A stretch of DNA of 32,000 bases. Source: Candidatus Omnitrophota bacterium (GTDB lineage Bacteria > Omnitrophota > Gorgyraeia > Zapsychrales > JANLHA01). Numbering within the stretch: position 1 is the stretch's first letter; the number at the start of each line of letters is the position of its first letter. The translations under genes were made by a program, and so were the position numbers. Under the pieces are notes generated by a model. It ran no database searches and was not told where the DNA came from. It saw nothing but the letters and a program-made list of their open reading frames with translations. The stretch is from NCBI GenBank assembly GCA_963662715.1, contig OY759724.1, forward strand, positions 1,620,001 through 1,652,000, read 5' to 3'. This document shows positions 1-32,000 of this stretch, piece by piece.

Positions 1-968
1 GTCCTTTGACGTATTTTGAGGTTTTGACGGTGCTGGCGTTGTACTATTTCCGGCAAAAGAAGGTTCATTGTCTTGTGCTGGAAACGGGCCTGGGGGGGCG
101 TTTAGACGCAACGAACGTGGTTGACGCGGACATCTGCGGATTAACTCCGGTTAGCCTGGATCACACGGCGATTTTAGGCCCGTCCCTTAAGGAGATCGCC
201 AAAGAAAAGGCGGGCATTGTTAAATCCCGGAGTCAGGCGGTGCTGGTGGCTGACCAGCCGGAGGAGGTCAGGGCTGTTTTGGCAGAACATGTCCGTCGTG
301 CCGGCTGTCAGGCTTATTTTATGGGCCGGGACATTCAACTCAAGGACGATGAACAACAGACGCGCGCAGGGTTTCAGCATTTTAGCGTGCAAGGGCTTAA
401 GCGGGATTATAAGCTGTGTACAGGACTGCTGGGACGGCATCAGTCCCAAAATGCGGCTATGGCCGTGGGGTTGGCGGAAATGTTCATGAATAAAACGCAG
501 ACCCCTGTCTCACGACAGGCTGTTCAGGAGGGCATCGGGGAAACATTCTGGCCTGGCCGGTTTGAGAAAATGGGCTCGGAACCGGATGTCGTTCTGGACG
601 TCGCCCATAACCCCGATTCCATGCTCGTGCTGGCACGAACGATACGGCAATATTATCCCCGGAAACGGATCGTTCTTCTCGTGGGCATTTCCCGGGACAA
701 GGATCAGCGGGAGATCTGCCGGACGTTGGCGACAATGGCCGAAGAGGTTGTTATAACCCAGGCGGATCATCCCCGGGCAGCTGACCTGGATGTCCCGGAA
801 ATCCGCAACCTGTTTTCCGGCCGGCATTTTTATGTCTCCCAAAACGTAAAAGAGGGAGTCTCTTTGGCTTTAGCGCGGGCGCAGCGGGATGATTTGATTT
901 TGGTGACCGGTTCCATTTTTGTGGTCGGAGAAGCCAGGAAGATTTTTTTAAAAATGACTCAAAGATAA
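1..968 (+). CDS. folC: Folylpolyglutamate synthase / dihydrofolate synthase (FolC), 5' end outside window
   Basis: The reading frame is open from the window edge. The product carries the central and C-terminal Mur-ligase/FolC motifs (LETGLGGRLDATNVV, LDVAHNPDS, LVTGSIFVVGE). The N-terminal P-loop region is absent, so the TTG at position 6 in the ORF track is not the real start. Confidence 0.8.
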   Translation, partial: PLTYFEVLTVLALYYFRQKKVHCLVLETGLGGRLDATNVVDADICGLTPVSLDHTAILGPSLKEIAKEKAGIVKSRSQAVLVADQPEEVRAVLAEHVRRAGCQAYFMGRDIQLKDDEQQTRAGFQHFSVQGLKRDYKLCTGLLGRHQSQNAAMAVGLAEMFMNKTQTPVSRQAVQEGIGETFWPGRFEKMGSEPDVVLDVAHNPDSMLVLARTIRQYYPRKRIVLLVGISRDKDQREICRTLATMAEEVVITQADHPRAADLDVPEIRNLFSGRHFYVSQNVKEGVSLALARAQRDDLILVTGSIFVVGEARKIFLKMTQR

Positions 969-1067
969 TGGTTTAATCTTTATGAAAGATTTTGTTTCAG
1001 GAAGAGTATGACAAGAACTCCTTTCGGGATGCCCGGAGGGGAGATGCGTCTGAAAGAAGGGAAGACT

Positions 1068-2552
1068 ATGGATGAATGGCATAAGTTAGACGATACGATT
1101 GTGGCCATATCCACGCCGTTGGGGCAGGGGGGGATTGGGATCGTGCGTTTAAGCGGACCGGAAGCATTGTCTATCGCTGATCAAATATTTTTGATAAAAA
1201 AAGGCGTCCCGGTGTCCCGTTGTCCGTCACATACTGTCCATTACGGACATGTTGTAGAAAGGCCGGCAACGGCCCGCTGCCCGGGGCCGGAAGAAGAGGA
1301 ACCGGAGATCATCGACGAGGCATTGGCCGTCATTCTGAGGGCCCCCCGGACGTATACCGGAGAAGATGTTGTCGAGATAAACTGTCACGGAGGGATTGTC
1401 GTCCTGAAAGCGGTTGTTCGGCTCGCTATTGAACGGGGCGCCCGGCTGGCGGACCCCGGGGAATTTACCAAGAGGGCTTTTTTGCACGGCCGGATCGATC
1501 TGACGCAGGCAGAAGCTGTTTTGGATATTATTCAATCCAAAACAGAGGCTTTTTTAAAAGTCAGCACCCATCAATTAAAAGGGGAACTGACCTTGCAACT
1601 GGAACAGATCAGAGAAGTTCTTATGGCGGTTTACGCTGAACTGGAAGCCCTGGTGAACTTCCCTGAAGAGGACATTGAAGGCCAGATGACAGAGTCCTGC
1701 CAGCAGAAACACTCTCCGCCCGGAGAGGAAAGGCCTTTGCACAGGCAAGGGTTCAGCCGAACTATCCGGCAGGTTTCTTCCAAAGTGCAGACATTGATCC
1801 GTTCTGCTGATCAGGGCCGCGTTTTAAAAGAAGGGATAAAGGTTGTGATTTGCGGAAGGCCTAATGTGGGCAAGTCTTCGTTATTGAACCGTCTGTTAAG
1901 ATCACCCCGGGCTATCGTAAGTCCCATTGAAGGCACGACCCGGGATACGATTGAAGAAACCGTGCAGATTCAGGGGCTTCCTTTTCAGATCGTTGACACG
2001 GCCGGGATTCTCCACCCCAGAGGGCTGATTGAGGAAGAAGCTGTCAAACGCAGCCGTCTTTTTATCGAAAGTTCGGACCTCGTTTTGGTCCTGCTGGACG
2101 GATCTCAACCGTTAACGCCCGAGGATAAAAATATTCTGGAGAGTTTGCAGGGAAAAAACATTCTCGTTGTCATTAATAAATGCGATTTACCTTTAAAGCT
2201 GGAAGAAGTTTCTCTGCGGGACACGTGTCCGGGGCAGGAAGCCTTCCGTATTTCCGCTTTGACCGACAAGGGGATCTCTCAGCTTGAGACAGGCATGCTG
2301 CAGAAAGCCTTGCCGGAGGAGTCCCATTATGTCTCAAATGTTCTGATCAGCAACCTCAGGCATCTTGAGGCCCTACAAAATGCCGGGCAAGCTCTTCAGC
2401 AGGCGTCCCAGCACCTGGAGAAAGGCTTGTCGTGGGAGTTTGTTTCTGAGGAGCTGAAGACGGCGGTACATTTTTTAGATCAAATAACCGGACGGGATAT
2501 CGACGCGGATCTGCTGGACAGAATTTTTGCGGAGTTTTGTATCGGGAAATAA
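1068..2552 (+). CDS. mnmE: tRNA modification GTPase MnmE (TrmE)
   Basis: N-terminal AISTPLGQGGIGIVRLSG, G-domain GRPNVGKSSLLN and DTAG, and the hallmark C-terminal FCIGK. I chose the ATG at 1068 (purine-rich GAAGGGAAG upstream) over the track start at 1008, which adds a non-conserved extension. Confidence 0.9.
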   Translation: MDEWHKLDDTIVAISTPLGQGGIGIVRLSGPEALSIADQIFLIKKGVPVSRCPSHTVHYGHVVERPATARCPGPEEEEPEIIDEALAVILRAPRTYTGEDVVEINCHGGIVVLKAVVRLAIERGARLADPGEFTKRAFLHGRIDLTQAEAVLDIIQSKTEAFLKVSTHQLKGELTLQLEQIREVLMAVYAELEALVNFPEEDIEGQMTESCQQKHSPPGEERPLHRQGFSRTIRQVSSKVQTLIRSADQGRVLKEGIKVVICGRPNVGKSSLLNRLLRSPRAIVSPIEGTTRDTIEETVQIQGLPFQIVDTAGILHPRGLIEEEAVKRSRLFIESSDLVLVLLDGSQPLTPEDKNILESLQGKNILVVINKCDLPLKLEEVSLRDTCPGQEAFRISALTDKGISQLETGMLQKALPEESHYVSNVLISNLRHLEALQNAGQALQQASQHLEKGLSWEFVSEELKTAVHFLDQITGRDIDADLLDRIFAEFCIGK

Positions 2553-2630
2553 TGCTTGAACGATATGCCCTGGCGGCCGTTTCTTGTCTCCGGCGTGAAT
2601 GTTTTTTCGGAGAAATGTTTTATGCGGCGG

Positions 2631-3350
2631 TTACTTCATGTTTTCAGCAACAATGCTATCACTGAGTTTCGTAAACTTGGACATGAGTTCATCGTCCTGA
2701 ATGATGGCTTTGACTTTCGGATGAGTCAGTAGCTTGGCATAATTTTGCGTGTCAACCAGTTCTTTGATCTCGGCATCATTCATCAAGTCCTTGACCTTGG
2801 AATCCGACGAGAGCTCCTTATACTCTTGGCTTGTGACCAAGCGCTCCATCCTTGCCGGATTTTCAAACACTTTAAAGACCTGTGTCATCTTTTTCGCTGC
2901 AGGAATCCGGCTGATGACCAATTGGTTGACAGCACTGTAGGAGAAGGAGTGCTTTATATCCGTCTTGATGACATCCAGGTTGAGGATGTTGAAAGGAATG
3001 AGCGTGATCAGAAAAAGGACTCCCATCAGCATAGCGCCTTTCCAGCTCAGGTTGAGCAGCCCTCCCAATAAGCGGCTGATGAGCAAAGTCTTTTCCTGGC
3101 CTGTTTTTCCAATAGCCGACTTGCTGAGCATAAGAACCAGACGCAGGACGATCGACAGGATAACGGCCCCTCCCAAGGCGATCATAATCGATTTGATAAG
3201 GTTGTGGGTCAAATCATAATGAATGAGGGCGATAAAAGAGCAGACCAGCAGAGATATCGGCCCCAGAATCGTCCGGAACAGGCCTTTCCTCCACCCGGTG
3301 AAGAAAAAAAGAAGCCCCAGAAGGCTTACGCTGTAATCGGTATACGTCAT
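2631..3350 (-). CDS. CvpA-family (colicin V production) membrane protein with a long soluble C-terminal tail
   Basis: The N-terminal half has four hydrophobic helices with a CvpA-like opening (LLGLLFFFTGWRKGLFRTILGPISLL). The C-terminal ~100 aa is hydrophilic. The family call is by eye only. Confidence 0.6.
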   Translation of the reverse strand: MTYTDYSVSLLGLLFFFTGWRKGLFRTILGPISLLVCSFIALIHYDLTHNLIKSIMIALGGAVILSIVLRLVLMLSKSAIGKTGQEKTLLISRLLGGLLNLSWKGAMLMGVLFLITLIPFNILNLDVIKTDIKHSFSYSAVNQLVISRIPAAKKMTQVFKVFENPARMERLVTSQEYKELSSDSKVKDLMNDAEIKELVDTQNYAKLLTHPKVKAIIQDDELMSKFTKLSDSIVAENMK

Positions 3351-3482
3351 GATGTTTGTTTTGTCCTCCTTGATTTTGCAACTTCAAATACGCCATAAGT
3401 CGCCGGAGTTTTTCAGGAAACATGATTTTAAACATGAGTCGGCTGATAAAGGCATTTTTTAAAAAAGCGTATAGATTTTTGC

Positions 3483-3836
3483 TTAACGCTCGCTATCTTT
3501 TTTGCTTGTGCGGTCCTTCTCCTCATTGACGACCTGCCTTTCCTTTTTGCTTTCAGAAGATTTTTCGGGAGGAGAGAACCAAACGACATAGAGCATCCAG
3601 GGGATGAAAAAAACACCGTATCCGAACAGAATCAGAAAAGGGGTTCCTAAAATGAATTTGACATGCAGGGGCAGAGACAGACCTTTCCGGTTCTTTTTCT
3701 TCTCCTTCAAAGCCATGTATTCTTTGTAGGAGAGAGTCTGCGCCCCTTTTTTCCGGTATGCTTCTTCAATGTGCGCGCGTTCTTCCGAGGAGATTTCCGG
3801 TGTGTCATTTTTTGAGTTTTTTTCTTCTGCCGCCAC
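3483..3836 (-). CDS. Hypothetical small membrane protein (Lys/Glu-rich ends, central hydrophobic hairpin)
   Basis: ORF with the hydrophobic core FILGTPFLILFGYGVFFIPWMLYVVWF. I moved the start to the GTG at 3836, which is preceded by AAAGGGGG. The TTG at 3857 in the track overlaps the predicted -10 box of the gene's own promoter. Confidence 0.5.
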   Translation of the reverse strand: MAAEEKNSKNDTPEISSEERAHIEEAYRKKGAQTLSYKEYMALKEKKKNRKGLSLPLHVKFILGTPFLILFGYGVFFIPWMLYVVWFSPPEKSSESKKERQVVNEEKDRTSKKDSER

Positions 3837-3855
3837 GATGCCCCCTTTGGTTCGC

Positions 3856-3884
3856 AATATAACATGTTAGGAATCGCTGTTCAA
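3856..3884 (-). promoter_or_regulatory. Sigma-70-like promoter, TTGAAC-17 nt-TATATT (read on the minus strand)
   Basis: The minus strand reads TTGAAC (3884-3879), a 17-nt spacer, then TATATT (3861-3856). This sits just upstream of the SD and GTG of the 3483-3836 gene. Confidence 0.55.
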
Positions 3885-3930
3885 TATTTAATCAATTTAT
3901 TGTTTTTGGTGCTTAGAGGCTTTTTATGGC

Positions 3931-3964
3931 CAAGCGAGCGGGCAAAATTTTACCCGCTCGCTTG
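3931..3964. repeat. Near-perfect 34-nt palindrome, CAAGCGAGCGGG-caaaatttta-CCCGCTCGCTTG
   Basis: The 12-nt arms are exact reverse complements and the 10-nt centre is itself AAAATTTT-symmetric. It lies between the two divergent promoters and has no U-tract on either side. Confidence 0.8.
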
Positions 3965-4052
3965 AAGGCAGTGAAAAATTTTCCGTGGAGAGATGAACAA
4001 AGGGAAAGAATCCGGGAGAGTATTTCCCGGGAAAAATTATCTAATAATTCTG

Positions 4053-4081
4053 TTGATTATTCGAGGTGTAAAGCATAAAAT
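4053..4081 (+). promoter_or_regulatory. Sigma-70-like promoter, TTGATT-17 nt-TAAAAT
   Basis: TTGATT at 4053-4058, an exactly 17-nt spacer, and TAAAAT at 4076-4081. This is about 45 nt upstream of the first PilZ gene (SD AAAGGAAAG). Confidence 0.55.
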
Positions 4082-4127
4082 TAAATTGAAGATTAAACAC
4101 TAATTTATTCGGCCAAAGGAAAGACTT

Positions 4128-4466
4128 ATGAAAAAGAAGGCTGAACAGAGAAGAATGCCAAGACGATTGTGCGGGGTTCCTGTCGAAGGGAAAGAAGGAA
4201 GTTTTTTCGAGGGAATCCAGACTGTTGATATTTGCCAAGGTGGGGTTGGGCTCATTTCCGCAAAATCCATTCCCGTGAATGAGCAGATTGTCGTGCAGCT
4301 CGATCTGGATCCTGACGAAGAACCTGTGTTGGTTTTAGGAGAAGTGAAGTGGATTGTCAAGATGAAGGATTCCGAGTATTTCCGGGTCGGGATGTCCTTT
4401 TGCGAGGAGGTCTGTTCCGGCTCCCGTTCACGCCTAAAACATTTTTTCAAAAAAGAATCCTCTTAA
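4128..4466 (+). CDS. PilZ domain protein (c-di-GMP receptor)
   Basis: Both PilZ signature elements are present: RRMPRR near the N-terminus and DICQGGVGL (the D/NxSxxG-type motif). Confidence 0.75.
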   Translation: MKKKAEQRRMPRRLCGVPVEGKEGSFFEGIQTVDICQGGVGLISAKSIPVNEQIVVQLDLDPDEEPVLVLGEVKWIVKMKDSEYFRVGMSFCEEVCSGSRSRLKHFFKKESS

Positions 4467-4489
4467 TTTCCATAGTTGAATAGCATGTC

Positions 4490-4852
4490 ATGGAAAGATT
4501 TTTTATGCTCCCCATAAAAGACGATAATCGTTTGTTTGAGCGCTTCCCTGCGCGGTTTCCTGTCAAATACCAGCATGCCCGCAAGGATTATGGAACAAAT
4601 GTTTTCCTGCGAAACGCTTCAGCGCAGGGAATCAAGGTCGCGACTTCGGAACGGGTCTATATTAAAGATAATATTTCATTGCTTGTAAAGCTCCCGGATG
4701 GAGGAGACCCTATGTTGTTGAACGGGAGTGTTGTTTGGGTCCAGGAAAAAAATCCTCGTCTTTGGGATGTCGGGCTTAGATTCCACAAGACAAACTTAAT
4801 GCAAATGCAACGCATGTATAGACTTGTTCGAAAACCTTCCTTTATCTTTTAA
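4490..4852 (+). CDS. PilZ domain protein (c-di-GMP receptor), second tandem copy
   Basis: RLFERFPARFPV (RxxxR-type motif) and NASAQGIKV (NxSxxG). The start could instead be the ATG at 4505, which has GGAAAG upstream. Confidence 0.7.
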   Translation: MERFFMLPIKDDNRLFERFPARFPVKYQHARKDYGTNVFLRNASAQGIKVATSERVYIKDNISLLVKLPDGGDPMLLNGSVVWVQEKNPRLWDVGLRFHKTNLMQMQRMYRLVRKPSFIF

Positions 4853-4907
4853 TAATATTAATATTAATATATATATATTAAAAGTTGGTTTTTTATTATA
4901 AAATCAA

Positions 4908-4936
4908 TTGACCAATAAACCATAATTTGGTATATT
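4908..4936 (+). promoter_or_regulatory. Strong sigma-70 promoter with extended -10, TTGACC-17 nt-(TGg)TATATT
   Basis: TTGACC at 4908-4913, a 17-nt spacer ending in TGG, and TATATT at 4931-4936. It is preceded by a 37-nt pure A/T run (4847-4883, TAATAT/TA repeats) that resembles an UP element. AAGGAG (4960-4965) and the purB ATG at 4972 follow. Confidence 0.7.
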
Positions 4937-4971
4937 ACATGCGTTTATAATCCAAAAAAAAGGAGTCTTTC

Positions 4972-6267
4972 ATGATAGATCGTTATACTTTATCCAAAAT
5001 GGGTAATATCTGGACCGATGAACACAAATTTTCTATCATGCTTCAAATAGAGGTTCTGGCCTGTGAAGCACTTACAAAGTTAGGAGTCATTCCTAAGAAA
5101 TCGATGGAAAAAATCAAAAAAAATGCCAAGTTTGATATAGATGAGGTTCAGAGATTGGAAGAGAGAACCAAGCATGATATTGTCGCTTTCATTAATAATG
5201 TGGGACAGTATATCGGACCCGAAGCCAGATATTTACACATGGGATTAACTTCTTCGGATTTGCTGGACACATCGTTGTCCGTGCAATGTGTCGAAGCCAG
5301 CGATATCCTCATCAATGATTTGAAAAAACTTTTGGCCGCTTTGAAAATTAAAGCGAAGAAGTATAAAGACACTTTCTGTATTGCCAGAACGCATGGTGTC
5401 CACGCTGAACCGATTACGTTCGGGTTAAAACTTGCTGTGTGGTTTGATGAAACCAAAAGAAACATCGAACGTTTAGAACAGGCTCGCGAAATGATGCGTA
5501 TAGGAAAGTTGTCCGGCGCTGTCGGAACCTTTGCGAATATTGACCCGTTTGTTGAAGAATACGTTTGTGAAAAGTTAGGGCTTAAGCCGGCTAATATCGC
5601 TACCCAGATTATTCAGCGGGATGTCCACTGCCAGTTCGTAACCACCCTGGCCCTGATCGGGTCTTCTCTTAATAAATTTGCCACGGAAATCCGTCTTCTG
5701 CAGAAAACAGAAGTCCTGGAAGTGGAAGAGCCCTTCTTCAAAGGGCAGATCGGCTCATCGGCCATGCCGCATAAACGCAATCCCGTAACGTGTGAACGTA
5801 TTTCGGGGTTGTCCCGCATTCTCCGGGCTAACGCTCAGGCGGCCTTTGAAAATATCTGTCTCTGGCACGAGAGAGATATCAGCCATTCGTCCGTGGAGCG
5901 TATTATTTTGCCGGACAGCACGATTGCTTTGCATTACATGCTGCATAAGCTGATCCCCATTATTGATGGCTTGCTGGTTTATCCGAAACATATGATTGCC
6001 AGCCTTTCAAAAACGAAAGGGCTCATTTATTCTCAACGCGTATTATTGGAGCTTATGAAGAAAGGGCTGACCCGGGAAGACGCTTATGAAATTATTCAGC
6101 ACTGCGCGATGCAGGTCTGGAAGGAAACCTCTGATTTTAAGGATGTGTTATACCGGGACAGGAAAGTCAGAAAACATTTAAACACGGCGGAAATTGATGC
6201 TTGTTTTGATATTAAATACTACGCCCGGCACCGCGATATGATTTATAAACGAGTGGGATTAAAATAA
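4972..6267 (+). CDS. purB: Adenylosuccinate lyase
   Basis: Fumarate-lyase signature GSSAMPHKRNP, the typical PurB N-terminus (RYTLSKMGNIWTDEHKF), and a length of 431 aa. Confidence 0.93.
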   Translation: MIDRYTLSKMGNIWTDEHKFSIMLQIEVLACEALTKLGVIPKKSMEKIKKNAKFDIDEVQRLEERTKHDIVAFINNVGQYIGPEARYLHMGLTSSDLLDTSLSVQCVEASDILINDLKKLLAALKIKAKKYKDTFCIARTHGVHAEPITFGLKLAVWFDETKRNIERLEQAREMMRIGKLSGAVGTFANIDPFVEEYVCEKLGLKPANIATQIIQRDVHCQFVTTLALIGSSLNKFATEIRLLQKTEVLEVEEPFFKGQIGSSAMPHKRNPVTCERISGLSRILRANAQAAFENICLWHERDISHSSVERIILPDSTIALHYMLHKLIPIIDGLLVYPKHMIASLSKTKGLIYSQRVLLELMKKGLTREDAYEIIQHCAMQVWKETSDFKDVLYRDRKVRKHLNTAEIDACFDIKYYARHRDMIYKRVGLK

Positions 6268-6299
6268 AGAGGCTGTTAACCTTTATTGGGGGCTGCGCT

Positions 6300-7004
6300 A
6301 TGGAAAAAGGCAATAAGATTTACGAAGGCAAAGCAAAAATTCTTTATGAAACAGATTCCCCTGATTATGTTATCCAGTATTTTAAGGATGATGCCACGGC
6401 TTTTAACGCCGCCAAGAAAGGAATCATCCAGGAGAAAGGGATTGTCAATAATAAAATTTCCTCCAAGATTTTTGAGCTCCTGAAATCGGAAGGCATTCCC
6501 ACTCATTTTGAAAAGATGCTGAGTGACCGGGAAATGCTCGTTAAAAAAGTGGCTATTGTTCCGCTGGAAGTTATTGTGCGCAATGTTGCGGCCGGCAGCC
6601 TGTGCCGGTTGCTGGGATTGCAGGAGGGGACGGCCTTGCGGTATCCCACGCTTGAGTTCTGTTATAAGGAGGACCGGCTGAACGACCCGATGCTGAACGA
6701 CACTCACATCCTAGCCCTTGATTTGGCAACTCAGGAGGAATTAGACGTTATTAAAGAGCTCACGTTTAAGATCAACGACCTTATGACGAGGTTTTTCAAG
6801 TCTTTGAATATTACTTTGGTGGATTTTAAGCTGGAGTTCGGACGTTATAAAGATCAAATTATTCTTGCGGATGAAATTTCGCCGGATACTTGCCGCTTAT
6901 GGGAAATTGGGACTGGACGAAAGCTGGATAAAGACCGTTTCCGAAAGGACTTAGGCGATATAGAAGAAGCCTACCAAGAAGTTTTGTGCCGGGTAAGCCG
7001 TTAA
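6300..7004 (+). CDS. purC: Phosphoribosylaminoimidazole-succinocarboxamide (SAICAR) synthase
   Basis: YEGKAKILYETD, VIQYFKDDATAFN, LVDFKLEFG and ADEISPDTCRLW are classical PurC blocks. Confidence 0.93.
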   Translation: MEKGNKIYEGKAKILYETDSPDYVIQYFKDDATAFNAAKKGIIQEKGIVNNKISSKIFELLKSEGIPTHFEKMLSDREMLVKKVAIVPLEVIVRNVAAGSLCRLLGLQEGTALRYPTLEFCYKEDRLNDPMLNDTHILALDLATQEELDVIKELTFKINDLMTRFFKSLNITLVDFKLEFGRYKDQIILADEISPDTCRLWEIGTGRKLDKDRFRKDLGDIEEAYQEVLCRVSR

Positions 7005-7082
7005 TCTATCTGCTATGAACCTTCCCGTGCTTCTGTATTCATTACAATGTTGACAGATATAACATTGGTTCCTTAAGATCCG

Positions 7083-10049
7083 GTGTCTGGGGAACAAACG
7101 CTCATCAAAGATAACCTGTTTTATTTTAATAAGTCATGTCCAATGATTTGGCGTATTGAGATCAAAGAAAAATCAGAAATTTTTGATGCTTTAGGAGAAA
7201 GTGTTCTAAAGGACATCCTCGGCCTGGGCATTTCGACGATAACCCGCGTGGGCGTCACGCACGTCTATACGATAAAATCCGCCTTAACAGAAAAACAGAT
7301 CCAGCGGGTTGCCTCTCAGCTTCTGGTTGATCCTGTTACCCAGGATTACCGGTGTTTTCCTCTGGAGCGATATGCCTCCGTTGAGCAGAAAAACAGTTCC
7401 CGGACCGAGATAGAAATCGCTTATAACCCGGGGGTCATGGATCCTGTCGAGGCTTCGACCATTAAAGGGATCAAAGACCTGGGGCTTGAAAGCGTGGCTT
7501 GGGTGCGGACTGCCAAAAAGTATTATTTGTATGGCCAACTGACCCGGAAACAGACTGAGTTGATTATTGAAAAAGTCCTGTCGAATAAACTTATTCAGCA
7601 TGCCGTGGAAGACCCCGTTTCCTCTTATGGCGATATTTCCGTTGCCGGCGCCTCGAAAGACAATATTCACACGATTGATATTTTATCCATGTCGGACCGT
7701 CGCCTGTCGAAACTGAGCGAAGAGGGGCAGCTGTTCCTGAACCTGGAAGAAATGAAAACGATTCAGGAATATTATCAGGCCAGGAAACGGAACCCGACGG
7801 ATTGTGAATTGGAGACTATTGCGCAAACCTGGAGTGAACATTGTCATCATAAAACGTTCCGGGGCAAGATACATTACGAGTATGAAGAAAACGGACAGAC
7901 CAAGACGAAGCTGATAAGAAATCTTTTAAAGTCCACGATTATTAAAGCGACAGAGAAAAATAATAAATCGTGGTGTGTGTCCGTGTTCCATGATAATGCC
8001 GGAGTTATTAAGTTTGATAAGGATACGAATGTCTGTTTCAAGGTCGAAACTCATAACCATCCTTCGGCTCTGGAACCGTTCGGCGGGGCGAATACCGGCA
8101 TCGGCGGCGTGATCCGCGATATCTTGGGGACGGGACTGGGGGCCAAGCCTATCTGCAATACGGACGTTTTTTGTTTTGCTCCTCCTGATTGCGCGGCAGA
8201 AGATCTTCCGGCCGGGACATTGCATCCGAAACGTATTATGAAGGGGGTTGTCTCCGGGGTGCGGGATTACGGCAATAAAATGGGGATCCCGACGGTTAAC
8301 GGGGCGATTCTTTTCGACAAGGGGTTTATCGGAAATCCGTTGGTTTATTGCGGCAATGTCGGGCTGATTCCCAAAGGAAAGGAATTTAAAAAGGTTTCGA
8401 AGGGGGACTGCATTGTTGTGGTCGGAGGCCGGACAGGCCGGGACGGTATCCATGGGGCGACTTTTTCCTCGGCGGAATTAACCGATGCCTCGGAAGTTGT
8501 GTCTTCCGGAGCCGTACAGATCGGGGATCCTATTCAAGAAAAGAAGGTCCTGGATTGTCTTTTGCATGCCCGGGACAGGGATCTTTATCGTGCTATCACG
8601 GACTGCGGGGCCGGAGGGCTCTCCTCGGCTGTCGGGGAAATGGGCGAGGATCTTGGGGCGCGGGTTGACCTTGAAAAAGTCCCGTTAAAGTATCAGGGGC
8701 TCTCTTACATGGAGATCTGGATTTCCGAATCTCAGGAACGCATGGTTTTGGCTGTCAGTCCCGGTAATGTTAAGGCTTTGTTAGCTGTTTTTGAAGAAGA
8801 GAATGTGGAAGCCACCGTGATAGGAACTTTTTCCGGCACCAGGCGGCTGGAACTGTTTTTTTACGGCCGGAAGGTCTGTGACCTGGATATGGAGTTTTTG
8901 CATCATGGTGTCCCGGACATCACAAAGAAGGCCTGCTGGAAACCGCTCCGGAGAAAACAACCGCAGGTTCAGTGTGCGGAGGTTTTAACCCCGGACCTTT
9001 TAGATGCGCTCTCGCATTATAATGTCTGCTCCAAGGAGTGGGTGATCCGCCAGTATGATCATGAGGTTCAGGGAGGGAGTGTCATTAAGCCTTTGGTGGG
9101 GGCGCAATGTGACGGCCCTTCAGATGCCAGTGTCATCCGGCCTCACCTGAATTCCCGGAAAGGACTTGCGGTTTCTAACGGGATTAATATCCTTTACGGG
9201 AAAATCGATCCTTACTGGATGGCGGCTGCCTGTATCGATGAAGCTGTCCGTCAGATCATCGCTGTAGGGGGGAACCCCGACCGTATCGCTATTTTAGATA
9301 ATTTTTGCTGGGGCAATCCGGACAAACCGGATCGTCTCGGCGGGCTTGTCCGGGCGGCGCAGGGATGTTATAAGGCTTCCGTCGGATACGGCGTCCCGTT
9401 TATCTCCGGGAAAGACAGCCTGTATAACGAGTACACCCTGGATAAGAAATCCATCGCCATCCCCGGCACCCTGCTTATTTCTGCCATCGGAGTCGTTGAG
9501 GATGTCTCCCGCTGTGTGACCATGGATTTCAAGAAAGCGGGGAATTTGATTTATCTTATCGGAGAAACATATGATGAATTAGGCGGGTCGATTTATTATG
9601 ATACTCTGGGTGTTCTGGGCTGTGATGTGCCGCAGGTTCGTCTCAGCAAGGGGAAGAAAAATTTTGCTGCGGTTGCCCAGGCGGTTCGTCAGGGATGCGT
9701 GGTTTCTCTGCATGATTGTTCGGAAGGAGGCCTGGGGGTGGCTCTGGCTGAGATGTCTTTCAGCGGCGGATTGGGGGTCACGGCTCAGCTGAAGCATGTT
9801 TGTTATCGGGGAGAAAACCTACGGAATGATCATATACTATTTTCGGAATCCACATCCCGTTTCCTGGCGGAAGTCAGCCCCGGGCGACAAAAAGCTTTTG
9901 AGAAGATTATGGGAACAGCGGCTTGCCGGTGTATCGGCCGGGTGGAGGAAAGTCCGGAGTTCGTCATTTACGGGATTGATGAGCGTGTCTGTGTTAATGT
10001 GTTGATCCAGGATCTCAAGAAAGCATGGCGGCAGCCGTTAAGCTGGTGA
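7083..10049 (+). CDS. purL: FGAM synthase subunit PurL with two fused N-terminal PurS-like domains (PurS-PurS-PurL)
   Basis: The PurL core is present (AQTWSEHCHHKTF, ETHNHPSALEPFGGANTGIGGVIRD, ITDCGAGGLSSAVGE). It is preceded by two ~80-aa PurS-like segments. The start is uncertain between the GTG at 7083 (track) and the ATG at 7143. Confidence 0.9.
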   Translation: MSGEQTLIKDNLFYFNKSCPMIWRIEIKEKSEIFDALGESVLKDILGLGISTITRVGVTHVYTIKSALTEKQIQRVASQLLVDPVTQDYRCFPLERYASVEQKNSSRTEIEIAYNPGVMDPVEASTIKGIKDLGLESVAWVRTAKKYYLYGQLTRKQTELIIEKVLSNKLIQHAVEDPVSSYGDISVAGASKDNIHTIDILSMSDRRLSKLSEEGQLFLNLEEMKTIQEYYQARKRNPTDCELETIAQTWSEHCHHKTFRGKIHYEYEENGQTKTKLIRNLLKSTIIKATEKNNKSWCVSVFHDNAGVIKFDKDTNVCFKVETHNHPSALEPFGGANTGIGGVIRDILGTGLGAKPICNTDVFCFAPPDCAAEDLPAGTLHPKRIMKGVVSGVRDYGNKMGIPTVNGAILFDKGFIGNPLVYCGNVGLIPKGKEFKKVSKGDCIVVVGGRTGRDGIHGATFSSAELTDASEVVSSGAVQIGDPIQEKKVLDCLLHARDRDLYRAITDCGAGGLSSAVGEMGEDLGARVDLEKVPLKYQGLSYMEIWISESQERMVLAVSPGNVKALLAVFEEENVEATVIGTFSGTRRLELFFYGRKVCDLDMEFLHHGVPDITKKACWKPLRRKQPQVQCAEVLTPDLLDALSHYNVCSKEWVIRQYDHEVQGGSVIKPLVGAQCDGPSDASVIRPHLNSRKGLAVSNGINILYGKIDPYWMAAACIDEAVRQIIAVGGNPDRIAILDNFCWGNPDKPDRLGGLVRAAQGCYKASVGYGVPFISGKDSLYNEYTLDKKSIAIPGTLLISAIGVVEDVSRCVTMDFKKAGNLIYLIGETYDELGGSIYYDTLGVLGCDVPQVRLSKGKKNFAAVAQAVRQGCVVSLHDCSEGGLGVALAEMSFSGGLGVTAQLKHVCYRGENLRNDHILFSESTSRFLAEVSPGRQKAFEKIMGTAACRCIGRVEESPEFVIYGIDERVCVNVLIQDLKKAWRQPLSW

Positions 10050-10139
10050 TCATCGGCGCAGGAATATGGGCGGGGAGTGTTTTTACGGTGAAAAGAAGGG
10101 AACTTTAAAGGCAATAACAAAAAGACAAGGTGGTGCGTG

Positions 10140-10799
10140 ATGACAGCAGGACGAAGATCGGCGGACGAGATCAATAATATGGAAGATCCGTGGCGCGTTT
10201 TTCGGATTATGGCCGAGTTTGTCGACGGGTTTCATCAGCTCTCGCAGATAGGGGACGCAGTGACTATCTTCGGATCCGCCCGGACAACACCCAGTCATCC
10301 GATGTATAAAAAGGCGGTTAAGACCGCGGAACTGCTCGTGAAGGAAGGGTATAGTATCATTACCGGCGGGGGGCCGGGGATCATGGAGGCCGCCAACAAA
10401 GGGGCGTTTGTTGAGCCGGAGCGGTCCATCGGGTTGAATATTGAACTGCCTTTTGAGCAAAAACCGAATAAATATATTTCCCGGCTTATTAATTTTCATT
10501 ATTTCTTTTGCCGTAAAGTTATGTTCGTGAAATATGCCAAAGCTTTTGTCATTTTTCCGGGGGGGTTCGGAACCTTGGATGAATTTTTCGAAAGCATCAC
10601 GCTGATTCAGACCGAACGCATTAACCGCTTCCCCGTTGTCTTGTTCGGGACAGATTACTGGAAAGGTCTGGTGCAATGGCTGGAAAACACCTTGCTGACG
10701 GAAGGTAATATCCATAAGAGGGATATGGATATCTTTTCTGTCGTCGATAAACCCGAGGATGTCATTAAATCTATCCGTCGTTTTTATAAGAGAAAGTAA
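10140..10799 (+). CDS. LOG / TIGR00730-family nucleotide 5'-monophosphate nucleosidase (lysine-decarboxylase-like fold)
   Basis: Signature motifs TGGGPGIMEAANKGA and FPGGFGTLDEFFE. I chose the ATG at 10140, 6 nt after AAGGTGG; the GTG at 10137 is the alternative. Confidence 0.85.
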   Translation: MTAGRRSADEINNMEDPWRVFRIMAEFVDGFHQLSQIGDAVTIFGSARTTPSHPMYKKAVKTAELLVKEGYSIITGGGPGIMEAANKGAFVEPERSIGLNIELPFEQKPNKYISRLINFHYFFCRKVMFVKYAKAFVIFPGGFGTLDEFFESITLIQTERINRFPVVLFGTDYWKGLVQWLENTLLTEGNIHKRDMDIFSVVDKPEDVIKSIRRFYKRK

Positions 10800-10800
10800 G

Positions 10801-11613
10801 ATGAAAAACAAAGCGCGAGTTGTTGTGTTGCGTACGGCAGGGACAAACTGCGACGCGGAGACGGCCTATGCTTTCACGGAAAGCGGCGCGTGTGTTGATC
10901 TAGTCCATATGAACAGGTTTTCCCGCCGACAAGTCCTGTTGAAGGATTATCATATCCTGGCCATCCCGGGAGGCTTTACCTACGGCGACGACATTATGTC
11001 GGGGCGTATTTTGGCGAACGAGCTGCGGTTGAGCTTGGGGAAAGATATCGAGGACTTTATTGCTTCCGGGAAATTAATTATCGGAATCTGCAACGGATTT
11101 CAGGTTCTGGTCCGTGCAGGTATTTTGCCCGGCCCGCTTGAGGGGGACAGCGTCTGGCATCAGGGTGTGCCGCAAACGGTGAGCCTTTGTCATAATGATT
11201 CGGGAAAATTTGAGGACCGCTGGGTTCATCTCCAGCTTAGCGGGGAGTCTGTCTGGACAAAAGGACTGCCCAACATCGTTTTTTTTCCTGTCGCCCATGC
11301 GGAAGGAAAGTTCGTTCCCGGAGATGACCGTGTTGTAGATATCTTGAAAGGGAACGGACAGGTGGTTTTCCGTTATTGTTCCGCAGACGGAGACGCCGTG
11401 TCTTATCCCGGCAACCCCAACGGTTCGGTTGATCATATCGCCGGGATTACGGACAGGACCGGCCGTATCCTGGGGCTTATGCCGCATCCGGAACGGCATT
11501 TTCATTTTACGCAGCATCCTTTTTGGACACGGCTGGAGAAGAGTTCTGACTATGGAGACGGGGCCGGAATTTTTGAAAACGGCGTCAGGTATGTTCAGGA
11601 GAATTTATTATAA
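10801..11613 (+). CDS. purQ: FGAM synthase glutamine amidotransferase subunit PurQ
   Basis: Catalytic GICNGFQ cysteine and MPHPER histidine motifs. The ATG at 10801 directly follows the stop codon of the LOG gene. The track start at 10759 lies inside the LOG gene. Confidence 0.92.
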   Translation: MKNKARVVVLRTAGTNCDAETAYAFTESGACVDLVHMNRFSRRQVLLKDYHILAIPGGFTYGDDIMSGRILANELRLSLGKDIEDFIASGKLIIGICNGFQVLVRAGILPGPLEGDSVWHQGVPQTVSLCHNDSGKFEDRWVHLQLSGESVWTKGLPNIVFFPVAHAEGKFVPGDDRVVDILKGNGQVVFRYCSADGDAVSYPGNPNGSVDHIAGITDRTGRILGLMPHPERHFHFTQHPFWTRLEKSSDYGDGAGIFENGVRYVQENLL

Positions 11614-11632
11614 GGACGCCACAGGATATATT

Positions 11633-12643
11633 ATGAAATCAGTCACATATAAATCAAGCGGGGTGGATATTGACCGGGCTAATGCTTTTGTCCGTTCGAT
11701 CAAAAAGATGACCCGGACGACGTTCTCTTCTCCGTTGCCTTCGGCTTTAGGCGGGTTCGGAAGTTTGTTCCCGTTCCCCCGGCAGAAGTACCGGGAGCCT
11801 GTGCTGGTCTCATCCACGGACGGCGTGGGGACAAAACTTCTTATCGCCCAGGCTTTGGGCCGGCATGATACGGTCGGGATTGACTGTGTGGCTATGAATG
11901 TTAATGATATCTTGTGTTCCGGTGCCCAACCGCTTTTTTTTCTCGACTATATCGCCTGCGGAAAGTTGCAGCCCGGAATTCTGCAACAGGTCGTCAAAGG
12001 CATCGTCAAAGGTTGCCGTCAGTCCGGGTGCGGTCTTATTGGCGGAGAAACGGCTGAGATGCCCGGGATGTACGGTGCGGATGAATACGATCTGGCAGGA
12101 TTTTCCGTCGGGGTCGTTGATAAAAAGAACATTGTCGACGGCTCCGGTATCGTTCCCGGAGATCAGCTGATTGGGCTGGCCTCCAACGGGCTTCATTCCA
12201 ACGGATTCAGCCTGGTTCGGAAAGTTTTTTCGCCGGAAGAGCAGAAGATGTTATCCAGGGAGTTGCTGAAACCGACCCGCATTTATGTCCAGGAAGTGCT
12301 GGAAGCTTTGAAGCTTTATCCTATTAAAGGAATGGCCCATATAACGGGAGGGGCCTATTATGAAAAATTAACGAAAATTGTTCCGCCCGGACATTGTTTT
12401 GTCATCAACCGTCAGGCCTGGCCTGTCCCTAAAATGTTTCAGATGATTCAGACGAAAGGCCTGGTTCCCGATGAGGATATGTATAAGACTTTCAACATGG
12501 GGCTGGGAATGGTTTTGGTTGTCCGCCCTGAGGATGCGCAGCCTGTGAAACATTTTTTTGCCAAAAAACGCATAAAAGCCTATAGGATAGGAGAAGTGGT
12601 TAAAGATAGAAAGAAGAAAGTTAAAATTGTTAAGGGCCCATAG
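11633..12643 (+). CDS. purM: Phosphoribosylformylglycinamidine cyclo-ligase (AIR synthase)
   Basis: YKSSGVDID, STDGVGTKL and GGETAEMPGMY motifs. I chose the ATG at 11633 (AGGA upstream). The track start at 11429 lies inside purQ. Confidence 0.92.
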   Translation: MKSVTYKSSGVDIDRANAFVRSIKKMTRTTFSSPLPSALGGFGSLFPFPRQKYREPVLVSSTDGVGTKLLIAQALGRHDTVGIDCVAMNVNDILCSGAQPLFFLDYIACGKLQPGILQQVVKGIVKGCRQSGCGLIGGETAEMPGMYGADEYDLAGFSVGVVDKKNIVDGSGIVPGDQLIGLASNGLHSNGFSLVRKVFSPEEQKMLSRELLKPTRIYVQEVLEALKLYPIKGMAHITGGAYYEKLTKIVPPGHCFVINRQAWPVPKMFQMIQTKGLVPDEDMYKTFNMGLGMVLVVRPEDAQPVKHFFAKKRIKAYRIGEVVKDRKKKVKIVKGP

Positions 12644-12718
12644 CCCTTGTGGCATGATTTGACGGGAGCGCGGGAGCCGTGTCAACTCATGAACGCTTAA
12701 TGGATAGAGGGAGTGATT

Positions 12719-14002
12719 ATGAATGTCCTGGTGGTTGGTTCCGGCGGACGTGAACATGTTCTTGCCTGGAAGCTGAAGCAAAGTGCGAGAGTGAAAAATG
12801 TTTTTTGTGCTCCGGGCAACGGGGGGATGGCGGAGTTTGCGGAGTGTCTGCCTGTCGATGCGACGGACATAGACGCTTTAGTGAAGTTAGCCAAGGGAAA
12901 GAGCGTGGATTTGACAATCGTAGGTCCTGAAGCCCCGCTGGTCAAAGGGATTGTTGATGCTTTTCACCTGAAAGGGCTGACGGTTTTCGGGCCGAGTCAA
13001 AAAGCGGCTATGCTCGAGGGGAGCAAGGTTTTTGCCAAACAATTTATGCAGCGATATAAAATACCCACAGCTGATTTTAAGATTTTTGATCAGGCGCAAG
13101 AAGCCAGACGTTTTTTGGAGCAGACACGTTTCCCCATCGTTATTAAAGCGGATGGATTGGCGGCGGGGAAAGGGGTTTTTGTCTGTCAGAATCTTGAGGA
13201 AGGGCTGGAGGCTCTTGAGCAGACGATGGTTCAAAAGGTCTTTCAGGACGCGGGACAGAAAATTGTTGTTGAGGAATGTCTGACCGGAGAAGAAGTTTCT
13301 ATCCTCGCCGTTAGTGACGGCATGAATTACGTGCTTCTGGATTCTTCCCAGGATCATAAAAGGATATTCGATGATGATCTGGGGCCCAACACCGGAGGGA
13401 TGGGCGCGTATTCCCCGGCCCCGGTCGCCACGAAAAGCAGGCTTTATCATATTGATAAATATATTATTGCTCCGACGATCAGAGGCATGTCGCAAGACGG
13501 GTGTCCTTTTCAGGGCGTGCTTTATGCCGGCCTGATGATGACAGCTGACGGGCCTAAAGTTTTGGAATACAATGTCCGGTTCGGTGATCCGGAAGCCCAG
13601 GTCGTTTTGCCGCGGCTTAAGAATGATTTGGCGGACCTTCTGCTGGCGGCGAGCCAGGGACAGCTTGACGACGTATCCTTGGAATGGGATCAAAGAAGCT
13701 GCGTCTGCGTTGTGATGAGCTCGGGAGGGTATCCCGGAGACTATGAGAAAGGTAAGGTTATATCAGGATTGGATCGTTTTTCTGACTCTGAGGATGTTGT
13801 TGTCTTTCATGCCGGCACAAAAAAGACAGAGTCCGGGGTTGTGACATCCGGCGGCCGGGTCTTGGGAGTGACCGCTTTGGGTGAGGGGGTTGAGGCGGCG
13901 ATTCATAAAGCGTATCAGGCCGTTGAACAGATTCATTTCGACCGTTGCTTTTTCCGCCGGGATATCGGGGCCAAAGCTTTGAAAAAGTGTCAAATGACAT
14001 AA
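12719..14002 (+). CDS. purD: Phosphoribosylamine-glycine ligase
   Basis: VLVVGSGGREHVLAWKL, the ATP-grasp core (VIKADGLAAGKGV) and EYNVRFGDPE. The ATG at 12719 is 6 nt after GAGGGAG. Confidence 0.93.
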   Translation: MNVLVVGSGGREHVLAWKLKQSARVKNVFCAPGNGGMAEFAECLPVDATDIDALVKLAKGKSVDLTIVGPEAPLVKGIVDAFHLKGLTVFGPSQKAAMLEGSKVFAKQFMQRYKIPTADFKIFDQAQEARRFLEQTRFPIVIKADGLAAGKGVFVCQNLEEGLEALEQTMVQKVFQDAGQKIVVEECLTGEEVSILAVSDGMNYVLLDSSQDHKRIFDDDLGPNTGGMGAYSPAPVATKSRLYHIDKYIIAPTIRGMSQDGCPFQGVLYAGLMMTADGPKVLEYNVRFGDPEAQVVLPRLKNDLADLLLAASQGQLDDVSLEWDQRSCVCVVMSSGGYPGDYEKGKVISGLDRFSDSEDVVVFHAGTKKTESGVVTSGGRVLGVTALGEGVEAAIHKAYQAVEQIHFDRCFFRRDIGAKALKKCQMT

Positions 14003-14048
14003 GAGAAAGTTTTTTGTCGTTTATCCTTTTAACGTAAGGAACAAAGGT

Positions 14049-14534
14049 ATGGAATCAATCCAAGTTGCAGTCATGATGGGAAGTCAGTCCGACGCCCCGA
14101 CGATGCAGGAGACAGTCAAAATCCTTAAAGATTTTGGTGTCGGATGCGAGGTCAAGATTCTTTCAGCACACCGTACTCCGAAAGAAACGGCGGAATATGC
14201 CGAAGGCCTTCAAGCCCGCGGTATCCAGGTGGTTATTTGCGGTGCGGGAGGGTCCGCGGCTTTAGCCGGAGTTGTGGCCGCGCATACGTTGTTGCCCGTT
14301 ATAGGAATTCCGATAGAATCTGTATTGCAGGGGATGGATTCTTTACTGTCCACGGTTCAGATGCCTCCGGGCGTTCCGGTCGGCGGGGTTGCTATCGGTA
14401 AGCCGGGAGCGAAGAACGCGGCTTTGCTCGCATTGAGAATCTTGGCCTTACGGGACGGGTCCCTGGGGTCGAAGTTGCGGGAGTTCCAGGAGGCACAGAA
14501 ACAGAAAATTCTGCAACAAAAGGTGGATTTTTGA
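14049..14534 (+). CDS. purE: N5-CAIR mutase / AIR carboxylase catalytic subunit PurE
   Basis: VMMGSQSDAPTM, ILSAHRTP and VPVGGVAIG motifs; 161 aa. No purK is present in this window. Confidence 0.9.
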   Translation: MESIQVAVMMGSQSDAPTMQETVKILKDFGVGCEVKILSAHRTPKETAEYAEGLQARGIQVVICGAGGSAALAGVVAAHTLLPVIGIPIESVLQGMDSLLSTVQMPPGVPVGGVAIGKPGAKNAALLALRILALRDGSLGSKLREFQEAQKQKILQQKVDF

Positions 14535-15595
14535 AAACCGAAATAGTCCCGATTAATTCAGATTTCCCCGAACTGGATAAGATCGCTTATTGCGCAAAGG
14601 TCATCCGTCACGGGGGATTGGTGATTTTTCCCACGGAAACCGTCTATGGAATCGCGGCTGATTATAATAATCCCAAAGCGATGGGCCGGTTGCGGGACGT
14701 TAAAAAACGGGCGGAGAATAAGCCTTTCTCTATCCATATTGCTCAAAAAGGTCTTGTGTATAATTATACATCCATGACCGACCCGAGACTTTATAAATTG
14801 ATCGATCACTGTTGGCCCGGCCCTTTAACTGTCATTGTCCCTTCCCGGGAAGCGGATCAGACTATAGGTATTCGGATGCCGCAGAATAATATCGCCTTGA
14901 TGCTTGTGCAGGAATCTCAATGTACGGTTGCGGCTCCATCGGCCAATTTTTCCGGCCAGCCTCCCCCTTCGACCTGTCAGGAGGCCTTGCGTGATCTGGA
15001 CGGGTTGGTGGACGTGGCTATCGACGGAGGTTCAGCCCAACTTGGACTCGCCTCCTCGGTGGTTGATTTTACTCAGGGAGATCCGAAAATCCTGCGCGCA
15101 GGGGTCATTACCCAGGAAGAGGTGGATGCGATCACTCAAAAGAAATCCATTCTTTTTGTCTGTACCGGCAATAGCTGCCGGTCGGTGATGGCAGAATATT
15201 TATTGAGAGATTTTTTGCGTGGGCGCAATGATGTGGAGATATTTTCTGCGGGGACGGGGGTTTTCCTGCATTCCTCGGCCAGCAAAGAGACGCTGCATGT
15301 CCTTAGCCAGGAAGGGATCGATGCTTCTCTGCATGTGTCTCAGCCCGTAACGAATATTTTATTGAATAAGTCGGATTTGATCCTCGTCATGACGCGTTCT
15401 CACCGTCAGCAGATCCTGGAGCGTTTGCCGGTTGTGGAAAATCGCGTGTACTTGTTGCGGGAATTTCATGACGAGCCGCTGTCGACCCACTTGAACCTGG
15501 ATATCCCTGACCCGATTGGCAAGCCGGCTGAGGCCTATGAAGAATGTCTTATCATGATTAAGGAAGCTATACAGAAATTGGTTCATTTGATTTGA
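14531..15595 (+). CDS. Fusion: L-threonylcarbamoyladenylate synthase (TsaC/YrdC domain) + low-molecular-weight protein phosphatase (YwlE-like)
   Basis: The N-terminal half has the YrdC motifs (VIFPTETVYGIAAD, WPGPLTVIV, SANFSGQPP). The C-terminal half has the LMW-PTP P-loop FVCTGNSCRS (CX5R-S) and the IPDPIG acid loop. The TTG start overlaps the purE stop. Confidence 0.85.
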   Translation: MKTEIVPINSDFPELDKIAYCAKVIRHGGLVIFPTETVYGIAADYNNPKAMGRLRDVKKRAENKPFSIHIAQKGLVYNYTSMTDPRLYKLIDHCWPGPLTVIVPSREADQTIGIRMPQNNIALMLVQESQCTVAAPSANFSGQPPPSTCQEALRDLDGLVDVAIDGGSAQLGLASSVVDFTQGDPKILRAGVITQEEVDAITQKKSILFVCTGNSCRSVMAEYLLRDFLRGRNDVEIFSAGTGVFLHSSASKETLHVLSQEGIDASLHVSQPVTNILLNKSDLILVMTRSHRQQILERLPVVENRVYLLREFHDEPLSTHLNLDIPDPIGKPAEAYEECLIMIKEAIQKLVHLI

Positions 15596-15651
15596 TTGGT
15601 TCAGGAATTGCCCGGTCTTTAAACAATATAAATATAAAACAGGACAAAAGA

Positions 15652-16137
15652 ATGAAGATTTTTATTGCCGCAGATCACAGAGGATTTTCCCTTAAAGCTT
15701 CCCTGAAAAAGATATTGTCGGGGAAAGGCCATGAGGTTATTGACGAAGGTTGTTATGAGGAGGGGCTAACATGCGATTATCCCGAATTTTCGTATAAAGT
15801 TGCGACAGCGGTAAGCCGTACGTCTGATTCCAGAGGCATTTTGGTCTGTTTGACGGGGATCGGGCATACGATTGCTGCGAATAAAGTTCCCGGTGCTTAT
15901 GCGGCTTTATGTTACAATAAGCAAGCGGCGTTTTTATCCCGCGCCCATAACAATGCGAATATTCTGGTCTTGGGGGCGCAATTTATTCCGGAGACGGATT
16001 TGAACGATATCGTGACGACGTGGTTGGAGACGGATTTTCAGGGCGGGCGGCATCTGCGTCGAGTCGAAAAGATCCGGGATATTGAAAAGAATTTTTTAAA
16101 AGTTATTCCGGCTCAGGAAGAGTCTTCCCCTTCTTAA
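15652..16137 (+). CDS. rpiB: Ribose-5-phosphate isomerase B (RpiB/LacAB family)
   Basis: [25 protein letters not shown] and [11 protein letters not shown] motifs. I chose the ATG at 15652 rather than the track start at 15592. Confidence 0.88.
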
Positions 16138-16186
16138 GGGACAGGGGATTTTTTTGGGGAAAAGGGTTTATGTAAAGGGGACACGA

Positions 16187-17455
16187 ATGAAGCACATTAA
16201 GATGACAGATCCGGAAGTCTATCAGGCGATTTTTAAAGAACTGCAACGGCAACAGAACAATTTGGAGCTTATTGCCTCAGAGAACATCGTGTCGGAAGCT
16301 GTCCTGGAGGCTCAAGGTTGTATTATGACGAATAAATACGCCGAGGGATATCCGGAACGGCGCTGGTATGGAGGCTGTGAATACGTTGATGTCGCCGAAC
16401 AGTTAGCTGTCGAGCGGGCTAAGAAACTTTTCGGCGCGGAATACGTTAACGTGCAGCCTCATTCCGGTTCTCAGGCCAATCAAGCTGTTTACAATGTCGC
16501 TGTTCAGCCGCATGATACTGTGCTCGCCCTGGATTTGGCTTGCGGAGGACATTTGACGCACGGTCATAAACTGAATTTTTCCGGAAAGATGTTTAATATG
16601 GTGGCGTATACCGTCAATCCGGATACGGAAATGCTTGATTACGATGAGATCGCCCGCTTGGCCCGGGAGCATAAACCTAAAATGATCCTTGCCGGCGCAT
16701 CCGCTTATTCCCGGTTTATCGACTTTCAGAAATTCCGCGAAATATGTGATTCCGTCGGTGCTGTTTTATTCGTTGATATGGCGCATATTGCCGGTTTAGT
16801 CGCCGCGGGTTTGCATCCTAGCCCGGTCCCTTATGCCGAATTTGTCACAACGACCACGCATAAAACTCTCCGCGGCCCCCGCGGCGGGATGATCCTTTGC
16901 CGGTCTGAATACGGCAAAAAGATTGATATGAATGTTTTTCCGGGAATTCAGGGCGGACCTCTTATGCATGTCATCGCCGCCAAAGCCGTGGCCTTTAAGG
17001 AAGCTCTTACGGATGAATTTCAGGAATACCAAAAACAGATCCTTGCCAATGCCAAGACCCTGGCATCCTCTTTGGCAGAAAGAGGCTACCGTATCGTTGC
17101 GGGAGGCACGGACAATCATCTGTTCATGGTTGATTTGCGTTCAAAGGATGTCACCGGAAAACAGGCTTCGGAAATACTGGATCAGGTCCATATCACGGTT
17201 AATAAAAATCTCATCCCTTACGACCCGCAAAGTCCTATGGTGACCAGCGGTATTCGAATCGGCAGCCCGGCCTTGACAACACGAGGCATGAAAGAAGCTC
17301 AAATGAAACAGGTGGCGCGATTCATGGATGAAGCGATAGAGAACAGAAATGATCAGACGGCTTTGAAGAAGGTGAGGGCTGGGGTTTCCGAATTGACCAG
17401 GGCCTTTCCCATTTACCATGATTTGCTTGCCTCGGGCGAGGAGCTTAAGGCATGA
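16187..17455 (+). CDS. glyA: Serine hydroxymethyltransferase
   Basis: LELIASEN, the PLP-lysine block [13 protein letters not shown], and [16 protein letters not shown]. The ATG at 16187 follows AAAGGGGA. Confidence 0.95.
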
Positions 17456-17928
17456 AATGCCCGGCTTGCGGACACAGAGAAACCAAGGTGGTCGATTCCC
17501 GTATCAGCGGGGACGGCTGTGCCATCCGGCGCCGCAGGGAATGCCTCAAGTGTGAAAAAAGATTTACCACCTATGAATATATTGAGCAAACCCCTCTGAT
17601 GGTGATTAAGAAGGACGGCCGGCGCCAGCCTTTTGACCGGACAAAGATTATTTCGGGACTTGTCAAAGCCTGTGAAAAAAGACCCGTCAGTGTCGATAAA
17701 ATTGAGGAATTGACGCTGGATGTGGAGCGTGCGATTCAAAAAAAATACGACCGGGAAGTGCAGTCCAGTGAAATAGGGGAAATCATTATGGAGAAACTGG
17801 CGGCTTTGGATCAGGTCGCCTATGTCAGATTTGCTTCTGTCTATAGACAATTCCGGGATGTGAATCATTTTATGACTGAAATTAAATATATTTTAGAGAA
17901 GGATAAGGTTCCGGTGCGAAGGAAGTGA
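17452..17928 (+). CDS. nrdR: Transcriptional repressor NrdR (zinc ribbon + ATP-cone)
   Basis: [17 protein letters not shown]...[12 protein letters not shown] zinc ribbon followed by an ATP-cone. ATGA start/stop overlap with glyA. Confidence 0.93.
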
Positions 17929-17962
17929 CTTGATTGCAAACAAATAATGAAGGAAGGTTTTT

Positions 17963-18370
17963 ATGGTTCAGGTGGAGTTAACAAAAATTATTATTGATGA
18001 GCGGAGACAGGACCAGATCATTGTCTTGAAGGAAAAAGAAGGCGACCGCCAATTCCCGATCGTGATTGGTTTCATGGAAGCCTCGACAATAAAAATGAAA
18101 TTATCCGGAGTGGAAGTCCCCCGGCCCATGACGCATGATCTTCTGCTGTCCACTATCCAGGGGCTAGAGGCTAAAATGGAAAGGCTTGTTATTGACAAGC
18201 TGGTTGATAACACTTTTCATGCCAAGCTGATTTTGTTGGCCAAAGACCAGGACAGAAAAATTGTTGATGCCCGCCCGTCGGACGGCATCGCTTTGGCTGT
18301 CCGGGCGCATGCTCCCATTTTTGTTGAGGAAGCCGTCCTGCAAAAGGCGTCGATATTTAAAGTGGACTGA
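17963..18370 (+). CDS. Bifunctional nuclease (BFN/DUF151) family protein
   Basis: Family-typical blocks FPIVIGFMEASTI, PRPMTHDLL and DARPSDGIALAVR; 135 aa. Confidence 0.75.
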   Translation: MVQVELTKIIIDERRQDQIIVLKEKEGDRQFPIVIGFMEASTIKMKLSGVEVPRPMTHDLLLSTIQGLEAKMERLVIDKLVDNTFHAKLILLAKDQDRKIVDARPSDGIALAVRAHAPIFVEEAVLQKASIFKVD

Positions 18371-18426
18371 TCCCCGTCCTGTGCGGGGACATATCGGTTA
18401 ACGACAAACCGTATCTTCTCTATTTT

Positions 18427-19851
18427 ATGACTTTCCTGGAACAATATCCGCACATGAAAATCATCCGAGCTTTGGCCCGAAGACGAAAACAGGACGTTTT
18501 TTTGGTCGGAGGTTTTTTGCGCGATTTTATGCTTGGACGGGATTGTCATGATTTTGATTTTGCCGTTTCAGGACAGGCCATCCCCCTGGCCCGGACCTTT
18601 GCCCAAAAAATCAAGGGCGCTTTTGTTTTGTTGGCTCAGGAGCATCATTGCGCCAGAGTGGCCAAGAAGGAAAAAGGGCGTATTTTGACTTTTGATTTTG
18701 CCGGTTACCGCGCTCCGACATTGCGGCAGGACCTGCAGCACAGGGATTTTACGGTGAACACTTTAACCGTTCATCTGAACGAATGTGATGATCAGACTGT
18801 TCTGCCGAAAGCAGTCGTCGGAACCCGAAAGGCTTTGTCGGATATCCGCGCCCGGAGGATCAGGATGACGTCCGTTAAGGTTTTCGAGGAGGACCCGTTG
18901 CGGATTTTAAGGGCCTTCAGCCTTAAAGCTTCCCTGCCGTTTGAAATAGAGCCGTTAACCCGCCGTCAGATCAAGAAGGATAGGGCCCTGCTTTCCCGTG
19001 TTTCTGCGGAAAGAATCCGGGACGAATTGTTCAAAATATTGGAAACGGAGCGCGCCGCCCGTTGTCTTAAGGAACTGGACCGGATAAAAGTCCTGGATCT
19101 GATTATCCCGCAGATCCGGATTATGGATCAGGTGAAACAAGGCACTTATCATCATCTTGATGTCTGGCCGCATTCCCTGGAGACTGTTGTTCAGCTGGAG
19201 AAGCTTTTCCGAAAAATTATAAAGATTCCCGGTATGACAGATTATTTGATGGAACCTTTGGGCGGGCATCGGACCCGGTGGGCGCTTATGAAACTGGGAG
19301 CGTTGCTTCATGACATCGGCAAGCCGGAAGCGAAGAGAAAGCAGGATCAGCGGACGTTGTTTCACGGCCATGAGCGGATCGGAAAAGATATGGTGAATGT
19401 CATTGCCCGGATGCTAAAATTATCCACAAAAGAAAGGTTCCGGTTGATGGATATGGTCCTGTGGCATTTGCGTCCGGGTTATCTGTCTAATTTAAAGAAC
19501 CCTAGCGCTAAAGCCCTTTTTCGGTATTTTCGTGATACGAAGGAAGAAGCTGTCAGCATTGCGCTCATTGCCATGGCTGACCAGAAGGCGACCCGCGGCC
19601 CGCTTACAACCGAAGAAGACCAAAAACATCATGAGGCGATTTGCTGGCGGCTTATTCATAATTATTTTGAACAGAAAAAACAGGTCCCTTGCGCCCGGCT
19701 TATTTCGGGACACGACCTCATCCGGGAACTGCAGCTGTCTCCTTCGCCGCTTTTTGCTGTGATTTTACAAAGGGTGGAAGAACAGCAGGCTTTAGGGAAG
19801 CTTAAATCAAGGCGGGAAGCTTTGGCCCTGGCCCGAAGAATGGCAGCATGA
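18427..19851 (+). CDS. CCA-adding enzyme / poly(A) polymerase-family tRNA nucleotidyltransferase with HD domain
   Basis: Head-domain motif [31 protein letters not shown], and the HD motif [10 protein letters not shown]. Confidence 0.85.
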
Positions 19852-19882
19852 TGTGCATTTTCACAAAAGGACAGGATCATTC

Positions 19883-20830
19883 ATGAAAATCAAAGATACC
19901 CAGTTAGATATTATTCAAGGGGATATTACGGATCTCAATATCGGTGCCGTCGTTAACCCTTGCGGGCCTGACAGGGCCTTGGCGTCTCCCTTGGCGGGTC
20001 TTGTCCTGAAAAAAGATCCTTGCCGGAGAGAGGGGGGGGCTGCCCCCTCCCAGGTTTTGCCTGCCGGGGCAGTGATGTGCTTTCAAAATCAAGGACCGCA
20101 AATCCGTTACATTATCCATGCCGTAAAGGTCGATGATGAGGGGAAGACCGGAGAAAGGGTGTTGCGGCAAGTTTGCCGCAACGTGTTTCGATGTGTCCGG
20201 GAATTGGACGTTGATTCCTTGGCCTTTCTTCCTCTTGTGGAAAATCCGGAAGAGTTCCCTGTCTTAGGTGCCGCTAAAATTATGGCCCAGGAAATTTTAA
20301 AAGCTGTGCGTTATGAAAGCACCCTATTGCGGAAAATCGTGATTTGTCTGCCTGAGGCTGCGCTTTATGATGTTTATGTGAAGGAACTGACGAGTTATAT
20401 GAATCATATCCTTTGTGATTTGGGGGCAGGCCCCTATGTGACCGTTGATATCATCATTGAAGTGCCGGAGGGCATTGTTGTCATAGAACGCTCCAATCCC
20501 CCTTATGGGTTGGCCTTGCCCGGAGGTTTTGTTGATCCGGGAGAGTCCCTTGAGCAGGCGGCATATCGTGAAGCTAAAGAGGAAACAGATTTGGACCTGG
20601 TTGATTTAAGGCAGTTTCATACTTATTCTGCTCCTCAGCGGGATCCGCGATTTCATACCGTCAGCACCGTTTTTGTAGCCCGGGGAGAAGGGGTCCCGCA
20701 TTTCGGGGACGATGCCAAAGGGCTGCGGGTCATCCCGAGAGAAGAAATCCTCAAGTGTGACTTTGCCTTTGATCATGGCATCATCCTTCGGGATTATTTG
20801 TCTGGAAGAAAACGGCAGAAAGGTTATTGA
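19883..20830 (+). CDS. Macro-like domain / Nudix hydrolase fusion protein
   Basis: The N-terminus is macro-like ([17 protein letters not shown]..., [14 protein letters not shown]). The C-terminus has a canonical Nudix box, [24 protein letters not shown]. The ATG at 19883 (AGGA 6 nt upstream) is preferred to the GTG at 19853. Confidence 0.8.
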
Positions 20831-20832
20831 TT

Positions 20833-20943
20833 ATGGGAGAACAAAGCGCCCCCGGATTATCGAATGCGGTAGGAGGGCTTATCACCGTTGCGATTGTCGT
20901 GATTTTGTATGTTCTGATCCGCATTCTTCAGAAGAAGACCTGA
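20833..20943 (+). CDS. Candidate 36-aa single-pass membrane peptide (not in the ORF track)
   Basis: The ATG lies 2 nt after the upstream stop. Translation is MGEQSAPGLSNAVGGLITVAIVVILYVLIRILQKKT, one clean TM helix with a basic C-terminus. A terminator hairpin follows directly. No conservation evidence is available. Confidence 0.35.
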   Translation: MGEQSAPGLSNAVGGLITVAIVVILYVLIRILQKKT

Positions 20944-20949
20944 CGGAAA

Positions 20950-20980
20950 ACAGTGAAGTTCTGCTTCACTGTCTTTCTGC
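20950..20980 (+). terminator. Rho-independent terminator candidate ending the long + strand gene string
   Basis: Perfect 9-bp stem ACAGTGAAG / CTTCACTGT with a 5-nt loop (20950-20972), followed by CTTTCT. A 400-nt non-coding gap lies downstream. Confidence 0.55.
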
Positions 20981-21185
20981 CGGTTCCTCCCTGGCCTCGT
21001 TTTTATTTTAAGGAAGGACACTGCTTTATCCTGCCAGAATATCCCGTGAAAATATTGAATAAAAACTAGCGTAAGGCCCACCTGAGGTTATAATTATTTT
21101 GAGTCGTTTATAGTGCTGGAGTTTATGTCTCATTTTTGTTTTGGCGGCAACTCCGCGGCAGAATGTCGCGCCCGTTTAGTGCGTG

Positions 21186-21221
21186 CCGGAGAAACGAGAA
21201 AGCGCTTTCTTGTTGCTCCGG
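21186..21221. repeat. 36-nt imperfect palindrome / strong hairpin in the leader of the surface-protein genes
   Basis: CCGGAGAAACGAGAAAGC|GCTTTCTTGTTGCTCCGG pairs at 15 of 16 stem positions (one G-U, one A/G mismatch) around a GCGC centre. A T-rich stretch (CATTCTTTTGG) begins 4 nt downstream. Confidence 0.7.
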
Positions 21222-21415
21222 GAGGCATTCTTTTGGAAAAAAGAGGGTATGGTTCCTTGCAGCTTTAAGTTTCTCGTCGATGCGTGTCAAGGAAGCGGGA
21301 AGAGAAGGCGTTTGAAAGATGGAATAAGGTAAGAAAAGTATTGTATACTTTTTATAGTAGGGCCTGACCACGATTTAATTATCGGGAACAAACTAACCGA
21401 GCAGGTAGGAGAATA

Positions 21416-22279
21416 ATGATGAAACACAAAAGAAAACTGTTTGCTGTTTTTGCGGGGGCCGTTTGTTGTCTGTTTCTTGCGGGCATGGTCTATGCCGGAA
21501 CATTAACTTTAACGACATATTATCCCGCTCCTTTTGGTTCTTATTCCCAGGTGCGATTAGTGCCGCGGGCCGCCATATCAGGAGCCTGTGATGTGGGGAG
21601 TATGTACGTTGATGAAACAAACGGGTTATTAATGTATTGCCGTGATGATTCGACCTATGGCCTGTTGCCGACAGCCTGGACGCAGGACAGCAATTCTGTT
21701 TTCTTAACAGATGTGGCCAATTACAGCACTTTAAAAGTCGGGATCGGGACCATAAACCCTGACAGCCAGCTGCAGATCGAATCCCAGGGAAGCGGCGCCA
21801 CGTTTAAAGTCGATCAGATGGGAGGGAGCGCTTTTACCGTAAACAGCCAGTTAAGCAACTCGGTGATAGGAACGGAGGGGAACACGTCCCTGGAATTGAA
21901 GACAAATGGCACGTCCCGCATATACATTACATCAGCAGGCAAGGTGGGTATCAATTCCGCCAGCCCGACGCATGATTTGGAAATTAACGGGGATGTGGAA
22001 ATTTCCGTTGAGGCCGGGGAGGACAGCCAGGTTACTTTTTCAAGGGGTACGACCTTTGTGACGATGGGGCTCGATGCCGCAGATAATTATTTTAAGATAA
22101 ATTACGGGTCCTCTTTGGGAGCCACGACAGAGCTGACATTGCTCCCGAGCGGTAAATTGCGCATTAACGGACCTATTGAAGTCAAACTCGGAAGTGATCC
22201 TGTTGGAGAAATAAAATTACGATATATTGATACGGGCGATCCCAACACATCGGGATATTATGCCATGTACGCCCCTTAA
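21416..22279 (+). CDS. Secreted tail-fibre-like protein, family unassigned
   Basis: AGGAG lies 5 nt upstream. Sec signal peptide (KLFAVFAGAVCCLFLAGMVYA|GT). The mature N-terminus is TLTLTTYYPAPFGSY, followed by a two-Cys loop CDVGSMYVDETNGLLMYC. There are two copies of the motif KVGIGTINPDSQLQI / KVGINSASPTHDLEI. The protein is Gly/Ser/Thr-rich and looks beta-rich. Confidence 0.8.
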   Translation: MMKHKRKLFAVFAGAVCCLFLAGMVYAGTLTLTTYYPAPFGSYSQVRLVPRAAISGACDVGSMYVDETNGLLMYCRDDSTYGLLPTAWTQDSNSVFLTDVANYSTLKVGIGTINPDSQLQIESQGSGATFKVDQMGGSAFTVNSQLSNSVIGTEGNTSLELKTNGTSRIYITSAGKVGINSASPTHDLEINGDVEISVEAGEDSQVTFSRGTTFVTMGLDAADNYFKINYGSSLGATTELTLLPSGKLRINGPIEVKLGSDPVGEIKLRYIDTGDPNTSGYYAMYAP

Positions 22280-22310
22280 TCAACACGTTTAACAGGGAGA
22301 TGAGAGAGAT

Positions 22311-25300
22311 ATGCTAAGTTACAGAAAGATTTGGCGTTTTTGCGCGATGGTTGTCTGTACGGTGTTTTTGGTCCTTCTGTCTGAATACGGCGCGTTTTCT
22401 CAAACTTGGACAGATGATGATCTGGCGACCGCCCAAAGACCGGTCAAGCCTATTCATATCCGGGAAATGCGGCGGGCTATTTATAACAAACGCATGCTCT
22501 GCGGGATGTCTTCTCCGACATGGCAGGAACCCAATATCATTGAAAAAGTGACGCCTATCCGGGCTCAGCATGTTGAAGAATTGCGGCAGGCGATCAGAGA
22601 TGTTTATGACATGCCGCCGTCCCGTACTCTCCCTGACGGTGTGATATTGGCGACGGATGTCCCGGAGGAATCAGCTATCAGGGCCGATCATATTTTTGAA
22701 ATAAGACTCTCTATCGAAGAGGTCAGTTGCTGCGGGGACGGGGAATGCAACCCGCCGTTTGAAGACCTGGATAACTGCCCGGTGGATTGCGGGGCCTGCA
22801 CCTATAGCGACTGGGTGATTTTGGGTTGTGGCGTGTCTCCTTGCGATGGCAATGAAATTCAGCGCAAAAAAACGGCTCCGGAAGACGGCTGTCAGGATCT
22901 GATCGAATGTATTGCGGCTTATGACACATGCTGCAACTACGGGGCGTGGGAAGATTATGACTGCGGCGGAGGCGAATGCGACCCGACAGCGATGAGGCAG
23001 ATTCAGCAATCAGCCACCAGTGTGGCGGGCTGCGAGGACCGTTACCGCTGCCTGGAGCTTGAATCCTGCTGTGATTATGCGGGTTTTGTCTGGCAGTGCG
23101 GCTATGATATCCTTTATCCGGATACACAATGGCTGGAGGTTAACATCCCTGATAATTCCGCGTGTGAGCCAGAGTTCGGGACGATTTATGAAGCGGATGA
23201 TCCCATATCAAAAGCAAACTGCTGCGATTACGGGGCGCAAAGCAGCAGCTGCGGCGGGGAAGTCGAAGGCGTGACCTATCCCGACTCCACCCTTATAACG
23301 CAACGCGCGGCGGGCAATCCCAATTGTGAAGATGATATCACCATCACTCCCAATGCCGATGATTGTTGTGACTACGGACCGATTGAGACGCCTCCCAGCT
23401 GTGGGGCGACATTAAGGGTGGATGGAGTCATGACGACGTTCCCTGACACGACGTTCCTGCAGTTCCGGACACCGACAAATCCTAACTGTGATCATAAAAT
23501 TGTCCAGGAACTCGCTATTGAAGAGGATCCGACAAAATACTGCTGTCAATACAGCGGTTTTCAGGGAGATTGCGGTTATGATCCCGTATACCCGGATACG
23601 GACTGGATCGAATATAATATCGCGGGAGTTGTCGACGTATCCTGTCCTGTGGAATACAGAAATCATCTGCCGAATGCCGACAGCTGCTGCTGTTACGAAT
23701 CGACCTCTATATGCGGAGACGGGGTCACCTACCCCACGTCCAGCATGATCACGTCGAAAACTCCGACGTGTAATCCTTCCTGCTCGACCGAGGTAACAGA
23801 GGATACTTTTAATGAAGCCTGTTGCGGTTACGGGCCTTGGCAGTATGATCAGTGCGGATATGCCGGATATTATGACGATACTTATCTGGTGGATTACCGT
23901 TCTCCGACCAATCCTCTGTGTGATCCTATCTTCGGTGATGTCTGCGGCCCGAATCATGAAGACTGTTGCGGTTACCCGGAAAAAGATGTTGTCTGCGGAG
24001 GAACCTGGGAAGGGGTGGTTTATCCGGAGACCACCTGTATTTATGATGCCGCTAAACCGGCCAACCCGAATTGCCCGGATAAATGCGGTTCTATTGAAGA
24101 GATGTGCGATTATTGCTGTGATTATGAAATTACGAGTTCCCACTGCGGGGACGGGGTGACGATCCCGGTCACCACTCAGGTTGTCACCAGGACGCCCAAT
24201 AACCCGAACTGTGACGTGATCGTGGACGAACAGATCCCGGATGGCTGTTGCGGTTATCCGGCAGGGTCGAGCCGGATTTGCGGATACGACGGGCGCCCGG
24301 CAACGACATCCGTTGAAGTCATGGAACCGACCCAGGACTTTGATGATTGCGAAACGATTATACAGAATGAAATAGAGAACGATCCGTTCTGTTGTGATTA
24401 TGCCGGGTTCCAGGCCTCGCAATGCGGGTATTCGGGGTGGTATGAGGCGCACACCCGGTTAGAGGTGAATGAGCCTAACAACGCCATAACAGGCTGTGAT
24501 CCTCTGTTTCAGAACGTTGTTCCCTATGAGTATGAGTGCTGTGAATACGGGACCGCAACGTCGACCTGCGGGGACGGGGTAAGTTATCCGACGAGTTCCT
24601 GGGTGACGACGCAAACATCCGCCGCGGGGTGCGATGCTATCGAGGGAGAGGAGACGAATCATCAAAACTGCTGCAATTATCCGGCCTCCCCGACCACGGA
24701 ATGCGGGGCCTTGGGATATCCCGAGACTTATTTGGTTTCGTACCTGGAATCATCAACGAATCCGACGTGTGAAATTCAGATTATCGGAACACCGGCTTAT
24801 GACGAAGTGTGTTGCCAGTACGGATCTTTGCAGCAGGGGTGCGGGGACGGGGTCCAGTTCCCGTTGACAGACTATGTCAGCTGGCATGAGCCGGGGCTCG
24901 TGCACGTTGATTGCCCGGTTAAAGTTATCAGCCAGATCGAAAATGACGACACGTGTTGTGGGTATCCGGCGGAGTATACAGCCGTTTGTGGATATTCAGC
25001 CTTAGGCTATCCGGAAACAACATTAGTGGAGATTAAAGAGCCGACGCTGGCGGAATGTCCGGTGAAATCACGGAATCCGGTCCCTTATGACGACACATGC
25101 TGTGAATATACGACAAATTATTATTGCGGGTATCCGTCTCCTTTGGACATCCCGGACACCAATTATGTTGAAGTGAAAGAACCGGGAGGAGGAAAAAGTT
25201 GCCCGGTAGAGGCTGTGAATGAAACAGCGTATGCTGAAATATGCTGCGGATACACGACCGGAACCGTTCAGGATTTGGGCTGCATGGCCTCATATGACGG

Positions 25301-26111
25301 TCTAACCTGTTCGTACGATCAACGATTGATTGTGACCACTCCGACGAACGCGAATTGTCCTGAAGAAAAAGAATGTAATTATGATGTGTCCTGTACAACA
25401 TGTACGACCGGAGACACCCTGGCCTGCGCTGACGTAAACGGCTGTCCCTACCAGCGTATCTGCGAAGACGGTTACTGGAGCAGCTGTCAGCAGGTTAATC
25501 CTCTTTGCACTCCGGGAGAGATTGTTGATTGTGAGCCCAATGCCGACGGGTTTATTTCCAAAAAGACCTGTAATGTCTGCGGGACAGCCTGGGGACCCTG
25601 CTGGTGTGACCCGCAGGAAACACAAAGCTGTACAACCTCCGCTTCCTGCCCCGGGATCGGCACATGTTCCGGAGGAGGCTGGTCTCCTTGCGAGCAAAGC
25701 AACCCGACATGTATTCCCGGCTCGACCCATGACTGTACTTTGGGCGACGGAAACCCGGGGGTCGAAGATTGTAATTCCTGCGGAGACGGCTTTGGTACGT
25801 GCCGCTGCTTGGCCGGCGCGGTTTATTGTTATATCGAAGGGGTTCTGGGAACCCAGACATGTAATACGACGACGGGGTTGTATGAGGATTGTGTCTGTAT
25901 CAGCGGATCAACCAAGCAATGTACCACGACTTCGGGATGTACGGCCGGGGTTATTTATTGTAACGACGGCACCGGGCTCTTTGACGGCGACTGTGAATTG
26001 CCGTATTCTGAATGTACTCCGGGAGAAACCAGGTCTTGTCTGAAATACTTTATCATCCCTGGGACGGAGACATGTATGTCCTGCGGGAACTGGAGTGGTG
26101 TGTGTGAGTAA
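22311..26111 (+). CDS. Giant secreted cysteine-rich repeat protein (1266 aa, about 126 Cys), no recognised family
   Basis: Uninterrupted 3.8-kb ORF beginning 31 nt after the previous gene. Signal peptide CAMVVCTVFLVLLSEYGAFS|QT. The architecture has three parts: a triplicated helical motif, about 17 four-Cys repeats, and a C-terminal Cys-knot-like module. Confidence 0.9.
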   Translation: MLSYRKIWRFCAMVVCTVFLVLLSEYGAFSQTWTDDDLATAQRPVKPIHIREMRRAIYNKRMLCGMSSPTWQEPNIIEKVTPIRAQHVEELRQAIRDVYDMPPSRTLPDGVILATDVPEESAIRADHIFEIRLSIEEVSCCGDGECNPPFEDLDNCPVDCGACTYSDWVILGCGVSPCDGNEIQRKKTAPEDGCQDLIECIAAYDTCCNYGAWEDYDCGGGECDPTAMRQIQQSATSVAGCEDRYRCLELESCCDYAGFVWQCGYDILYPDTQWLEVNIPDNSACEPEFGTIYEADDPISKANCCDYGAQSSSCGGEVEGVTYPDSTLITQRAAGNPNCEDDITITPNADDCCDYGPIETPPSCGATLRVDGVMTTFPDTTFLQFRTPTNPNCDHKIVQELAIEEDPTKYCCQYSGFQGDCGYDPVYPDTDWIEYNIAGVVDVSCPVEYRNHLPNADSCCCYESTSICGDGVTYPTSSMITSKTPTCNPSCSTEVTEDTFNEACCGYGPWQYDQCGYAGYYDDTYLVDYRSPTNPLCDPIFGDVCGPNHEDCCGYPEKDVVCGGTWEGVVYPETTCIYDAAKPANPNCPDKCGSIEEMCDYCCDYEITSSHCGDGVTIPVTTQVVTRTPNNPNCDVIVDEQIPDGCCGYPAGSSRICGYDGRPATTSVEVMEPTQDFDDCETIIQNEIENDPFCCDYAGFQASQCGYSGWYEAHTRLEVNEPNNAITGCDPLFQNVVPYEYECCEYGTATSTCGDGVSYPTSSWVTTQTSAAGCDAIEGEETNHQNCCNYPASPTTECGALGYPETYLVSYLESSTNPTCEIQIIGTPAYDEVCCQYGSLQQGCGDGVQFPLTDYVSWHEPGLVHVDCPVKVISQIENDDTCCGYPAEYTAVCGYSALGYPETTLVEIKEPTLAECPVKSRNPVPYDDTCCEYTTNYYCGYPSPLDIPDTNYVEVKEPGGGKSCPVEAVNETAYAEICCGYTTGTVQDLGCMASYDGLTCSYDQRLIVTTPTNANCPEEKECNYDVSCTTCTTGDTLACADVNGCPYQRICEDGYWSSCQQVNPLCTPGEIVDCEPNADGFISKKTCNVCGTAWGPCWCDPQETQSCTTSASCPGIGTCSGGGWSPCEQSNPTCIPGSTHDCTLGDGNPGVEDCNSCGDGFGTCRCLAGAVYCYIEGVLGTQTCNTTTGLYEDCVCISGSTKQCTTTSGCTAGVIYCNDGTGLFDGDCELPYSECTPGETRSCLKYFIIPGTETCMSCGNWSGVCE
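22929..25391 (+). repeat. Coding tandem repeat array, about 17 units of ~48 aa (~144 nt)
   Basis: CC dipeptides occur at residues 207, 253, 304, 352, 411, 459, 504, 552, 602, 646, 694, 743, 787, 834, 882, 930 and 978. Each is followed by x-Y, then CG 6-10 residues later, then usually a Y/F-P-D/E/T-T/S turn, then a fourth Cys (often NPxC). Confidence 0.85.
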
Positions 26112-26147
26112 CGCAGGTTAAAGAGAAGTTCTACATAAATAAACAAA

Positions 26148-26171
26148 AAGTCGGCGAATCCTGGCTGACTT
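26148..26171. terminator. Hairpin after the giant gene; the U-tract is on the minus-strand side only
   Basis: 8-bp stem AAGTCGGC / GCTGACTT (one G-U) with an 8-nt loop. On the + strand it is preceded by AAACAAAAA and followed by CGTGTGTCT. Confidence 0.3.
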
Positions 26172-26210
26172 CGTGTGTCTCCCTGTAATTTTCAGGTGGA
26201 TTAGGTTGAC

Positions 26211-26828
26211 GTGTCTCAAGAACCAGAATCCCAGCTAAATCAGATTTATTCGGATCCGGATGTTTTGCTTATGCTTGAGGTCCAGAAAGGCCACCAGGCC
26301 CCTTTTGAGAGCCTGATGCGTAAGTATTATAAACGGATTTATAATTTTATTTACCGTTTTGTCGGACATCGACAGCTGGCCGAAGATTTGACACAGGATG
26401 TTTTTATCCGTGTGTATAAATCGGCGGATTCTTACCATCCCAAAGCAAAATTTCAAACCTGGATTTATACTATTGCTAAGAATTTGAGTCTTAATGAATT
26501 AAGAAAAAAGAGCTCTCGAAACAGTATTTCTTTAGAACAAGAAATTCCGACTTCCCGTGGGGCCGTGCTGCCCCAGGTCGAAGACCCTCGTGCGAAGAGT
26601 CTCTGGGAATCCATGGCGCAGGAAGAAAAACAGTCTGTTGTCAGGGAGGCCATTCAGAGTCTTCCTGAGAATCAGAGGATGGCTGTTATTTTGCGGAGAT
26701 ACGAAGATCTTTCTTACGAACAGATTGCTCAGACACTCCAATGTTCCGTGCCTGCCGTTAAGTCTCTTTTGAATCGGGCTAAAGAAGGGCTGAAAGGGAA
26801 GCTCAGGAATGTTATGGGAGATTATTGA
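26211..26828 (+). CDS. ECF-type RNA polymerase sigma-70 factor
   Basis: Region 2 (AEDLTQDVFIRVY, FQTWIYTIAKNLSLN) and region 4 (LPENQRMAVILRRYEDLSYEQIAQTLQCSVPAVKSLLNRA). GTG start with AGGTGGA upstream. Confidence 0.88.
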   Translation: MSQEPESQLNQIYSDPDVLLMLEVQKGHQAPFESLMRKYYKRIYNFIYRFVGHRQLAEDLTQDVFIRVYKSADSYHPKAKFQTWIYTIAKNLSLNELRKKSSRNSISLEQEIPTSRGAVLPQVEDPRAKSLWESMAQEEKQSVVREAIQSLPENQRMAVILRRYEDLSYEQIAQTLQCSVPAVKSLLNRAKEGLKGKLRNVMGDY

Positions 26829-26894
26829 CGCGAGACAAATAAATCGCAACTTTTCCGCTTTTTTTGTGTTAAATATATAGAAGAGGATTTTATT

Positions 26895-27383
26895 ATGAAA
26901 TGTCATGAAATCAAAGAACTTCTCCCGGCCTACAGCAATTCTGATGTCTCTCCAGAAAAAGCTATGGAAATAGGAGAGCATTTAAAGGTCTGCGAGGATT
27001 GCCTGCAGGAATATAATCTTATTGTTAAGAGCTGGGAGTCTTTGGACGTCTGGCCGGATATTGAGCCGGAAGAAGGATATGTTTCAAGGTTCTGGACGCG
27101 TTTGTCTGCAGAACAGACCTGGAGAGAACGGGTTATGAGCGGAATGAAGAACCTGCTTGCAAAAAGAGCTCTTGTCCCGGCCTATGCCGGAACGCTCGTT
27201 GCGGTCCTTGTTGCTTTCTTGTATTTTCAGGTCCCTTTATCAAAAAACCGGCCTCCTGAAATGATCATTGAAGAGGATGTCGATTTTGTTGAATCTCTGG
27301 AATTGACAGAGCAAATGGATATATTGCAGGAGATGGATTGGTTAGAGGATTTGGATGTTATCGAAAAACTTGATGCTGTTTAA
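26895..27383 (+). CDS. Anti-sigma factor, zf-HC2 type, single-pass membrane protein
   Basis: N-terminal H-x3-C-x2-C (HLKVCEDC) after MKCHEIKELL, one TM helix (LVPAYAGTLVAVLVAFLYF), and a short, very acidic exported tail. Confidence 0.8.
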   Translation: MKCHEIKELLPAYSNSDVSPEKAMEIGEHLKVCEDCLQEYNLIVKSWESLDVWPDIEPEEGYVSRFWTRLSAEQTWRERVMSGMKNLLAKRALVPAYAGTLVAVLVAFLYFQVPLSKNRPPEMIIEEDVDFVESLELTEQMDILQEMDWLEDLDVIEKLDAV

Positions 27384-27663
27384 TCAGCAAAACAATTTTG
27401 TGCTAAAAGGAAGGGCTATTTTTGTGCTGAGCCTCTGTGCTTTTATCTTTATGGGGGGCCGGAATGGAGATTGCGGGAAAGAACAACAGAAGGATTCTTT
27501 GAAAAAGAAAACACAAGATGAGTCTGTTGTCGAATATATGGATATTTTAGATATATTGGAAATTCTGGATGAGCGGGACATTGATTTCTTTCAGGATGAT
27601 TTTTTTAGTTATCAGGAATTCGAGGGAGAGAAGGATGGAAAGGACAAAACAAAAAAGAAGTAG
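27373..27663 (+). CDS. Small exported acidic protein (96 aa), hypothetical
   Basis: The ATG overlaps the anti-sigma stop (ATGCTGTTTAA). It has a hydrophobic N-terminus (AIFVLSLCAFIFMGG) and an acidic core, EYMDILDILEILDERDIDFFQDDFF. The 3' end overlaps the next gene by 29 nt. Confidence 0.5.
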   Translation: MLFNQQNNFVLKGRAIFVLSLCAFIFMGGRNGDCGKEQQKDSLKKKTQDESVVEYMDILDILEILDERDIDFFQDDFFSYQEFEGEKDGKDKTKKK

Positions 27664-28192
27664 GTGTTTTTCGTGTGTTTTGTTTGTAATTCTGATTTGT
27701 TTTATCGGGCGTCCGGCGGCTGCTCAAACAACCGGGCAGGCCCGTGAAATCCGTGACGAAAAACGGTTGTCGGAAAAATTCGAAAGGTGGCAACAGCTCA
27801 GCGAAAAAGAGAAAGCCCTGTTGCGCCGGCGTTTTGAAAAATGGCAGGCGATGTCCCCTGCGCGGAAAGCAAGAATTCAGGAAAGGTTTAAACGGTTTAA
27901 ATCCCTGCCTATAGAGAAACAGCAGGAGCTTCGGAAGAACTGGCGGCGCTTTATGAACATGACCGAGGGGCAGAAAAGAGAAATCAATGCGCGTTATGCC
28001 CGATGGAAGAAAATGACTCCGGAAGAACGCAGAAGACTAAGAAACCGGTTTTACCGGTTTATGCAGATGTCCCCGGAGGAACGCAGGCAGCTGCAGCAAA
28101 AAAGAGAGCGGTGGCAGTCTCTTTCTCCGGAAGAACGGCAGAGAATACGTCAAAGAATACTTGAAAAAAGAAGACAGGCCCAGGAAATGTAA
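27635..28192 (+). CDS. DUF3106-like exported basic repeat protein
   Basis: The ATG at 27635 follows GGGAGAGAAGG. Signal peptide CFSCVLFVILICFIGRPAAA|Q. There are seven consecutive 18-aa repeats of the type F-x-R-W-x-x-M-S-P-E-E-R-x-x-L-R-x-R. The DUF3106 naming is from memory of the family's (R/K)(W/F)xxLxPEER pattern. Confidence 0.7.
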   Translation: MERTKQKRSRCFSCVLFVILICFIGRPAAAQTTGQAREIRDEKRLSEKFERWQQLSEKEKALLRRRFEKWQAMSPARKARIQERFKRFKSLPIEKQQELRKNWRRFMNMTEGQKREINARYARWKKMTPEERRRLRNRFYRFMQMSPEERRQLQQKRERWQSLSPEERQRIRQRILEKRRQAQEM

Positions 28193-28199
28193 TCATCTT

Positions 28200-28262
28200 A
28201 AGGGATCAGCGCCCTTTTTTATAACTCAAATAGAACCAGGACGCTGATCCCTTTCATTTTTC
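28200..28262 (+). terminator. Terminator region after the ECF module
   Basis: AAGGG-atcagcg-CCCTT followed by TTTTA (28200-28221). In addition, AAGGGATCAGCG (28200-28211) is the exact inverted repeat of CGCTGATCCCTT (28242-28253), which is followed by TCATTTTTC. Confidence 0.5.
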
Positions 28263-28395
28263 TGAATTGTCGGCCTTTTTATTGTACCCTCCTTTTTAAA
28301 TATCATCTTCCAATAATTTACAGCTTTTTAAAAATCCAAATAAGTTCTGGCCTCTTGTTGTCGTTCAGTTTTTTTCGCCCTCTTTTTCTTGCCTC

Positions 28396-28434
28396 TTGAC
28401 AATGGTGTATTACTGTATTACACTTGTAATACAG
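28396..28434 (+). promoter_or_regulatory. Sigma-70 promoter TTGACA-17 nt-TACACT overlapped by a three-half-site operator
   Basis: TTGACA at 28396-28401 and TACACT at 28419-28424. TGTATTAC occurs twice in tandem (28406-28421), then ACTT, then the inverted copy GTAATACA (28426-28433). Together these form the 10-bp inverted repeat CTGTATTACA-ct-TGTAATACAG across the -10 box and the start site. Confidence 0.65.
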
Positions 28435-28463
28435 GTAGCATCAAAACAAGAGTAAAGAAAGCC

Positions 28464-28868
28464 ATGACAGCCAAAGCAAAATTTTATTTTAATATTTTAA
28501 CAACTTCCGGAGTCCCGATCTACCGGCAGATCATTGATCAGGTGAAAACTCTTATTGCGGCCGGCCGGTTGTCGTCAGGGGAGTTCCTGCCTTCTGTTCG
28601 TCAGGTGGCGCAGGAGCTGGAAATAAATCCTATGACGGTTTCCAAAGCCTATTCTTTATTAGAGAAGGAAGGAGTTCTGGAGTTTGCCCGCGGGCAGGGC
28701 ATGAGAGTGAAGGGAAAAACTATTCCTCAAAAAGATCTGAAACAGCGGGAAGAGGCGCTTATTCCTTTATTAAAAGAGGTCATTATGCGGGCTTGTCAAT
28801 TGTCCGTTCAGCCGGAAAAGGTTATCTTACTTATGGAACATTTGTGGAAGGAGCAGCGTCATGAATAA
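28464..28868 (+). CDS. GntR-family transcriptional regulator, short YtrA-like subtype
   Basis: Winged-helix block PIYRQIIDQVKTLIAAGRLSSGEFLPSVRQVAQELEINPMTVSKAYSLLEKEG with only a short C-terminal helical tail. The ATG at 28464 is preferred, because the track start at 28389 would lie upstream of the promoter. Confidence 0.85.
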   Translation: MTAKAKFYFNILTTSGVPIYRQIIDQVKTLIAAGRLSSGEFLPSVRQVAQELEINPMTVSKAYSLLEKEGVLEFARGQGMRVKGKTIPQKDLKQREEALIPLLKEVIMRACQLSVQPEKVILLMEHLWKEQRHE

Positions 28869-29739
28869 TTTTGTGATAAACATGCAGGGCGTTACAAGGC
28901 GTTATCGATCTAAAACGGTTTTGCAAAATTTGTCTTTGCGCGTTCCCGAAGGGTCGGTGTTTGGCCTGTTGGGGAAAAACGGGGCGGGGAAGACGACCCT
29001 CATTAAATGTGTTTTGGGTTTATTGCATCCTCATGAGGGCCAGATTTCGGTCCTGGAAGATCATCCCGGGGATTTCTCGAATCAAACTAAAGAAAAGATC
29101 GGCTATGTCCCTCAGTCAGACCGGATTTATCCCTGGTTAAATGTCAGGCAGCTTGTTGCTTATACGGCTTCGTTTTATTTTCACTGGAATACAGGTTTGG
29201 TTGAACGGTTGCTGAAAGAGTGGGAGTTGGATGAAGAGGATAAAGTGGGTTTGCTGTCAGAAGGCCAGGCCCAAAAACTGGCCATCATCCTTGCCTTAGG
29301 ACATGAGCCGAGTGTATTGATATTTGACGAACCCGTTGCCAGCCTGGATCCTGCCGCCCGCAGGAATTTCTTAAAGACCATTCTGGATATTGTCGCTGAC
29401 CGGAAATGCACGATATTTTTCTCCACCCATATCACCTCAGACCTTGAACGGGTCGCCGACCGTGTCGCTTTGCTGAAAGACGGAAAAATTGATTTTTGCG
29501 GTGAGCTTGACGTGTTAAAAGAAGAAGTCAAAAGACTGCGGGTGGTGTCTTCTGTCCCGTTGTCCCGGGAATTCCAGCTTGACGGCCTTCTTCACTGTGA
29601 ACTGTCAAAGTATGAGGCTATTTTGTCTGTGCGCGGCTTTCATCCGGATCTGAAAAACCAGATAGAGAAAAAAATCGGAGCGAAAATAGAAGTCGAGGAT
29701 CTGAATCTTGAAGAAATTTTTCTGGAGCTCCATTCATGA
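28861..29739 (+). CDS. ABC transporter ATP-binding protein
   Basis: Walker A GKNGAGKTT, signature LSEGQAQKL, Walker B VLIFDEP, and the H-loop STHI. 8-nt overlap with the GntR gene. Confidence 0.92.
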   Translation: MNNFVINMQGVTRRYRSKTVLQNLSLRVPEGSVFGLLGKNGAGKTTLIKCVLGLLHPHEGQISVLEDHPGDFSNQTKEKIGYVPQSDRIYPWLNVRQLVAYTASFYFHWNTGLVERLLKEWELDEEDKVGLLSEGQAQKLAIILALGHEPSVLIFDEPVASLDPAARRNFLKTILDIVADRKCTIFFSTHITSDLERVADRVALLKDGKIDFCGELDVLKEEVKRLRVVSSVPLSREFQLDGLLHCELSKYEAILSVRGFHPDLKNQIEKKIGAKIEVEDLNLEEIFLELHS

Positions 29740-31124
29740 GAAATAAATATTATCAGATTTTCAACCTTTATTATCAATACATCCCTTTCCGTATCTTGTC
29801 GGCGTGTTTAGTGGCCACAGCTTTGCTTTCAAGATTTTCCCTTAAGCAGAAATACTATTATGTCGCCGATGATTTTTTCACCTTTTTTCTGGTTGTCAGT
29901 GTCTGGCTGGGTTTCACTTCCGGGGTGTTATTAAAGAGACAGATGGCGCATCCCCGGGCCGCACTGCTGCCGGATTACCGTATCCCCCATATCATTGTCC
30001 CTTATAGTTTTTTTGCCTTCTTTATCGCGGTTTACTGTTATTGGCTCAGCAGCCTTTACCCGCTTATTATCCTGGAGAAAGCAGCTGTGTGGTCGGTTTT
30101 TCTGTTAAGTGTTCTTATCATCAACCTGATTATCTGGGTCGGATATCTGTCCATTAGTTTGCTGGTCTATGTCTCGTATTTTCTTCTGCTCGTGATTTCC
30201 TGGCAGACGTTTAACCTGGTTATCCTCATTACCGAACAGGCGCATTGGCAGCTTGCCCTGGCTCTGGCGAGTGTGGCTTTGCTTCTGCTGCTCGCTTGGC
30301 GAATGACGGTCTTAAATGAGGACAAGTTTGAATACGGCTATATTATTTCCTGGCCGCATAAGGAATTCCTCCACAATCAAATCAAAGCCGGAGAACTTTA
30401 TGTCCGGGCGATACATTTTATTAAAAGCCGGCTCGGGCTTAAGCCCCGCAGAGTTGCCGTTCCTCCTTATCCGAGAGAGGCGGCCCTTTGGCGGAGGGCG
30501 TACCATTGGCATTATTTGGATTTGGCTGAATTGAAAAGTATTTGGATTCTGCTTGTGGTTTTGACGCCGGTCTATGTTTACCGCATCCCTGGGATGTCTT
30601 TTTTTCATGACTTTTACAGGGATCCTTACAGTAATTTTTTGCTTTATGCCATTGCCCCTGTCCTGATCGTTTTATGCTCGAATTATCGTAACATGAGCAC
30701 CTGGCCGCATGATCTTCTGAAACCGGTCCGAAAAAAAGACTTTATTAAAGAGCAGGGGGCGGGACTTTTGGCGGGGCTGGGGCTGTACTGGCTGTTGTTT
30801 GTGATGTACTTGGTCTTTATCCCGCATTGCGTGCTTCAACCCGCTGCCTTGTTGAGCAGCCGGTTCTGGGGATATTTGGCTTTGTCAGGAAGTTTTGCCT
30901 TCTTGACATTGTCCTGGGTCATTTTTATGAGCACTTATTCATCCCGGCCCTGGTTTGTCCTGGCTAACGGAAGCGTTCTTGTGGGGCTGGCGCAGTTGTT
31001 GTTTGTGGTGGCCGGGAAACAGCCTTTCATGATCAATATGTTGAATAGTGCTCTGTGTTGGGTAGGCATTTATTTATTTTTGAAATGGGGTTACCGGAAA
31101 TGGTGTCAGGCTGAGACAGCCTAG
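29736..31124 (+). CDS. Polytopic membrane protein (462 aa), family unassigned; presumed partner of the ABC ATPase
   Basis: ATGA overlap with the ATPase gene. About 10-12 hydrophobic helices are split by a ~70-aa basic/aromatic loop (SWPHKEFLHNQIKAGELYVRAIHF...WRRAYHWHY). Confidence 0.7.
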   Translation: MRNKYYQIFNLYYQYIPFRILSACLVATALLSRFSLKQKYYYVADDFFTFFLVVSVWLGFTSGVLLKRQMAHPRAALLPDYRIPHIIVPYSFFAFFIAVYCYWLSSLYPLIILEKAAVWSVFLLSVLIINLIIWVGYLSISLLVYVSYFLLLVISWQTFNLVILITEQAHWQLALALASVALLLLLAWRMTVLNEDKFEYGYIISWPHKEFLHNQIKAGELYVRAIHFIKSRLGLKPRRVAVPPYPREAALWRRAYHWHYLDLAELKSIWILLVVLTPVYVYRIPGMSFFHDFYRDPYSNFLLYAIAPVLIVLCSNYRNMSTWPHDLLKPVRKKDFIKEQGAGLLAGLGLYWLLFVMYLVFIPHCVLQPAALLSSRFWGYLALSGSFAFLTLSWVIFMSTYSSRPWFVLANGSVLVGLAQLLFVVAGKQPFMINMLNSALCWVGIYLFLKWGYRKWCQAETA

Positions 31125-31135
31125 GAGGGTTTGAT

Positions 31136-32000
31136 ATGAAAGTCAAAATGATTTTACCCGCGTTGTCTGAAGCCAAGAGTATATACTGGCGGCCTTTGAA
31201 ATATTCTTTGTTCCCGCCTTTGGGTTTAGCGACTTTAGCCGGTTTTCTTTCCGCTGAGGATGATATCGAAATCCGGGATGAACATGTTGAAGATTTATTC
31301 CTGGATGACGATCCTGACCTCGTTGCGATCCAGGTTTATATTACAGCCGCCCACCGGGCTTATGAAATAGCCGATCATTACTGCCGGAAAGGCGTTTACG
31401 TTGTTTTAGGCGGTTTACACGTAACCTCTCTGCCGCAGGAAGCCGCTCTTCATGCCGACACGATTTTTTTAGGTCCGGGCGAAGATACCTGGCCGCAATT
31501 TTTGCATGATTTTAGGCATGCGCGTCCCCGCAAAATTTACTCATCAACCCATCGTTCCCTGACCGGCATCCCGCCTTTGCGGCGGGATCTTATTAAACGG
31601 CATTTGTATCTGGTGCCTAATTCTTTGCTTGTGTCCCGGGGCTGCCCGCACAGATGTGATTTTTGTTATAAAGAATCTTTTTTCCAGGGGGGCAGATCTT
31701 TTTATACCCAGACGGTCGATGATGCGCTTCATGAGATCCGCCGTCTCCCGGGGAAGCATCTTTTTTTTCTTGATGACCATCTCTTCGCTGATGAACGCTT
31801 TGCCTTGTCGTTGTTTGACGGAATGAAAGGAATGAAACGGGTCTGGCAGGCTGCCGGGACAGTGGCTTCCGTATTAAGGCCTCGTTTAATTGAGAAAGCC
31901 GTTGATTGCGGATTGAAAAGCCTGTTTGTCGGGTTTGAAAGCGTTAGGTCGGATACCCTCGCGGCATACAATAAACAGCATAACAGCAGAAGCGATTATG
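31136..32000 (+). CDS. B12-binding-domain radical SAM protein (class B), 3' end outside window
   Basis: Absent from the ORF track because it has no stop in the window. AGGAGGG lies 6 nt before the ATG at 31136, and I translated 288 codons without a stop. The N-terminal Rossmann-like B12 domain shows LGLATLAGFL, LVAIQVY and VVLGGLHVT. The radical SAM cluster motif is SRGCPHRCDFCYK (CxxxCxxC). Confidence 0.85.
   Translation, partial: MKVKMILPALSEAKSIYWRPLKYSLFPPLGLATLAGFLSAEDDIEIRDEHVEDLFLDDDPDLVAIQVYITAAHRAYEIADHYCRKGVYVVLGGLHVTSLPQEAALHADTIFLGPGEDTWPQFLHDFRHARPRKIYSSTHRSLTGIPPLRRDLIKRHLYLVPNSLLVSRGCPHRCDFCYKESFFQGGRSFYTQTVDDALHEIRRLPGKHLFFLDDHLFADERFALSLFDGMKGMKRVWQAAGTVASVLRPRLIEKAVDCGLKSLFVGFESVRSDTLAAYNKQHNSRSDY

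Follow-up and report, generated by a model that had tools for sequence, protein, structure and literature searches.

We describe a conserved and hitherto undescribed two-gene cassette of Omnitrophota, in which a fibre gene is joined to a gene for a Cys-rich partner protein. It was found in a 32,000-nucleotide stretch of DNA (the window) and is separable from the four-gene ECF cassette that follows it there. On balance, we think that these six genes fall into two units that do not depend on each other. Unit A (21416-26111) would encode a two-part secreted fibre, and Unit B (26211-28192) would be a self-standing ECF cassette for envelope signalling. An earlier sequence-only reading had taken all six genes for one self-contained, ECF-controlled module, a claim that fails against syntenic relatives lacking the ECF set (L006, L001 and L041) and against the absence of a motif shared by the sigma factor and fibre upstream regions. 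Its broader suggestion, that the genes encode a cell-surface system not described before, is sensible for the pair; both proteins are secreted and fall in no named family. The pair is most likely a secreted two-part surface fibre for contact, a function that we infer.

The six ORFs are co-directional on the + strand and enclosed by two strong hairpins, and ORF analysis, family matches and hairpin folding agree with the kinds of genes and terminator-like boundaries proposed from the sequence. On the left, a pair of adjoining hairpins with a U-run behind them (20945-20995, + strand; dG -22.4, z -4.27, none of 200 shuffles as stable, scan match at 20979-20995) forms the predicted terminator-like end of the upstream unit of a NUDIX gene and a 37-aa ORF. 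On the right, a long hairpin followed by a U-rich stretch (28200-28253, + strand; dG -26.4, z -5.79) is the predicted terminator-like end of the ECF unit. Pfam matches identify the left flank as CCA/polyA polymerase and NUDIX genes and the right flank as GntR and ABC ATPase genes, which fits the earlier description of housekeeping DNA on one side and a regulator/ABC operon on the other. All five non-sigma products are exported or membrane proteins, as had also been claimed; signal peptides and transmembrane helices were assigned by eye only.

The fibre gene (21416-22279, + strand) encodes a protein of 287 aa with no Pfam or NCBIfam match. A signal peptide (aa 1-26) is followed by an invariant N-terminal module, TLTTYYPAPFGxY..RLVP, with two conserved Cys (aa 27-95), by beta-helix repeats like those of tail fibres and of the mosaic adhesive trimer (MAT) fibres of Bdellovibrio (aa 95-220), and by a C-terminal beta domain that ends GEIKLRYID..SGYYAMYAP-COOH and belongs to the YAxYAP tail class. 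The beta-helix region matches the PHROG tail-fibre families phrog_9942 (E 2.9e-10) and phrog_18345 (E 2.5e-8) and, in a phmmer search of PDB, the Bdellovibrio fibre structures 8OND (E 4.2e-5, three stretches) and 8OJN (E 1.4e-3), all of which supports the initial impression of a tail-fibre-like protein. The same two structures were the top Foldseek matches, although weak (E 0.05-0.12), of a full monomer model of mediocre quality (pLDDT 66). The TYYPAPFGxY module recurs throughout a large mosaic family whose C-terminal tips are of many kinds. Some relatives carry Peptidase_S74 or G2 tips; for example, P0016, P0020 and P0021 end in Peptidase_S74 domains, whereas Pfam finds no such tip (PF13884) in the window protein. 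Relatives are encoded on 278 metagenome stretches, with tandem paralogue arrays present, and all named members are hypothetical proteins of Omnitrophota. A profile search with the N-terminal module gave just 9 short fragments, overlooked members already known and was uninformative.

The second gene (22311-26111, + strand) encodes an acidic protein (pI 4.1) of 1266 aa, 126 of which (10%) are Cys. It has no match in Pfam, NCBIfam or PHROG or in PDB sequence and profile searches, and its sub-regions have no Pfam match at E<=1; the statement that neither structural gene can be placed in a nameable family therefore stands. A signal peptide (aa 1-30) precedes an N-terminal domain (aa 31-139; together 22311-22727) composed of three (I/V)RxxH(I/L)xELRxA(I/V) repeats (HxxELR x3), which has no PDB or Pfam match. 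Next comes a CCGDGxC...NCPxDC cysteine module with a degenerate Cys-rich spacer (aa 140-206; 22728-22928), found in all homologues and partners. The central region (aa 207-1029; 22929-25397) consists of 17 tandem repeats of about 48 aa with the pattern CC-x-Y-x6-CG-x5-(Y/F)PxT-x10-P-x3-C and four invariant Cys each, defined by a repeat HMM, alignment and AF2 modelling. Each of the 17 repeats scores 37-59 bits against the HMM, and the four Cys are invariant in an alignment built from non-overlapping three-repeat blocks. AF2 models a three-repeat block confidently (pLDDT 93.9, pTM 0.74) with three strands per repeat, and a Foldseek search with this model found no matching fold (best PDB E 0.14, best BFVD E 0.04). 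The weak best BFVD matches are phage tail proteins. The C-terminal Cys-rich region (aa 1030-1266; 25398-26111) alternates CxxxxGCPGxxxCxxGxWxxC modules with CxPGxxxxC...CxxCGxxWGxCxC modules and contains no transmembrane helix and no known sorting signal.

The repeat is rare, occurring in only 19 proteins among 1.84e9 representatives. Outside Omnitrophota, the repeat profile matched only Bacteroidota T9SS (CHU_C) surface proteins (E 2e-26 to 2e-7). Their unnamed repeats of about 45 aa, GC[DN]S..NG[IV]TYTxS, have a similar period, share a G(V/I)TY(P/T)x(T/S) core with the repeat described here and likewise have no Pfam model. However, the Bacteroidota repeats contain two Cys rather than four and lack the CC-x-Y start, and the proteins have a different secretion signal and no HxxELR N-terminal domain.

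The two genes are linked by a sequence rule. Using an HMM of the giant protein's N-terminal domain to detect partners, we found a partner with the HxxELR domain beside all 16 YAP-tailed fibres and beside none of the 46 fibres with other tips (Fisher p = 3.7e-15, with loci counted without correction for shared ancestry). Partners range from 152 to 1432 aa, and the three N-terminal repeats are kept in all 11 that were aligned. At one locus (L072) a fibre is fused directly to a CGDGxC Cys-rich tail. Co-secretion, chaperoning or co-regulation, instead of binding, could also account for the co-occurrence of tail and partner.

These features most likely belong to a composite appendage. Given its resemblance in build to phage tail fibres and to the MAT fibres of Bdellovibrio, the fibre protein is probably a trimer, and the TYYPAPFGxY module, being common to a family with many different tips, is most likely the cell-proximal anchor. 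The three YAxYAP tails of such a trimer may dock on the three HxxELR repeats of a monomeric partner. Beyond the docking site, the partner in this genome is predicted to continue as a stiff rod of 17 three-stranded beta repeats, which disulfides would staple, and to end in a Cys-rich knob. The whole assembly would then be a long appendage, presumably on the cell surface, that contacts other cells or surfaces. Omnitrophota cells are ultra-small and probably host-dependent, and a contact appendage would fit this suspected lifestyle. We identified no outer-membrane export route or anchor for the pair.

The closest described counterparts are the MAT fibres of Bdellovibrio bacteriovorus, such as Bd2133 and Bd3182 (PDB 8OND and 8OJN; PMC10769870). 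Like these, the window fibre is secreted and has tail-fibre-like beta-helix repeats (VGIGTxxPxxxLxV) whose likeness is detectable by sequence (E 4e-5). Both families combine an invariant N-terminal part with highly variable C-terminal tips, some of them Peptidase_S74; the MAT structures in PDB are C-terminal fragments only, and the sequence comparison covers the beta-helix region. In both cases a genome carries many paralogues and the organism has a known or suspected predatory or host-dependent lifestyle. The differences are that the window fibre is far shorter (287 aa compared to about 1000 aa), that it comes from another phylum, and that its YAxYAP tail invariably goes with a Cys-rich partner encoded by a gene of its own, a feature not described for MATs. 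Phage tail fibres that end in an intramolecular chaperone (Peptidase_S74, PF13884) share the central beta-helix, and the relatives P0016, P0020 and P0021 have the S74 domain as well; the window protein differs in having a Sec signal peptide, no S74 domain, a cellular syntenic locus and no relatives on the viral contigs searched. We tentatively raise the possibility, which we hold with some doubt, that Omnitrophota use modular host- or prey-recognition fibres in the manner of MATs, with one anchor, swappable tips and, in one tip class, a plug-and-socket joint at which a trimer would meet the pseudo-threefold N-terminal domain of a monomer and be extended by a rod of a new disulfide-stapled 48-residue beta-repeat.

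Alternatively, the pair may be an envelope component, either an S-layer-like coat or matrix or a thiol-rich metal- or mineral-binding protein held by a fibre-like protein. Such a role could be read from the very high Cys content (10%) and acidity (pI 4.1) of the giant protein, from the frequent embedding of the pair among housekeeping genes and from the absence of any adhesin domain recognised by Pfam. We consider it rather unlikely, because the fixed set of four invariant Cys per repeat and the confident beta fold are typical of structural disulfides and not of free thiols, and because a partner whose length varies 10-fold around a conserved N-terminal domain is more in keeping with a modular appendage than with a lattice. 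The swappable tips of the fibre family, which include S74 chaperone tips as in receptor-binding fibres, also argue against it.

The contact fibre that we prefer is encoded upstream of a cassette with its own integrity. Its first gene (26211-26828, + strand; Pfam/NCBIfam) encodes an ECF sigma factor with sigma-2 and sigma-4 regions only (Sigma70_r2, 72.7 bits, E 2e-20; r4_2, 63.2 bits, E 2e-17; TIGR02937, 117.5 bits against a cut-off of 42.9) that reaches the cut-off of no equivalog-level NCBIfam model. The zf-HC2 anti-sigma factor follows (26895-27383, + strand; PF13490, 29.9 bits against a cut-off of 22.2), with an HLKVCEDC motif at aa 29-36 (H-x3-C-x2-C), a hydrophobic transmembrane helix at about aa 93-113 and an acidic C-terminal tail, MDILQEMDWLEDLDVIEKLD. 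The third gene (27355-27663, + strand) encodes a small exported acidic protein of 102 aa in no family, whose motif MDILDILEILDERDIDFF resembles the anti-sigma tail; its equivalents in other genomes (L011, L012 and L014-L018) have 67-95 aa. The last is a DUF3106 (PF11304) gene (ORF 27569-28192, + strand; 89.7 bits against a cut-off of 24.3, E 2e-25) that probably starts at M23 (27635). Its product is basic (pI 11.5) and has a signal peptide and repeated W-x2-(L/M)(S/T)PEE(R/K) motifs. Pfam and NCBIfam matches and sequence inspection thus agree with the four kinds of genes that the sequence-only reading had named. The cassette resembles pairs with a class I (zf-HC2) transmembrane anti-sigma factor, such as RpoE-RseA and SigW-RsiW, in combining a sigma-2/sigma-4-only ECF factor with an anti-sigma gene directly downstream whose product has an H-x3-C-x2-C motif and one transmembrane helix. 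It differs from them in that the periplasmic part of the anti-sigma factor is only an acidic tail of about 50 aa, and in that two more proteins always accompany the sigma and anti-sigma factors, one exported and acidic, the other a basic DUF3106 protein. A literature search on DUF3106 together with ECF factors returned nothing relevant in the library covered, and this recurrent four-gene unit is itself uncharacterised.

A reading that joins the two units would have the anti-sigma, acidic and DUF3106 proteins relay an envelope signal to the ECF sigma factor, which would then turn on the fibre and adhesin genes of a single accessory module. The co-directional genes bounded by strong hairpins suggest such an arrangement, as do the export or membrane location of all non-sigma products and the lack of a terminator between the giant and sigma genes in this genome, where folding against shuffles found no significant structure (z -1.7) and no U-run. 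Comparative genomics points the other way. In the closest relatives, which are 73-79% identical and have the same flanks, the fibre gene and a 1270-aa gene are followed by GntR-ABC and the 2.27 kb ECF block is missing at that exact spot. For example, a 3.35 Mb contig (L006, 78% identical) reads PolyA_pol-NUDIX-37aa-286aa-1270aa-GntR-ABC without the ECF set, and blastn shows window positions 26112-28384 replaced by 353 bp in L006 and by 127 bp in L001; L041 is alike. More distant pairs stand in at least five other contexts, none with the ECF set, including pyrR/B/C next to glmS, ExbBD next to PilM-secretin, rpoD next to RNaseH, and two tandem pairs. Altogether, none of about 16 distinct pair loci has the ECF set, and the fibre pair is absent from every ECF locus whose flanks extend for 10 kb or more. 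The order ECF, anti-sigma, acidic protein, DUF3106 recurs by itself in at least seven loci of other MAGs (L011, L012 and L014-L018). Cys-rich genes thus occur without a linked ECF set, and the ECF set occurs alone elsewhere, the very pattern that the sequence-only reading had named as speaking against it.

Upstream sequences likewise show no link between the two units. Ahead of the fibre gene, the window shares two conserved blocks with L006, where no ECF set adjoins: an invariant TATAATTATTTTG block (21089-21101, + strand) that lies about 325 nt before the start, stands out from a poorly conserved spacer and is a candidate -10 region, and an identical 20-nt block, TATTGTATACTTTTTATAGT, 58 nt upstream (21339-21358, + strand), which is a candidate promoter or operator. 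Rfam matched nothing in the whole window, including the long conserved fibre leader and TATTGTATACTTTTTATAGT, so the leader corresponds to no RNA element known so far. Apart from an 11-nt chance match, no motif is common to the regions upstream of the sigma and fibre genes, and the sigma upstream regions of the other ECF loci are too divergent to derive one. The sigma gene also lies downstream, not upstream, of the structural genes. The six-gene module is largely refuted as a conserved system, and we regard regulation of the fibre pair by the sigma factor within such a module as improbable. Only in this genome does the ECF set adjoin the fibre pair, between the pair and GntR. Since the giant-sigma spacer here has no terminator, read-through is possible, and with it a link between the ECF set and the fibre that is local to this genome, through read-through or co-transcription. 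Where the giant gene would have its own terminator, this genome has the ECF set. The junctions of the block show neither a target duplication nor any mark of a mobile element, and insertion here and deletion in the relatives are both possible.

A prophage or tailocin origin, in which the two genes would be a left-over tail fibre gene and its accessory gene, is very improbable and was rejected: the PHROG tail-fibre matches and the weak BFVD matches of the repeat model to phage tail proteins are in its favour, but both proteins have Sec-type signal peptides, there is no other phage gene in the window or in any of the approximately 16 contexts, the position is syntenic among related genomes, and no relative was found in 2.9 million viral contigs (IMG/VR). 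The system is cellular.

Omnitrophota are widespread and uncultivated, and a life on other cells, or as predators of them, is suspected; the only contact molecules known for them are pili and poorly conserved giant ORFs (PMC10066038). The analysis defines a family of secreted, tail-fibre-like proteins that spans the phylum and has exchangeable tips, a Cys-rich protein in strict partnership with one tip class and built from a confidently modelled, unmatched repeat, and a sequence rule, the YAxYAP tail with the HxxELR x3 domain, that joins the two. The fibre family, the partner and the pairing rule are concrete candidates for host recognition in this phylum, and the rule can be checked without cultivating the organism.

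The stretch at 20950-28262 had been read from the sequence as one self-contained, ECF-controlled surface-fibre module, an interpretation that our analysis supports in part. All six predicted ORFs are present on the + strand. The sigma factor (26211-26828), the zf-HC2 anti-sigma factor (26895-27383) and the DUF3106 protein (27635-28192) pass curated Pfam/NCBIfam cut-offs. The 287-aa fibre protein (21416-22279), the 1266-aa Cys-rich protein (22311-26111) and the 102-aa acidic protein (27355-27663) have no match in Pfam or NCBIfam, so the two structural genes indeed belong to no nameable family. The terminator-like hairpins at both ends (20945-20995, z -4.3; 28200-28253, z -5.8) greatly exceed shuffled controls in stability. 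The spacer between the giant gene and the sigma factor gene does not (z -1.7), and it lacks a U-run. The flanks are also as described, with CCA/polyA polymerase and NUDIX genes on the left and GntR and ABC ATPase genes on the right. Directly 3' of the NUDIX gene, an ORF of 36 aa with one TM helix (MGEQSAPGLSNAVGGLITVAIVVILYVLIRILQKKT; 20833-20944, + strand) probably encodes a real small membrane protein, because a related contig, L006, has a predicted 37-aa gene at that position.

As a conserved module, the six genes do not hold together: relatives carry the fibre pair without the ECF set, and the ECF set recurs without the pair. L006, a 3.35 Mb contig that is ~78% identical to the window, has the gene order PolyA_pol, NUDIX, 37-aa ORF, 286-aa protein, 1270-aa protein, GntR, ABC and 462-aa protein, which is the synteny of the window minus the ECF genes. 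By blastn, L006 aligns with window positions 21487-26111 and 28385-31983; in place of the intervening 2.27 kb (26112-28384), L006 has 353 bp and L001 has 127 bp, and L041 shows the same arrangement. Between the conserved flanks, only the pair is kept in these three loci. Directly 3' of the giant stop codon, L006 and L001 have a strong hairpin. In the window the ECF cassette stands in place of this terminator, so read-through transcription from the giant gene into the cassette is possible; such read-through would be a chance effect of gene position, specific to this lineage.

Among 5.8 billion clustered proteins, the giant protein has just six relatives. More distant pairs occur in several genomic contexts. 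These lie between pyrR/pyrB/pyrC and glmS (L002-L005), between ExbBD and a PilM-secretin cluster (L009) and after rpoD (L121), and two pairs stand in tandem in L120. The ECF set is absent from all of these loci. The L120 pairs are complete (260+727 aa and 303+1342 aa; 7799-16155), and a gene for a Toluene_X-type outer-membrane protein comes after them. The L009 pair (15428-20843) comes after ExbB/ExbD and directly precedes a PilM-...-secretin-T2SSE cluster of type IV pilus / T2SS-like genes, a neighbourhood that was not seen in other pair contexts. In the distant Omnitrophota loci, a DsbA/thioredoxin-fold gene is found four genes from the pair in L002 (16731-17597), and likewise in L003-L005; it could have a role in oxidising a 110-Cys protein, or its position could be coincidence.

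The ECF cassette is a conserved four-gene unit in its own right. A sigma-factor scan of 185,579 species genomes yielded 30 loci. The sigma, anti-sigma and DUF3106 genes come in the same order in nine of these, from Omnitrophota, "Planctomycetales", Desulfobacterales and other MAGs; the small acidic exported protein is also present in seven of the nine. None of the nine contains the fibre or giant gene, including four with 10-16 kb flanks. Both outcomes that the first reading had named as refuting one module, Cys-rich genes without a linked ECF set and the ECF set on its own, are thus seen. A Cys/Met PLP-enzyme gene precedes the ECF set in L011-L016, and CBS, TPR-SPOR, MiaA and HflX genes come after it in L014. 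In a distant MAG (L032), a homologue of the window's NUDIX/Macro protein with 41% identity (5082-5936) lies ~2 kb upstream of an ECF/anti-sigma/DUF3106 set, again without the fibre pair. The periplasmic part of the anti-sigma factor consists of a short acidic tail only, which the acidic motif of the small exported protein (LEFLExLEFLEE-like) resembles. The shared (D/E)-L-(D/E)-hydrophobic motif (window 27300-27600) is conserved across seven loci (L011-L018) beside the strongly basic DUF3106 protein. Because the tail and the small protein are acidic and DUF3106 is basic, we speculate that these features suggest charge-based partner binding in the periplasm. We found no literature on this four-gene unit in the library searched.

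The upstream regions of the sigma and fibre genes have no common motif. Preceding the fibre gene, two conserved blocks (21089-21101 and 21339-21358) recur in L006, which lacks the ECF genes. The first, at 21089 on the + strand, contains a conserved TATAAT and is a candidate promoter; if so, the fibre mRNA would have a leader of ~320 nt (21102-21415, +) that includes the second block, 20 nt and perfectly conserved. No Rfam family corresponds to this putative leader. Upstream of the GntR gene (28396-28440, +), a near-consensus TTGACA-17-TACACT promoter overlaps repeated GTATTAC / GTAATAC half-sites; L006 and L001 keep the whole block, which probably acts as an operator for autoregulation.

The description of the first gene as tail-fibre-like was confirmed. 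The similarity lies in residues 95-220, with matches to PHROG tail-fibre families (E 3e-10 and 2.5e-8) and to the trimeric beta-helix of Bdellovibrio Bd2133/Bd3182 (8OND, E 4e-5; 8OJN, E 1.4e-3), fibres of the mosaic adhesive trimer (MAT) adhesin family of this predator (PMC10769870). The AlphaFold model (pLDDT 66) again gave 8OND and 8OJN as best Foldseek matches, weakly. In an alignment of 12 homologues, the mature N-terminus, (T/S)LTLTTYYPAPFGxY..RLVP with two conserved Cys, and the extreme C-terminus, GE(I/L)K(L/V)...(G/A/C)YYAxYAP-COOH, are invariant. The N-terminal module is common to proteins with quite diverse C-termini; Peptidase_S74, Peptidase_G2 and several kinds of Cys-rich tip are among them. 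From 278 metagenome stretches encoding fibre relatives, we kept 79 loci, in which the relatives span 130-625 aa and often form tandem arrays of 3-4 paralogues. All named members are Omnitrophota hypothetical proteins, and none of the relatives was found among 2.9 M viral contigs. The fibre proteins are a mosaic family in which the N-terminal part stays constant and the tips are exchangeable, an organisation like that of the MAT family. In L056, L109, L103 and L105, the 3-4 tandem paralogues have different tips, which suggests a diversified repertoire. A second recurrent C-terminal motif, (P)xxGQ(M/I/F)W(L/V)(C/R)TD... (L046, L053, L068, L071, L111 and others), marks another tip class, of fibres without a Cys-rich partner.

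The 1266-aa protein contains 126 cysteines and 17 tandem ~48-residue repeats that start with CC-x-Y. All of its homologues have a common plan: a signal peptide, a mature N-terminus (Q)TWTD, an N-domain of three (I/V)RxxH(I/L)xELRxA(I/V) repeats, a CCGDGxC..NCPxDC module, 8-20 CC-x-Y repeats and a C-terminal region of alternating Cys-rich modules. AlphaFold modelled residues 834-977 with a pLDDT of 93.9 and a pTM of 0.74, predicting three beta strands and a short turn per repeat. Foldseek found nothing significant for this model in PDB (best E 0.14, TM <0.2) or BFVD (best E 0.04), the repeat and N-domain profiles matched no PDB sequence, and no sub-region of the protein matched Pfam at E<=1. 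An exhaustive HMMER search with a repeat profile, from 21 non-overlapping three-repeat blocks, recovered 19 proteins among 1.84 billion representatives. The strong matches come from Omnitrophota homologues and the weak matches from Bacteroidota T9SS proteins, whose unnamed ~45-aa two-Cys repeat has the same G(V/I)TY(T/P) core. Three proteins of this type (P0038, P0039 and P0044; T9SS, CHU_C) contain dozens of ~45-aa GC(D/N)S...NG(I/V)TYTxS repeats, which no Pfam model covers.

The fibre tail predicts the partner. We searched all six-frame ORFs of every locus with an HMM of the giant N-terminal domain. After de-duplication, an N-domain ORF was within 3 kb of 16/16 fibres ending in YAxYAP, usually immediately downstream and once convergent, and near 0/46 fibres with other C-termini (Fisher p = 3.7e-15, not corrected for phylogeny). 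Partner length ranges from 152 aa (L084, essentially the N-domain alone) via 421 aa to 1432 aa, and the conserved element of the partner is the three-repeat N-domain, not the rod. In L072 (1832-3430), a fibre-module protein is fused via a poly-Pro linker to a Cys-rich C-terminal region with a CGDGFC... (CGDGxC) motif, and this fusion may be a Rosetta-stone link that connects fibres with Cys-rich partners.

If phage fibres and MATs are a guide, the constant N-terminal module would be proximal to the cell and the fibre C-terminus distal. A fibre trimer would present three YAxYAP tails and the partner three HxxELR repeats, and we propose that these form the joint between the two proteins. The four invariant Cys per repeat and the confident, rigid model suggest that the CC-x-Y repeats form a disulfide-stapled rod; the two proteins together would make up a long surface fibre in two parts. 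Its most plausible function is to contact host or prey cells, in view of the lifestyle inferred for Omnitrophota (PMC10066038). Tail-fibre-like bacterial adhesin fibres are of a kind already known; what is new here is a two-gene fibre cassette and a wider family sharing its N-terminal module, rather than a six-gene signalling organelle.

Follow-up and report, generated by a model that had tools for sequence, protein, structure and literature searches.

Organization of the locus

The 32,000-nt stretch of DNA analysed here (the window) contains a forward-strand open reading frame at 22311-26111 for a protein of 1266 amino acids with 126 cysteines (9.95 %), in which CC dipeptides recur at residues 207, 253, 304, 352, 411, 459/460, 504, 552, 602, 646, 694, 743, 787, 834, 882, 930 and 978. 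On recount, the length, the number of cysteines, these CC positions and the lack of CXXCH haem motifs (0 in 1266 residues) all proved to be as an earlier note on this DNA had given them. The spacing from CC to CC is 44-59 residues; residues 140-141 form an additional CC, and residues 459-461 read CCC. With zero CXXCH this protein, which we call the array protein, lacks the motif that marks a multihaem c-type cytochrome.

The repeat is far beyond chance, as a profile of the unit scores 522.6 bits on the array protein across 18 stretches and the unit HMM places 18 domains in residues 163-1028 with an i-E of 1e-7 to 3e-17 each (Table 1). About 17 tandem four-cysteine repeats had been described before, in the span 22929-25391 (residues 207-1027). 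The repeat and the array region stand but the count and the boundaries do not: a unit without a CC of its own (unit 0) precedes the first CC unit, so that there are 18 domains and not 17, and the boundaries most likely shift by one residue. In the AlphaFold2 (AF2) model the strands of unit 0 span residues 169-173, 182-187 and 197-202. The consensus of the units reads C-x-Y-x(2-3)-[WFY] for strand A and T-x-x-V-E-V for strand B. Since TRF detects no DNA-level tandem repeat at a score >= 30, the array is old and its units have diverged, as had been supposed from the letters. Full-length members of the family contain 17-20 domains according to the unit HMM, and this number is kept among proteins that are merely 25-35 % identical.

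The regions on either side of the array are conserved as well. All homologues have a hydrophobic N-terminus that is followed by a conserved mature start, [QE]-W-[TS]-D. The helices of the N-terminal module are predicted at residues 47-63, 85-100 and 125-137 (AF2 model, pLDDT 83.5), and the motif of the adjoining head knot served as the search pattern with which genome loci were located. The C-terminal tail consists of three alternating modules of the types 'C..CPG..C..G.WS.C.Q' and 'C.PG....C...C..CG..W..C.C' and has no match in Pfam at E <= 10.

Table 1. Features of the array gene and its upstream partner in the window.
Feature	Position	Strand	Residues	Description
Partner gene	21416..22279	+	287 aa	Sec-exported tail-fibre-like protein; motifs TTYYPAPFGSY, VGIGTxxPxxxLxV and C-terminal GYYAMYAP
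Sec signal peptide (predicted)	22311..22400	+	1-30	cleavage after AFS; read from sequence
N-terminal module	22401..22727	+	31-139	three 'PIRAxHxxELRxAI' helices; single invariant Cys C64
Head knot CCGDGECNPPFEDLDNCPVDCGA	22728..22796	+	140-162	motif invariant across the family; coil in AF2
Unit 0	22797..22931	+	163-207	6-Cys three-stranded domain; HMM domain 163-208, i-E 1.2e-7
Units 1-17	22932..25394	+	208-1028	tandem 44-59-aa domains with 4 Cys (some 6), zero linker at each CC
C-terminal Cys-rich tail	25395..26111	+	1029-1266 plus stop	conserved across the family; read from sequence

A second gene, for a tail-fibre-like protein, lies immediately upstream of the array gene in the window and likewise at L001-L004, L006 (second pair) and L007-L014; at L005 it is present upstream as an end-cut fragment. 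The two genes are neighbours at 12 loci of distant genomes, while the remaining context differs. The partner has no match in Pfam or NCBIfam. It does match tail-fibre families of the PHROG collection (PHROG 9942 and 18345, E 2.9e-10 and 2.5e-8), the better match covering residues 95-220, and distant relatives of it carry the tail-fibre chaperone domain PF13884.

Pairing of cysteines and the probable CC junction

Conservation of the four cysteine columns in homologues had been named beforehand as a point on which the repeat would stand or fall, and the columns hold without exception in 139 of 139 units. In 132 of these the number of cysteines is even, and in 85 it is four. The cysteines behave in pairs. 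At columns 20 and 42 an optional pair is complete in 55 cases, single in 0 and 2, and missing in 134 (Fisher 4e-46), and for a second optional pair at columns 15 and 28 the corresponding counts are 31, 5, 9 and 117 (Fisher 4e-20). Where the first optional pair is missing, its positions are occupied by Tyr and Val/Ile. The same holds across unit borders. At 163 junctions the cysteine of the 'GCG' motif is accompanied by the first cysteine of the next CC, at 4 junctions neither is there, and at none does one occur without the other; the co-loss goes back to only two independent events, each a double loss, within a single lineage. Two units persist despite the loss of exactly one 'GCG' cysteine and one boundary cysteine. 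Paired loss of the 'GCG' cysteine and the next-unit cysteine is also visible by eye in P0006.

Because the junction cysteines are never discordant, two domains would meet at each CC with zero linker. The two cysteines of each CC most likely belong to different domains, each domain then extending from the second cysteine of one CC through the first cysteine of the next, and the units are most likely pinned by disulfide bonds. From the covariation we infer the following map. One disulfide would connect the start of strand A with the start of strand C (second cysteine of the CC to the 'C-P/D' cysteine), a link that is reached by elimination, and another would connect the end of strand A ('GCG' cysteine) with the closing cysteine. 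In some domains a third disulfide would replace the Tyr/Val-Ile contact; the spacing of such 6-Cys units is C-x9-C-x4-C-x15-17-C-x5-C-x6-C. With no linker between consecutive domains, the CC being the junction, the array should be stiff.

From the head onward the cysteine total is odd, and the single invariant N-terminal cysteine balances the parity in 11 of 15 proteins. Given this parity C64 probably pairs with C140, which would close the N-terminal module. Then again, the total is odd in 4 of the 15 mature proteins, which counts against full pairing. The outcome for oxidative-folding genes, proposed earlier as a check, is divided: a DsbA-family gene lies about 3 kb from the array gene at L001-L004, and no Dsb gene was found within the 32,000-nt window.

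Predicted fold and possible relation to thrombospondin type-1 repeats

Modelling of three to six units had been suggested, and the AF2 model of four of them (residues 787-977) is confident (pLDDT 93.4, pTM 0.68), each unit having three strands and a short helical turn at D-x-C-C by DSSP. Together with the invariant columns, the even counts and the paired gain and loss of cysteines this supports the view, put forward in the earlier note, of a rigid stalk with two disulfides per unit, the unit boundaries being those given above.

PDB sequence and profile searches and Foldseek returned nothing significant for the array units, every Foldseek E-value being 0.14 or higher, and the nearest known fold, which they resemble weakly, is that of the group-2 (F-spondin type) thrombospondin type-1 repeat (TSR). 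In a Foldseek search of the PDB with a model of units 0 and 1, 10 of the best 19 matches were TSR or TSR-like structures (C6, midkine, TSP-1, properdin, Sema5A) at non-significant E-values of 0.14-1.5; the best 50 matches of the four-unit model included none. A profile of 6-Cys units (A7), searched against 177,635 PDB sequences, had a single match at E < 1, the F-spondin TSR 1SZL, in which four cysteines plus the Y/W are aligned and which is borderline (E 0.0072, domain i-E 0.026); it outscores 2000 shuffles in which the Cys positions were kept. An hhalign comparison with real TSR fragments reaches 27.7 %, as compared to 0.1-0.9 % for the controls. Units 0 and 1 are the most TSR-like of the array, and unit 0 is the first sequence in A7.

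TSRs of group 2, among them those of F-spondin, midkine and TRAP, are, as the array units would be, small extracellular domains of about 45-55 residues with three antiparallel strands, two to three disulfides and aromatic residues on strand A, and TSRs occur in tandem arrays in adhesion proteins. In group 2 strand C is tied by a disulfide to the beginning of strand A (PMC2173040), as may be the case in the array units, and the cysteine spacing of the 6-Cys units is similar. Unlike TSRs, most array units have four cysteines and neither a layered Trp/Arg core nor the CSxTCG motif, their domains abut with zero linker at the CC, and the host is a bacterium. But are the units true, very divergent homologues of the eukaryotic group-2 TSRs, by ancient shared origin or by horizontal transfer? 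We regard this as doubtful. That the sole PDB match of A7 at E < 1 is a bona fide TSR, that the hhalign alignment is in the correct register, that the Foldseek list is enriched in TSR structures and that cysteine spacing and putative A-start-to-C-start disulfide parallel group 2 all speak for homology. However, Pfam TSP_1 (PF00090) is not matched at E <= 10 by the whole protein, by sub-regions or by 26 single 6-Cys units, a TSR profile used in the reverse search does not detect the array family, and the TSRs of TRAP and TSP-1 score <= 7 bits. The stacked WxxW/RxR layers of TSRs are absent from the unit consensus and from most units; in place of RxR strand B has T-x-x-V-E-V, and only units 0 and 1 are basic at this place. 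Moreover, the covariation implies nested pairing (at the end formed by the 'GCG' cysteine and the closing cysteine) and not the crossed pairing of TSRs, and small disulfide-rich three-strand folds can converge.

Family and distribution

The units had been said to belong to no recognised family. At normal thresholds this is correct: the array protein has no match in Pfam or NCBIfam at E <= 10 and none in PHROGs at E <= 1, and the PDB searches agree. It is not absolute, since several searches with the re-registered 6-Cys units point weakly, but in agreement, to group-2 TSRs. The array units make up an undescribed domain family that is clearly marked in sequence and whose fold is predicted with confidence. 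The broad search with a profile of the unit that had been recommended recovered about 11 genuine relatives (clusters) among 1.84 billion representative proteins, and eight genome loci were located in about 185,000 species genomes, all of them in Omnitrophota MAGs. Judged from these sequences, the domain type appears to occur almost only in Omnitrophota. With its orthologues the array protein shares 76-77 % identity, as compared to 53-78 % for the neighbouring housekeeping genes; like the constant domain number and the divergence of the units in DNA, this speaks for selection.

Proposed role and alternative explanations

We suggest, with a probability of roughly 0.55, that the array protein is the rigid extracellular stalk, made of 18 disulfide-held TSR-like domains, of a two-protein surface fibre. 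It would be a structural protein exported by Sec, and residues 163-1028 would give it a rod-shaped core, a row of 18 small beta domains of three strands each, with the three-helix N-terminal module on one side and the Cys-knot tail on the other. With the tail-fibre-like protein encoded upstream it most likely builds a stalk-and-fibre structure of the cell envelope or surface, which may be used for attachment or spacing in Omnitrophota. Giant bacterial adhesins such as the RTX adhesins and SiiE have stalks of Ig-like or cadherin-like repeats of about 90-110 residues that belong to recognised Pfam families and are rigidified by Ca2+. Common to both would be a long tandem of small beta domains that serves as a stiff extender projecting a binding module; Ca2+ at the junctions provides the stiffness in these adhesins, whereas disulfides and zero-length linkers would do so here.

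Four invariant cysteines per unit and about 10 % cysteine overall might bring to mind a Cys4 metal-binding or iron-sulfur site of the zinc-ribbon, rubredoxin or ferredoxin type in each unit, and thus a periodic metal- or electron-carrying array, as the earlier note had considered. Some relatives come from habitats that are probably anoxic and in which one would expect fewer disulfides, L008 being titled as a sludge-digester bin, and the family is mostly very acidic (pI about 4), although the pI of L012p is 8.45. The notion finds no support in the units themselves and is highly improbable. Besides the CC, the invariant cysteines comprise one in GCG and one in C-P/D, with no CxxC or CxxCxxC knuckles and no CxxCH; the adjacent cysteines of a CC are poor co-ligands for one site, and no His is conserved. 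Extra cysteines are gained and lost in pairs, and because the optional third pair exchanges with a hydrophobic Tyr/Val-Ile contact it behaves like a disulfide and not like a metal site. Units that persist after the joint loss of one 'GCG' and one boundary cysteine indicate that not all of the ligands are required, AF2 folds the units confidently with no cofactor, and the protein has a Sec signal and, in relatives, a DsbA gene nearby. A surface location of the stalk is presumed. We recognised in the array protein neither a signal for export across the outer membrane nor an anchor or a motif of the sortase type, and with Sec as the sole recognisable signal the protein could remain periplasmic and serve there to buffer redox state or thiols, or as an envelope scaffold. 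We think this improbable, as the array is built like a rod, keeps its length of 18 domains and has a fibre-like partner, and as a redox buffer has no need of an invariant domain geometry.

Finally, the PHROG matches of the partner, the PF13884 domain of its distant relatives and the presence of the cassette in different genomic contexts among distant genomes would be in line with a phage-derived prophage or tailocin receptor-binding module instead of a cellular surface structure. The likeness to phage tail-fibre proteins concerns the partner only and consists in the repeated 'VGIGTxxPxxxLxV'-type segment; the match covers only about 125 residues, and the partner lacks an S74 chaperone domain, a phage context and viral relatives. 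A search of 2.9 million viral contigs gave no relative for either gene, there is no structural match in BFVD, and the flanks contain no phage genes, the neighbours being housekeeping genes in a synteny that is stable among close relatives. A phage origin of the gene pair thus seems most unlikely.

Implications and related proteins

TSRs are regarded as adhesion domains of animals or apicomplexans (PMC3417536), and Omnitrophota are suspected of host-dependent or predatory lifestyles (PMC10066038). Tentatively, Omnitrophota might carry a native, highly diverged TSR-like domain, of which 17-20 copies in a row, joined by zero-length linkers, would build the stalk of an attachment fibre made of two proteins. 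If so, the TSR fold would have a bacterial root or else be a striking case of convergence, and Omnitrophota would possess a previously unseen surface organelle; a true TSR relationship would bear on how a major adhesion domain of eukaryotes arose. Apart from this, the paired loss of cysteines would by itself reveal disulfide connectivity and true domain boundaries, and lets the CC be reread as a zero-linker junction. In these uncultured bacteria, which are suspected to attach to other cells, the conserved gene pair for stalk and fibre offers studies of localisation and binding a concrete candidate.

Secreted Cys-rich repeats of the CGDG type, as in four paralogues of Ca. Zapsychrus (L015), may bring to mind the Myxococcus-type cysteine-rich repeat (TIGR02232 / DUF4215), but NCBIfam and Pfam did not bear this out, with no match in the array protein or in the paralogues. 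In these paralogues, which have no partner gene, an FN3-like segment and different Cys repeats replace the CC array; what they have in common with the array protein is the three-helix module at the N-terminus and the CCGDGxC head, and they too are secreted, Cys-rich and modular.

Architecture of the array protein

The cysteine repeat of the array protein is genuine and not a chance pattern. The window's one long plus-strand open reading frame encodes 1266 amino acids, and a script reproduced what had been read from it in the earlier note, namely 126 cysteines (9.95 %), CC dipeptides at residues 207, 253, 304, 352, 411, 459/460, 504, 552, 602, 646, 694, 743, 787, 834, 882, 930 and 978, a CC spacing of 44-59 residues and no CXXCH motif; a further CC lies at residues 140-141. 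The units had also been called diverged at the DNA level, and since Tandem Repeats Finder reports no repeat at a score of 30 or more, we agree that they are old and diverged. The array as such therefore stands but not the number of units, which had been put at about 17: the unit profile gives 522.6 bits across 18 stretches, and the HMM counts 18 domains (i-E 1e-7 to 3e-17).

In every member of the family the parts follow one another in one order: signal peptide, N-terminal module, head, unit array and Cys-rich tail (see table); full-length members have 17-20 domains by HMM. For residues 32-252, the AlphaFold2 model (12-row alignment, pLDDT 83.5) has three helices followed by a knot of coil and by two three-stranded units, which makes residues 163-207, the second half of the head, a unit in themselves. 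Four ordinary units (residues 787-977) were modelled with a pLDDT of 93.4 and a pTM of 0.68, each with three strands and, at D-x-C-C, a short turn of helix. The input for this model was a 20-row in-register alignment of non-overlapping four-unit windows (A3); a MAFFT alignment of overlapping windows (A2, 602 columns) was rejected because it followed true overlap and not the repeat register. The protein (window 22311-26108) is very acidic, with a net charge of -139, and most family members have a pI of about 4.05; the short member at locus L012 is basic (pI 8.45), so that charge is not constant in the family.

Cysteine pairing and the probable domain boundary

Two readings of the conserved cysteines had been offered, a rigid stalk braced by disulfides and a periodic series of Cys4 metal or cluster sites. 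Our results support and sharpen the former, as the cysteines behave in pairs and occur mostly in even numbers. The four core columns are invariant in all 139 units from 13 proteins, and 132 of these 139 units have an even cysteine count. Both cysteines of a first optional pair are present in 55 domains, a single one in 2 and neither in 134 (Fisher 4e-46), and the corresponding counts for a second pair, at columns 15/28, are 31/5/9/117 (Fisher 4e-20), p-values that overstate the evidence because the domains are not independent. Domains that lack the first pair have Tyr and Val/Ile in its place, a hydrophobic contact swapped for a covalent one; for the pair at columns 15/28 no geometry fitting a simple up-down-up sheet was found. 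Of 15 mature proteins, 11 have an even total, a moderately informative count, and in these 11 a single N-terminal cysteine offsets the odd number from the head onward. Metal or cluster sites, on the other hand, are unlikely in units that have neither CxxC knuckles nor a conserved His, and judged from these patterns disulfides appear much more likely. The window holds no Dsb gene. In the lineage of the relatives P0003 and P0004 (loci L001-L004) the array gene has a gene of the DsbA/thioredoxin family at a distance of about 3 kb, a placement that may be coincidental; its presence does show that this lineage possesses machinery for oxidative folding.

The connectivity can be read from a lineage of relatives (P0006, P0010 and the L013 protein) in which two units lack the cysteine of 'GCG', having GWG and GYA instead, and in exactly those units the next CC is replaced by YC. 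Across 167 successive junctions both cysteines are present in 163, both are absent in 4 and none is discordant, a concordance that rests on two independent double losses in one lineage. Because the junction cysteines are lost together, the third cysteine of one unit would pair with the first of the next CC, which by elimination would leave the second cysteine of CC to pair with the fourth (C-P/D) one. A domain would then open with the second C of a CC and close with the first C of the following one, and at each CC two domains would meet with zero residues between them. Read in this way, C64, the lone invariant cysteine, would be bonded to C140, unit 0, the first and the one without CC, would span C163 to C207, and the array would end in the single C1028. 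Residues 459-601 (window 23688-24113) comprise four successive units with odd cysteine counts (5, 5, 5 and 7) and include a CCC at residues 459-461, which suggests additional inter-unit disulfides there; in P0002, a 76 % orthologue, one cysteine of this stretch is gone and the total is odd.

Resemblance to thrombospondin type-1 repeats

Structure searches with the four-unit model gave nothing meaningful: the best Foldseek matches had E 0.018 (TM 0.13) in the PDB and E 0.033 in BFVD, and the beta-propeller and tail proteins matched (TM <= 0.27) carry no meaning. The N-terminal model, which includes two 6-Cys units, likewise had no significant match; 10 of its 19 top matches are thrombospondin type-1 repeats (TSRs) or TSR-like (E 0.14-1.5), among them complement C6/C5b6, midkine, the TSRs of TSP-1, properdin and semaphorin-5A. 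When re-registered, the 6-Cys units show the spacing C-x9-C-x4-C-x15-17-C-x5-C-x6-C with Tyr or Trp on the first strand, and a profile of 26 of them (A7) has exactly one match below E = 1 among all PDB sequences, TSR1 of F-spondin (1SZL; E 0.0072, domain i-E 0.026), the alignment covering four cysteines and the aromatic positions. With 1VEX, properdin, TSP-1, BAI1, TRAP and MIC2 as relatives, 1SZL is a genuine TSR, and the 22 bits of its match compare with a maximum of 14.5 bits in 2000 shuffles preserving the cysteine positions. By hhalign, A7 reaches 27.7 % in the correct register against TSR fragments of PDB origin as opposed to 0.1-0.9 % against EGF and other controls, and it joins ordinary 4-Cys units at 95 % and the full set of 6-Cys units at 99 %. 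A first such comparison, of all 6-Cys units with approximate TSR sequences, gave 0.3 %, not above EGF, and the signal is limited to the unit-0/1 subtype against PDB-derived fragments.

Group-2 TSRs, which include those of F-spondin, midkine, TRAP and the N-terminal ones of complement, are defined by a disulfide that joins the start of strand A with strand C (Tan et al. 2002, PMC2173040), and this corresponds to the link that we infer between the second cysteine of CC and the C-P/D cysteine. CC-array units differ from TSRs, however, in that the array protein has zero matches to Pfam TSP_1 and most units lack the Trp/Arg layers. Moreover, a TSR profile fails to find the family, and approximate sequences of TRAP and TSP-1 score at most 7 bits. 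We consider a TSR-like fold plausible, with a probability of roughly 0.5; true homology with TSRs is the less likely proposition and seems doubtful.

Distribution of the family

That the repeat belongs to no recognised family was borne out by Pfam and NCBIfam, neither of which matches the whole protein at E <= 10. Six sub-regions have zero Pfam matches at the same threshold, PHROGs hold nothing relevant to the whole protein at E <= 1, and no PDB sequence is matched by the single sequence, the unit profile or the full-length profile. Besides the protein itself, five relatives occur among 5.8 billion protein clusters. An exhaustive search of 1.84 billion representatives with an 82-unit profile gave 16 matches at E <= 1e-3, about 11 of them genuine members and the others unrelated repeat proteins. 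When 185,579 species genomes were scanned with the CCGDGxC motif of the head as seed, eight loci emerged, all in Omnitrophota MAGs, one of which bears the label Planctomycetales. We found no literature on the family, which is new to databases and almost confined to one phylum and yet falls in a familiar class, that of extracellular disulfide-stapled tandem beta repeats; its link to group-2 TSRs is weak, though several lines converge on it.

Three profile matches (P0014, P0015 and P0018), probably from Bacteroidota, carry two-Cys repeats of about 45-50 residues ('C..xF.G.TY..S....D.....GGCDS') that match the middle of the unit profile (E 1e-4 to 1e-6, positions 7-42), and two of the three have a tail typical of gliding or T9SS proteins; the similarity may reflect a shared beta-hairpin motif or chance.

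Genomic context and proposed role

The gene content of the window is ordinary for a bacterial chromosome (murein ligase, MnmE, purine synthesis, SHMT, NrdR and CCA-adding enzyme), with a NUDIX-macro protein also among them. The only conserved neighbour of the array gene is the partner directly upstream, a homologue of which adjoins the array gene on the same side in distant genomes whose other neighbours differ. The partner matches PHROG tail-fibre families (E 2.9e-10), and its distant relatives carry PF13884. We rejected a phage origin, as neither gene has viral-contig relatives. Identity to orthologues is 76-77 % for the array protein and 53-78 % for its housekeeping neighbours; the array protein is as conserved as they are, or more so.

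The ECF block of about 2 kb downstream (26211-28192) was considered as a dedicated regulator and dismissed: it is absent from four syntenic loci with 76-77 % orthologues (L005 and L008-L010), where GntR directly follows the Cys-rich gene, and is therefore a lineage-specific insertion and not a partner. The gap upstream of the partner is unusually long, matches no Rfam family and could contain the promoter of the cassette or a leader.

Coordinates and properties of the features discussed (window positions unless a locus or the protein is named)
Feature	Position	Description
Sua5-phosphatase fusion	14531-15595	Sua5/YciO/YrdC domain fused to low-molecular-weight phosphotyrosine phosphatase domain; one 354-aa ORF
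NUDIX-macro gene	19853-20830	NUDIX domain and weak Macro-domain match (E 0.0014, below Pfam's cut-off); single ORF
Gap upstream of partner	20831-21415	~585 nt, non-coding
Hairpin in gap	20979-20995	terminator-like
Partner gene	21416..22279	287 aa, Sec-exported; motifs TTYYPAP[FY]G.Y, VGIGTxxPxxxLxV and C-terminal GYYA[TM]YAP
Array gene	22311..26111	plus strand, 1266 aa
N-terminal module (protein)		three 'PIRAxHxxELRxAI' segments and one invariant Cys; shared by family
Head (protein)		CCGDGxC...NCPxDC; shared by family
ECF sigma factor	26211-26828	block downstream of array gene
zf-HC2 anti-sigma	26895-27383	ECF block
Small ORF	27355-27663	ECF block
DUF3106 protein	27569-28192	ECF block
DsbA/thioredoxin-family gene	L001 14731-15597	opposite strand to array gene
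DsbA/thioredoxin-family gene	L004 11097-11960	opposite strand to array gene

What could be the function of a protein that is exported and strongly conserved, has 18 abutting domains of three strands each and cysteines that behave as pairs, and is accompanied by a conserved tail-fibre-like partner gene? We suggest that the 18 domains would form a stiff rod, since they have no linkers and each would be cross-braced at both ends, with a length that we roughly estimate at tens of nanometres. Such a rod might serve as stalk or spacer in a fibre made of two proteins, located in the envelope or at the surface; it would end in the helical module at the N-terminus and in the Cys-knot tail at the C-terminus, and one of these ends would bind the partner. 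For Omnitrophota, adhesion between cells by means of large surface proteins has been proposed (PMC10066038), and an adhesive role of the array protein would fit this proposal. Alternatively, the protein may be periplasmic, as it shows no recognisable signal for outer-membrane export or anchoring.

Paralogues and duplications

Four tandem paralogues in a MAG of Ca. Zapsychrus exili (locus L015, 3785-11332; 474-627 aa, 35-59 Cys) keep the three-helix N-terminal module together with the CCGDGxC head; in place of the CC array they carry a segment resembling FN3 (weak fn3 match, E 0.0047) and Cys repeats of the 'YCGDG..GEECD' type, and a partner gene is absent. The N-terminal module thus appears to be a wider secreted-protein module of Omnitrophota, its breadth being known from L015 only; a query with residues 32-206 returned zero matches and did not even recover the source protein. 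An assignment of these paralogues to a myxobacterial Cys-repeat type was dropped, as database models did not confirm the resemblance. At another locus (L006, 7102-15458) the array gene is duplicated in tandem: an unrelated 260-aa gene comes first, next a short copy (P0005, 727 aa, 7 units) and after it a full pair, a partner of 303 aa and an array protein of 1342 aa with 20 units, all with six cysteines.
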